Positions 1 through 64,000 of a stretch of DNA of 64,000 nt are shown piece by piece. The notes beneath the pieces are model-generated. The model did not search any database. It saw only the letters and a list, made by a program, of their open reading frames with translations, and had not been told where the DNA came from. This DNA comes from Selaginella moellendorffii (lineage: Eukaryota; Plantae; Lycopodiophyta), in assembly GCF_000143415.4 (NCBI RefSeq), contig NW_003314311.1, positions 478,181 through 542,180 of the forward strand. Reading direction: 5' to 3'. Every line of letters begins with the position of its first letter. Position 1 is the first letter of the stretch. The position numbers and the translations under genes are program-made.

Positions 1-500
1 ATTTTTACATGCTCAATACACAACGGGAAGGCCTCCCTATGGCGAGACTGCAGATATGTTTTTTGAAAAGTCATGAGCAGATTCCATAGCCCTATCTACC
101 ATATGGACGTGGACACTGCATATCCGCTAACTCTACAAGCTGCCTCTAGTGCAATGGATCCAAGATCATGGTGGAATGTGATTCACGAACTCCTGCCCAG
201 CTATGCTGAACTCCTATGTGCAAATTAGTGCCTCATTGAGCTAATGATACACATCCATAATTGCTCACGGACAGCAGGTATGGCTTAAGCAGTTGTCAAG
301 ATTGTGTTAACACAAGGTTCGATGAGTGCAGGGTTCATAGCACATTTTTGTTAAGCTACTGCCTTCGCTAGCTAGGCTTCCATTTGCCGGTGATTACTCT
401 CCATGATCTCTAACTGCAACAGGCTAGGCATATTTTTCATGGGAACTGACTTCTTTATCCATACACTAATCCTCAACCCTTTCCCTTACCCTCCAGAGGT

Positions 501-1198
501 TCACCTCCTATCCACGCCCTCCAGAGGTTTACCTTCCGCATCCACGTAGCAACGACGGTCGCGGTCAAATATACTTATGTCATACTTGGGGCCCTTCAAA
601 GGCGCTCCACGGCTGCATGCAAGTGTCAAACACCCAAAAACAAAAAAGAAAAAAAGACAAAAAAAAAAACAAAAAGAGATGAACTCACTAATAGCCAACC
701 CTCTGGAGAGCCTCCTTGAGTGCTACCGCTGATTCCCACTGCTCTTTTGGGAGGTCACAGTTCTTTGGGTCATTGTCTGACCCATGGATCCAATCAACAA
801 ACTTGCTCTTTCGAAAGCCTACCGACACATGGTCCGTCCTGTGTGCATTGGACCAAATTTGTAAGCTCGGACATAAGGTCAAACCACAAACCTTTTCAGC
901 CTTTCAATTCGCCGTCGCATTGTACTTTCACCATCCGGGTTGAATTTCATCACTAATTCGAGCATCGTAAAAATTTATGTGTAGAGGAGGCATGAAGAAG
1001 ACACTTACTCGGAACAGCTTTCCTTTTTTTCAGAAACTCCTCTCTCAGTGAAGCAGCCACCGCGGCATCATCCAGAAAGGAGGGAATGAGCGACCGCAGC
1101 CGGCTGAGTGGCATGTCATGGATTTTGGCGTATATCTTACCCTTCTCATCCGCCGCCAGCGGCAATCTTCCAAACCGATCCCACATCTCCGCCGCCAT
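501..1198 (-). CDS. Small 4-exon hypothetical protein (MAAEMWDRFGRLPL...YVDAEGKPLEGVDRR)
   Basis: ORF pieces 953-1201, 688-882 and 501-698 join in frame through GT-AG introns (A|GTAAGT..TAG|TG, AG|GTTTGT..CAG|G, TA|GTGAGT..CAG|C). No recognisable family. Confidence 0.5.
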
Positions 1199-4100
1199 CA
1201 ACTTTAGGGCACATACCTAAAATGGTACATTTGGGGTGGAGGTGGGATTTTTGACTTTGGAGTTGGTTCTAGATCAGTTTTGTGGATGTTTTGAAGACGG
1301 GACAGCTCTGTTTTGCTTGCGTTGCTCACGTCGCTCGCACAACAGCGCTTATGGAGCTCAGGCGTATCTCACAGTGTTAGCTAGATCTAACGGTGGCAGC
1401 CACGGGGCAGCTAAGGTTTGTATTTGCTCTCTTGGGAGCTATCACTGGCACTAATGTCACCCAGCAGCACTTGGACAGAGGTAGATTGTATTGGTATTTA
1501 ATTTGTTTGTATTGAAAATGTACAAAATATAGAAGTACATCATATGAAAAGTCAATGCAATGCTTTCAATGTTTGTGTGTCAACCAAGAACCCCTTGCAC
1601 GTACTTAAGATTCTTCTTCTCTAAGGAATCACCTATCTCAGATGTGCATTGGCTTGCACTGCCTGAAGCCATGACAAGATAATTGCATACATGAATAATT
1701 AAATTTTCATAGAGTTTACAAAATCTATAACCACTGCCCATCTCCATGCAAATTAAATTAGATACAAAAAGTTATGAACTTAAATGTGCTTGCTAAAGGA
1801 AAAGATTGGGTTGTGCAGCTGCTTTGTTTTGTTGGTAGCATTGGAGACTTTTAGCTTTGATCATGGAGTTACACATTCCAGAACTGACGTTAGCACTAAC
1901 ACCAAATACGTAAGGTGTTATAAATTTAAATCTGATACCTCGTATGGATTGCATGATCAAAGCACCAAAAATTTTCCTTATCATCTCGTAAATAGCTCCT
2001 GGCTTATGACCATCACTGCTTCTAATATATGGGATCCCACCCATTAGAACCCTCTGATGAAGGCCAGAGAGGCCTGAGCCTAGAGATCGAAACTCGACTG
2101 GCTGTGAGCATGTTTTAAGGCCCAGATCCTCTAAAGTGTGGTCATGCCCACAAATCTAGTGCTTCTTCACCAGATCTTTCCATCATTCTAGCATATCACC
2201 CGGCTTGCCTGCTGGAACCTCCTGTCGCAGCTCTCCTTCAAATGTTGCTCGCTCCGCAAAAATATGACATTTTCCTCGAGGCAAGAATCCTGGAAGCACT
2301 GGATCTAAGGAGCTGAGATTTGGGTCCCCTAGGTTGTAGCTACTGGAGCTCAGTTGCCCTGCTTTGGCCACCTCACATGGCGCCAAGCAGCATCTTCTTC
2401 CCAATCGACCAAGGAGAGCGGCGACAGCCAGAGGGCTGGTAAAAGGAATCTTTCGCATGACAAGGAGCGAGAAAAAAAATTCCCAGGACATTTACCACTA
2501 TCCCCCACTTTCCCCTTGTTGTGTAGGAAACTTCACAGCGGTAAAAGGAAATTTCTTATCGCTCTTGCAAATGAGGAGAGATGAACATATTCCTTTTCCT
2601 TGTCAATTTTCTTAGAGTCACCTATCTGGGGAGGGTTTTTCTCCAACTCTTTCTCTCCTCCAATCTCTTCCAAATAGTCAGCTCCTTTTGGTGTTGGCAA
2701 AACCTTCCAAATGTGGCAAGCCTGGGTGAAAATAGTCTAAGTTGGTTTTAATCCACATAGCGATTGGTCCATGGGTTGTTCTCTTCTTCTTCCTTTTGCC
2801 CTGACTGCTCTTGAGCATATCTGGCTTGCCAATTGCAGCTCTAGGGGTCTTCTTGTAGCAGGATTTCTGCCCACCAGCTCACAGTACCAAAAAGATGTTG
2901 CATATGGATTTTCTAGTGAATCTTTCCTACTCCTACCTTCTTAGTCATGACAGAAATGGCTTTTGGTTCTTTCTTAGGCATTGCCGTGTTCTCAAATGTG
3001 CCTGGAAACATTATTGATCTCCAACTATTCCCAATGCATTTTACCCAAGAAGGTGTCAAGCTTTTTCTTGCACCAAAACTTGCTCCTAGCCACTCCAACT
3101 CACTAGAGATTCTCTCAAGACTTCCAGCACACTTGGGATTGTTGTATTTCCACAAACAACTTCAAGATTCCCTCCCTACTATAATGATGGGACAAACTCA
3201 GAATTCTCTCATGACACTCCAAAACTCACAAAGAATACTCTCTTCCTTCCAAAAAAGATGGAAATTTATTTCTAAAACCAAAGTAAAAGGTCACTCCATC
3301 CTTGGCTTTATATCCTCTAAGCCTTAGATTCTCACATTCCCGTGTCTGTTTTGTATGCTTCTATCATGTTTTTGCCACACCTTATGATCTTTATGGATCC
3401 TCCCAAGCTATACCAAGCTCCAGAGATGTCTGATTCCTTCCTATCAAAATTCTGTTTTACTCACAAGATACTAAAGTTTGCTTAGCTGAGAAAGCATATG
3501 CTTAATAATGCATAGCAACTTTTACCCTTGATCATCTGAAAAATATTTTCGCAAGAAAGGACCAAAACAACTCAGAATAATCCTTTACTACGTATAAGAA
3601 ACTGACCAACTCTAGTTTGGACGACCATCTAAAGAGCACCCTCTCAAGGATCTTACCCTGTATAACCTCATAACCAGTCGCCCACTCACATTTGTCAGTG
3701 CCACACTTGTGACTTGGGAGCGTCAACAGTGATGACGCCTCCACAAATCTGGAGCTCCAAGAAGTTCATGTTGGGGTTATGTAACTCAAGGTTAGCGTCT
3801 ATCAGTCGCAAGCACAAATTTGCCTTTCTCACACTCTTGATATGAAAGCCTAGAGTGCATCCCATAAGCCTTGCCAAGCGTAGGAGGGATTTGATTTGGA
3901 TACGTGAGATAGCACAGATGAAGTGCTCCTCAAGGTGTCTTGGCACCCATCAGTGATAAGTGGAGGACTATGAGGAGGATTTGCAACACAGACCTATTTA
4001 GAGATGCTAAGGACAGGAAGAAGAGATCTAGCACTACTTCTCTAACCCACAAGATTAAAGACTTTGAGCCTTGAAGTGAAGAGGTTGGTGTTGCACACTA

Positions 4101-4287
4101 CTGCCTCCAGACTACTATTGAAAACTCTTCCAGACTGTGGAATGATTCAAAGAGAGGGCAAAGCACTTGCTGGAAATACTTGAATGGGTACTTATATTGA
4201 CATCTCGTCAAAGCGAAAGACATCCCTAAAAGCCTCCTACAAACTATTGGAATTGCCATAAGTGAGTACATTGATAAAGTTTGAATA

Positions 4288-5829
4288 TTAGTTATTAAAG
4301 CCACTCAAGCTAGTGAGGCTCCAAATGCTTGCAAGTAGCAGGTAAGTCACAGCATTTTGATCACTCAAGCTAAACAAGTTGTTTGTTACTCGAGCTCCAA
4401 GCTCCACATTGTTATGATTCTTGCAGGCACCAAGCAAACATGTCCACTCCCATGAATCTGGACAAAATGGCATATATGCTATGAGCTCTCCAGCTTCTTC
4501 TAGTCTTCCAGATCGAGATAAGAGATCCACAATGCAACAGTAGTGCTGCTTCGTTGCTTTCAATCCAAAATCCACAGTTAGTGAAACAAAGTAAGAGATT
4601 CCAGCTTGGGTTCTTCCAAGGTGAGTGCATGCTAATAAAACACACACAAAGGAAGCCTCATCTGGATTGATATTAAGCTCCATCAAGTAGAAGATGTCAA
4701 GAACCTCCAATGGCCTTCCATTTTGGGCATAACCAGCAAGCATAGCATCCCATGAAACACTGTTTCTCTCTTCCATGGAATCAAAGAGATGTCTTGCCAT
4801 GTGAAGATGCCCGTTCTGAGCATATGCCGAGAGCATGGCCGTCCAGGAGAGAATATCTCTTTCCTTCATTGAGTGAAATATTTTCCATGCTTCTTTAAGG
4901 TAACCATGCTGGGAATATCCTGTGAGCATCGCATTGAAAGAGACGAGGTTGTGCTCTTGCATGGAATCAAACACGTATTTTGCTAACTCTAGATGCCCGT
5001 TTTGGGAATAAGCTGAGATCATAGACGTCCAAGTTACTATGCTACGCTCTTCCATAGTGTCAAAAATTTCCTTAGCTTTATCTAAATTACCATTTTCCGA
5101 ATAAGCTGTTAAAATAGCATTCCTAGACACCAGATCCACCTCTGGTATAGTTTGAAATATTCCTTCTGCTTCTACAATATGCTCTTTTTCAGCATATGCT
5201 GCCAACATTGCTGTCGAGGAAACAAGATCATGTTCTGGCATAGAGTCAAATATGGTTTTAGCATCTGTTAGTTTCCCATTCTCAGTTAGACCACTGAGCA
5301 CACAAATCCAGGAAACTAGATTTGTCTCTTTGTTATGCTTCATGTCGTCAAACAAAATCTTTGCCTTGTCAAGATGCCCGGATCGAGAATATCCCGCAAG
5401 CATCGCAGTCAAAGCTACAAGGTCCCATTCTGGCATCTGGTCAAAGCAGTATTTCGCCTTTTGCATGCATTCGGATTCTGTAAAGGCGACAAGCATCGAC
5501 GTCCATGAAATCAAATCCCTCTCTGGCATTGCATCAAAGATACCCTTTGATTCTTCAAGATACCCCGTTTGGGCATATGCAGCAAGCATTGCATTCCACG
5601 ACACCAGATTTCTCTGCGGCATCTGTTCAAATATTTCACGCGCCTCATATGTAAATCCATTTTCAGCATATGCCGTAATCATCATTACCCAAGCAAAAAT
5701 ATCTCTATTTCTGCTGGAGAGATTGTCGAAAACTCTTCGTGCAGTGTGTGGATTACCCTGTTTGCCATGGAATCTTATTAAAGAACGCTCTATCATAGAA
5801 TATGTATGAGGATAGAAATAGTAGATCAT
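4288..5829 (-). CDS. PLS-class PPR protein with E domain, no DYW (organellar RNA-editing factor type)
   Basis: Intronless 513-aa ORF of tandem ~31-aa repeats (e.g. MPQRNLVSWNAMLAAYAQTGYLEESKGIFDA), then HYCCIVDLLSRSG..WTCLLGACK..YLLLASI E region. Confidence 0.92.
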   Translation of the reverse strand: MIYYFYPHTYSMIERSLIRFHGKQGNPHTARRVFDNLSSRNRDIFAWVMMITAYAENGFTYEAREIFEQMPQRNLVSWNAMLAAYAQTGYLEESKGIFDAMPERDLISWTSMLVAFTESECMQKAKYCFDQMPEWDLVALTAMLAGYSRSGHLDKAKILFDDMKHNKETNLVSWICVLSGLTENGKLTDAKTIFDSMPEHDLVSSTAMLAAYAEKEHIVEAEGIFQTIPEVDLVSRNAILTAYSENGNLDKAKEIFDTMEERSIVTWTSMISAYSQNGHLELAKYVFDSMQEHNLVSFNAMLTGYSQHGYLKEAWKIFHSMKERDILSWTAMLSAYAQNGHLHMARHLFDSMEERNSVSWDAMLAGYAQNGRPLEVLDIFYLMELNINPDEASFVCVLLACTHLGRTQAGISYFVSLTVDFGLKATKQHYCCIVDLLSRSGRLEEAGELIAYMPFCPDSWEWTCLLGACKNHNNVELGARVTNNLFSLSDQNAVTYLLLASIWSLTSLSGFNN

Positions 5830-5861
5830 AACATCTTTTGACCGTTTAAAACTTCCATTCC

Positions 5862-7943
5862 ATGAACCAGCTTGATAGAAACTCTTGCATTCTTGAGCTC
5901 AAGTCGTGCAAAAGCCTTGATGCTGCCAAAAATCTCCACTCCAAATTCCACGCCCTGATCTTTCAATCCGACGCCTACGTCCCCAACAAGCTCGTGGAGC
6001 TCTATGGCAGATGTGGGAGTGTCAATCTTGCCCGTTCGGTGTTTGACGGCATCAACAACAAGGACATCTACTCCTGGGTGTTGATGCTCTCGGCATATTC
6101 CAGAAATGGGCATATTCAAGAAGCCCGTAACACGTTTAACAGCATGCAAGAGCACAACTTAGTAGCCTGGAACTCGATGCTTACAGCATATGCCCAATCC
6201 GGGCATCTGCTAGATGCTCGGGATCTTTTCAATTCCATGCCAGAGAGAGACCTCGTCTCCTGGACCACAATCACTGTGGCATATGCGCAGCGTGGCTATA
6301 TAGAGTCTGCAAAGGCTCTCTTTGATACCATGCCTGCAAGAGATCTAGTTACTCTTACCGCAATGCTAAATGCCTATGCACAAAACGGACACTTGGACGA
6401 GGCAAAGTTTGTGTTTGATTCCATGAAGGAGAGAAATCTAATTTCCTGGAATGTGATGCTCACGGCATTTGCTGGTAGTGGGTTTCTCCAAGCGGCCAAA
6501 GATTTGTACCATTGTATGCCCGAGCATGACTTGATAACGTGGACGGCAATGTTGGTAGCGTTCGCATCGGACGGTCAAGTGGAGCAGGCCAAAAGAGTAT
6601 TCGATCAAATGGACGAGAGGGATTTAGTCGCGTGGAATGCCATGCTTTGTGCATATGCCGACAATGGGCATCTGGAAGAAAGTAAGCGCTTGTTTGATTC
6701 CATGAAAGAAAGGAATATCGTCTCTTGGACTGTACTGGTCACTGCATATTCCGAGGTCGGGTATATTCGTGATGCGAGAATCCTGTTTGACGGGATGAAG
6801 GAGTGGAGTTTAGTGACTTGGAACGCGATGCTCTCGGCATATGCCCAAAATGGTCAAGTCCTTAAAGCAAAGAAGCTGTTTGACGAAATGGACGAACGGG
6901 ATGCTGTCACGTGGACCGCGCTGATGGTGGTTTACGCACAAAACGGACATCTTAAAGACGCAAAGCTCTTGTTTGATCGGATGGAGCACTGGAATCTCAT
7001 CACATGTAACGTTCTCCTTTCAGCATATACCGATTCCGGGCATATTGATTCCGCGCGTGAACTGCTAGAGAGCATGCTTGAGCGGGATGTTGTGTCGTAC
7101 AACTCAATGCTATGCGCATATGCCCGTCACGGGCATCTGGAAGATGCCTGGAGAATCTTAGAGCTCATGCCGGAGTGGAATCTCATCACCTGGAGCGCAT
7201 TGTTCTCGGCATATGCCCAGAGAGGGTATCTGGAGGAGGCCATGAAGATGCTTTACAACATGAGCAGCGAGCCGGTCGTGTCATGGAATGCGGTACTATC
7301 ATCGTACGGACAACACGGCTACATTGACGAGGCCAAAGCGGTGTTTGATGGAATCAAGGATAAAAACTTGGTAACTTGGTCGGCAATGGTTTCCACGTAT
7401 GGACAGAATGGTCGACCCCTTGAGGCCAGGCGAGTCTTCGATTCGATGCATGAGAGAAACTTGGTGGTGTGGAACTCCATTCTTGCCTCTTATGCGCGAG
7501 CGGGGCTTTCCAGCGAAGCTTTTGAGCTTTTCTATGGCATGAACATGATAGAGTTTCCAGACGATGTATCGTTTGTGTGTGTTCTTGTAGCTTGCAACCA
7601 TCTGGGCGAGGTTTACCCTGCAAAGTTTTGCTTTGGGTCGATCGCCATGGACTTCGGCTTGGTTCCTACGAGACAACACTACTGCTGCGTGATTGATCAG
7701 CTCGGACGAGCTGGTTTTCTCAGCGATGCCGAAGATCTTATCAAAACCATGCCTTACTCGCCGGATGCGCTGGACTGGAGTTGCCTGCTTGGAGCATGCA
7801 CGAACCAGAAGGATCGCCGGCGAGGGGAACAATCCACCAAGTGTGTTCTTGAGCTAGATCGAAAGGATGGGTCGGCTTATGTGTTACTCTCGAACATTTA
7901 TAAGTCCAGTTTGAAAGCCAAACTCTCTCATTCTGGTCTGTGA
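5862..7943 (+). CDS. PLS-class PPR protein with E domain, no DYW
   Basis: 693-aa intronless ORF with a long array of 31-aa PPR motifs and C-terminal HYCCVIDQLGRAG..WSCLLGAC..YVLLSNIY. Confidence 0.95.
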   Translation: MNQLDRNSCILELKSCKSLDAAKNLHSKFHALIFQSDAYVPNKLVELYGRCGSVNLARSVFDGINNKDIYSWVLMLSAYSRNGHIQEARNTFNSMQEHNLVAWNSMLTAYAQSGHLLDARDLFNSMPERDLVSWTTITVAYAQRGYIESAKALFDTMPARDLVTLTAMLNAYAQNGHLDEAKFVFDSMKERNLISWNVMLTAFAGSGFLQAAKDLYHCMPEHDLITWTAMLVAFASDGQVEQAKRVFDQMDERDLVAWNAMLCAYADNGHLEESKRLFDSMKERNIVSWTVLVTAYSEVGYIRDARILFDGMKEWSLVTWNAMLSAYAQNGQVLKAKKLFDEMDERDAVTWTALMVVYAQNGHLKDAKLLFDRMEHWNLITCNVLLSAYTDSGHIDSARELLESMLERDVVSYNSMLCAYARHGHLEDAWRILELMPEWNLITWSALFSAYAQRGYLEEAMKMLYNMSSEPVVSWNAVLSSYGQHGYIDEAKAVFDGIKDKNLVTWSAMVSTYGQNGRPLEARRVFDSMHERNLVVWNSILASYARAGLSSEAFELFYGMNMIEFPDDVSFVCVLVACNHLGEVYPAKFCFGSIAMDFGLVPTRQHYCCVIDQLGRAGFLSDAEDLIKTMPYSPDALDWSCLLGACTNQKDRRRGEQSTKCVLELDRKDGSAYVLLSNIYKSSLKAKLSHSGL

Positions 7944-8090
7944 ATGTATTCTTTCTTCTATTATAATAGATGAGAATGTAAAACTTTGACCACCTTTTAA
8001 GACAACAATATATCCTGTAATTTTATCAATAAGAATGTATGAGGATTTTTTAATTTTTAATTTTTTCTCCTTCTTTCCACTGTGTTTTCT

Positions 8091-8098
8091 TAGGGTTT
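8091..8098 (+). promoter_or_regulatory. Telo-box (TAGGGTTT = AAACCCTA reverse) upstream of the POLLUX-like gene
   Basis: Exact octamer ~40 bp before the putative ATG. The same motif occurs at 57542-57549 and 58771-58778 near other gene starts. Confidence 0.4.
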
Positions 8099-8137
8099 GT
8101 GTGATCGCGCTCTTAGACATTGGAGCGCGCATGAGTT

Positions 8138-11100
8138 ATGCATTTCTTTTGTCGCGTTAAAGTCCATCTTCGTCCGCACCCGCACCGAGAGACACGGACA
8201 GGTAACTTGTCATCTTTTGTTATCTTTCTTCGAAGAGCTGTGATCATAGATGATGTTGCAATTGCCCGGCATAGCGAGCAATCCCTTGTGGCTCTCACCG
8301 TCTCCACACCGGCAATGTAGCAGGTAGAGTGCTCTAGAAATGGTGTTACAAAGAATAGAAGTTAGAAAAATCTCACATTAGCTCTCTCTGCACAGGCCTG
8401 TGCGAGCGAGGAGGAAATGGTCAATCTATGCATCCAACAAAGGTACTGCGATTGAAAGGAGAGAAAAATCGTGTCGAAGAATAGCTAAAGTATGAGCTTT
8501 CCAGGCTCCAAAGGAGATGGAGAATTGTTTCAAATGCTGCAAAGGTTCATGCGAAAGAAAGCGAGGGCCCTCAAGGGGGATTTAACAACATTGCGAACAG
8601 CAAACCATCACCGTAGACCTCTCACAAGAGTATGTATCTTTTTCGACTTTTCTCGCTCCGATCAATTCCACTCTACTTTTCCTTCTTTTGTCTCACAGAC
8701 TGTGACACTTGGCCTGATTGCGGTCTCAGCAACGCTCTACCTTTGGAACTTGAAGGCTTCGGTTGCAAATATCTTGAAAAGAGTTTGCGTCGAGGCACTG
8801 TCGAGGTCGTCCTTGAATCGATTCGCGTCTATCAGCCTCTCTGCGCTATCAAACCACAGGAGAGAGTTTGTAGCAAACTTGAGGTGGTCCATCGCCCATC
8901 TCTCGTATTTACTCGACGTGGTTCTCGAGCGCCATCCTACTTCGTGAGTAAAGCTTCAGGCTCTTTGTTTTCTCATCTTGTTTTGACGCAGATATTTAGT
9001 GATTCTCGGGACAACTTGCGCGGTTCTTATTTTCATTGGAGGCTTTGCTTTCTACCATCTCAGGTAAAAAAATTCTGTTTTTTCTCCTGTGACTGGTAAG
9101 TTTTTTACTCTTTCTTCTAGAACACGTAAGCAAACGCTAGGCGATGCTTTCTGGGAAGCATGGGCGTGTCTTTGCAACTCCAGCACACACCTGAAAGTAA
9201 AACTTACTCTTTTTTGCTTTGAAGTTCTCTCAACTTTTGTTTTGCTTGCAGGAACAAACCGTCGTGGAAAGAGCAACTGGATTGCTACTGGCGATTGGTG
9301 GTTTGATGTTCTACTCGCTCCTTACGAGCACACTCACGGCGCAATTCAAGGTTTTACTTCCGGAGTTCTCGTCTCTTTCTTTTCTAACAGCTTATACATC
9401 AGGATTTCAATCAAACATAACTCTCTCGTTTCCACTTGTAGAGCCGGATGGAAATCTTACGCGAGGGTGCGCTCTTTGAGGTGATGGAGGTCGGGCATAC
9501 TGTAGTCTGTGGCACCAATAACCATTTGAGCACACTGCTCAAGCAGCTCAACAAGGCGCAAGACTTGGCGTTAAAAAATAAGACAGCAACTTCTCGGTAT
9601 TTATATAACTTCGTGGCTTTTTAATTCGTTTTTTCATTTTCCAGAAAGAAGACTGTAGTTCTTCTATCCGAGAAGATGAAGAAAAGCAACAGTGTTGTCT
9701 CCAATACAATCAAAGAATGCAAGGCTTTGAATGTCCTGGTTCGAAGGTAAAGCTCTTTTTAGTGGATCATATTTTTTGAGCTCGAGTCATTCTTGTCCAT
9801 TATTTTGCAGTGGCAAGCTTAACAAGACCTCGACGTTTCAAACAGTTGGTGCTTCCAGAGCCTCTCGTATCATATTTCTTGCGAGGAAAACTGATTCGTA
9901 AGTAGACCATACTAATGCGGTATTGATTGTTGTTTTTTTTTTCCTTTTCTCTAAACCAGATACGAGGCCGACGCAGATGTGGTGCTGTCGGTGCTGGCTT
10001 TGCAGCCATTACGCGAGGAAAAATCGGTGCAGGTTATCGCGGAGGTAATACTTTCTCGGTTTTTCTGGGTGCTAGAAGAACTTTTTGATGAAAACCAGGT
10101 ATCTAAGGAGGGAACAGCTCAATTGCTTCAATCTCTCGCTGGCCAAAACATAACTACTGTGCAAGATTTATCCTCCAAGCTCTTGGTACAGTGCTCTCGA
10201 CAGAATGGTCTTATAGACGTGTACCACGAACTTCTCGATCATGGAAGTATGTCTTTTGGATTCCTCCTCTGTATTATTTCCTGTGTTTCTTTTTATGCCT
10301 TGCAGGACAAGTGATCATTTTGCGACACTATCCGAGCTTAGCTGGTTACAAATATCGTGATGTGCGTCGTAGTTTTCAAGAGGTACCATTCTTTATTCTT
10401 GATATTATTATTATTTTCCTTTTCTTCTGAGAGATTTGATTTCTCTTCACAGGGAATTGTGTGTGGAATTATACGAGATGGTGCAATCAACTTTCATCCC
10501 AAAGATGGTCTTGCCTTGGAGTCTACAGACAGGGTATGAACTTTCTAGTCTTACAGGCGTTATAGCATTTTCTTGTTTTTTTCAGCTAATTATTATTTCC
10601 CACAAGAACAGCAGTGAAGAAGTTAGTATACTTCCCGCGACTGCCCCGGCATTCAACATGGCAAGCGTCGCTAGAAGATCACTTAAACCTCTCTCAAAGG
10701 TAAGTCAAGCTTCCTTTCCAATTATCACAGTTGTAAACATATTTCGTATGGATGGTTTTTTAGATCGAGTGGAGCATTCCCAAGAAAGAGTACATTCTTA
10801 TACTGGGATGGAGACCATCGATGAAAGACATTGTTGCCGAGTATGACGACTATGTTGGTCCTGGAAGCGAGCTGGTAAAAATCTTTTCCCCTTCTAGTTT
10901 TGCGTTCCTTTTCTGAATGGAGATCTATTATTTGCAGCTGATCCTTGCTCAAGAGCCTCTTAAAAAGAGGCAACTGGTAACTTCGCCACTCAAGAACATC
11001 AGAGTTACTCAAAAGATTGGAAATCCTCTAAACGAGACAGACCTGGCAAGCGCGATATCCGAAGTCGAGGCTTGCAAATCCAGCACAGATGCCCTGTCCA

Positions 11101-11918
11101 TTGTGGTCATCATCGACGATAAATGGCAGCAAGAAAGTTCGTTCGCTTTTTCTCACTAAGAACTCAAGTACTAAACCAGTTTTTGTTTATATACAGGCAT
11201 TTCCAAATCTGATAAGCAGTCCATCTACGCACTTCTGCTCGCAGAATCTGTTTGCATCCATTTAAGTCAGGTGGAAAATCGTTCTTTCTTTTTTATTTCT
11301 CATTTTGCTTTACTAGGTTGCAAGCTTAGTTGCAGAGCTTGTAGACACAAAACTTGGAAAACAAGTTGTGAAAAGCCATGACACTTTGACATTCATTGGA
11401 ACAAGCGAGTTAATAGGACTAGTGACAGCCCAAGGTGATTTTTTCGATTTCTATTTTTTATAATTCTTCTATTTTTCAATTGTTTTGGTTTTCACCATTC
11501 CACAGTGGCCGAGAACACGGAGCTAAATGATATATGGACTGAGCTTCTCAATCCCTGGGGAAATGAAATCTATGTCAAAGTGAGAGACCGAGCGAAGCAA
11601 AAAAAAGTTCTCACCAAGGAAACTTTTCTAGGATATCGCTCTCTACATGAAATCTGGAGAGGCTCCAACGTTTCAGGAGCTTGCGGATCGAGCGGTTTTC
11701 CGGGATGAAGTTGCCATCGGCTATAGAATGCACAATAACACAGTAAGTTCTTCCTCTCTGATTGGTTTTTTCTTCTCTTGTTCTTTTTGTTTTCTCATGC
11801 AGTATTTTGTGTATAGGTGATCAATCCAGCTTCTAAAGATGTCCCACTGTGCTTCTCACGAGGGGATTCTCTTGTTGTCATCTGTGAGTTTGAATATGGA
11901 AATTATCAAGGGAATTAA
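8138..11918 (+). CDS. PEC: CASTOR/POLLUX-family ion channel, POLLUX-like 2 / plastid envelope channel (PEC) type, multi-exon
   Basis: Exon translations [29 protein letters not shown] (pore region), [117 protein letters not shown]. Stop TAA 11916-11918. Start exon (8138) is tentative. Confidence 0.88.
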
Positions 11919-12032
11919 TCCAATTTAAGTTTTCTTTAAGAAAAATCAATATACCTTCAGGTATCCAAAAGATAAAATTTTAATTTTTAAGGCTACATTA
12001 AAGATAATTTTTTGTTTGCTTAAGCAAACCTG

Positions 12033-12268
12033 TATGGTAATGAATATACTTAGAATATGCTTGGATATTTTAGGATATTTTACCATCTAATGGTTGTTAT
12101 TTATTTAGATTAATCTTGTATTTATAATTTATAAAAATGTTTATAATTTATAAAATTTCTTGAACCCTTTCTAGTATATTCTTTTTTATTCTATCATCTA
12201 ATGGTTGATGCGCAATAAGATTAATCTTGTGTTTATAAATGATAAACATGCTTATAATTATAAACTTT
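12033..12268 (+). repeat. Dispersed AT-rich repeat, copy 1 (probable non-autonomous TE fragment)
   Basis: Aligns by eye with 43302-43537 (ccatctaatggttgttatt..agattaatcttgtatttataatttataaa..gcaataag..ttataattataaa) and more weakly with 24654-24810. Confidence 0.7.
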
Positions 12269-13184
12269 ATTTGATCAATTGGATTAATAAGAAATTATAA
12301 AACAACTATTAAGCAAACCAAGTGTTGCTACATGCAATGAGTAGCAATTTAGTATTTAACATTTTATTTTTTGGAAACTTTGATGTCTTGTACTACTAAT
12401 AAAGTATTATATTTTGATGCTGATTACTAAATATGTGTTGATTAAATATTAATAAATATGCTAAAAGTGCTCCGAACCATAAAAATATGATGAAGATCAT
12501 ATACATACTTCTTTATAAAATTATTATTTTATTTTCTATTTAATATGCCCAAAAATTAACTACTAATAATAAATTTAATGTTATAATGATATCTTCAAAT
12601 ATTGCAAGATCTCATACTTTACTTTTAGGCACAGTTTTGAAATAATTGTTTTTTTAGAAAAACTAAAATAAAAAGTAGGAAATAAATTTCATTATCCTGT
12701 AATAACAATATCCTACTTATTATAAATATTTCAAACTAAATTTATATTGTTTTAAAGAAATTATTACCTCTATTTAATAATAATAATAATAATAAATATA
12801 TTTTACTTTATTTTTACTATTATTAAATTCAAAAATTTATAATTTATAAATACTAATTAAACATTTGTTAATTATAATAATATTATAATAATTTTTAATA
12901 ATATTAAAAATAAAATATCTAAGATAAAATTCTTTTATAGTAGTTTCTCTGAATAGATTTCCACTTTTATCATACTCCGCAACACATATGTCATATAGAT
13001 TATTATTAAATAATATTTTTATGTTTAAAAAATCATCTTAATCAAAATAATTTAAATAGTAAAGTTATAAAGATAAGTAGCTTATTTTTTTTAGTAATTC
13101 TAAAATCTCTATCAAATTTGGTTAGACACTTATTAAATTTAGCATATTCATTCATATTTATAAATTAATCAAAAAAATATAAAT

Positions 13185-15715
13185 TGTGAGGTCCAAGTGT
13201 ACAACTACAATGCTGTATACTAATATTAGCATACTATGATTTTGATAGCTATCAAATTGGTTTCAATCTGGACCACTATATATAAATTGGGGTTTTTGGG
13301 CTAATTGATATGCACATTTTTGTATTGTATTTCCATATTCCATGCACTTATATTAGTGGAGTTGAAGGGTAGCTTTGATTGTCCCTGAAGAGTGCTAGGA
13401 TTTGGGATTTTAATTTAAATTTAGCCTTTTCATTATCCAAATCTCCTTTTTCTTATGGTTTTTTCCAACTTTTTCTCTTTTGCTCTTTCTTTTTGTTCAT
13501 CTTCATGGAAGAGTAGCAGCCTCCTCCTCCTCTAACTCTGGAGTAACAATTGGTGCAATTGTTTGATGCTATGCAGTTATAATTGAACAATTAAACTTAG
13601 TTGATGGTGGCATTCATGACATGTGATATAGCTCCTCTTACTTTTGCTGCTAATTTTTGAGTTTAGCTAAAGTTCTTCTATGGGAATCTTAGGGATGATG
13701 TGTACCATTGAATCGATCACTTCTTAATGATTACCACATATTATTCTTGGGATGATGCTTGGGGTTTGTATGAATTTCCCACGTGTCTCTAAGGGACAGC
13801 GTTGCAATGATACAATGGTTTAAGTGTAGCCATTTGTGAGGATTGGAGTATTTTCCCAAATGTCTTCAAACATGCATTTGAACATGCTAATGATTATAAT
13901 AATGCCTTTCAATAATTGCATCATTTTCATTAAGAGCCATTTGAATTTGTGATGCAATTTAGTGTTTCATGTGGAGCTAAATATATCGGAGCGGATCAAG
14001 TTGAGTATGTTGTAGCTAGCACTTCGTCAAGATCTTATAGGACTTGTACATGCACTTGCTTTAGCCACCATTGATAATGCTCTTCACTTGGCACAATGTC
14101 ATAAGATTCACTTTTTCCACTTCTCATTGCACATTTTTTAGCTCCACTCTTTGTGGGAGATGGTTTTGTTCCAATGGAGGTTGATATTGCTACTACCGAA
14201 GTTCAAGGACAAGGGTGAGGACATGGTTATGGCCGTAATGTCTACTGTTAGGTGTGTGATGAAGTTGGTCATACTTATCAACATTGTGGGCGTTTTCTAG
14301 ATTAGCAATTTCTATTTCCTGGGTGGAGACTTTGGTATTAATAGTGTTCTATTAATGCTACTACAGTAAAAGGTTTGGACACCAAGATGCTTCCGAGAAA
14401 CAAGGAGTCACACAAATACCAAAGGGACCTTGTGCGAATAAATTAATGACTCTTCCATCTTTCTTTTAGGAGTATCATCAAGGGGTTCACTCTGAACCAA
14501 TGCATCTAGTGTTTACTTTAAAATTTATTTTTATAATAAAAGATGTTTTATTTTTTTTTTCATATTGGTTGATATATGTTTGAGTTTATTTTCTATTGCT
14601 CAGCCTATTACCACATGTTGCCGTTTACATTTGTGTCGTGTGGGTAGAGCTAGTTTGCATTCTTTACATGTGCATGAGATGAGGTAAACCTTGTTTGCTT
14701 GATGTTGGATACTTCCTCCTTAATCAAGTGGTGTTTTAGCATTCCTATCCAAAGTGGATTCTTTCAGATAATATTCCTATATTTATAGCTGAGGCATTTT
14801 ATGTTTTGACATCTCGGTTAGGGATACACCACACTTTCATAAGTGCTTAACATTCATAGTCAAATTATTTGGTGGAATAGCTTGTTCAGACTTTCAAAGG
14901 AATGATTGCAAAGTACGTGAACTTTTAACAATTGAATTGAGATGGTTATTTGTTATCTCTTCAATATGTGTATGTCATAATGGTGTAGAGTTCTATTAGT
15001 ATTTCACCATATAAACTTCTATATGGTCATGATCCAATACTACTAATAAAGTTGGATTTACCTTTGCGATTGCCATGAGTTGCCAATGCTAGCTTGTGGA
15101 ATTAATATTTGACGAGCATTCTTCTATTTGTTTGAGTAGAGTCTGCTAAACACTTGAGCCATGTACAAGTGGGACAACAATAGCGTTATAACTCCCATCA
15201 TCATCCATATATAAAGTACAAAGTGGATGACTTAGTGTTAATTTGTTTTCCCCAACTTAGGGTACGTGGTTTATCTAAAAGCCTACTTGCTCAGTGGAAA
15301 GTACCGTATCAAGTGTAAGAACAAGTTGGATCTCAAGTTTATGAAGTTTAACATAATATCCAATAGGTCAATCCTCTAAAAATTATACATGTGTAACAAC
15401 TAAAACACTTCATACAAAAAGATCAAGAATAATTGACATCACCTACAGATCCCCCAATGCCACTTTTTAATGTCCCTCTAAATCCTAACCCATCCACAAG
15501 AGAACCTGGAAAGTCTTTTATCATTCCAAGAGGAAGGAATGATGTGAAGTCCAAGTGTACAATTACAATGCCATATATTAATATTAGTGTAGTGGGATTT
15601 TAGTAGCTATTGGATTGGTTTCAATTTAGACCATTTACTCCTACATATAAACTAGAGTTTTTGGGCTAATTAATATATATATTTCTGTATTCTATTTCCA
15701 TTCCATGTACTCACA
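13185..15715 (+). mobile_element. Degenerate, internally deleted Ty3/gypsy LTR retrotransposon (sister of 15841-20817)
   Basis: LTRs ~13185-13352 and 15543-15715, AAAT flanking both ends (4-bp TSD). Colinear with gag and the integrase 3' part of the intact copy. RT/RNaseH removed by a ~2.35-kb deletion near 14700. Many C>T/G>A stops. Confidence 0.9.
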
Positions 15716-15840
15716 AAATTCAAATTTGTATTAAAAAATAATAAATATTTTTATATACTACTAGGTGTGTTAATATATACTAATAAAATACATGAGTTTT
15801 AAATTCTTTATTAATTTCATACTTTACATAAACTAAAAAC

Positions 15841-16014
15841 TGTGAGGGCCAAGTGTACGGCTACGATGCCGTATACTAATATTAGCGTAGTGGATTTTGG
15901 TAGCCGTCGGATTGGTTTCAATCCGGACCACTCGCTCCTGTATATAAGCTAGGGTTTTTGGGCTAATTGATATGCACATTTCTGTATTCCCTTTCCATAT
16001 TCCAGGCACTCACA
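15841..16014 (+). repeat. 5' LTR (174 bp)
   Basis: TGTGAGGGCC...CACTCACA. Matches 20653-20817 apart from a 9-bp indel (gatatgcac) and two C/T differences. Confidence 0.95.
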
Positions 16015-16015
16015 T

Positions 16016-16031
16016 TGGTGGAGGAGAGGGG
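16016..16031 (+). promoter_or_regulatory. Primer-binding site, complementary to the tRNA-Ala 3' end
   Basis: TGGTGGAG starts 1 nt after the LTR and is the complement of ...CUCCACCA, the usual tRNA-Ala 3' terminus. Confidence 0.7.
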
Positions 16032-16226
16032 CACCTTTGATTGTCCCTGAGGAGTGCTTGGATTTGGGATTTTGGTTTAGATCTAGCTTTTGCATCGTCT
16101 AGATCTAGCTTTTTCCATTTCCTTTCTTTTGGTTTAGATCTAGCTTTTTGCGTTGTCTAGATCTACCATTTCCTTCTAGCTTTTTGTTATCTCTCTTCTT
16201 TTGCTCTTTCTTTTTCGTTCATCTTT

Positions 16227-17159
16227 ATGGCAGATCCGCAATCTCCTCCTTTGACTCTAGAGCAGCAGTTGGTACAATTGCTTGATGCTATGCGCTTGCA
16301 ATTGAACAACCAAACTCAGTTGATGGCAGCGTTCACGGCACGTGGTACAACTCCTCTTGCTCTTGGTGCTAATCCTCGCATTCGGCCGGAGTTCTTTCGC
16401 GGGAATCCTGGGGATGATGTGTACCATTGGTTCGATCACTTCATGGTGATTGCCACATATCATTCTTGGGATGATGCTCGACGTTTGCGTGAGTTTCCCA
16501 CGTGTCTCCAAGGGACGGCATTGCAGTGGTACAGTGGTTTGAGCGCAGCCACTCGTGGGGATTGGAGTGTTCTCCCAGACGTCTTCAAACGCGCCTTCGG
16601 ACATGCTGATGATTGTGATGATGCTTTCCAACAATTGCATTGTCTTCGCCAAGGGCCATCTGAGTCGGTGATGCAATTTGGCGTTCGTTTCCGAAGTCTT
16701 TTGCTTCATGCGAAGCCAAATATGTCGGAGTGGATCAAGCTAGGAATGTTGTGGCCAGCACTTCGTCAAGATCTTGTCGGACTTGTGCATGCACTTGCTC
16801 CTGCCACCCTTGACGATGCTCTTCGCTTGGCACAACGTTATGAGACGTCGCCTCTTCCACTTCTCGCTGCACGTCCTTCCGCTCCACTTCCTATGGGTGA
16901 TGGTCCTGTTCCAATGGAGGTTGATGCTGCTGCTGCTCGAGTCCAAGGACAAGCGCGAGGACGTGGTCGTGGTCGTGATGTTCGCTGCTGGGCGTGTGAT
17001 GAAGTTGGTCATACTTATCGGCGTTGCCGTCGTTTTCCGGATTGGCGACCTCCATTTCCTGGGTGGAGACCTTGGCGTCATCAACGTCCCGTGGGTGCTG
17101 CTGCAGTGGAAGGTTTGGACACCGAGATGCATCCGGGAAACGAGGAGTCGCGCGAGTAA
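16227..17159 (+). CDS. gag: Retrotransposon Gag (capsid plus CCHC zinc knuckle)
   Basis: 310-aa ORF: PEFFRG..WFDHF, LQGTALQWY, LRQGPSESV..F, PMEVD, CWACDEVGHTYRRC. Confidence 0.93.
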   Translation: MADPQSPPLTLEQQLVQLLDAMRLQLNNQTQLMAAFTARGTTPLALGANPRIRPEFFRGNPGDDVYHWFDHFMVIATYHSWDDARRLREFPTCLQGTALQWYSGLSAATRGDWSVLPDVFKRAFGHADDCDDAFQQLHCLRQGPSESVMQFGVRFRSLLLHAKPNMSEWIKLGMLWPALRQDLVGLVHALAPATLDDALRLAQRYETSPLPLLAARPSAPLPMGDGPVPMEVDAAAARVQGQARGRGRGRDVRCWACDEVGHTYRRCRRFPDWRPPFPGWRPWRHQRPVGAAAVEGLDTEMHPGNEESRE

Positions 17160-17198
17160 TGGAGGGACCTTGCGCGAATAAATCAGTGACCCCTCCAT
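17135..17198 (+). promoter_or_regulatory. -1 programmed ribosomal frameshift signal (slippery heptamer plus H-type pseudoknot)
   Basis: G GGA AAC at 17135-17141 in gag frame, 6-nt spacer, stem1 17148-17156/17169-17177, stem2 17159-17166/17191-17198. pol is in the -1 frame. Confidence 0.85.
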
Positions 17199-20100
17199 CT
17201 TTCTTTCGGGAGTATCATCAAGGGGTTCACTCGGCACCGGTTCATCCCGTGTTTACTTTCCAAGCTCGTTTTTATAACAAGAGGTCTCCTATTATTCTCT
17301 CCGTGTTGGTTGATACAGGTTCGAGTTTATCTTCTATTGCTCGACCTGTTACCACACGTTGTCGTCTACACTTGCGTCGTGCGGCGGAACCAGTTTTCAT
17401 TCTTTATGGCAACGGCCGTACACATGCATGTGCACGGGATAAGGTGGACCTGGTTGTGCGTGTGGGCGATCTCGAGCTTGAGTTGCAGTCGTTGCGGGTG
17501 GTGCCGAGTCAAGCTTTTGACCTCATTCTTGGTATGGATTGGTTGCAGCGCAATCATGCCAAGTGTGACTTTGAGGCTTCTCCCCTTTGTCTCATACTTC
17601 CTTATGTTTCATCCATTCCTCTCACTTCCATACCTCTTTGTCCCTCTACTTCTACCTCTGCTTCCATTACTTTTGTTCCCCCACTCTTTCCTTCTGTGTT
17701 TCCATCTTGTTCTGCTTTTCCCTTTTCCGATCCCTCCGACGATCTTTGTGTTGCAGCAGTTGACCGGCTCATGAAGGAGTATTCTGATCTCTTTGAATTT
17801 GACCTATCGTCTGGGGCCAAGATTGCCACACGTCATCCGATTCCAACCAGGGATGCTCGTCCAATCAAGGTTCCTGTTCGTCGTCGGTCACCTAAGGAGA
17901 TTAAGATTTTACGAGCCAACGTCAAGGAAATGCTGGAGAAGGGTGTTATTCGGAAGTCGCGGAGTCCTTGGGCATGTGAACCTCATTTTGTGACGAAGCC
18001 TGATGGGAGTATTCGTTTCTACATCGACTATCGTCCGTTAAACGAAGTGACGATCCCAGATGTGTATCCTCTTCCTCACACTGCTGATCTCTTAGATCGT
18101 CTGGGGCGAAGTCGTTGGTTCACCAAGCTAGATCTTGCTTCTGGGTATTGGCAAGTACCGATGGCCGAAGAAGATATTCCTAAGACTGCTTTTCGTACAC
18201 CATTTGGTTTGTACGAGTTCTTGGTGATGCCGTTTGGTTTGAACAATGCTCCCGCAACTTTCCAACGGATGATGGACGAGGTTCTTTGCGATATGCCGGA
18301 AGTGACTGCTGACTTCATTGATGATGTCTTGATCCACTCGGAGGGGACGTGGGAGGAGCACGTTCGTGATGTTTGTAAAGTGTTGGATCGGCTACGTGAT
18401 GTTGGTTTAAAGCTGAAGCGGTCAAAGTGCGTGTTTGGGTCCAAGGACACAACTTATCTTGGGTACCGTATTTCTCGTAAGGGTTTGCAAGTTGATCCTG
18501 ACATTGTGGCTGTTCTAAAGTTCCCTACTCCGAAATGTGTGAATGATGTGCAACGCTTTTTGGGTAAGGTGCAGTATCTCGGTCGTTTTGTGGATCATCT
18601 TTCCGATCGCACTACACCATTGCGAGCGTTGCTGAAGTCATTAACGTCATCTTTCATCTGGTCTCCAGATTGTGAGCGGGCGTTCGTGGATCTCAAAGAG
18701 CTATTGACGACTCCTCCGGTTTTGGCATATCCTGACTACACTCGACCTTTTATTTTGCGCGTGGATGCTTCTGACATTGGTCTTGGAGGTGTGTTGATGC
18801 AAGAGAGCTCGAGTGTGCCTGGTCAGCGCCATCCCATTGCATACATAAGCCATACATTACAACCAGCGGAGATGAACTACTCCACGATAGAGAAGGAGTG
18901 TTTAGCAGCAGTCTGGGGTTTCGAGAAACTTCATGCATATCTACATGGTTCTCGGACGTTACTTGAAAGTGACCATGCTGCTGTTACTTCATTATTGAAG
19001 CGGAAGAACCTGGTTGGTCGTACGGCTCGATGGGCTTTGAAGCTTCAAATATATGATTTCGATGTTGTTCATCGCCCAGGGAGTTCTATGGTTGATGCTG
19101 ATGCCCTTTCTCGAGCTCCTCTTCCTTTTCCACTCACTTCTCATATTTCTGACGAACCTGTTGTTCCAGCGTCTGTGGATTTTCTAGATGAGGATTCTGT
19201 GCTGTCGGCAGTTGCTGTCCTTGACGTTCAATGTCCACAGGGCGTAGAGCAAGATCTACCTTCTCTTGATGAGGTTCGCGAGGCTCAAAAAATTGAGCCA
19301 TGGATTCGAAGGCTTCGAGATGGGTTTGAGAATCCTGTATCACTTGCTGATGACTTGCCTTTCTGGCATTTACATTCTCAATATCGCCTTGAAGATGGCC
19401 TTCTTTATTTTGTGGGGACGGATCCTGATGATCATTTACGGTTGGTGGTGCCTTCGGTGTTTATTCCGCGGTTTCTCCATGCCTACCATGATTCTCCTGT
19501 TCTAGGTGGGCATATGGGACACCGTCGTGTCACCGAGAAGCTGCGCAGGTCTTTTTATTGGCCGGAGATGCGACGTGATATTATCCGGTATGTGCGTAGC
19601 TGCGTTTGGTGCCAAGCTCGTAATACTCCCCCTTGTGCTGCGGAAGGACGGTTGGAGTCAATTGCAGTTTCCCGTCCGTTTGAGTTGGTGGCGTTTGATC
19701 TTATGGGACCTTTTCCACGATCGACTACTGGCAATGAGTATGTTATTATTGCTTCTGACTACTTGACTCGTTGGGTGGAAGTTGGTGCTCTTGCTAGTGC
19801 CTTTGCAACTGCTGTTGGATACTTCCTCCTCAATCGAGTGGTGTTCCAGCATTCTTGTCCAGAGCGGATTCTTTCGGATAATGGTCCTGCATTTATGGCT
19901 GAGGTATTTCATGTTTTGACATTTTGGTTGGGGATACGCCACACTTTTACGAGTGCTTATCATCTACAATCAGATGGTCTAGTGGAACGGCTCGTTCGGA
20001 CATTCAAAGGGATGATTGCGAAGTATGTGAACTTTCAGCATTCGGATTAGGATGGTTATTTGCCATCTCTTCGGTATGCCTATGTCACAGGGGTGCAGAG

Positions 20101-20620
20101 TTCTGTTGGTGCTTCACCATATAAATTTCTATATGGTCATGATCCAATATTACCAACAGAGCTGGGTTTACCTTCGCAATTGCCACGAGCTCCTGATGCT
20201 AGGTCATGGGATCAATATTTGATAAGCATTCTTCCACTTGTCCGAGCAGAGTCTGCCGAACACTTAGACCGCATACAAGTGGGACAACAATGGCGCTACA
20301 ACTCCCATCATTGTCCACCTGCGGAGTACAAAGTGGATGATTTGGTGTTAGTCCGTTTTCCCCATCTTACGGTACGTGGTTTATCTAAGGGGCTCCTTGC
20401 GCAGTGGAAAGGACCGTATCGGGTGTTGCGGCAAGTTGGACCGCAAGTTTATGAGGTTCGGCATGACGTTCAGCAGGCCGATCCTCCGGAGATTGTGCAT
20501 GTGCAGCGGTTAAAACGCTTCATACAAAGGGATCAGGAGCAGTTAATACCGTCTACAAATCCGCCGATGCCTCCACTTGACATTCCTCCAGATCCCGGCC
20601 CATCTACAAGAGAACCCTGA
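17135..20620 (+). pseudogene. pol: Retrotransposon Pol (protease, RT, RNase H, integrase) with one in-frame TAG at 20048-20050
   Basis: VLVDTGSS (PR), YPLP..LDLASGYWQ..MPFGLNNAPATFQR..FIDD (RT), DASDIGLGGVL (RH), HDS..GH..CVWC (INT zinc finger), SDNG core, WKGPYRV. The frame continues past TAG (HSD*DGYLP, Trp expected) to TGA 20620. Confidence 0.92.
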
Positions 20621-20652
20621 CGGCCTTCCACTATTCCGAGAGGAGGGGATGA

Positions 20653-20817
20653 TGTGAGGGCCAAGTGTACGGCTACGATGCCGTATACTAATATTAGCGT
20701 AGTGGATTTTGGTAGCCGTCGGATTGGTTTCAATCCGGACCACTCGCTCTTGTATATAAGCTAGGGTTTTTGGGTTAATTATTTCTGTATTCCCTTTCCA
20801 TATTCCAGGCACTCACA
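20653..20817 (+). repeat. 3' LTR (165 bp)
   Basis: Direct repeat of 15841-16014, followed by the AAAC TSD. Confidence 0.95.
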
Positions 20818-21098
20818 AAACAAAATAATAAAATGATATAAATTATCTGTAATATGTCTTTCATACATAAAATAAAAGTTTAAATAAAATTTCACAAAGA
20901 TAAATTAAAATTTATAATTTTTATTAAAAATTTACAATCTTAACATTGTATGCATTCCCTTTCAATTATCACTACTATGAATAGCTATAGTTTTGTTTGT
21001 TTTAATTGCCTTTTACCAATGGATTCAATCTAATGAGCGTTTCTATTAGGGTTCTTATGATTGGCGCCAAACCCCGTGATGTTTCTAGGGCTTAAGGG

Positions 21099-24080
21099 AT
21101 GGATATGGCATTGCCGCCAAGAATCCGCAAGCTCGAGGAGAGCGTCGTCAACCGGATCGCGGCGGGCGAGGTGATCCAGCGCCCTGCCTCGGCTCTCAAG
21201 GAGCTCCTGGAGAATAGCCTGGACGCCGGCGCCACTGTCGTCTCGGTCATCGTCAAGGATGGGGGATTGAAGCTCATCCAGATCACGGACAATGGGCATG
21301 GGATCCGGGTATGTTGTTTGTTTGATATTCCAGAGATTTTCGAGAGTTTCCTTCTGGTAGAAAATGTAGCTTGAGATTTGTATAGCATAGTCTTGAAGAA
21401 ATGCTGTGACGATTTGGACTAGATGTGAGATGTTTTAGCGAAGTTTGCGATTGAATTTTCCTCTTCTGTTTCCTTGCAGTATGAAGACCTTCCTATACTC
21501 TGCGAGAGACACACCACCTCCAAAATCACTGCCTTTGAGGATTTGCAAAGGGTTAGCACACTGGGCTTCCGAGGGGAGGCTCTGGCGAGTATGACTTTCG
21601 TAGCTCATCTCACTGTTACTACAATGACTGAAGGCCAAACTCATGGATACAGGTGAACTTTACGCAGCTTTAAGCTCACGTTTCTCGATTTTTGGATTTC
21701 AGAGCCTCGTATAAGGACGGAGCGATGGAAGGCGATCCTCGGCCTTGCGCTGCTGTGAAAGGAACCCAAATAATGGTTCGTATGCTTTGCTAAGGGTTTT
21801 TTCTTTCTTTATTTTTTTCTTGTTCCAACTTTGTGTGTTTTGCAGGTGGAAAATCTCTTTTACAATGTCACAGCTAGAAGAAAGTCTTTCAAGAATCCAA
21901 GTGACGAGTATGCTCGCGTTGTTGACGTGATCAGCAAATACTCGATCCAAAATCCGAAAGTCGGATTTTCGTGTAAGAAGGTTCGTTTCAGTGTCGTTTT
22001 TTTGGGACGAACGATTCACATGTTTGTCATAGTTTGGTGATGCACGAGCAGACGTGCAAACTCCTGGCAACACGTCGGCGTTGGAAGCAATTCGAGCAGT
22101 CTATGGACCTGGGACCTCTCGAGAACTTATCGAAATCAAAACCTCCAAGAACGATTCCTCGGACTCTTTTGAGATGAACGGTTACATTTCGAGTGCAAAC
22201 TACAGTGCCAAGAGAACAACCATGATTCTGTTTATAAACGGTATGGACTTGATTGAATATAAAGTTTTTGACTTTGTTAGCTGCTCCATTTCAGATCGTT
22301 TGGTGGACTGTGCTCCACTGAAGAGGGCAATCGAGGTTGTGTATGCGGCTGTTCTACCAAAGGCATCAAAACCGTACATTTACATGTCTATTCGCCTTCC
22401 TTCGGAGCATGTTGATGTCAATGTTCATCCAACAAAGAAAGAGGTTTAAGAAGTTTGTTCTCGCTAAGAAGCTACTGATTATCTTTTATTTGAACAGGTG
22501 AGCTTTTTAAATCAAGAGTCGCTTATAGAAGCAATCCAAACAGCAGTCGAACAAGAACTTTTGCAGTCTAACAAGTCTCGGACGTTTTATGCTCAGGTAC
22601 GACTCTTGTTTACAAGCAAGTGACTAGAGTTGTATTGTTGTCCAGACTTCGCTTGAAGCGGCATTTCTGCCACAAGGACAGCCTAGGAGTCAAGCAGAGA
22701 GTACGTTCTCGATCTTTTCTTTCTTTCTCTTTTCTTACAATTATCAGATAAAAGCTCTCAAAAGGCACCTGTTAATAAGCTTGTGAGGACGGACTCGCAA
22801 AGCCCCGCCGGACGAATGCATGCTTTCCTTGCCAGTGGAGCGGAGCTTAAAAATGATTTAACAGCCATGCGGTAAGGCTTCCGTGTCCTATGATCTTTTG
22901 ATAGACAACTAGAGATGAAACAGGCGAATTGTAAGGCAACGACGGCACTCCAACGATACTTCTGGCTCATCTTCTGGCTCGTCTGCAGTCGAACGTATGC
23001 TTGCCGCTGTCGATACAGAGACACATTCAGGTACACAGGGAATACCACATTTGCTGGTTTTCATTTGATATTGACAGGCCTGCTCGAAATCATAAGGCAC
23101 TCTACGTTTATTGGAATGGCGGACGATGTCTTGGCGTTGATCCAACATAAGACGAGGCTTTATCTTATGAACTGCTTGACTCTGAGGTAATATATTTTTT
23201 TTTAAAGGGACGAATGCTGACAAACAAAATTCATGCTTTCAGCAAAGAGTTGATGTACCAACAGGCACTCGTCCGGCTTAGACGTCTAAATGCACTCCGG
23301 CTCAGCAATCCTGCGCCAGTGTATGACTTAATAGTCATGGCTTTGGACGAGGAGGAACAGTGTGGGAACTATCATGCTACAGATGGATCTAAGGATGGAA
23401 TAGCTCAGGTGAGTTGAAATATCTGTAACTTAATGTCCTACTGACGTGTGTTGTGCAGGTTTACTGTAACCAGATTTTAAAGCGTGCTGAGTTTTTGCGA
23501 GAGTGTTTCTCGATTGACATTGACGATAATGGGAACGTTTGCACACTTCCCTTGATCGTGGAGCAGCATACGCCGGACATGGACAGGCTCCCTCTTTTCG
23601 CCCTGCATCTTTCGAAAAGCGTATGTGATACAGGCGAACCGTATGCACTTTTAAGAAACAAAACTTTGGCAGGTCGATTGTGATGTAGAGGACGAGTGCT
23701 TTGAAGCGGTAGCAAGGGCGCTTTCGGAGTTTTACGCTCTTCACCCTCCCTTGTTACCGAGACCTTCAACCAATCCTCCGGGTAAGAGCTATGAAAACTG
23801 TTATCCTTTGTCACAGCTGTTTGCGCAGAAAGTAATGAAACCGAAATGGACGAAGATGTCGGTTTGGAAGCAGAAAGCAAATGGTCCCAGAGAGACTGGA
23901 CGATTCAGCATGTACTCTTTCCAGCCATGAAGCTGTTGCTAAAACCACCGGTAAGGATGGCGACTGACGGTACTGCACTCCAGGTACGCCATTCTCATCG
24001 CCATTCTGATGCTCAAGCGCGTTCGTCCCTGCCAGGTCGCGTGTCTAGAAAATCTGTACAAAATTTTCGAGAGGTGCTAA
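21099..24080 (+). CDS. MLH1: DNA mismatch repair protein MLH1 (MutL homologue), multi-exon
   Basis: [73 protein letters not shown], and the invariant C-terminal LYKIFERC* (TAA ends 24080). Confidence 0.97.
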
Positions 24081-24653
24081 GGTAAACTAAGTAAGAGGTT
24101 TAGAAGTTGGTCAGGGGTTCCCAGCATCTGTTTCAGTGAACATCTAAATTTTGGTTTGATTGTACTTGTGTAGTTGTCGTTTTTCCAAACAAAAACTGAT
24201 ACTTCCCATAATTGCGTAGAGAACACAGAAGCTCAAAAACTTTCTTACTGGAAATGATAAAAGAGAATAACTAATTTCGGGATATCTTAACTCATACACC
24301 ACCCTTGAAATCTGAGAGTTAAGGAGCATTCGCATTAGCTTTGGAGTTAAGGAACTTGCAAAGATGGTGTAAACTGAAAAACAGACTGATTTAGAGGAAG
24401 ACGTTTACTCCTTTTAAAATTCTGACTCTTTAAAGGATCACACAAAAGCTTGTGTTTCTTCTACTCTTTTGTTTCTTCCAGGTCCGTGGATTTGCTGGCA
24501 TCCCGAGAAGGTTCAACTTCCTGATTCTCAGGAAGACAATCCCGAGAAGTCTTCCACTTAGACTTCTCCTGTCTCTGACTAAGTGGAAGTTGAACCAGGG
24601 AGACCTCAATAAGCTCAAATTCAATCCATTTATATACATATAAAAGCAAAAAC

Positions 24654-24810
24654 TAGTGAATATACCTAAACTATGCTTGAATATTTTAAAATATTCTATC
24701 AGATCTTTATATTGCTAATTATAAATATGTTTATAATTTATAAAATTTCCTAAACACTTTTAGTATATTTTAGTTTATTCTAATATTTAAATAATTATAT
24801 AAATTATAAC
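24654..24810 (+). repeat. Dispersed AT-rich repeat, diverged copy 2
   Basis: agtgaatatacctaaactatgcttg..tgtttataatttataaaatttcctaaacactttt matches the copies at 12033 and 43302. Confidence 0.55.
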
Positions 24811-24899
24811 TTCCAACATGAATATTAAAGTATATTCTTTTGTTCTTGTTTAAAGCCCTAGAACCTACATTAGGGCTGACGCCAGGGAGCGATCGATTC

Positions 24900-26508
24900 A
24901 TGGAGAGTGAGGAGGAAGAGGAGGGCGCTGCCGCGGCCAAATTCGCGAGCTGGAGCATCTACGAGAATCGCGAGGTCTTGGCCAGGTACGCGGTGCTGGA
25001 TCCCATTGGATCCGGCGCCTACTCGGATGTCTACCACGGGAAGCGCCGTGACGACGGCCTCCACGTCGCGCTCAAGGAAGTCCACGACGGCAAGAGCTCC
25101 TCGCGCGAATTGGCCGCTCTCCAGCTCCTCACAAACTCCAGCCATGTCGTCCAGCTCTTGGATCACGTCTGGCTCCATCCCGGGGTATTGCTGGTGCTGG
25201 AATTTCTTCCGGGCTCTCTCGCGGAGGTGATAGAGGAGCGCAAGGAGATCCCTTTCCAGGAATTCGAGGCCAGGAACTGGATGGAGCAAATCCTCAAGGC
25301 AGTGGCCGAGTGCCACAGTGCTGGGATCTTGCACAGGGATCTCAAGCCATCCAATCTTCTCATCTCCAGCGATGGCGTGCTCAAGGTGGCGGACTTTGGC
25401 ACGGCGCTCGTCCTGCCAGTGGAGAACGTCGAGGAAGCGGTGAAGGATTCTTCCAGCGGCAAGAAGAAGCTCAAGGGAGGAGAGGAGTTCGATCGATTTG
25501 GCAGCGGCAAGAAACTCGACAGTGAGGAGATCGAGGCATGGCTCCAGGGCGGGAGCTTCAAGCTCAAGTCGGCCGCGACATCGTCAGAGCAGCAGCCGGA
25601 GACGATGGTTCCAGCACAGATTCGAGGCAGCAAGAGCTACGATCGTCTGGAAATCGAAGACTCCGGCACCGAAGTTAGTCCTCGAGTGAGCGATGCAGAG
25701 GAAGAAGAAGATGGTGCTCGAAGCAGGAACGATCGCTACAGCGATGGCGAGTGGGAGAAAACTTCCAACAAGGATTCCGATTGGTACAAGGTAGAGACTC
25801 TCTCTCTCTCTCTCTTCGAAGTTCTAAGTTCTCTCTCTCGCTCACTCTCTGTTCTAAGTTCTCTCTCTCTCTCTCTCTCTCTCTCGGTTTTACGGTTCTA
25901 AATTCTCGGTTCTCTCTCTCAGTTCTAAGTTCTCTCTCTCTCTCTCTCGGTTTTACGGTTCTAAATTCTCGGTTCTCTCTCTCAGTTCTAAGTTCTCTCT
26001 TTCTCAGAGTTCTAAGATGTGGTGGTGTTCTTCACAGGTCGGAAACGATGACTTCCGCGGAGAGATGACCGACTGCGTGGGGACGAGGTGGTACAAAGCT
26101 CCGGAGCTCCTCTACGGTTCGACGAGCTACAACTTCGCGGTGGATCTCTGGGCCGTGGGTTGCATCCTCGGCGAATTGATCCAAGGCGAGCCACTCTTCC
26201 CGGGAGCCTCCGACATAGATCAGCTGAGCAGGGTGGTGAGAGTTCTCGGTGTTCCAAACGAGACGATCTGGCCCGGGATCTCCAGCCTCCCCGACTATGA
26301 CAAGATTTGCTTCAACGACGATCGCCCGCCAGTGACTCTGGCCAGGATTTTGCCGCGAGCGTCCGGAGAGGCGCTGCGCTTGATCGAGAAGCTCTTGGTC
26401 TACGATCCAGCCTCGCGGCTGTCGGCGTCCCAGGCGTTGTCTCACGAGTTCTTCTCTGGACGCGCCAGCTCCATTGATGCTTGGCTCAATGCTGGAAGTC
26501 GCAAGTAA
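24900..26508 (+). CDS. CDKF;1: Cyclin-dependent kinase F / CDK-activating kinase; exons 24900-25790 and 26038-26508
   Basis: IGSGAYSDVY, VALKEVHD, HRDLKPSNLLI, DFG followed by the CDKF-type long insertion, then EMTDCVGTRWYKAPELLYG and DLWAVGCI. Confidence 0.9.
25796..26016. repeat. CT-microsatellite/minisatellite in the CDKF intron
   Basis: Repeated gttctaagttct(ct)n units and a ~60-bp duplication (ctctcggttttacggttctaaattctcggttctctctctcag x2). Confidence 0.85.
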
Positions 26509-28625
26509 TGGAAGATCCAATGGAAGATCTAAGAAGTTCTTCCAAGAAGTTCTTATCTATCTATCCAGCCATGGAAGACGTCCAGTTCTATGCCACCCTC
26601 CTGCGATCCTGCGAGAAATCCCGGGATCTCGCCAGGGTCAGCGAGATCCAGGATGAGATCCACAGCAGCGGGCACTCCCGGAACATCTTCCTCGCCAATC
26701 TGGTGATCCGCGCATTCGCCAGATGCGGGAGCTTGGATCGCGCGACCCGCGCATTCGCGGCGCTGGATCGCCCCAACGTGTTCTCGTGGAACACGATGAT
26801 CGCCGCTTACGCGCAGCACGGGCGCCTGGATCTCGCGCGAGCGGCATTCCAGCGGATGCCCGCGACAATCCGAACGATTCAGTCGTGGAATTCGATGCTC
26901 CGGGCGCTCGCTGACGCTGGGGAGCTGGGCGACGCGATCGATCTCTTCGCCAGGATGGAGGAGCGCAACACCGTGTCGTGGAATTCCATGATCGAGGCCT
27001 ATTCCCGCGCTGGGCGAGTGACCGAAGCCAAGGATCTCTTCGATCGCATGCCCGACCGGGATTTCTTCTCGTGGGCTGCTATGATCGAGGCCTTCCTCGC
27101 GAGAGATCTCGTGGATCCGGCCATGGAGCTGCTGCGCCGGATCCCACTTCTCGACACCGTGCTCATCACAAGCGCGATCGTCGCGATTGCCAGATTGGGG
27201 CATCTCCGCAAGGCCTGGAGCTTGTTCCTAGGGATTGTAGAGAAGGATCTCATCGCCTGGAACGCGATGCTCCAAGCGTTTGTTCTTCATGGGCATCTGG
27301 AAGGGGCGCAGGATCTCTTCGATCGAATGCCAGAGCACAACGCAGTGACGATCAATACCTTGATCCAAGGCTACGCGCAGCACGGGAGCTTCGATCGAGC
27401 AAAGCTTTTGCTCGATCGATCGCCCGAGAAAGATCCAGTAGGATGGAACTCTCTCATCACAGCATATGCCCTAGCAGGGCAAATGGACCTCGCGAGAGAG
27501 ATGCTGGATCGGCCGTTGGTTTCGCTCAATGTGGTCTCGTGGACGGTCGTGATTAACGGGTACGGACAGCACGGACGAATGGAAGAGGCTAGAGGAATCT
27601 TTAGAGCGATGTCTGGCCACGATTTGGTCGCTTGGAACGCGATCGTTCAAGCGAGCGCGAGTGATACAAAGGTGGCACGTGAATTTTTTGATAGAATGCC
27701 GGAGAGGAATTTAATCTCTTGGAACACCATGATTCAAGCTTATGCTGACCATGGTGATTTGGAAAATGCGGCTATGGTGTTTAAAGCATCGCGAGAGAAA
27801 AATCTCGCAACTTTGAATGCAATGCTTGTGGCAAGCTCGAAGTCCGGAAATTTGGAGGAATCGAAACGAATATTTGACCAAATGCCCGAGTGGGACGTTA
27901 TTTCATGGACTACCATGATCATCGCATATACCCAACATGGGCATTTAGATGCCGCAAGAAGAATCTTTGTTAAGATGCCCGTCCAAAGCATAATAACCTT
28001 CACAGCTCTTTTGTGTGGTTTTCTAGGCAACTTTGAATTTGTTCTCGCGAAAGCTCTTTTCGAAAGATTCCCAGAGCGAGATCTAGTCTCCTGGAATCGA
28101 ATGGTATCAGCATATGCCCAAGCCGGGCATATACCCATTTCCAAAAAACTCTTTGACACAATGCCAGAGAGAGACGTGGTCTCTTGTACGGCGCTAGTCA
28201 CAGTGTATGCCCATTTAGGGTACGGCCTTACAGCCATTGAGAGCTTCCAGACCATGGCCATGGATGCCGTACACCCCAACGACGTAACTTTTCTGGGCGT
28301 GTTCGTGGCGTGCGCGCATTTGGGCCAGGTGGCCGAAATTTACGCCTATTTGGCCTCCATGGAAATCGACTATGGCATCGTCCCAACCCAAGACCACTAT
28401 TCGTGCATCGTCTCGGCGCTGGGGCGATTAGGGCAGCTCAAAGCCGCGATGGAAATGATCCAACGAATGCCCACCGCCGCCACCGCCGCGGCGTGGGAAT
28501 CTTTATTATCCTGCTATAGATTCCAGCGCGATCCACGCCGCGGGATCGATGCCGCCAAGCAAATCCTGGAAATCGAGCCCCAAAACGCCGCGGGCTATGT
28601 GCTGCTATCAAACGCGCTACTTTAG
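26508..28625 (+). CDS. PLS-class PPR protein with E domain, no DYW
   Basis: Intronless PPR array ending HYSCIVSALGRLG..WESLLSCY..YVLLSNALL. First ATG at 26508; 26520 and 26571 are alternatives. Confidence 0.93.
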   Translation: MEDPMEDLRSSSKKFLSIYPAMEDVQFYATLLRSCEKSRDLARVSEIQDEIHSSGHSRNIFLANLVIRAFARCGSLDRATRAFAALDRPNVFSWNTMIAAYAQHGRLDLARAAFQRMPATIRTIQSWNSMLRALADAGELGDAIDLFARMEERNTVSWNSMIEAYSRAGRVTEAKDLFDRMPDRDFFSWAAMIEAFLARDLVDPAMELLRRIPLLDTVLITSAIVAIARLGHLRKAWSLFLGIVEKDLIAWNAMLQAFVLHGHLEGAQDLFDRMPEHNAVTINTLIQGYAQHGSFDRAKLLLDRSPEKDPVGWNSLITAYALAGQMDLAREMLDRPLVSLNVVSWTVVINGYGQHGRMEEARGIFRAMSGHDLVAWNAIVQASASDTKVAREFFDRMPERNLISWNTMIQAYADHGDLENAAMVFKASREKNLATLNAMLVASSKSGNLEESKRIFDQMPEWDVISWTTMIIAYTQHGHLDAARRIFVKMPVQSIITFTALLCGFLGNFEFVLAKALFERFPERDLVSWNRMVSAYAQAGHIPISKKLFDTMPERDVVSCTALVTVYAHLGYGLTAIESFQTMAMDAVHPNDVTFLGVFVACAHLGQVAEIYAYLASMEIDYGIVPTQDHYSCIVSALGRLGQLKAAMEMIQRMPTAATAAAWESLLSCYRFQRDPRRGIDAAKQILEIEPQNAAGYVLLSNALL

Positions 28626-28721
28626 ATGGTCAACGGATTCTTTTTTAAAAACAGAATATACCGGCATACTTTAGGGTTCTTAAAACTTTTTTGTCGGGGT
28701 TTTAGGGTTCTTGAGCATCAA

Positions 28722-30109
<1,388 letters not shown>

Positions 30110-31392
30110 AATAAAAAGCATAGCTTTTCATTTGGTAAGAGGATATTCGATTGAGCGATTGTCAAACAAATCTAGTGCGCGAATAGCCATCAAACAAAGT
30201 TGGCGAGCCAAAGATCTTTTCAGGCTTTTTGCTTGGGCATCCAAGTTGCGCCCCGCATTGTGTGGCTTGGAACACTCCATGTCACGTCAGGGAGCAAATC
30301 TATCTGGTTAGTTGACAATGATCTTAGGGTAGCGAAAAAAGGTGGCGGAGGAAAGAAAAAGAGGAAAGAGAGGGTTCCACCACCACCAACAGTGTAGCAG
30401 TGGAAATCCAGCAAACTAACCGGAAGGGTCTTTTCGATTATCTTTTCTTTCCTCTCTTTTTCTTTCTTTTTTTCTTTTTTTTTCTTTTTTTTCTTCCATC
30501 GCGTCTCTCTGGCATTGCAAGTTGGAGCATTCAATCGCCCAAAGTCTTTCTCGTGTGTTGTTACATGTTTAATCTCTTTGAAATTGAGGCGGTGTTGCTG
30601 CGTTGCGTGTTCCACTCGAATTTGATAAGGTAAAGCCTGGTTTGCGCGCGTGCCCATACAATTTTTAGGTCACCCAACGAAGAGCGAGAGAGAAGATGTA
30701 CCAAGACACACGGGCGCACACAATTTGACAATTGGCATGTTCAAACGTTCTTGCTGCGAGCCAGTAGCAATCTGCCACGTGGCAGTATGGAAGTCTCCGT
30801 ACATGGGCCATGGCCGATTCGACAAAAATGGACAACTGGACTTTGCGTTTAATTTTTTTTTCCCTTTTGTTCTTCCGCGTCAAGTGGGATAATCGGATCG
30901 AGCGCGCTGCGCGGGCGCCGGGCAGGCAAATGGCGAATGCAGGCCGCGAGTGGGGCGTCACGGCGCGTGTGAACTTTCCATGAGAATATCTGATCTCGCG
31001 CCTCTCGCGATCGCGTAAATTTGTGTCGGCGGGAGGATCTTGGCATCGTTTCTCCAGCGGCCAGGCCAGGTACTTGTGTTCTTCGCTCTCTAATCCCTCC
31101 TCTCGATGCTCCGGAGCCTCGCGGGGCGATATTTCGATCGGGGATGAGCTCGATCGCAATCCCTAGCCCTCGCCCGGCGATATTTCGATCATGTTTCTTC
31201 TTCTTTCTTCTCTTCAATCCTTGCGCCTTGAGATTTCTTTCTTTCGTTTGGAGCTCGATCGTTCTTGTGTGTCAGAGACTTTCTTCTTCTCCTCCTTCTT
31301 CTTCTGTGGAGCTCGAGCTCCATCCTTCCTTTGCCAAGCACTGTTTCATCCAGATTTTTTATTCTTTTCGCAGGATAACTTTTATGCGCTAA

Positions 31393-33162
31393 ATGGATCA
31401 CTTCTCGCCCACAGGTCTCAAGGTGTTGGTCGTGGACGATGATCCTTGCTGCCTCACTCTGCTAGAGCGAATGCTGCGAGAATGCAAGTATGCTGGTAAG
31501 CTTTCACTCCAATTCTTTTCAATCCACTCGAAAGTCATTGCTTGTTCTTCTTGAAACACTTTGCTGCTTGACTCTTAAAAGCTTTTTTTCCTGTGTGCTG
31601 CTTGACTCTCAAATTGTTTTGGCTGCTGCTAGATACTCTGTCTTGGAGTTTATCTTTTTCCAAGTAAAAGTCCGCTGGGATGTACCTCTTGCCTGTTGTC
31701 TCGTGGTTCTTTCTTTCTGACTTGGAGTGTGGTTTCTCTCGCAGTTACAACTTGCAGCCGTGCGACAGCAGCCTTGACAATCCTCCGGGAGAGGAAAGAA
31801 TCATTCGACGTAGTGATCAGCGACGTTCATATGCCTGACATGGACGGTTTCAAGCTGCTGGAGCTCATTGGCTTGGAGATGGGGATCCCCGTTATCAGTA
31901 AGTCTTCTCTCCCTCTTTAATGCTTTCGCCCAGGACGAAACAAACCGGGGACAGCTACGGCAAACCCGTAGAAACAAAACAGAAGAGAGAAGAAAGCAAC
32001 AAAGATTCTAATGGTGACGCTCACACTCACACTCTTTTGTTTCCTTGCAACAGTGATGTCCGCCAGCGGCGAGACGGACGCGGTGATGAAGGGCGTCGTG
32101 TATGGAGCCTGCGATTACCTGGTGAAGCCCGTGAGGATCGAGGAGCTACGGAACATCTGGCAGCATGTCGTCCGGCGGCGTACCAAGGACTCGGCTGTCC
32201 GAGACGAAGCTCCCGAGGAGTGGGAGGACTTCATGAGGTCAACCCCCACGGATTCCTCCGAGGAGGCCGACGTTGACCTCCGCCTCCTGCGAAAGAAGAA
32301 GCGTCCGAGCTGCGACTTTGGCGGCGGTGGCGGCGACGAGAGCATGAGGAGCATCGCCAGCAACAAGAAGGCGAGGGTGGTGTGGTCATTCGATCTCCAC
32401 CAGCAGTTCGTCAAGGCCATCAACCACATAGGAATCGAAAGTAAGTTACTTCTTGTTTTCTTCGATCTCGAGAGCTCACATTCTAAGTTTCTTGTCATAG
32501 AGGCCGTGCCAAAGAGGATTCTCGAGGTGATGAATATCCAGGGGCTCACGAGAGAGAACGTCGCCAGTCACCTCCAGGTAATCGCATTACCATTTTGTTC
32601 TTTCTCTCTTTTCCAACGCTCTATCTTCTTCCCTGTGCAGAAGTATCGTCTCTACCTCAAGCGATTGAGCGGCGTCACGCCCGAGCCATTCCCGATTGCT
32701 TCGTTCCAGGCCTACGAGGGTGCCACCTTTGGCGGCACCATGCAAATCCACCACCACCAAAGGTCCTCCTCCACTCTACCTCTCCTCCGTACCAGGAGTA
32801 GCGGCAGCAGCGGTGGCGGCGCCCCGCCGTACAACGTGGACACGCTCGCCACTCTCAAGCAGCTCCAGGCACTCCAGCAAGCGGCTCACGAGAAAGGCCA
32901 GGCGGCGGGATTCGTCGGTGGCAGCGGCGCCGCCGCCGCCGGGATCCGGCCGGGCTTGCGTGTGGAGGAGGAGGATCACCATCACCACCATCCAGAATTT
33001 GGTGGCGGTGACGACGACGAGCAGCATCACACGGGCAGCGATCACGAGGAGGAGCTTTCCGTGCGGCTCAAGTGTGACGACAGCCTTCACAGCTCAATGC
33101 CTGCGTCATTCCAAGGCGCGGTGTTCCACCGCCACCACCACCACCACCAGTATCAGATTTAG
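31393..33162 (+). CDS. Type-B response regulator (receiver plus GARP/Myb domain), cytokinin two-component signalling
   Basis: [26 protein letters not shown] (phospho-Asp), [51 protein letters not shown]. Confidence 0.93.
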
Positions 33163-33460
33163 ATTCGATTGCTCGCCGTCAAGGAAGAGAAAGAGAGTAG
33201 AGATCTTGGCTGCCTGATCTGTAAAATTCCAACCACTGTATTAATATGACCACACCAAATGGGACCAAACACAGCGTACCTTTTGTCTCGCTATCACAAC
33301 TTGCTTTCTTCTTTCTTCTTTTTCCACCGCAAGTTAGTCGATCCACGAATGCTAATCTGGAAGAACAAAGATGGTGTCAATGGGAAAAACGAAGATGGTG
33401 TCGAGTGGTAAAGGCAAAGATGGTGTCAATGCAAAGGAAGGAAAGAACTTACTTTTTACA

Positions 33461-35170
33461 CTAGGATGGATTCGTCTTGGCTTTGTCCTTCTCCAACTCG
33501 CGACGCAATCGCTTTTGCTCGCGTCGATCGATCGCCTCCAGTGGAATCCCCCGGCTCCTCTTGACCAGCTCGATGAGTTTTCTTTGCTCCTCCAGCTCCT
33601 GCTTGAGCCGTGATACCTCCTGCTCGTGGACAGCGCTCTTCTTCTCCAGGCTCTCGATGACCCTGTCGATCTGTGCCTCCTCTCCGTTCCTCGGCGTGGA
33701 GCTCCTGAGAGCCAGTGGCATTTCCTTGCTTTCCTCCGCTGGCTCCCTCGGCTCCGCCGCGTCTTTCACGGCCAGCGCCGCGCTCTGCCCGCCTTTGACC
33801 GACTCCAGCTCCAGCCTCAGCCTCTCCAGCTCGCGGGCCATGCTGAGATTCATCGTCACGTACCATCGCTCCCGTCTCTCGGCGTCGGCTAGCTGCTGCT
33901 GGAGACGCTTCACTTCCTCGCTCGTAGAGTCGCTGCCGCACGCCGTCGTGGTTGGCATCGCTGTTCTCACGCGCTTCTTGATCTTGTGAGGCGTTAGAGC
34001 GACGAGCGGCAGCGTTTCCTGCTGCTGCTGTGGAGCTTCGATCGCAAGCACACTCTCTGGAGCTGGGGCTAAAGCTGGAGCTGCCGCCATGAGTAGCAAA
34101 GCAACGTCGTTCTCCATCGGCTCCTCCTTCTCCTGGAACTTCATCTCACCCTGGGAGCCGCTGCACCCGTTCTCCACCAGTCCGGTTCCCTTCTCCCCTT
34201 CCAGCTCCTCCCCGAGAGCGTTCTCGATCATCCCCGTCAGCCACTCGCCAAACGCAAACCTCACGTTCCTCGTCCTCAGCTTCGTCAGCTTGATCGCGTT
34301 CTTGATCGTCTCGGCCATGAAGTCGGCCCACTGCATGAGCACCTTGAGCCGCAGCGACGTCTCCATGGCCAGGATGATCGCCCCCTTGATGTAAGTCAGC
34401 TTGAAAGTCCGGCAGACCAGCTTCTCGGACAGAGCACTCGCCACTGCCACGAACGTCTCGGTTTGGTCCTTGTATCGCAGATACCGCAAGTCGTATCCAT
34501 AGCTCGTCCGTTTGAGCCCCGGAATGAGCCTGTCCATCACCGGAAGATCCTCCGCCCGGACGTCGTGAACGATGGCTCGCTCGCCTCGGGTTCCAAGAGG
34601 GAGACCCGTGAGCTTCCTCACGGCCTGCGCAGTGATCTTGATGAGCCGGCCATTCACCACCCCGGCACCTTTGTGGTGGCTGTAAGTCGTGATGAAATCC
34701 GTGCAGTAGCTCTTGTTGAATCTGGGAACCTCGGTGTGGAGCAAGAACTGCTCGAGCCCAAGGCTCCGGATCATCGCCAGCCCCTGTCCCTCGCGGAGGA
34801 AGTGCCGGTTCTTGAGCTTACAGCGCGTGAACTTGTAAGGCTCCATGCCCCGCTTCTTTGCTCCTCCTCCTCGATCCTTGTCCAGCCCGCTACTCCGGGC
34901 GGTGCTATCGTCGGGATTGGTGTCCTCGCTGCCGCCCTCTTCGTCCTCGCCACCACAGCCATCGTCCTCCTCGATCTCCTCGGACTCGCACACCGCCCCC
35001 TCGGGATCGCCGCATCGCTCCGCCAGGACCTCCGCCAGGACGTCGATGCTGCTCTGCATTTGCCGGGGCTGGCTCTTCATCGCGCGCTTCTTGCGCGGCA
35101 CAGAGAAATCCGCCGGGCGATCGCGGCTTGGGCCGGCCACCGCGATCTCTTGAGGATTTCCCTCCTCCAT
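33461..35170 (-). CDS. Intronless 569-aa protein: acidic N-terminus, plant-mobile-domain-like middle, coiled-coil C-terminus
   Basis: Long ORF with coding-like GC3. LGLEQFL..FITTY..VNGRLIKITAQAVRKLTGLP..QWADFM resembles transposon-associated plant mobile domain proteins. The family assignment is tentative. Confidence 0.7.
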   Translation of the reverse strand: MEEGNPQEIAVAGPSRDRPADFSVPRKKRAMKSQPRQMQSSIDVLAEVLAERCGDPEGAVCESEEIEEDDGCGGEDEEGGSEDTNPDDSTARSSGLDKDRGGGAKKRGMEPYKFTRCKLKNRHFLREGQGLAMIRSLGLEQFLLHTEVPRFNKSYCTDFITTYSHHKGAGVVNGRLIKITAQAVRKLTGLPLGTRGERAIVHDVRAEDLPVMDRLIPGLKRTSYGYDLRYLRYKDQTETFVAVASALSEKLVCRTFKLTYIKGAIILAMETSLRLKVLMQWADFMAETIKNAIKLTKLRTRNVRFAFGEWLTGMIENALGEELEGEKGTGLVENGCSGSQGEMKFQEKEEPMENDVALLLMAAAPALAPAPESVLAIEAPQQQQETLPLVALTPHKIKKRVRTAMPTTTACGSDSTSEEVKRLQQQLADAERRERWYVTMNLSMARELERLRLELESVKGGQSAALAVKDAAEPREPAEESKEMPLALRSSTPRNGEEAQIDRVIESLEKKSAVHEQEVSRLKQELEEQRKLIELVKRSRGIPLEAIDRREQKRLRRELEKDKAKTNPS

Positions 35171-35557
35171 CCTGGAGATCTTAGGGCGGGCGAGTCGATC
35201 GATCGATCCTGGCTATGCACGAGCGGTCATCGATCACTGCACGGGCCGCGCACGCCTCAGATCTAGAGAAGTTTGCGAACCTGAGAGTGCCGCCGATCCA
35301 GGAAGAATGCGGCGCGTGGATCAAGGCGTCATGGAAACCCTAGCTTCCAGATCGAGTGCGCTGTCCAGTAAGAACCCTACCGCGCTGCCTCATGCCCGTG
35401 AAGGGCATCTTGGAGAGAAGAACAGTATGCCCCGGTTTTTAGGGCTAGCGCCCAGAGATTAGGGCAAACGATCGCCCAGGAGCTGCCATGGCGGAGCAGT
35501 GGAGCAGTGTCATTTCCCTCTTTCTGTGAAAACTTTTCCTTGCAGGCACGCTACCTC

Positions 35558-35585
35558 CATGCACGAATTCTCCCAGCTTATAAAT
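35558..35585 (+). promoter_or_regulatory. RY element (CATGCA) plus TATA box of the cupin gene
   Basis: CATGCA 35558-35563, TATAAAT 35579-35585, ATG 35654. Confidence 0.5.
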
Positions 35586-35653
35586 CCATGGAGCGAGGAT
35601 CCATCACAGCGCCAAAGCCAGGAAGCCTTCGCTCTCTCGATCATCCAAAAGAT

Positions 35654-36978
35654 ATGAGATCACTGAGAGGATTTCTCGCATTTTTTCTCGCGCTCATCAT
35701 GGAGCGATTTGAGGCCGCAGGATGCTCGAGTGGCGCTCAAATCCGACGGTGGAAAATTGGAAGTCTGGGAAGGCTCCGGAGTTTTCGAAGAGCTCGGAGT
35801 TGTGGCTGGCCGGACGATGCTCAAGCGTAGGGGTCTCTTGCTTCAATTCTATCTCGACTCTTCCCTGCTCCACATTGTCACTTGAGGTATAGCTATAGTT
35901 CTCAAACTGTTCTTCGCTAAGTGCTCGTAAGGTTGGTTCTATGCTTCTAAAACGATAGGTGGTGGACTTGTTGGGATTTTCATCTCTCTTGATGATCGCA
36001 AGACACGGGAGAGCTGTTTTAAAGTCGAGAGAGGAGATGTTGTCGCAGTTCCGCAAGGAGTGGCTTTGTGGTGGTACAACGGCGGAGACGATGAGCTGGA
36101 AATCATGGGAGTCGCACATCTGGCTGACAATCGTCACACAAAGGTAAAATCTCTCTTTTTCCTCCATCGTTCTTGTAGAGACGCTTATCAAAATCCTTTT
36201 TTTTTTTACTTGGCAGCCATTCCTTGTGGCCGGAGGAAAGCCGGACGAGCAAAGCCGGAGAGGATTTGGTTTTGGAGCTGTGATCCATGGCTTCAGCTCG
36301 GGAGTTCTTTCACGGGCCAGCGAAATGGACAAGAGCAGCGTTCGAGACGTCTTGGAGGGCCAAAGCGGTGTTGGCTTTGTCAAAGTGGACGAGGACGTAA
36401 CTTTCCCAGATGCCACCAGCGCTTTCGATCGAAACTTCATCTATCGCCTCCGCGAGATCCATCCCGACGTTCGCGTCCAAAACGGTGGGGAGCGGGATCC
36501 GAGAGCTCAGCAGCTACAAGCTTCCTATTCTACGAACCTTGGGGCTTGGTATCGAGTGTGTCCATCTCAACAAGGTAGAGACCTCCATCTTCTGTGAGTT
36601 AATACTAGTTTTTTCCAGGGAGCCATGGTCGCTCCAAATTGGTTCCATGGTAGCCATCAGATCCTCTACGTCGTTCATGGACGAGGAAGGATCGAGGTCG
36701 TGGATCCCAGTGGCGAGAGAGTTCTCGACGAAGAACTGGAACAATGCTCGCTCGTTGTCGTTCCAGCTTTCTATCCTTCTACTAAAATCGCTTCCAGCGA
36801 GGAGAGCTTCCATTACATCACATTCGTCATATCCCACAGGTATCCAAAACTCTCCAAAATACTCCATAGTTTTTTTTTTAACTTTCTTTTTTGGTGTGTG
36901 TTTAGGCGTATGATCTCTTACTTGTCGGGGAGAAATCCGGTTTACAGAGGAATGGATCGCCTCCAACTCAACAATTAG
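35654..36978 (+). pseudogene. 11S globulin/legumin-like bicupin with signal peptide; frameshift near 35700 and TGA at 35883-35885
   Basis: MRSLRGFLAFFLAL signal, then in another frame DLRPQDARVALKSDGGKLEVW..GLLLQFY, VALWWYNGGDDELEI, PFLVAGG..VIHGFSSGVLSRA, MVAPNWFHGSHQILYVVHGRGRIEVVD..LVVVPAFYP. Confidence 0.8.
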
Positions 36979-37295
36979 GTAAAGACTTCCATTCGAGATA
37001 GCACTGTCAAAGTGGACGAGGATATAACTTTCCCAGGTCGATCCACGGTCCCCAGCTTCAAAACTCCAAAACCGAAGTCTCTTTACTTTCCAATGTAGAA
37101 AAAAAGAGGAGGAAATTAATACTCAAAGTTCCACTGCGCCGATTTGTCTCGATAAAGATTACAACTCAAATGAAGGTTCATGACGAAAATACTTCACTTT
37201 CATTATTCATATTTCAGTCCATTAAATATAATACAGAGGAGGAAGCATTTGCTTGGCATCATTTTGACCAGAATTTGAACCACAATATGTCTACA

Positions 37296-37420
37296 CAGAA
37301 CAATTGCAAATCAAATCATTATTGAGCTAAAAATTGCAAGAATTTTCTTCCTTGATCCAGAACAATTGCAAATCAATTCATTATTGAGCTAAGAATTGCA
37401 AGAATTTTCTTCCTTGATCC
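37296..37420. repeat. 62-bp tandem duplication directly downstream of the metallothionein stop
   Basis: cagaacaattgcaaatcaa..ttgagctaa..aattgcaagaattttcttccttgatcc twice. Confidence 0.85.
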
Positions 37421-37421
37421 A

Positions 37422-37844
37422 TCAACCTTGCACGGGCTTGGGGCAAGAGCAAGTCTCACAACTGCATGTCCGGCCACACTTGCAGAAGGGCTCGCCTGAG
37501 GCAGTTTTCTTGGCACAGGTGCATGTCTCACAATTGCAGTTTGCACCGCATTCGCAGAAAACTCCGTCGTGGCCACTAGCACATGATCAAAAGAGTTGCA
37601 AAACCAGCATAATGTATATATTGGAAAGCAAAGGATCCATAACAGAAACTTACGTTCGTCCAGCAACTCTACCCATTGCTACACATCTGTGATCAAGGGA
37701 TTTGTTGATTGATCAACAGTTCTAGAAACACAAAGATATCTCTTACTTGCAATGATCTCCGCATGGGCATGGATTCCCACAAGCACATCCAGCAGTACAG
37801 TCGCAGGTGGCCGTGATAGCAGCTCCAGCAGCAGCGGTGGCCAT
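37422..37844 (-). CDS. Metallothionein with three Cys-rich domains (type-4/Ec-like), copy 1, 3 exons
   Basis: Spliced product MATAAAGAAITATCDCTAGCACGNPCPCGDHCKCVAMGRVAGRTGHDGVFCECGANCNCETCTCAKKTASGEPFCKCGRTCSCETCSCPKPVQG*. Confidence 0.9.
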
Positions 37845-37916
37845 TGCTAGAGATCAAACAAAGAAGTGAAAGAAAACTATCGATAACACGATTGAGAAAC
37901 CCCCACAGCTGCCGTT

Positions 37917-37938
37917 TTTATAGAATGGGTCATGCATG
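37917..37938 (-). promoter_or_regulatory. TATA box plus full RY repeat CATGCATG of MT copy 1
   Basis: CATGCATG at 37931-37938, TATAAA on the minus strand at 37917-37922. Confidence 0.55.
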
Positions 37939-38826
37939 AGACACCAGCAATTGTTACTGCACCGGTAAATTCTTATATACTTCACCAATGGGCAGTAAGC
38001 AGAGATAAACAACGCCATCCCAGTTCAGTCAAGGAATTGGCTATTTATGGGAGTTAATGTAATGTAATGTAATAAACTATCCACAAATCCCACAAATAAT
38101 CCCAGTACTGGAAGATTTGTGGCTCCATGCTTGGAAACAGCAACCTTTTGACATCTTCCCAAACATAACCAAAGCTTTAAGGATGTTTCTTTTGGTTGGT
38201 ATAGATGGATATTGTCAAACATGCAAGATGGTAAAGGAGCATAGCATGTAGTTTTGTCTCAATTTATGCCAGACTCCCAGATCTGGATTTCATTTGATTT
38301 AGCGTGAGGTGCTAGGATTTGAGGGGAAAAAAAAGAAGTTATGTTTACTACCAAGATAATCACTTAAGCTTCTGCTCACCATGCATTTAACGGAAATTGG
38401 CATCTGAAGACTAATTTTAAATGCTATGCTTTTGTGGTTGGTTGGCATGGTTGATAACGTCCATAAGGTTTTTATTAAGATTATCAAAGCACCTTTATGT
38501 TTTTCTATAAATGCCCACAGGATCATCCTTACATTTAATAGGGGAAGATCTAAGAAAATATTTAGCTTCTTCTCTTTTAATTGTTAAGATTAAAACTTCT
38601 ATGCTTTTAATACTTTTTAACCAACTTGAAATAAATTTCTGCACTTTGCAGATTCATAAATCTTGAATTTTGTTGCTAGTTCTCAAATAGATTAAAAGAA
38701 TATCACAAAGTTTCATTTCCTATCCTGAGACAAAACCTCCACCCAAAGTGGATCACCTCATAAGCATTGCCCTAGTGGCACAAAAGCACTCTATATATTC
38801 AACATCCTTATTATTTAAAATATATA

Positions 38827-39838
38827 TTCCTTTATGTTGCCAAGTTAAATTTATAACACTTATAATATTATTAAAGAGTATAGTATTAAAATCACCCCAA
38901 TTTATGGTGGATAAAACAAATCTTACTAAAATAAAAAGGCCAATTACTTAAATAAAAAAGTTCTTGGATCTCTCTCTAAGAATTTCTTTTTTTTACACCT
39001 TCAACACTTGTCTTGTATATTAGTTTTAATTTTTCTAATCTTTATTTATTGCTTAATAAAGAATAGCTTTATTCATTTTTTTATCATATTAGATTGTGTT
39101 TATAGTTGCATACTTGAATTATTATTATAAACATCTTCCTAATTTGTTTTTGAGAGAAATAAATTCTTACTTAAATGGGATATTATAATGCTTTTTGCTA
39201 TCTCAAGCTCTACAAATATAAAAACATATGAATCAACTTCTTTCCATCTACCATACTATCACAAACATGTAAGAGCTTAAATATTGGTATTAATGTTTTA
39301 TTTTGTAAAGTTTCATTTTTATTTTTTTATTTACAAAAGATTTCACTTAAATTCTAAGTATCTTTAGAAAATTATCTTCATCACTAAAAATTTTTAAAAA
39401 TGCTTTATAAATTGATCTCAAAAAACTCCTCAAATTTCTATATTATCATAACTATAATAGTTTGAAACATTTACTATGCTTTTATAAAATATATTTTTCA
39501 AACTAAAATAATTTTTTTATTTATGAGAAGTTAGCTAGATTCATCTTTTTTCTATTATCTAAATACTTAAGTTGTGAGGAAAATTCTTTTTTATTATGTG
39601 CTATGATAAATATTTTAGTTAATTCATTAAATATATTATATTTAATAAATGGTGTGCTTGTTAGAAATAATGCCTCTTGCTTTACTAAAAGACTTTTTAT
39701 AAAAGATTAATATTGTCAACCATAACAATACTTTTCTTTTTAGTAATTTATTTCAAAAGAACTTGATAAGTAACTCTATAAAATATCAATTTTATTAAAA
39801 GTCTATAAATTTTTTATAAGTTGTGGTGGCTTTAGATT

Positions 39839-39922
<84 letters not shown>

Positions 39923-42900
39923 TAACAAATGAGAGTGAATTTCATTGAGAGAATCCAGAACAAGAAGCAAATAAAATATTAAAAGAAACAAGCATAGTAT
40001 ATACTATCCGGTAAACTTAGCTTTTTTATTGTCCTCACATGCAGCACAATCAGGCATCCGAACAAGCATCCAAACAAGGTGTGGAGGATCGGCAAAGCGA
40101 AACATTTTGCGACTTATAGCGCAATGAGCATTAAATCTATAAACTAAAAAATAACTTTATCAACAATAAAAAAGAAAACTGTAAAAAAAATTAAAAGAAG
40201 TTTTATAAAGAATTATTTTAGTTGAGTGAGAAGTTTTAAACTTAAATTTGAAGAGGAAATAAAAGATTAAATAGAGTTTTTAAAGCTGTAGTTTAATTAT
40301 AAATGATAGTTGGTAGAAAAACTTTATAATTAAAGTCTTATTTTTAACAAATTAAAAACCTTGTTAATCCTTTGGACTCTACTACCAAAAGACTTGCTTT
40401 AGGTGATTATAATTAATTATTTAAGTTTGAAAAAAAATTCAATTATGAACAACATGCTTTATGAAAAGGGAAAAAAGCATAGAAAATCTTGCCTGCAATT
40501 GAAGCAATTGATTGTGCTAGCCACAACATCAAGAATCTACCCATATTCACAAAAAAATTCATTAAAACTAAGTAATAACTTAATATTTTTGTTTAAAGAA
40601 AGTACAACAATGTCTTAAAGATTCATAGTAGAAATAATTGTAGAGAAGATTTTTCTTTATATAGATGTTTTTCTCTCTCTATTTTCTTTTGAGGTATAAA
40701 AATAATTTTGTAGTATTTAATTTGAAAATAAGTTGTTGAATGTAAAAGAATCATCTAGTTTGCAAACTAGATCACCAGATATCAATATCAAGATGTAGTG
40801 TGATTCTTTTAACCAACTAACAAAATCAAACCTAAAACCCATTTGATACAAAATGTAAATTCGTAAGTTTAACCTTCCCAATAAGTCATCCAAGGGAAAA
40901 GGCTTATAAATAAATTTTTTCCAATCAATTAAGAGTTTTAAGATACTTAGGGTTAATGGTCATTGAGTTTAACTAATATTTGAACCATTATAGATCATTT
41001 TTCAAGTTATTTTCTTTAGTTGTTTACAATTCATTATACTTCCATACAATCTTACGCTTTCATAAATGGAAGTTAAAAATTGTAGCTCCCTACACTTCTG
41101 ACTTTTAACCAATTGAAAAAAAAGGGTGTACTCTTGTTTATGGGCTTTTTTCCTCTATATTTGAACCCTCATGAATCGTCTCTCATATTTTTTCTTCAAT
41201 TGTTTATAATATCTCATGAAGATGAATATTTTATAATACCTTTGCAATATTTATATATAAATGTTTATATTGATATTTTCTAATATATTGACTATATATT
41301 AAAAGAAAAAAAACTACAAATTATAGTAAATTATTTGTTTCAAGGAGGGATCTAGGCAGATTTTCTTTTAATCTTAGATTGGAAGCTAGTAAATCTTTTT
41401 AGCAACATTGTATACTTCAACTAGAGGCACATCTTTGAGGATAGCTATAAGTTTTTCCAATAAATAAAGGGTTATGTCATTTTCTCAATTGGAAAAGAAT
41501 AATATAAATTGTAGATTCTCTTCCTATCACCTCTATAAATGTTTTATCTAACAATTTAATTGGCATTATCTAAGTTTGGAAATTTTAAAAACTTGAATTT
41601 ATCCTTTTAAAGTAATGTTTCTAATGAGCTCAATAAGCTCCAAAACTTGGAATCCTTCAATCTCTTTAACAATTACTTGTAACATGAGATTCTTTAATCA
41701 CTCACTTAACTATAGGAGTAGAAATGATTTAGAATTTTATACCCTCAACTTCAAATCAACCTTTTTCTTTATATCTTAATACACTAATAATGGAATTTGT
41801 GGTCAATCCATTGAAATAAGGGTATTCAATTTCTAATACACTTGATGATAGTTCAAAGTTGAGTGATTCAATGGTAATCAGGCTTAATCAAAGTTGCACC
41901 CCAAGTGGAAGTCTTCATCCACATATACTGTTTATGCCACAACTTCCAAGGAATTCAAGTAAGCTACTCTAATAATCACCTCCAATCAGAAAAAGGACCT
42001 TGGTAGAAAGTATGGATAAACATCTTTCATATTTCATAACAAATACTTGAAAGCAAGACCTTTATACCATAGGAATAGGTTTATCCATTTAAAGGTTCTT
42101 ACAACCTAGTCCTTAATGATCAAGCTTGCACTAAACTTCAAAAAAAGCACGAGAAATATAAATTAAAATATAACTTTATTGAAACATTTTTTAATAAAGT
42201 GGTGTTTACACAACAATTTCTTTTAAATTCTTTTAAGATAAGCTAGTAAAAAAGAAAGTACCATTTTGGCTGACAAGATCAAACTATTATAGAAATTCCC
42301 TTGCCAAAGTAGGAAGTATGCACAACTATGCTAAAGTAGAGCTACTAAATACAATAAGTTTAATGACTTAAGCTAGAGTAATTCAGAACAAAGGGGAATC
42401 TAGAATTTTTTGTGGAACATAAGAAATAGGAAAAAATTTAGTTATAGTTTGAGCATATAAATAGTAGAGCATAAGTGATCTAGTTGACTTCTTAGGAATA
42501 GAAATAAATGAGAAATTAGTTCTAATTTTAAAAATAAGTTTTTATAGAAGCATAGTAAATGCTTCAATCTATTAGAGTCATAACATTGTGGGAAGCTCCA
42601 TAGGAATTTGAAGACTTTTATAAGGCAATTTTACAAAGACTCTATAGGTAATTGTTGGTAATGAAGATGATCTGCTATAAACTGAAGCAAAGTTTATAAT
42701 TGAAGCAAAAACTCTTGCCCCAAATGAAACAATAGAAAATGGAGTAACACAAGATAAAATATTGGTGTTAATTATTGAATTCTCTTTGATATTTCATGCT
42801 CCACAAATATAGAAGTGTTTGAATCAATGAATTTTTCCTCACTATACTACACACCATAATATCCCATTTAATGGAAATCCATTTCTCTTAAAAAACAGGC

Positions 42901-43213
42901 TAGCAAAGGTGAAAGCTAGTGTCTATGATAATAATTCAAGTGTGCAAACACAATCTAACGTGAGAATAGGAGTGGATGTAATTATTCTTTATCAAGTAAC
43001 AAATAAGGATTGGTATGATTGCAATTGGTACATAGACAAGTGTTGAAGATTTAAAAAAAAAAAAAATATTTAGAGGGAGACCCAGGAACTTTTTTATTTG
43101 AGCAATTATACATGATATTTTTGCACTAGTATCAAGAACAAAGATTTAAAATATAATTTATTTGATATTAATACTGTGCTTCTTGATAAACTTAACTTTG
43201 CAACATAGAGGAA
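38827..43213. mobile_element. Decayed AT-rich element bounded by long imperfect inverted repeats (~38827-39013 / ~43034-43213)
   Basis: Left arm ttcctttatgttgccaagtt..aaataaaaaagttcttggatctctctctaa..cttcaacacttgtct is the reverse complement of right arm agacaagtgttgaag..ttagagggagacccaggaactttttattt..aactttgcaacatagaggaa. No intact ORF inside. Confidence 0.6.
39842..39920. repeat. (TA)n microsatellite
   Basis: About 39 uninterrupted AT/TA units. Confidence 0.97.
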
Positions 43214-43301
43214 CAAAGATGTGAAGCACTTTGGTACCAACTTTTGATAATTAATTTAAATATTAGTTCAAACAAATAAAAAAGCTAAATACAAATCTGT
43301 A

Positions 43302-43537
43302 GATGGTAGTGAATATACCTAAAATATGTTTGGATAATCTAGGGTATTCTACTATCTAATGGTTGTTATTCATTTAGATTAATCTTGTATTTATAATTTA
43401 TAAACATGTATATAATTTATAAACTTTTTTAAACACTTTTTAAAATATTCTTTCTTTATTCTACCATCTAATGGCTGATATGCAATAAGGTTTATCTTGT
43501 GTTTATAAATTATAAACATGTTTATAATTATAAAATT
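43302..43537 (+). repeat. Dispersed AT-rich repeat, copy 3
   Basis: Near-colinear with 12033-12268. Ends ~50 bp from the stop of the Vgb-like gene. Confidence 0.7.
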
Positions 43538-43586
43538 TTGACATTACTGTAGCAACACTTAGCAAATTATTTTAAAAACACCAAAA

Positions 43587-44813
43587 CTATTCCAAGATCT
43601 TCTTGCGCTTCAGTGCGGGCTCCGCGACCGCTAGTGGCAAGTTTGGGTAGTGAACGCGATTGCTGAGCGCGCCCAGTCCCCACAGAGCATATGCGTCGGC
43701 GGCTTGATCGTCTCTGTCAGGGCCCCAGACCGCAGTCCCACTGATGTGCGCAAGAACAGAGGCGCTCAGCTCCGTCACGAACAGCCCCGATCTGTGCTTC
43801 AGCACGCGGTGCGCCATCGAGGACTGCGTAGGCAGCACGATCACCTCCTCCTTTTCGAGGTGGAGCTGCTCTGGATTCTTAGGATCTGGCTGCAGGTGAA
43901 CAGTGAACACCGCATTGATATTCGCGGGGGAGCCGATTGAAGATCCTAGCAGCCAGATCTTGAGATTCTTGCCCTGGCTGCGATGGTAGACACCGTTGTC
44001 GAAAGCGAGATGGAGAAGTCCGGCAGTAGTCGCGGTGGTGAGATGGAACCAGGTGATCCATGGCTCGTTCGTCACCTTGTTGATGCTAATCCTTCCAAAG
44101 GTACCGGTTCCCCCTTTCAAATTCCCAAGCAGGACGAACCAGGCATTTCCGTCGGGGCCAGTGATGAGCCCAACAGGGGTGCTTCCCTTCTCAGTCGGAA
44201 TCTCAATCTCGAATGTGACTTCGGTATTCCTCTGTAGGCAGAATATTCTGCTACTCTCGTCCATGCTGGCGTACACGTACTCGTCTGTCGGCGCCACAAA
44301 GATGGGGCGGCGGCTGCAGGGGTAGTATGCCACGACAGCAAACTCCCGGTGATTCACCTTCGCCACGTGGCAGCTGTCCTTACACGTCACCCACAGGTAG
44401 TCGGAGCCGTCCTCTATGACGACGTGGGGGCCTCGGAGAGGCTTTGGAAGCCGAAACCTCCTCTCCACCCGTGGGGGCTTATTCTGTTGAGTCGCAATGG
44501 GATCAATGAGAAGTAAGCTGTTGTCGAACTGGAGCGTCACCCAGGCATAGCCCGGGTAAGCTTTGGAATCGCGGAGGCCATGAGCTCCTTGGTATGTGGA
44601 TCCGTCCAGGGTGAATTTGGAAGCAAATGTCGGGCTGCCGGTTACTGGATCCAGTGCGACTTTGATGATCCCATTGCACTCCTGCTGGGTGATGAGCAGC
44701 AGCTCGTCTCCAATGGGGACGACCTCGTGCGTTTGAACGGTTGCAGGCAGCGCGTACTCCGAGACTTTCTTCTGGATACCCACAATGGGGACGATGCTGT
44801 TGCCGTTGTCCAT
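43587..44813 (-). CDS. Vgb (virginiamycin B lyase)-like beta-propeller protein of microbial appearance, 408 aa
   Basis: Intact ORF from ATG 44813 with propeller-blade motifs GAHGL..YAWVTLQ, GPHVVIEDGSDYLWVT, GSTPVGLITGPDGNAWFV, GTFGRI, GLFVTELSASVLAH. Function inferred from motif resemblance only. Confidence 0.75.
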   Translation of the reverse strand: MDNGNSIVPIVGIQKKVSEYALPATVQTHEVVPIGDELLLITQQECNGIIKVALDPVTGSPTFASKFTLDGSTYQGAHGLRDSKAYPGYAWVTLQFDNSLLLIDPIATQQNKPPRVERRFRLPKPLRGPHVVIEDGSDYLWVTCKDSCHVAKVNHREFAVVAYYPCSRRPIFVAPTDEYVYASMDESSRIFCLQRNTEVTFEIEIPTEKGSTPVGLITGPDGNAWFVLLGNLKGGTGTFGRISINKVTNEPWITWFHLTTATTAGLLHLAFDNGVYHRSQGKNLKIWLLGSSIGSPANINAVFTVHLQPDPKNPEQLHLEKEEVIVLPTQSSMAHRVLKHRSGLFVTELSASVLAHISGTAVWGPDRDDQAADAYALWGLGALSNRVHYPNLPLAVAEPALKRKKILE

Positions 44814-45689
44814 TACGCTCTGCAGAGACGATGTGAGCAATTCTCAACATTCCAAAGTATCCTTACCTTCTTGGTGGTTGAACCAAAGTTTGAGAATGCA
44901 ACTAGCTGCTGCAGCTCTTGATCGCCCAGGTGAGAGAAGAGGACTTTCAGAGCTCCAACTTGACCGCCTCACCTTGGGGCTGTGAAGATTTGCACGAAAA
45001 CAATGAGGCAACAAGCTGGGCTTTATAGCCCCGTGAGTTGCAATGTCTACACTGTGACATCTACAGAGCGCATTTCTGTTCACATATTGTGTGGCTGTGG
45101 CTTTGCACAGGGAGAGAATGTACAAATTATTGGCGCAAAATGCCAAATAACTCACATAATGCCAAATAACACAAGTTTCACGTTGGGGATAAGGTTTAGA
45201 TTTATTATATTAATTGCTAAGTGCTTTTGTTTAGTGTAATATGATATACAAGGAGAAAATGTCTTTTCAGATGTATCAACGTGCTGCATGCCATGATCCA
45301 AGAATTTCTTCCCTGCTCTAAGATAATCGAGAATCTCTGGAGAAGAAGTCCAATGAAAAATGGAACGAAGTACTGCGACAAGACTTTTTGGAGTATCATA
45401 TACGTCCATACACCTTTGCTAAAAGTTGAAGGTGATGAAGTGGTGCTGGATTCCCACCTGACAATAGATGAGTTAATCAAGTATAAATATTTTTTTGTTA
45501 GCATATAATTTACTATGACTAATCCATTATATACTAATTTTGAATTAGCAAAATCTAGAGAATTTATTTGTGAGAGATAAATTTTAATTTTGAAACTATC
45601 ATGAGCAAGATGAGCACTATGGACCCTTGCAACCATTAAGAGAACATTGTAAAGGAATGTAGAATTTCTCCTGCCAAATAAGATATCGT

Positions 45690-46240
45690 AGGAAAAAAAA
45701 AAAAAGAGATGATAAGATTCGTTTTGGACAATGGCAGCTTTAGTAGAAGGATAGAAAGCTGAAATAACAATTAGCGAGCCTTGTTCCACTTGTTCGTCGA
45801 TAACTCTCATCCACGGCCCTCGATCTTTCCTCCCTCGTCCACCATGGAACCAATTTGGAGCGACCATATCTTCTTGGAAGAAACAATTAGTTCACAGAAG
45901 AATTTGAAAGAAAAAGAGTTGTTGAGCTGGACGCAGTCCATTCCAAGTCCCAGGGTTAATAGATTAGGAAGCTATGGATCTGGCGGAAGTGATAGATGAA
46001 GTTTCGATCGAAAGCATTGGTGGCATCTGGGAAAGTTATATCCACTTCGACAATGCCAACACCACTTTATCTCTCCAAGACATCTCGAACGCTGCTCTTG
46101 TCTATCTCCCAGGCTCGTGAAGGAACTCCCGAGCTAAAGCCATGGATCACAGCTCCAAAACCAAATCCTCTCTGGCTCGTCCTGCTTTCCTCCGGCCAGA
46201 AGGAATGCCTGCCAAATACGAAACAATAGCTTCTCTACAG
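45690..46240 (-). pseudogene. Truncated second copy of the 11S-like cupin
   Basis: Near-identical segments to 36140-36910 (GFGAVIHGFSSGV, FPDATNAFDRNFIY, MVAPNWFHG, GSLIVISAFYPSTK) with deletions. N-terminal half absent. Confidence 0.85.
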
Positions 46241-46559
46241 GAACGATGGAGAAAAAGAGAGATTTTTACCAGGGTGTTTTTACCAGGGCGTGAGATCACA
46301 GGGCTGCATGGAACACCATCCTTGGCGAAGGAGACCACTGGATGGCTGGTAGCCACCGTCGCACCTCTTTAGAACCACTCCGAGCTTCCTTTTACGTCCA
46401 CCAGAGCCCGCGAGATTGCAAAAGAAGAGGTTTTAGCGGAAGTCGGATTCTGCTGGAGCAATCTCCCAGTAAAACGCTGCTTCGTGAGATCACCTGTTTA
46501 ATTGTCAAGAGCGCTGGGATTGATAGCTTGGACCTATCAAATCATATCAACGCCCTGGT

Positions 46560-47364
46560 GCTCGTATCAACGCCCTGGTAAACATCGAGGTACTCAACCC
46601 AGCTTCGCTGGAGATCTCGGGAATAGAAGTGGCAGGCATTGACGAAGATCCAGTGGAAAATCTCGACTTTGCAGAATCATGAGTACATTTGCGCATTTCG
46701 TTTCACAGCTGCCAGGCTACGAAGGATTACGAACGGTCTTCATACAACACAGGGAACAGCAGCAAAGCCCACGTCTTACTTACTTACTCGTCCGTTGCTT
46801 TGAAAAACTTCCCCGTGGAACAGTGGTTTCGATCCTTCAGTGCGAGGCAGGACAAAGCTGAGCGAGAATTTTTTTCTGTAACAGGCAGCATTGTTTCCAA
46901 GCACAGAGAACAGGCCAAGAATCTAGCCTCGATTGTTCTTCTTCTGCATCGTACTTGGAAACTCATCACATTCAAAGGCAAGTGCACAGTCCAATGACGA
47001 AATTTTCACGGTCCACTTTGTTTATAACGTAGGCTCTTGTGAGCCGTCATGTCAAACCATGGGGTACTACTTCCTTCTCTTTTCCTCCTTTTCTTCAGTC
47101 GCTTCTATAGAGACAATCGAACTTGTAGACTGTGGTGGCTTGTCCAGGTCTTGCACAGATCCTTATTACGACTGTCTAACGAACTTTCCTTGCAACGTGC
47201 ACTCAAAAGAATGGCTCTCCTCACCGCTCGTCTGTCCTGGTAAACCTCCTGGGCTTGCGATCATGCTCGGGAATGGATGCTCAGTGCAGATTTGGAATTG
47301 TCCATCTACGCATGACCAACGATTTGTACCTTGTCAACCTTCCAATTGTCTATCCTTTCATTAG
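46560..47364 (+). pseudogene. Possible degenerate LRR-protein fragment
   Basis: Broken frames with LRR-like stretches (IETIELVDCGGL, DCLTNFP, VQIWNCP). No intact gene. Confidence 0.25.
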
Positions 47365-47563
47365 ATTTCTTATCTCATACAAAACATAATATAGTGGCAT
47401 TTCTTTTACCAGCAGTAACAATTGGTGGTGAACTCGTGCCTGCCCTTGCATAATGCATGACCCATTCTATAAGAGTGGGCAACTGTGGGCATTTCTCAAT
47501 CAAGTTCCTCACTGTTCTAATAGAGTGTTTTTTCGTCCTCTTTTCTTCACTTTTTGTTTTGCA

Positions 47564-47972
47564 ATGGCCACCGCTGCTGCTGGCGCTGCTGCTATCACGC
47601 CCACCTGCGGCTGCACTGCGGGGTGTGCTTGTGGGAATCCATGCCCATGCGGAGATAATTGCAAGTAAGCGATATCATTTGTGTTTTTATAGCTTTTGAT
47701 TGATTCACAAATCCTTGGATCACAGATGTGCAGCAACGGGTGCTGCTGGACGAAGGTAAGCTTTGTGTTTTCCTTTCAATTAAATGCTGATTCGGCAACT
47801 CTTTTGATCCTGTGATAGTGGCCACGACGGAGTTTTCTGCGAATGTGGTGAAAACTGCAAGTGTGAGACATGCACCTGTGCCAAGATAACGGCCTCAGGC
47901 GAGCCCTTCTGCAAGTGCGGCCGGACATGCAGCTGCGAGACTTGCTCTTGCCCCAAGCCAGTGCAAGGTTGA
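47564..47972 (+). CDS. Metallothionein with three Cys-rich domains (type-4/Ec-like), copy 2, 3 exons
   Basis: Spliced product MATAAAGAAAITPTCGCTAGCACGNPCPCGDNCKCAATGAAGRSGHDGVFCECGENCKCETCTCAKITASGEPFCKCGRTCSCETCSCPKPVQG* (20 Cys). TGCATG at 47454 and TATAAG at 47468 upstream. Confidence 0.92.
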
Positions 47973-49756
47973 TGGACTTGAAAGAGAGATCTTTATGCAA
48001 TTTTTAGATCAATAATAATTATAAAGTTTTGCTTACAGCTGTGGTCAAGCTGATTTCTTCTCGATCTGGAAAAAGAGACTTCTTCTTTTCTAAGACCTTT
48101 TTTCTCTTCTTTTACAGGACTTCCTCGCGCATGCTGGGCGAACAAACGGCAAAGAAGCTGGTCCGGAATGCTCAGCGTTTTGATTGTCCTTTTTATTTCT
48201 TACGTTTTGTGGCTTTTATAGAAAATCTTTAGAAATCTCCATGAAGCAGAGCAAAGAAAAGCAGCATTATGTCATTATATTCCATTCTTTTAAGTATATT
48301 CTAATCAATTGCGTAACATTTCGAACCAAGTATTTTTATTCCAGCAATCCATAAACCAACACTTTTGGTTACCAACTGCTTCCAGGACTATCTCCACGAC
48401 ATCAACCCTGGGAGAATCATTGGCCCAGCATCCACAACGCCACAGGCTACACCAAGGCGGAAGACAGAAGCCGCTCACGCCTAGAGATGCCCATCTCTCT
48501 GTGCAATACAGGAACAGAGATTCTATCTTATGTCATATATGACTACCCTGCCTACATGCGGCTATGGCTCTTCTTTCCCACACTAGACTTCCATGCCCAA
48601 GACCTCTAGCATTCATGGGAAACACGACCATGGCAGCAATGACTGCTCTTGATCTATGTGTCATTGAAGACTGGAGGGCACCGCTCATCAAAGCAACATG
48701 CCCCCACTTCCCAGACTGAAACATATAGCAAATGCTTGAATGCCCGACTCCCTGCTCTCCTCCCCACTCAAAAGTCCCATGCTCTCACAGGTTAACGGCA
48801 ACTATAAACACAATTATCTATTTATCTATCTATCTATCTTTGGTTATTCTTTCCAAAGTTTTTTCACTTCCATTCTCTGTTGTTTATATGGTCGGCCACT
48901 GGACAGTCTACCTGGACATTGATTTGGGGTGGATATGGAATCGACTCCTCCCATCCCTTCGAAGATGAGTTGGCATCCACAACTCATCTTCGTGTTGAAT
49001 ATCCAATTCGTGTTGAGCACCCAAGTATTGGAAGATTTCAGACTCCATTCCTAGAAATAGCAATTTGCTAACATCTTCCCAAATGTAAGGATGCTCCTTT
49101 GGGTGTTGATCAAGTCGGTGGATATTAAATCTCACCTCCTCAACCTTGTTAAACACGCTTGCCAGCCAATCCTTAAGGAGAACAGCATTTGCAAGGTGTC
49201 TTCATCCATCCCAGTCTGGGATTTTAAAGTTGTCTCGATGATAATGGCAAGAGCACATTCGTTGTTGTGGTAGTCCATCCATACCCCGAGCAGCTCTCAA
49301 AACTCCCGGCTGAAGCTCAAGAATTGACAGCCGAAAAGTTTGCGGCAGCATGAGAAAAGTTTCTCCATCCTCCATTGAAATGAATAGAATCTAAACCTTA
49401 TGAGCATTTAAATAGCACAAAGGTTTATGCTAGGGACTAAAAGGTCACATATACCCTAATATCCCTTTTGTACATTGCATCTAGTACAAATTTTGTGCAT
49501 AATGCAGCCATTCTATAAACGGGCAGCTTTGGGCGTGTCTCCCAAGATGCGTCAGAAGGTGCGGCAGGTAGATTGATGAGCCGGGACAAAAGGCTTGGTG
49601 GCAGAAAACTTAGAAGAGTTTTGCAAATGTAAGATTATCAAAACAATTTACTGTAATCTATTGGTCTCATGTTTCTTAGTGGGTACTACTAGACTATGTA
49701 AACAGCTAATGAATGAAGGAATGAATCACTGTGTCTCATCTTCACTTGATCGAGAA

Positions 49757-50139
49757 ATGGCCACCACTGCTGCTGTTGCTTCTGCTACCTGCGGCTGCAC
49801 TGCGGGTGTGCTTGCGGGAGTCCATGCCCATCTGGAGCTAATTGCAAGTAAGTGATAAACGCATGATTTGTGTTTCTGTAACTTCTGATTGATCGACAAC
49901 TCCGGATATTCAGAGCTGCTGGACGAAAGTAAGCTTCTACTATTCTTCTCAATTTAAGGGTTGGCAACTTTTTTGATCCTGTGGTAGTGGCCACGACGGA
50001 ATTTTCTGCGCATGCGGTGCAAACTGCAAATGTGAGACATGCACCTGTGCCAAGAAAACGGCCTCAGGCGATCCCTGTTGCAAGTGCGGCCGGACATACA
50101 GCTGAGACTTGCTCTTGCCCCAAGCCTGTGCAAGGTTGA
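49757..50139 (+). pseudogene. Metallothionein copy 3, frameshifted
   Basis: Colinear with copy 2, but 1-nt loss in exon 1 (gcgggtgtg vs gcggggtgtg), shortened exon 2 and a 2-nt loss in exon 3 giving TAC AGC TGA. Confidence 0.85.
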
Positions 50140-51437
50140 TGGACATCAACGAAGAATTTTCTTGCATCTCTGAGAAATAACTTCTTGATGACAGGTTTAG
50201 CACTTCTGTGTACATACAGTAGTCCAAATTCCAAATTCAGATGGTCAAGAGAATCCTGCTAATTGTAAGCAAATACGTACAAAGTATAGGTTTAAAATTG
50301 TAAGCTAAGGATGATAAAATATGTTTTTATCATGGACGGTTTTCTTCATCATTGGAACTATATACTTACACAGGTAGTTGCATAAAGAACGGGACAAATC
50401 GGGGCAGTGGAATCTGGACGGCGTTATATAAACTTTGAGTGGAGCTTAGGCGATTCCTATAGCTTGACGGCACAGCTTGATTCTTTTGTTGTTTGTGATT
50501 GGGACTTCCAAATTGTTTGGATGCTAATGACCTTCATTTGTTCTTGTTTTCAATATTCATGGTTGGTATGGTCACTGGAAAAGTATGCTTTATATACTAA
50601 TTTGCTATGATCATGATCCACTTAAGGTCGGTTGTTTGTTAATTACATACTAATTTGATCACTTTAGCTGGGCAGACTTGCGGCAGAAAGTGTCAAGAAC
50701 GTTTCCTGTGACTTCACATGGGGCTGTGAGATCTTAAAACTTAAAACTCGTACAGTTCGAGAAAGTTGGTCAAAAAGAGAGGATTTGAGGTTGAAAGTTT
50801 GGAAGTTTGTCTCAACTTAAACGCTATTGAGTGAAAAACAAGTGAAGGGAAGGTTCACACAACTCTAAACTTTTTCATAAATCGTGCCGACTATCAGACA
50901 ACATGCGTTGGGACGGGCATGACTGCATGAGTGCTCCACCTCGATGGAATAATACCGCGCACAAGCATCGAGTATTTGTATAATTTTTACTAAAATACTA
51001 AATTAGAGCATGGTCTAACTTAATTATTTTTGGAATCCACCGCGTCGAAAAATCGGATATCCATTAGAAAATTTTCTCGCACAAGAGAATACCAGAATTA
51101 CTATCCTGCCAATGGCATATGGCGTATATAATGGACATTCCAAGATGGAATATTGTGGGCATCTAGATTCAGCCCAATGAACATGCACCACGTGGATTCG
51201 TGTGTTGTCCACGTGTGCGTGGTGCAAAGTTGCGTTTCTTACAAATTGCGCGCCATGAGAGGAAGTCTCCACAAAGTTTTGTCTCCCAACGCAACTTCCC
51301 TTCATGTTCCACGGGGAATAGTTGTTTTACCGTGATTTGCGAGAGATTTATTCATCCATATCCTGCAAGTAGAGTTCTTGAGAGCGATTCAAGTTAGTTG
51401 ATCTCGAAAAGAGCGTTTCTCGATTTCTATAAGAAGA

Positions 51438-52889
51438 ATGCCGTCGAGTTTCTACGAGAATGACACTGGCAGCGAGAGTTTTAGCAGCAGCAGCACGAAA
51501 TTCAGCTCCATTCCCGCCAGCTCTAATACCAGCGATGCCGATCGATCATCTGGACGAGAGTCATGGTCTCTGAAAAGAAGCCTCAATCGTATTCACAATT
51601 CTAGAACAACTCGAGGAGCCGAAGGAGGAGGAGAAGTCGAAGATCAAGCTCGCGAACAATTTCGCCACGCCTCTTATTCCTGCCTGGGTTCTTTCCGGGC
51701 TCCACAAGGTCCCATTTTCTCTCTTTGCTGGGCTGGGAAAGATCTAGATCATGGGCTTTTGCTCGCTGGCTCCCAGGACAGCCATATCAGTCTGTGGCAG
51801 TGCTTCCACCGATCAGAGAATGAAGGAGCTTTGATCCACTTATCGGACTTCGCCAAGCTTGGAGATGGTGGCTGCGTCAAGTCCCTCCTCCAAATCACCC
51901 ACAGAGGCAGAGCACTCTTCCTCAGCGCTCACCAGGACAACAAGATCCGCGTCTGGAAGACAGTCGAGCTTCTCAAGATCAACGAATTCGACTCCATCGC
52001 CAAGAACAGCAACAGATCATTCACGATGAAGCTCCTGGCGACGCTGCCCCGGGCCAGAGACGTCGCGAGGTCGTGTATGTTTCCCGCGAGGTATGTTCGC
52101 GTTCGTCGCCACAAGACTTGCCTGTGGCTCCAGCACACGGACACGATCTCGTCGCTCGCGAGCTCTCACGACGGATCTCTCGCCTTCTCGAGCTCCTGGG
52201 ATCGCAGCGTCAAGGTCTGGAAGGTCTCCGACCTGCGATGCCTGCAATCCTTCCGAGCTCACGACGACGCGATCAATGCGCTGGTTGCGTCGCCGGAGGG
52301 ATTTCTCTACACGGGATCCGCGGACTCGACGATCAGGGTGTGGAAGAAAGGGGGAAGCGATAGGAAGAAGAATTTTGCGCTGCTCGGCACACTGTTCCAC
52401 GAGACGCTATCAAAGAGCGCTCGCAATGGCTCTACTGCAGTGAACGCGCTGGTTCTTGGGGGCGAGTTTCTCTACGCTGGACTCTCGGATTCCACAATTG
52501 CGGTGTGGGAGAAATCGCTAGCAGTGGTTGTTCTTGGCGATCGCGATCGCGATCACGATGATCCGTACATGAGTTGCGTGGAAAGATTGCGAGGGCACCG
52601 TGGAGCGGTGCTGTGCCTGGGACGCGCCGGGGAATTACTGTGCAGTGGATCCGCGGACGCGACCGTGAGGATCTGGAGTGGAGGGCTCGGTGGTCACTGT
52701 TGCCTGGGAGTTTTGAAAGGGCATACGGGACCGATCAAGTCGCTCGTGGTCGTGGCCATGGATCCGCGAGAGAAGAACGATGATATCGCGGAAGAAGATC
52801 GCAGAGAGGGAGACGAAGAGCGCGCGTTTTGTATCTATAGTGGAGGTCTGGATCGGCAAATCCGAGCGTGGAAGGTGCGCGCATTCTAA
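51438..52889 (+). CDS. WD40 protein, JINGUBANG-like
   Basis: Intronless 483 aa: SAHQDNKIRVWK, YVRVRRHKTCLWLQHTDTISSL, SWDRSVKVW..CLQSFRAHDDAINALV, LRGHRGAVLCL, YSGGLDRQIRAW. Confidence 0.9.
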   Translation: MPSSFYENDTGSESFSSSSTKFSSIPASSNTSDADRSSGRESWSLKRSLNRIHNSRTTRGAEGGGEVEDQAREQFRHASYSCLGSFRAPQGPIFSLCWAGKDLDHGLLLAGSQDSHISLWQCFHRSENEGALIHLSDFAKLGDGGCVKSLLQITHRGRALFLSAHQDNKIRVWKTVELLKINEFDSIAKNSNRSFTMKLLATLPRARDVARSCMFPARYVRVRRHKTCLWLQHTDTISSLASSHDGSLAFSSSWDRSVKVWKVSDLRCLQSFRAHDDAINALVASPEGFLYTGSADSTIRVWKKGGSDRKKNFALLGTLFHETLSKSARNGSTAVNALVLGGEFLYAGLSDSTIAVWEKSLAVVVLGDRDRDHDDPYMSCVERLRGHRGAVLCLGRAGELLCSGSADATVRIWSGGLGGHCCLGVLKGHTGPIKSLVVVAMDPREKNDDIAEEDRREGDEERAFCIYSGGLDRQIRAWKVRAF

Positions 52890-53177
52890 TTCTACCCTGG
52901 ACCAACGTTTGACAAGTGTTTGACTGGAATGAATATTCGTTTAAAATAGATTTGGCATCCTCTTTAAGATGAAAGAATATTCAAGAGTATACTTGAATAT
53001 ACTAGGTATTTTCTCTGAAACAGAAGAAATAAAATAAATTTGGCATCTCTAAAGAATATTCTCCTATAAAGTTATGGAAGAAAAGTTCTTCCTTGTTGCT
53101 AAAGAAAATGGGGCAAAAAAATAGTTTTGTTCTTTTGTAGAGCTCTGCCTTCTTTTTTTCCATTTTTTTTCTCCACC

Positions 53178-55451
53178 ATGGCAGGCTTTCTCGTGCACGC
53201 TTTTCTTCTCCAACTGATAGGAATCGCGATCCTCGCCGCGGCGAGCGATACCAGAGCGCTCTTATCCTTGAAAAATGGAGTGGGCGATCCATCGCGGAGC
53301 CTCGAGAGCTGGAACGCGAGCACGCCCTCTTGCCAATGGCAAGGCGTGCTTTGCTCCGTCCATGGCCGCGTCGCGTCCCTGAGCCTCCAGTTCTTGGAGC
53401 TCCCGGCCTCTCTCCTGGCTTCCACCATCGAAGAGCTCCCCCGGCTCCGCCAGCTAAACGTCTCGGCCAGCAACTTCACGGAGCCCCTGGCTGGGATCAC
53501 TCTCCACTCGTGCTCGCTCGAGTCCCTAAACATTTCCAGGAACAGTGAGCTCCGCGGGAGTTTTCCAATCGAGTTTCTTACCAGGTGCTCGGGCTTGCGG
53601 CGGCTGGACCTCTCGCAAAACCAGATAAGTGGCTCGATCTCTGGAGCGTCTTTCGGCGATGGTCGCTATGAGAGCTTGCAATGGCTGGACCTGTCCGGGA
53701 ATGATCTGGCTGGAGCGATTCCTCCAGAGCTCCTCACTGCCTGTACCAATCTCCGGGAGCTCTACCTGTCTTACAACAGCTTCTCCGGGGCTTTCCCATC
53801 GCTCGGCTTCTCCAACAGCATCCGGAAGCTCAAGCTGGCCGGGAACTCTTTCACCGCTTTCGAGATCCGGTCGGGGGCTGCGTGTCGGAAGCTGGTCGAG
53901 CTGGACGTGTCGGCTAACAACATCTCCGGAAAGCTCTTCGTCCAGCCGACGCCGTCCTGTCCGAAGCTCAAGCATCTCAACATCTCGCTCAACTCCTTCT
54001 CTGGAACACCAGGCGACATTCTCGGTCGTCAAAGCTTAGAAAACGATGGTTTCTTACCGTCTCTCGAAGTTCTCGACGCCAGCTACAACGGGTTCGCCGG
54101 TGAAGTCCTCGGGATTCACCAGAACCTCGCGTTTCTCAACTTCAGCTCTAACAGATTCACCACGATTCGGGACAGCTTTTGTCTGGAGCAGAGCCCGCCG
54201 TTCAAGTTGACGAGCCTTCTACTGCCAAACAACAAGCTCGGCGTACGGGTGCTCGACTCGCTCGCAAACTGCACCAGTTTGGAGATGCTGGATTTTAGTT
54301 TCAACAACGCAACTGGAGAAATACCGGATCGTTTATGTGAGAACCACCCGCAGCTCCAGCATCTTCTTGCGTGGGTGAACAAACTCCAGGGCATCGTTCC
54401 GCCAGCTCTCGGGAATTGCACCAATCTGACCATCGCACTTTTGAGTTACAACAATCTGCATGGAGCTATCCCTCCGGACATCTCTCGCCTTCAGAACTTG
54501 TGGTGGCTTTCGTTGTCTTCAAACAGACTGACTGGGAAAATCCCGCCATCCCTGGGAGAGCTGCAAACCATCGTAGTTCTCCAGCTCGGAAACAACTCTC
54601 TGGAAGGTGGCGTACCTCTGGAGCTGTCGAAGTGCAAAAATCTGGTCATGTTGGACCTGAGTGCGAACCAGCTCACGGGCACGGTTCCTTCTCGCGTTGG
54701 TCGCGATTACACCGGAGAAATGGTTCTCGGTTTGGCCCCGGTCGTAGCAAGCTCCCTGGGGAACTGTAAAATTCTCGAGGTCCAGTTCTCCAAGTGCCGA
54801 GGAAGGGACGGGTTGTTTGCGCTCCAGGGACTCCGCCTGGAAGACTTGGAGCAGCGTGTGAGTGAGTTGGCGACCGAGTGCGTTTGGTCGATGCAATATC
54901 TGCCGCTGTTCAAGGTGGAACTGACCAGCCTCATCGTCCTGACTCTTTCGTACAACAATCTCACTGGTGGTATTCCTGGAGAATTGAGCAGCATGCAGAA
55001 CTTGTATAAGCTGGATCTGGCACACAACTTTCTGGCCGGTCCGATACCTGAGTCGGTTGGTCAGCTCAAGAACATCCAGGTGCTGGACCTTTCAGAGAAT
55101 TTCCTGAGCGGCCGGATTCCGGATTCGATTTCCGGGCTGACTTTTCTTTTCAACTTCAACGTTTCCTACAACAGATTGTCAGGCATGATTCCTCAGAAAG
55201 GCCAGCTTACCACTTTTCAGAGCAGTAGCTTTGAAGGTAATCCAGGACTGTATGGTTTCCCTCTCTCCAACATCCGCCCACAGGATTCTCCAGCCTTATC
55301 TGTAGAAGAACATCATTCGGACGATGGTTACCGTGAGGAGCTCCTGGCTGGAGTCCCATGCTTTATCATTTCGTTTCTGGTAGCCACCACCGCAACAATC
55401 CTTTTGACTCGTGCAAGGCAAGTCCAAAAAGTTCTAGGCCTGCGTAGATAA
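53178..55451 (+). CDS. LRR receptor-like protein (signal peptide, LRRNT, ~20 LRRs, island, TM, short tail, no kinase)
   Basis: MAGFLVHAFLL signal, SW..CQWQGVLC cap, LxxLxLSxNxLxGxIP repeats, GQLTTFQSSSFEGNPGLYG, TM CFIISFLVATTATILL, basic tail then stop. Confidence 0.92.
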   Translation: MAGFLVHAFLLQLIGIAILAAASDTRALLSLKNGVGDPSRSLESWNASTPSCQWQGVLCSVHGRVASLSLQFLELPASLLASTIEELPRLRQLNVSASNFTEPLAGITLHSCSLESLNISRNSELRGSFPIEFLTRCSGLRRLDLSQNQISGSISGASFGDGRYESLQWLDLSGNDLAGAIPPELLTACTNLRELYLSYNSFSGAFPSLGFSNSIRKLKLAGNSFTAFEIRSGAACRKLVELDVSANNISGKLFVQPTPSCPKLKHLNISLNSFSGTPGDILGRQSLENDGFLPSLEVLDASYNGFAGEVLGIHQNLAFLNFSSNRFTTIRDSFCLEQSPPFKLTSLLLPNNKLGVRVLDSLANCTSLEMLDFSFNNATGEIPDRLCENHPQLQHLLAWVNKLQGIVPPALGNCTNLTIALLSYNNLHGAIPPDISRLQNLWWLSLSSNRLTGKIPPSLGELQTIVVLQLGNNSLEGGVPLELSKCKNLVMLDLSANQLTGTVPSRVGRDYTGEMVLGLAPVVASSLGNCKILEVQFSKCRGRDGLFALQGLRLEDLEQRVSELATECVWSMQYLPLFKVELTSLIVLTLSYNNLTGGIPGELSSMQNLYKLDLAHNFLAGPIPESVGQLKNIQVLDLSENFLSGRIPDSISGLTFLFNFNVSYNRLSGMIPQKGQLTTFQSSSFEGNPGLYGFPLSNIRPQDSPALSVEEHHSDDGYREELLAGVPCFIISFLVATTATILLTRARQVQKVLGLRR

Positions 55452-55921
55452 AGAAGTGTGTATATAAACTTCGATCGGATTTAAGAACGTCGTCGTTATA
55501 TTTAAGAACATAACGCCGACGTAGTCGTTTTGTAAAGTGGTGCTGTATAAACTCTTTTCTATTGGCAATAGAATGTTCTTAAGAAAAATCTTGGGACCGA
55601 TCACTCCCTGTAAGGTATCGACAAAAGTTATCTTTTAAATTGACATTTCACCTTTTGCGAAGGATAGCCTTGTTAAACACGGAAACATTTTGAGGAGAAA
55701 CTACCACCTCAATCGAGCTAAGAGAACGACATTTTTTCATAGAAACAATCATACGCCAATCTGAAGAAAACAGAGTTACGATTCTTGCGGAAAAAATCTA
55801 CGAAATTACGCATACACACCTAAGCCTCCCTTTTAGTGGTCCGCTATATACATTGAAACTGCAAGAACATGATCGATAGGTGAAAGACAAGACTCGATAA
55901 AGATACCTCTTGAGCAAGCTA

Positions 55922-57488
55922 CTACCAAATAGCAGTATAGCACCCTTTTTGACCATACAAAGCTGGACCACCAACGGCGAGCAAAGAGGTGCCAGTCACG
56001 TCATATGAATGTGCATAAACAGCATGCCATTTGAAGTCTCGTTCGGCCTACAGAAAACGTAGATCAGAACCATAGCTTTTTTTATGGGTCACTCTTTACT
56101 GGAGCTCCTCTGCCAATCTTGTAATATAAGTGCTTATTTCCGCTAGCGTCCGGGTCTGCGATCCAGAAACGGATTACGACGCAATAGAAAATAATCTACG
56201 ACATACCGAGAGTAAGGTACTTCATCGCTCTCATCTCGAAGAAAGATAATCGTCCCTTTCCACCTCCACATGTTAGCAAAGGACCTCTGAGACTCAACGA
56301 GCGAACACCTGCTAAGCCAAAATGAAAGATCCGTATATAAAGTCTAGATGTTACCCCAGCCGTCGTCCAGAGATTCAATGTGTTTAGTAAGATGCCCACA
56401 TCTCATGTCGATGAAAGATACGTGCTTTTGAGAACCAACAGCCAAAACCGGGTACTGAATGGCAAGGCACTGCAAGTGCCTTCTGTAGTGCAGCTGGACG
56501 GTTGAAATCTAAAGAAGAAAGAAAACTAATATTATTCAAAGGAAGCTTGAAATACTTACCACTTCCATCACGTGTGGATCCCATATTTTGCAAGTGCCAT
56601 CTTGACTCAGCGTCCCTAGAATCTGGAATGGAGTTGTAAAGATAAGAAATTCCAGTCTTGTTACCTCAGCCTGGGAACAGTATTTTATATCCCTCACTTT
56701 ATCCCGGTGATATCTTCTCTCAGCAATGGGGCTTTCGTTGAGGTAAGAGCGGCTCCGGGTCACTGACCAGAGCTTTACAGTGGAATCCCGAGAACCTGTA
56801 GAGCAATCAATCATAGAAAGAGCCAGGACGATAAAAAGAAAAGAAGGAAACTTGACACAAACCAGTTGCAAGAACTGTGTCCGTAAGCCAGGAGGTTGCA
56901 AAAATCCAGTCGTCGTGTTTCTGCAAAAGGTAAAAGTTGTAAGCAAACAAAGAAAAAAGAAGCTCACCTTTAAGAGCTGCAATGGTTGGAAGGATGGAAG
57001 TCGAAAGACTGCAGCATCGTTTGGATGATCCGCTCCAGTCACGAGAAGCGACTTGGAGAGATTGAGCGAGCTAACGGATGAGGATCACGTCCACGATCGA
57101 GCAGAAATAGAAAAATCGTTGGAAGGATACATAGAGTGGATGCCGCAGGAAGAATCCACGGGCTCTGGCCGGCTCCACGAGTTCCTGCGAGGAAGTGTTA
57201 TCTCGACACGTCGATCCTTCTGCGAGTGGACGAGCAGCAATTTGTTGTCCTTGGTGCCGAGCGCTACATTGGCATCGTCGATCCATGCCGCGGCAAACAC
57301 CTTATCGCAGCTGCTGGATCCGATCGAGAGCTCGCGCTCGCGAAGGACGTGAGGGACATGGCACGCGGCTCTCTCCTTGCACAATCGCAGCTCTTCCCTG
57401 CGAAATATTCTCGTCGCGCATCGAAATCCAGCCAAGAATCTTACCCGCATTGGTTCGAAACCTCGCGTTTGCCGATGTAATCGATCAT
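55922..57488 (-). CDS. DCAF12: DCAF12-like WD40 substrate receptor of the CUL4-DDB1 ligase, multi-exon
   Basis: MIDYIGKREV, PHVLRERE..DKVFAAAW..VALGTKDNKL, CGIHS, LLVTGADHPNDAAVFRLPSFQP, GSRDSTVKLW, LTCGGGKGRLSFFEMRAMKYL, AVYAHSYDVTGTSLLAVGGP..GCYTAIW*. These parallel animal DCAF12 motifs in the same order. Confidence 0.8.
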
Positions 57489-57603
57489 CGCCAGGGAATT
57501 TCATGAGAGATCGCGATCCCGCCGCTCGCAGCGCCAACGATAAACCCTACCTATTTGTCACGCAAATGGCAAATATTTCTAGGGTTCTTGCGAAGCGAAG
57601 GCA

Positions 57604-58278
57604 ATGCGCCCACGATGCGATGGATGCGATAGGCCCTGCGCGGCGTGCCTGTGCCCGGCCATGCCCAAGGAGCGCATCCAGACGCGAAGAACAAGCGTGA
57701 TCGTGCTGCAGCACCCGCTGGAGACGAGGCAGAAGCTCGCGACGGTACCGATTCTCGCCAAATGCCTCCATCCGGACTCCTGCGAGGTGATCGTCGGGCG
57801 GCGATTGAGGAAGGGATGCTCGGCGCAGCTGGATCGGCTCCTGGGATCGCCCGGATCGCCGGCATTGCAACCGGTCTTGCTGCTATTCCCAACGCCAGAC
57901 GCCACGGAGATCTCTTCCTGGGCGAGAATTGGCGATGGAGCAGCAGGCGCCGAGAGGATCGTCTTGCTGATCGTGGACGCGACCTGGCAGCACGCCAAGG
58001 AGATGGTGAGCGCTAGCATGGAATTCCTGCGGGGATTCGCGATCCCGGTGTGCCTGCCGTTTGACAAGCGCAAGGAGGGGCTGGGAATGGGAGGGAATTC
58101 GGACCTAATCCTCAAGAAGGAGCCCTACCATGGGTGTATGAGCAGCATGGAGGCAGTGGCGAGGGCGCTGGGCGTGTTGGAGGGCGAAAATGGGGGAGAG
58201 ATCGAGCGGGCATTGCTATCGGTGCTTCACAGGATGGTCTCGCTACAAATCTCCCATTTGCCACAATGTAAGAATTAG
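57604..58278 (+). CDS. DTW-domain tRNA-uridine aminocarboxypropyltransferase (DTWD2/TapT-like)
   Basis: RPRCDGCDRPCAACLC, VLQHPLE, LLFP, IVDATWQHAKEM, KKEP..CMSSMEAVARAL. Confidence 0.93.
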   Translation: MRPRCDGCDRPCAACLCPAMPKERIQTRRTSVIVLQHPLETRQKLATVPILAKCLHPDSCEVIVGRRLRKGCSAQLDRLLGSPGSPALQPVLLLFPTPDATEISSWARIGDGAAGAERIVLLIVDATWQHAKEMVSASMEFLRGFAIPVCLPFDKRKEGLGMGGNSDLILKKEPYHGCMSSMEAVARALGVLEGENGGEIERALLSVLHRMVSLQISHLPQCKN

Positions 58279-58429
58279 GGTTCTTCTTTTTTCAAACTGC
58301 TGAGATGATACGAAGAATTAGGTCTCCTTATTTTTCAAACTTAGGTCTATCGGCTGGGATGATGCACGTGTACGGTCAAGATGATTTAAAATCTCTCGTT
58401 TGCTTCAAAAAGAACTAAGAACATCGCCT

Positions 58430-58729
58430 CTACTTCTCAGACGAATTGGGGCCGCGCTTCTTGCCAAATCCGACCACTGAAAGCGCGAATCGTGAGCGAA
58501 ACAGCAAGAAAATTTCAATCGCTAGCTCACCGGCGGTGACGAATCGCCTGTTGTATTGCTCCCTCTTGTGCGCCCGGCCCTTGGGCTTCTTCTTCTTGTC
58601 CTGCTTCTGGACCTTGGGCGTCTGGCCGCGCACCTTGCCCGCTCGGGCCAAAGATCCGTGCACCTTACCTGGAATCACAAGAAAACGCTATTGCTACAAG
58701 CGCAAATCCTCGCTCGCGGACTTACTCAT
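58430..58729 (-). CDS. RPS30: 40S ribosomal protein S30 (eS30), 3 exons
   Basis: ATG A|intron|GT AAG gives [41 protein letters not shown]|[15 protein letters not shown]. Confidence 0.96.
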
Positions 58730-58929
58730 CTTCCTCGCCGCCTCTGGAACTCCTTGCCCTAAATTTCACTTAGGGTTTTAGACAGAAGAATATTCTTTAG
58801 ATTCCTTTACTTTTACATTAAGTTTATTTTTATTGCGGAAAAAATACTTTATATTCCTTTTTCTTTAATACGACTAGAGATTAAAGAAATTAGGGCTCTT
58901 ATTAGGTAAGGCTTGGTTGTGAGGAAGAA

Positions 58930-60267
58930 ATGCGCCTCTGGAGCGCCTTGGTGCTATGGGTCCTTCTCGCGGCGCTGCTCAGCACGGCCGATCGGAGAAT
59001 CGCCGAGTGGCGAGGTGTGTCGACCGAGAGATCGTCGTCGCAGTGGCAAAGATTTCGGATCCAGCTCCCGACGCTTGCCGATGGAGTTTCTTTTGGCTAC
59101 ATTGTGGATGATTCTTCGTCGCTGGTCGATTCGGCGGCATCGTGGCTGCGCCGCGCCGCGGACCGCGTCTCCGGGGCCTTCTGGGGTTTTGTGGACTTCT
59201 TGGAGCGCTCCAGGCGCGATTTCTACTCCAAGATCAACAATCTTGTGCTTCCGGCGCGCTCTTCCTTCGTAAGCTCCTCGAAATCTTCGTGAAACTAGCA
59301 TAGTTTGTGACACACTTCTTGTTCGTGGCAGAGGTCTCCATTTGGTAATTCCGGAGCTACTGAGCCGCTTGCTGCTGTGATTCCGGAGCCACCGACGATA
59401 TCCCACACACATGACCTGAGAGAGCGGCTCTACCTTGCAGCGGATAAAGCGATCAAAGCCTTTTCTTTTTACGACCGGCCAGGTTCTTGTTTGAGTAAGT
59501 ACTCTTGTAAAGTGGGTTCGAGTGTGCTGCTAAGCTTTATGCTTTCTAGGCGCCGTGGATGGGGAATTGCCGGTGTTGAGAGAAATGGTGAAGCACGAGC
59601 TCGGGGCAGGAGTTTGTGGAGCTGCGGAAGTGGACCATGAGTTTGTGAGTATTTTTCTTTTGCGTACCACCACAAGTTCTTAAACACTTCCCTTGTTTAG
59701 TGCAAGGTCTTCAACATTGACAAGGAGATGACTGTCGATATGGTTTTCTCAATCTTGAACGTTAACCCAGTCGATGTTGTTGCAAGGCATGTGGAACAAA
59801 AGCGGCACTGTCACAGTGAATTCGGAGCCGGACACTGGCAGAAGAATGTGAGTCGCTTTTTTGCTGTTTGTTTTGCAAGTGATTAACTGCGATGCTGTGC
59901 AGGCTCTTGCTCTTGGACATATGTTTCACGAGAGTAACAAATTCGCTACGGCGATTGTTGACAGCCCTGAAGGTAGTATAACACGAAAGACGTTTCTCCA
60001 GCGGCTTCGTACTCACAAGAATGCTTGCAGAGTCCTATCAGCATGCTGCTTCTCTTTCTCGACTGGGACAAGAGCGGGTGCCTTTGATTTGCAAGAGCAC
60101 TCGTTGTCCAGATGTGCTCCAAGCTGTGAGTAACAACTCGATACGTCTTGTCGCCCGTTACTAACATGAGGTATTTCTTTTCAGTGCCACCTCAGGAAGA
60201 AGCATCCAAATGTCTTTGCGGCGCTCTTCTCTTCGACCTTCCGCCCCTGGGACATTGCACGCGGTGA
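58930..60267 (+). CDS. Hypothetical secreted Cys-containing protein, ~6 exons
   Basis: MRLWSALVLWVLLAALLSTA signal peptide. Exons join in frame through GT-AG introns to ..KCLCGALLFDLPPLGHCTR* (TGA 60265-60267). No family recognised. Confidence 0.55.
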
Positions 60268-61143
60268 CACACTGGCTCCGCGACGCCTGATCCGCTACCG
60301 AAGGGCAATGCTTTTCCCTCGCATGCCAGTCATGGGCATCCAGGTTTACAGCGACAGCAGGGTCGTCACGACGCTCGTGGCTTTTGGAACTCTCAGCCTT
60401 GACAAACCGATCGAGAGACCTGTCGCAGTGCCGCAAATCAGGAAGCGCGAAACTGACGAGCCTGTCATCAGGATGAACGCAAAGAGTGCTGGAGCTGCCG
60501 CGATGTGAGCGGTGCTTGCGGTGTACATACTAAGAAACTCAAGCTGTTCGTTTTACTACTGCAACTACTACCGCAGCCGAGAATAATCTACGTACATTTT
60601 CTCCTTGCTTAACTTTCCATATTCATCTCTGTGTTTTTGTCTCTGAGATTTTTCCTTCAGTAATTTTAGTTCGCTCAACCAGATCATCTCGACTTTGGGT
60701 ACGTAGTAGTTTTTTTTTTCTTATCAGCTTTTTCAATTTAGTGACGACTGATTATCTGAATTTGTGACTGCTGAATAGGTGGATGAGAAAGTGATATGCA
60801 ATTTCCCCTGACTGACACTGAAAGGGAGATGGAACTACTGTAGCTCCTCACCGGTTCCTACTTAACTCTCGATCGTTCTTGATCCTTTCATTGACAAAAG
60901 CTGCAGTACGTGACAGGGAGATTATCCAAGTCATTTGTACCGCAACATGATGCTGAAAAGCATGAGGCAGTTAACATCCTCTAGCAGACGGCTCAGAGAT
61001 GGGGGTGGAAGTTGCCGTAAAAGAAGCAAGCAATTAAAACGGCTGTCAGAGCTGGAATGAGAGAGAACTGTGGTGAAAGGTTTTTCACTCGGCAACACAG
61101 GTACAATGAGATCTCTTTCTTCATGTGGTCCTGATCTCACTCC

Positions 61144-61836
61144 ATGCAGATGTTGTCTCAGGAGGCACCACAGTGCGATGGTGGTCAAGAAGAAAACGAT
61201 CAAGAAGAAAACGAGCGAAGGAACTTTGTGGAGTCCTTCCAGCAGTGCTGCCCGCCCGGTGGCGAGTCAAGCGTTGTTCTCTACTGCACCAGCCTGAGGG
61301 GTATTCGAAAGACGTACGAGGACTGCCGGAGCATGCAGATGCTCTTCCGGACGCTGGGCATCAACATCGACGAGAGAGACGTGTCAATGCACTCGGGCTT
61401 CCGGACGGAGCTGCGGCAACTCCTGGGTGCTCCGGTGGGCCTGCCGCGGGTGTTCATCGCGGGGAGATTCATCGGTGGTGCCGAGGAAGTGAGATCGATG
61501 CACGAGCAGGGAAATCTGGCGAGGCTGCTCCAGGGGATGGTCTCCCGGCATGGATCGTTCCTGGCCTGCGACGGGTGTGGTGGGATGAGGTTCGTTCCGT
61601 GCCGCTGGTGCCGTGGAAGCTGCAAGCTTTTCCTGGTGGGAGGCGGCGGTGTGAAGAAATGCCCGCATTGCAACGAGAACGGCATAGTTCGCTGCCCGAT
61701 TTGCTCGTCGCCTAAAGCGGTACTCGTCTCACGTTTCTTAATGTTTCTCGTGGCTCTTATGATTGTCATGGTTTTCCAGGTGACACTTCACATTAACGCG
61801 AGCCACAGAGAACTGTATCCAGGTACACTGCCATGA
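61144..61836 (+). CDS. Glutaredoxin-domain Cys-rich protein (class IV / GRX-like)
   Basis: CPPGGESSVVLYCTSLRGIRKTYEDC, ERDVSMHSGFRTEL, LPRVFIAGRFIGG, CDGCGGMRFVPCRWCRGSCK, CPHCNENGIVRCPIC. Termini may be spliced. Confidence 0.9.
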   Translation: MQMLSQEAPQCDGGQEENDQEENERRNFVESFQQCCPPGGESSVVLYCTSLRGIRKTYEDCRSMQMLFRTLGINIDERDVSMHSGFRTELRQLLGAPVGLPRVFIAGRFIGGAEEVRSMHEQGNLARLLQGMVSRHGSFLACDGCGGMRFVPCRWCRGSCKLFLVGGGGVKKCPHCNENGIVRCPICSSPKAVLVSRFLMFLVALMIVMVFQVTLHINASHRELYPGTLP

Positions 61837-62913
61837 GTTGGTATTGTTTCACGTTTTCTTGTTCCAAGTCTTCCAGTAGAATCATGAAAAGCAGCGTTTT
61901 TGGCACTGAAAGTCCAGGTCTACACCTAGTCGTTTGCGTCGTTTTCTTCGTGGTCGTGAGTCCGTGCTTAGAGATTCCCGGCGTGCTCTCAGGATCGAGT
62001 CAACCATGGATCGATTGATCGATTGATCGATGCTTCTTCCAGCAATTCTCTCCAACGTGAAAGGGATAAGTTCCAATCCTCTCCATGAAGCTAGAAAGCT
62101 CTACATGAAAGCTAAATCCAGAGCATCAATATCAATGCTTCTTCTCAGCTTGAAGATGATCCAATGAGTTCCAATCCTCTCCAGCTAAAAAGCTCTCCAT
62201 GAAAGTCAAAGAGCCTGGATCGACAAAGAGTTTCTCCTTTTCCTTTGTAGGCTCGATGAAACGAAGAGGGAATTAAGCTAGAGGGAGGGGAAATGAAACT
62301 TTTGCTTTGTTCACATTGTTGTTGGATCTTTTATTGCTTCCTCCACTGGGAAGCTAAAAGCTCTTCTCTACATGATCCAGGATCTCATCCTCCATGCTGC
62401 GCTTGCTTCCGCCGCAGGAATTCGCAATATCTTCCAGGATCTTGACGGCAACGGACCCTCGCACCGGCTGACCCATGCTTCTACGTTCTGCTCTGCTAGG
62501 AAAACCAAGAACAAATCCCAATTATAAGTAGGACTATTCGTATGTCCTTGCAGATAAAATCTTATACAAATCTGCAGCTTTGGACTAGTAAGAAGTTTCA
62601 TTCCTCTTTCCAACAGACCAATTCTAGAACCATGCCTCAGTAAAGAGTTATCAGCTTGTATCAGATAACTAATATACCAAATATTAAAGTAAAGAAACAC
62701 AAATTCTGGAACCCACCAATTATCAGAAAAGAAACACAAATTCTAGAAGCCACAATTATCAACTTTGATCACCAATTATTAAACAAAGAAACATGTCTTT
62801 CTTCCTCTATTGCTTCCTGTTACAGTATCAAAAAAATAAGATAAAAAAAAACCACCACCCAACCATGTTGAACACAGATAAATAATCTCTCCAACCTGCT
62901 CTGCTGTTTTCTT

Positions 62914-64000
62914 TTAACCATCTTGCACAGAGGAGGGTTCTGCTGCTGCTTGCTGAATTTGCTGCTTTGCATCACTCACCTGCTCACCACCACCACCACC
63001 ACCACTCCCACCACCATTTCCACCACCACCAAATCCTGGAGCAAGGTTGGCCATCCCTTGCTGCTTGAGATACATATCCAGCGGCAAGCTCGCGTCCTGC
63101 AGCAGCCTCATCATACTCAGCCTGCTCTGCTGTGCCGCCTCGTCCCGCTCCGGCTGGCTGTTGAGATCAATCCCTCCTTTCCCCGCCAAGTTCTCATCCG
63201 CCACAGCAGTAGCACCACCACCTCCTCCTCCTACTCCTCCCCCTGGAACTGGCGGTGACGCAAACGCTCCCAGCAGCTCTGGGAATGGAAACGTCTTACC
63301 TCGCTCCGTCACAAACGGGTTGATCGGGTTGATCGGGCTGGGACTCGGGCTCGGGCTCTCCGCTGGCAATGCCGGGCTCGCCTTTGGCGGTGCCGATGCC
63401 TCTCTCGTGTTGTAGCGCTGCTGGCCCCTCTCCGGCGTGGTGGTGACGTTGTTGTTGTTGTTGTTGCCTTTGAGCCACTTGGCTTCTGCCGGGGACGCCG
63501 CCGCGGCCACCCCGTCGTCCTTGTCCCACGCCTTCTTCTTCCGCGCCGTCTCCGCCTCGCGCTCCGACTGCCGCTTCTTCCGCCTCATCATCAGCGTCTT
63601 GAACCTCCGCTTCACGGTCAGGCAGACGTTGCACACGCACGTCGGCTTGTGCTTGGGACCCTTGCCGCTGGGAGGCTGGATGCAGACGATGCATGTACAA
63701 CCCGGACGGTGGCGGGGATGCTTTGTTGTCGCAGCTGGTGGCGGAGGAGATGCTGCCTTCTCGTCGCCAAATGCCGCAGCAGTTGCCAAGGCATCCAATC
63801 CCGATGGCGAGCTGGCCGCTTTCCCTGGTTTACCTGTTATATATACGCACACACACCACATGCTTATCAGTTTCTAATCACATTCGTTGCTGGGCTTTAC
63901 CTGACATACTGTCCATGAGCTGGTCCATGTCTTCGTTGCTGAGCTCCTTCGCGGCACTACAGTTTGCTCTGGCGACAAAGGACAGACGTGAGCACTCACT
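62914..64000 (-). CDS. VAL: VAL/HSI2-family B3 transcriptional repressor, 3' part (gene runs off the window)
   Basis: [69 protein letters not shown] motif [28 protein letters not shown]. Confidence 0.93.

What the first reader, a model, noticed from the sequence alone, without database searches (positions are those of the whole stretch)
43587..45030. Candidate horizontally acquired Vgb-lyase-like beta-propeller gene that appears domesticated
Seen: an intact, intronless 408-aa CDS stranded in decayed AT-rich DNA inside the cupin/MT cluster. It has Vgb-type blade motifs (PVGLITGPDGNAWFV, GTFGRI, LFVTE) and several His-containing motifs (QTHE, GAHGL, GPH, LLHL, AHR). Plant-style expression signals: TATAAA (~45023-45028, minus) and a 47-nt GT-AG 5'UTR intron (44820-44866) ending 6 nt before the ATG. 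The C-terminus is NLS-like (PALKRKK). Established: Vgb lyases linearise streptogramin-B cyclic depsipeptides. I know such proteins from bacteria and fungi, not from seed plants. Inference: a microbe-to-plant transfer that may detoxify microbial cyclic peptides or bind metal alongside the neighbouring MTs. Substrate unknown.
Basis: partly seen in the sequence, partly recalled or inferred. Interest (0 to 1): 0.8.

Follow-up and report, generated by a model that had tools for sequence, protein, structure and literature searches.

The report
Anciently acquired Vgb-like propeller gene
This is an expressed gene of the lycophyte Selaginella for a seven-bladed propeller protein distantly related to bacterial streptogramin lyases; among plants only clubmosses and ferns have it, so it most likely entered the ancestor of vascular plants from a microbe over 400 million years ago, and its reaction is still unknown.

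Summary
There is an intact 408-aa ORF (ATG 44813, stop 43587-43589, minus strand) and a 47-nt GT-AG intron in the 5'UTR, which assembled contigs of two sequencing runs skip. The window is Selaginella, a lycophyte, not a seed plant: the protein is 97% identical to SELMODRAFT_270650, in conserved gene order.

The protein folds as a Vgb-like seven-bladed propeller (VIA-align Z 33, hhalign probability 98.3%). It fails the Vgb membership test. It scores below the family cut-offs, the residue matching Vgb Glu268 is never Glu, and no vat gene sits beside its bacterial relatives.

That subfamily is mainly bacterial. It also occurs in Ascomycota, in Mucoromycota and, among plants, only in lycophytes and ferns. 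In the ML tree, lycophytes (98/92) and ferns (100/100) group together (94/71) inside a bacteria-dominated clade. A single clade of all eukaryotes is rejected (p-AU 1e-13). The plant genes have intronless coding regions, host-like GC3 and a plant-only basic C-terminal tail resembling a nuclear localisation signal.

Best reading: one ancient transfer before the lycophyte-fern split, then loss in seed plants, leaving a conserved and probably metal-dependent enzyme. Its substrate and the donor are unresolved.

The parts
43587..44813 (-). Single-exon CDS, 408 codons plus the stop (TAG at 43589-43587), encoding a seven-bladed Vgb-like beta-propeller
   Evidence: ORF; 97% identity to SELMODRAFT_270650; model pLDDT 87, pTM 0.86; Vgb fold and homology
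43599..43610 (-). Codons 402-405 (KRKK): basic, NLS-like motif in the disordered C-terminal tail
   Evidence: pLDDT <50 for residues 394-408; K[KR]x[KR] in the last 30 aa in 8 of 13 named plant proteins plus PKKR in both Diphasiastrum copies, 0 of 21 bacterial, 1 of 25 fungal
43809..44729 (-). Span holding the five invariant His codons: H29 (44729-44727), H78 (44582-44580), H130 (44426-44424), H268 (44012-44010), H335 (43811-43809). Each lies at the start of the innermost strand of blades 1, 2, 3, 6 and 7.
   Evidence: invariant in all plant and fungal sequences and all but one bacterial or unnamed sequence, of 84; strand positions; H335 aligns with Vgb H270, H29 with Vgb Y18
44814..44819 (-). 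Last 6 nt of the 5'UTR (AGCGTA), between the intron and the ATG
44820..44866 (-). 47-nt GT-AG spliceosomal intron in the 5'UTR
   Evidence: GT at 44866-65, AG at 44821-20; joint 44819->44867 in contigs of X5 and X8; X1 holds an unspliced form
44867..44941 (-). 5'UTR first exon, minimum extent. Contigs reach 44941 in X5, 45125 in X10 and 45371 in X8.
   Evidence: table 8
45022..45027 (-).
   Evidence: sequence; contigs of two runs run through it
43522..43586 (-). 3'UTR. Contigs end at 43542 (X1) and 43522 (X5).
   Evidence: table 8

Best explanation
The gene is a genuine, transcribed nuclear gene of Selaginella. It encodes a seven-bladed beta-propeller of a small, sharply bounded and uncharacterised subfamily of the Vgb-lyase superfamily.

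Origin. The subfamily is mainly bacterial and scattered over at least eight phyla. One copy most likely entered the common ancestor of vascular plants, before lycophytes and ferns split about 420 Ma ago. The source was a bacterium, or possibly an ascomycete-line fungus. The gene was then inherited vertically and lost on the seed-plant line. In plants the coding region stayed intronless but became host-like: GC3 matches neighbouring genes, a spliced 5'UTR intron appeared, and a disordered C-terminal tail ending in a basic KRKK-type motif was added, which probably sends the protein to the nucleus.

Mechanism (inferred). The top face of the propeller carries a ring of five invariant histidines, one at the start of the innermost strand of blades 1, 2, 3, 6 and 7. 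Invariant Arg336 and near-invariant Gln43, Lys145, Asp185 and Ser291 surround it. In Vgb these same blade positions hold the catalytic residues Tyr18, His228 and His270. I therefore take the protein to be an active enzyme that binds a divalent metal and a small-molecule substrate at the mouth of the central channel. It probably carries out a lyase- or hydrolase-type cleavage related to Vgb chemistry but not identical to it.

My odds for each step: real expressed host gene 0.97; foreign origin 0.85; a single transfer before the lycophyte-fern split 0.7; active enzyme 0.65; metal-dependent 0.5; true streptogramin or depsipeptide lyase 0.15; nuclear location 0.5.
For: Host gene:
- It lies between PPR, kinase, WD40, LRR and Ty3/gypsy genes.
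- Gene order matches S. moellendorffii scaffold GL377574.1.
- Contigs of two runs show the spliced 5'UTR.
- GC 0.57 and GC3 0.70 match the neighbouring genes.

Fold and homology:
- Foldseek's best PDB hits are the Vgb entries (E 4.5e-15, target TM 0.81).
- VIA-align gives Z 33.2, rmsd 2.8 A, 290 of 295 residues aligned in register.
- hhalign against a true-Vgb alignment gives probability 98.3%, E 1.4e-14 over 275 columns.

Bounded subfamily: an exhaustive HMMER search of 1.84 billion cluster representatives finds only 25 clusters at E<=1e-30.

Distribution: the named plant hits are Selaginella, Diphasiastrum (2 copies), Pteridium, Adiantum (5 copies in two species) and Ceratopteris (2 copies). 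No seed plant, bryophyte or alga was found.

Tree (84 sequences, LG+C20+F+G4):
- Lycophytes 98/92, ferns 100/100, the two together 94/71.
- Plants, Ascomycota and the bacterial P0002/P0293/P0294 group together at 98/95, nested among proteobacterial, planctomycete, myxobacterial, Longimicrobiaceae and Terriglobia sequences.
- P0293 lies on a gene-dense bacterial contig.
- A single clade of all eukaryotes is rejected (lnL difference 128, p-AU 1e-13).

Other points:
- Coding regions are intronless in Selaginella, Diphasiastrum and Adiantum.
- The basic C-terminal tail is essentially confined to plants.
- The five His and Arg336 are invariant in all 19 plant-clade sequences.
- A 'virginiamycin B lyase' homologue, not sequence-checked against this subfamily, was detected as protein in Dryopteris gametophytes (PMC5360702).
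Against: - The root is not inferred, and plant monophyly has only moderate support (94/71). Two transfers from closely related donors are not excluded.
- A plants-plus-Ascomycota clade is not rejected (p-AU 0.275), so the donor could be fungal.
- No coordinates were available to measure the geometry of the His ring. Metal binding is inferred from blade periodicity only.
- hhalign places H268 four residues away from Vgb H228.
- No biochemical data exist for any subfamily member, and bacterial neighbourhoods give no functional clue.
- dN/dS between the two Selaginella alleles is 0.58, based on only 20 differences, so recent constraint is weakly shown.
- The run type (RNA) is a guess by the tool.
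- Absence from bryophytes and gymnosperms depends on how well the databases cover them.
Confidence: 0.6

Rival explanations
1. A recent transfer private to Selaginella: a microbial Vgb lyase gene landed in this AT-rich stretch of the cupin/MT region.
For: The GC-rich, intronless CDS sits in AT-rich DNA. The nearest non-plant relatives are bacterial, at 46-53% identity.
Against: Orthologues in Diphasiastrum and four fern species branch as the species do. GC3 equals that of neighbouring host genes. The nearest bacterial protein is only about 50% identical. The locus is in the same gene order in the reference assembly.
Confidence: 0.03
2. Contaminant DNA or a chimeric assembly: the gene belongs to a bacterium or fungus living on the plant.
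For: Relatives are common in soil bacteria and in endophytic Xylariales.
Against: Plant genes lie on both sides within the 64-kb window. The same arrangement occurs in an independent assembly. A spliceosomal intron in the 5'UTR is removed in contigs of two runs. Homologues lie on chromosome-scale scaffolds of 83-210 Mb in Diphasiastrum, Adiantum and Ceratopteris.
Confidence: 0.01
3. Old vertical inheritance: the gene was present in an early eukaryote or early streptophyte and was lost many times.
For: It occurs in three eukaryote groups. The plant branching follows the species tree.
Against: A single clade of all eukaryotes is rejected (p-AU 1e-13). Mucoromycota group with Actinobacteria, away from the plants. 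No algal, bryophyte, seed-plant, animal or protist member was found in three large searches. Coding regions are intronless in plants and fungi alike.
Confidence: 0.07
4. Transfer between fungus and plant: the plant gene came from an ascomycete-line fungus (or the reverse), and only that first eukaryote took it from bacteria.
For: Plants and Ascomycota fall in the same 98/95 clade. Forcing them into one clade costs only 8.45 lnL units (p-AU 0.275).
Against: The best tree leaves the bacterial P0002/P0293/P0294 unresolved beside both groups. Plant proteins are closer to those bacteria (52-53% identity) than to fungi (40-46%). The Ascomycota members seen are all Pezizomycotina, which I believe are younger than the lycophyte-fern split (my own knowledge).
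Confidence: 0.15
5. It is a working streptogramin-B-type lyase that opens microbial cyclic depsipeptides.
For: The fold is the same. His335 aligns with the catalytic His270 of Vgb, and Glu348 lies next to the Glu284 position.
Against: The Glu268 position is never Glu in 84 members, and Tyr18 is His. Ferns have Gln at position 348. Three further invariant His have no counterpart in Vgb. Scores lie below the Pfam and NCBIfam cut-offs. Bacterial members have no vat or other resistance gene beside them, unlike true vgb genes.
Confidence: 0.15
6. In plants it is a non-catalytic nuclear scaffold, used like a WD40 propeller for protein binding.
For: The tail is NLS-like. Generic WD40 propellers superpose almost as well as Vgb (Z 29-30).
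Against: Every plant sequence keeps all five His, Arg336, Gln43 and Lys145 unchanged from the bacterial state. That is hard to explain without the ancestral chemistry or metal site.
Confidence: 0.1

Closest known systems
Vgb(A)/Vgb(B) streptogramin B lyase (PDB 2Z2N, 2Z2O, 2Z2P, 2QC5)
   Same: Seven-bladed propeller superposable blade for blade (Z 33, rmsd 2.8 A). Homology is detectable by profile comparison (probability 98.3%). A His occupies the position of catalytic His270. Conserved polar residues sit at the same blade positions on the top face.
   Different: Identity is only 16-19%, and the protein is about 110 residues longer because of long loops in blades 1-2 and 6-7 and a tail. The Glu268 position is Met in Selaginella and never Glu. 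Tyr18 is His. There are three extra invariant His in blades 1-3. No vat gene is linked. Family scores are below the cut-offs. The protein occurs in eukaryotes.
CylK / BrtB (Vgb-like propeller domain used for alkylation in cyanobacterial natural-product synthesis; PMC8916777)
   Same: This is precedent that the Vgb-type propeller has been reused for chemistry other than streptogramin cleavage, with the Vgb catalytic residues replaced.
   Different: CylK has an extra Ca-binding N-terminal domain, and its active site lies at the interface between the two domains. In CylK the Vgb catalytic positions are hydrophobic, whereas here they are polar and rich in His.
Bacterial genes taken up by early vascular plants, such as the aerolysin-like genes of Ceratopteris and Selaginella (PMC9477723)
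   Same: The same distribution (lycophytes and ferns, absent from seed plants) and the same inference of a bacterial source early in vascular-plant history.
   Different: A different protein family. Here the plant copies also gained a shared NLS-like tail. I found no paper describing this family in plants as a transfer.
Propeller enzymes with a His-lined metal centre at the hub, such as the CuZ site of nitrous oxide reductase (analogy recalled from my own knowledge, not tested)
   Same: A seven-bladed propeller in which histidines from several blades point at the central channel.
   Different: No sequence or specific structural match was found. Here there are five His, not seven, and the metal is unknown.

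Membership tests
Vgb streptogramin B lyase | Seven-bladed beta-propeller superposable on Vgb | tested here: met
   Foldseek E 4.5e-15, target TM 0.81. VIA-align Z 33.2, rmsd 2.8 A, 290 of 295 residues, model 13-364 against chain 1-295.
Vgb streptogramin B lyase | Score above the curated family cut-offs (Pfam PF24684; NCBIfam Vgb(A) and Vgb(B)) | tested here: not met
   Pfam 39.1 bits against a cut-off of 50, covering residues 119-244 only. NCBIfam 24.7 and 20.4 bits against a cut-off of 600.
Vgb streptogramin B lyase | Catalytic His270 | tested here: met
   hhalign aligns His335 with His270. His335 is invariant in 84 of 84 sequences.
Vgb streptogramin B lyase | His228 | tested here: inconclusive
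   His268 holds the same blade-6 position by blade periodicity. hhalign places it four residues off, beside a gap, in a low-confidence stretch.
Vgb streptogramin B lyase | Glu268. It is invariant in true Vgb; its role as a Mg2+ ligand is from my memory of Korczynska et al. 2007. | tested here: not met
   It aligns with Met333. That column holds M, K, W, A, F, Y or S and never E in 84 sequences. Glu268 is invariant in the Vgb alignment A2.
Vgb streptogramin B lyase | Glu284 | tested here: inconclusive
   Glu348 aligns with Met283, one residue before Glu284, at the end of the alignment. Position 348 is Gln in 11 of the 19 plant-clade sequences.
Vgb streptogramin B lyase | Tyr18 | tested here: not met
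   It aligns with the invariant His29.
Vgb streptogramin B lyase | Bacterial genes lie beside vat or other streptogramin-resistance genes | tested here: not met
   True vgb genes sit next to vat. Fourteen bacterial loci of this subfamily share no neighbour, and none is a resistance gene.
Vgb streptogramin B lyase | Linearises streptogramin B by elimination | not testable with these tools
   Needs an enzyme assay.
   212 sequences pass the score and coverage filter. The residue pattern is shown. Only 25 clusters at 50% identity reach E<=1e-30.
Plant gene of horizontal (microbial) origin | The plant clade is nested inside prokaryotic diversity with support | tested here: met
   The 98/95 clade holding the plants lies within bacterial lineages. 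A single clade of all eukaryotes is rejected, p-AU 1e-13. Caveat: the tree is rooted at the midpoint only.
Plant gene of horizontal (microbial) origin | Patchy distribution among plants | tested here: met
   Only lycophytes and ferns appear among the named hits of two word-index searches and one exhaustive profile search.
Plant gene of horizontal (microbial) origin | Truly integrated in the host genome and expressed there | tested here: met
   Flanking host genes, matching gene order in a second assembly, and a spliced 5'UTR intron in run contigs.
Plant gene of horizontal (microbial) origin | Donor lineage identified | tested here: inconclusive
   The nearest sequences are unnamed metagenomic bacteria (P0293). 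A plants-plus-Ascomycota clade is not rejected (p 0.275).

The most novel reading that the evidence does not exclude
The five-His propeller is a metalloenzyme with a chemistry not yet described for the Vgb fold. Seed-free vascular plants have kept it for over 400 million years as a nuclear enzyme, with an NLS added after its transfer from bacteria. It would be acting on a nuclear or endogenous substrate rather than on a microbial antibiotic.
Probability: 0.25. Interest if true: 0.7.

Novelty: new variant of a known kind. Interest (0 to 1): 0.5.

Why it matters
- **A clean case of ancient gene transfer.** The gene entered early vascular plants from a microbe and has a clear history: acquired before lycophytes and ferns split, given a eukaryotic UTR intron and a targeting tail, then lost in seed plants. 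I found no paper describing it.
- **A defined target for enzymology.** The work delimits a small subfamily of Vgb-like propellers whose active-site pattern differs from the only characterised members. Databases label these proteins 'virginiamycin B lyase' or 'methanethiol oxidase' automatically, and neither name is supported here.
- **Genetics is feasible.** The family is present in the transformable fern Ceratopteris.

Tried and rejected
- **Gene neighbourhood.** Fourteen bacterial loci share no neighbouring gene. Pfam scans of 20 neighbours show no recurring theme. Two fungal loci are not biosynthetic clusters. In Thalassolituus a MerR regulator and an ArsP permease lie next door. That is a single case and not enough to build on.
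- **Protein atlas and structure atlas.** They returned only Vgb, SGL and NHL labels and the ascomycete sister cluster.
- **Literature.** Nothing was found for SELMODRAFT_270650, or for Vgb together with Selaginella, ferns or horizontal transfer, beyond one fern proteome hit. Korczynska 2007 and Richards 2009 are not held in the library. The roles I give to Vgb residues are therefore from memory, backed only by their invariance in alignment A2.
- **'Methanethiol oxidase' (UniRef name).** No SBP56 or other supporting Pfam hit appeared at E<=1, so I rejected the name.
- **Generic Vgb-repeat proteins.** They could not serve as a reference for the catalytic residues. I replaced them with true vgb genes from plasmids.
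- **dN/dS between the two Selaginella alleles.** There are too few differences for it to be informative.
- **Geometry of the His ring.** I could not measure it because model coordinates are not exposed.
- **Organisms behind P0013, P0301 and P0121.** These mRNA-like contigs could not be assigned to a species.
Full report
**1. The observation**

The ORF is present as described. The ORF listing gives 43587..44840 on the minus strand. The first ATG is at 44813, which gives 408 residues ending in KRKKILE.

Read by eye, the proposed 47-nt intron has GT at 44866-44865 and AG at 44821-44820. Six bases (AGCGTA) follow before the ATG.

I laid the assembled contigs of four public runs from four studies on 42900-45700. 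They cover only about 43522 to 44941. The flanks 42900-43369 and 45438-45700 are empty. A joint that skips exactly 44820-44866 appears in one contig of run X5 and in a 977-nt contig of run X8. The tool only guesses that these runs are RNA. Coverage limited to the transcript together with a GT-AG skip is what RNA would give. X1 carries an unspliced form.

TATAAA lies at 45027-45022. Contigs of X8 (reaching 45371) and X10 (44912-45125) run through it, so the transcription start is not settled.

The CDS has GC 0.52-0.57 and the spacer below it 0.18-0.30. Neighbouring host genes have the same composition: GC/GC3 is 0.57/0.70 here, 0.57/0.69 for the kinase exon, 0.54/0.66 for the LRR gene and 0.56/0.63 for the WD40 gene. 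The contrast is therefore the ordinary one between genes and spacers.

**2. Which genome this is**

The best database hit is SELMODRAFT_270650 of Selaginella moellendorffii: 408 aa, 97% identical. The window is from a lycophyte, not a seed plant.

The window also carries three PPR genes, a kinase exon, a Ty3/gypsy polyprotein, a WD40 gene and an LRR receptor-type gene. On reference scaffold GL377574.1 the orthologue sits in the same order: LRR, WD40, two small genes, this gene, Cupin_1. Flanks are 95-98% identical. The CDS differs at 20 bases (dS 0.024, dN 0.014). Contamination or a chimeric assembly is excluded.

**3. What the protein is**

- Pfam finds Vgb_lyase (PF24684) below its cut-off: 39.1 against 50 bits, residues 119-244 only.
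- The NCBIfam Vgb(A) and Vgb(B) models give 20-25 bits against a cut-off of 600.
- AlphaFold2 with a 60-sequence alignment gives a confident seven-bladed propeller: pLDDT 87, pTM 0.86, with a disordered tail at 394-408.
- Foldseek's best PDB matches are the four Vgb entries (E 4.5e-15, target TM 0.81).
- VIA-align gives Z 33.2, rmsd 2.8 A and 290 of 295 residues aligned, model 13-364 against chain 1-295. The blades therefore match one to one. Generic WD40 propellers follow at Z 29-30.
- I fetched true vgb genes from plasmids: Vgb(A) beside vat(A) in Enterococcus, a Priestia copy beside vat, and a Streptomyces copy. In their alignment Tyr18, His228, Glu268, His270 and Glu284 are invariant.
- Profile-profile comparison of my family alignment with that set gives probability 98.3%, E 1.4e-14 over 275 columns, in register.

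Residue by residue:
- His29 aligns with Tyr18.
- Met333 aligns with Glu268.
- His335 aligns with His270.
- Glu348 aligns with Met283, one residue before Glu284.
- The blade-6 stretch is poorly aligned. His268 falls four residues from His228, although it holds the same blade position.

**4. The subfamily and its signature**

Across 84 sequences from bacteria, fungi and plants, His29, His78, His130, His268, His335 and Arg336 are invariant, apart from a few bacterial or unnamed sequences. Gln43, Lys145, Asp185 and Ser291 are nearly invariant. Position 333 is never Glu. Position 348 is Gln in ferns.

Each sits at the start of the innermost strand of blades 1, 2, 3, 6 and 7. In Vgb this is the blade position that carries Tyr18, His228 and His270.

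The exhaustive HMMER search of 1.84 billion cluster representatives finds 1402 proteins at E<=1e-3 but only 25 at E<=1e-30. The subfamily is thus small and well separated from the mass of Vgb-repeat proteins.

It fails the Vgb membership test on the cut-offs, on Glu268, on Tyr18 and on gene context. It works on the same scaffold and probably at the same face of the propeller.

**5. Distribution**

- **Plants:** Selaginella, Diphasiastrum complanatum (two neighbouring genes), Pteridium aquilinum, Adiantum capillus-veneris (three), A. nelumboides (two) and Ceratopteris richardii (two). No seed plant, bryophyte or alga appeared in two word-index searches or among the named clusters of the exhaustive search.
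- **Fungi:** many Pezizomycotina. Separately, Mucoromycota: Gigaspora, Racocetra, Linnemannia, Mortierella and Cunninghamella.
- **Bacteria:** Longimicrobiaceae, Leptolyngbya, Chromobacterium, Duganella, Andreprevotia, Terriglobia, Planctomycetota, Myxococcaceae, Nevskia, Rhodothermales, Thalassolituus, Catenulispora and Pseudonocardiaceae.
- **Protein-level evidence:** a fern gametophyte proteome reported a 'virginiamycin B lyase' homologue (PMC5360702). I did not check its sequence against this subfamily.

**6. Phylogeny**

The tree is a careful IQ-TREE search: 84 rows, 395 columns, LG+C20+F+G4 by PMSF.

- Lycophytes group at 98/92 (with the unnamed mRNA-like P0013).
- Ferns group at 100/100.
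- The two join at 94/71.
- That plant clade, an Ascomycota clade (100/98) and the bacterial P0002 and P0293/P0294 form a clade at 98/95. This clade is nested among proteobacterial, planctomycete, myxobacterial, Longimicrobiaceae and Terriglobia sequences.
- P0293, the closest non-plant relative, lies on an 11.7-kb gene-dense bacterial contig.
- Mucoromycota sit elsewhere, next to Actinobacteria.
- Forcing all eukaryotes into one clade costs 128 lnL units (p-AU 1e-13).
- Forcing plants with Ascomycota costs 8.45 (p 0.275), so the immediate donor is unresolved.
- The root is at the midpoint only.

I left out near-duplicates, including extra Thalassolituus members and loci identical to listed proteins. 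I also thinned the unnamed metagenomic sequences, keeping only those under 62% identical to any sequence already retained.

**7. Signs of adaptation to the plant host**

- The coding region is intronless in Selaginella (1227 nt), Diphasiastrum (1323 nt) and Adiantum (1626 nt), and also in two fungi.
- The Selaginella gene has a spliced intron in its 5'UTR and host-like GC3.
- Plant proteins carry a C-terminal extension that bacterial and fungal proteins lack. A K[KR]x[KR] cluster lies in the last 30 residues of 8 of 13 named plant proteins, and both Diphasiastrum copies have PKKR. It is also present in 4 of 6 unnamed members of the plant clade. The counts elsewhere are 0 of 21 bacterial, 1 of 25 fungal and 0 of 19 other unnamed proteins. 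In the model the tail is disordered.
- A shared derived tail argues for one origin of the plant genes and suggests nuclear import. Import itself is inferred, not shown.

**8. Reading**

The simplest history is one transfer into the vascular-plant stem lineage, vertical descent into lycophytes and ferns, and loss on the seed-plant line. The vascular-plant ancestor is put at about 420 Ma in PMC12448838.

All 19 plant-clade sequences keep the five-His pattern unchanged, which points to retained chemistry. I propose a divalent-metal site at the mouth of the central channel and a cleavage reaction on a small molecule. This step is inferred.

No functional clue came from gene neighbourhoods or from the atlas searches.

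**9. Novelty**

Transfer of bacterial genes into early vascular plants is a known pattern. The aerolysin-like genes of Ceratopteris and Selaginella are one example (PMC9477723). I found no report of this family.

The protein is a variant of the Vgb kind with a different active-site pattern and no characterised member. I rate interest as moderate.

Noticed in passing
window 36143-37847 versus 45974-48020 (inverted), and 47603-47977 versus 49787-50144: The propeller gene lies between inverted, 83-89% identical copies of a unit that holds a cupin fragment and a Cys-rich MT-like ORF. A third partial copy follows at about 49.8-50.2 kb. Cupin_1 is confirmed for 36625-36975 only.
   Followed up: partly
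window 47560-47668 (+) and 49735-49855 (+): Short ORFs rich in CGC, CxC and CPC, resembling metallothioneins (MATAAAG...CGCTAGCACGNPCPCGDNCK). Pfam recognises no family, and the second copy looks altered.
   Followed up: partly
window 43330-43560: Two roughly 80-nt AT-rich direct repeats (…catgtttataa(a/t)ttataaa…ccattagat(a/g)gtagaata) lie just downstream of the 3'UTR. They may be a small repeat element.
   Followed up: no
window 44285-44283 (codon 177) and 44225-44190 (codons 197-208): The window allele has Asp177 where the reference allele has His. Five of the 11 amino-acid differences between the alleles cluster in one surface loop (197-208). No invariant residue is affected.
   Followed up: partly
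window 17024-20047 (+): A long open Ty3/gypsy polyprotein ORF (protease, RT, RNase H, integrase), possibly a young retroelement.
   Followed up: no
window 4291-7940 and 26481-28622: Three intronless PPR genes. Two of them are divergently arranged only 33 bp apart.
   Followed up: no
P0323, P0329, P0328, P0333, P0330, P0129 (Mucoromycota): A second eukaryote group carries the subfamily and branches with Actinobacteria (97/87), away from plants and Ascomycota. This implies a separate transfer between domains.
   Followed up: partly
P0011, P0039, P0285-P0292 (ferns): Fern proteins have a 60-100-residue N-terminal extension with a shared EQLL-GAND-KLS-type motif. Lycophytes, fungi and bacteria lack it. 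Its function is unknown.
   Followed up: no
L084 8001-11000 (Thalassolituus oleivorans) and L083 10001-15448 (Penicillium taxi): The bacterial homologue is followed by a MerR regulator and an ArsP permease. The Penicillium homologue lies 2 kb from a multicopper oxidase. These are isolated hints of a link to metals.
   Followed up: no
P0001 and P0333 database names: UniRef names these proteins 'Methanethiol oxidase'. No Pfam hit supports that name.
   Followed up: partly
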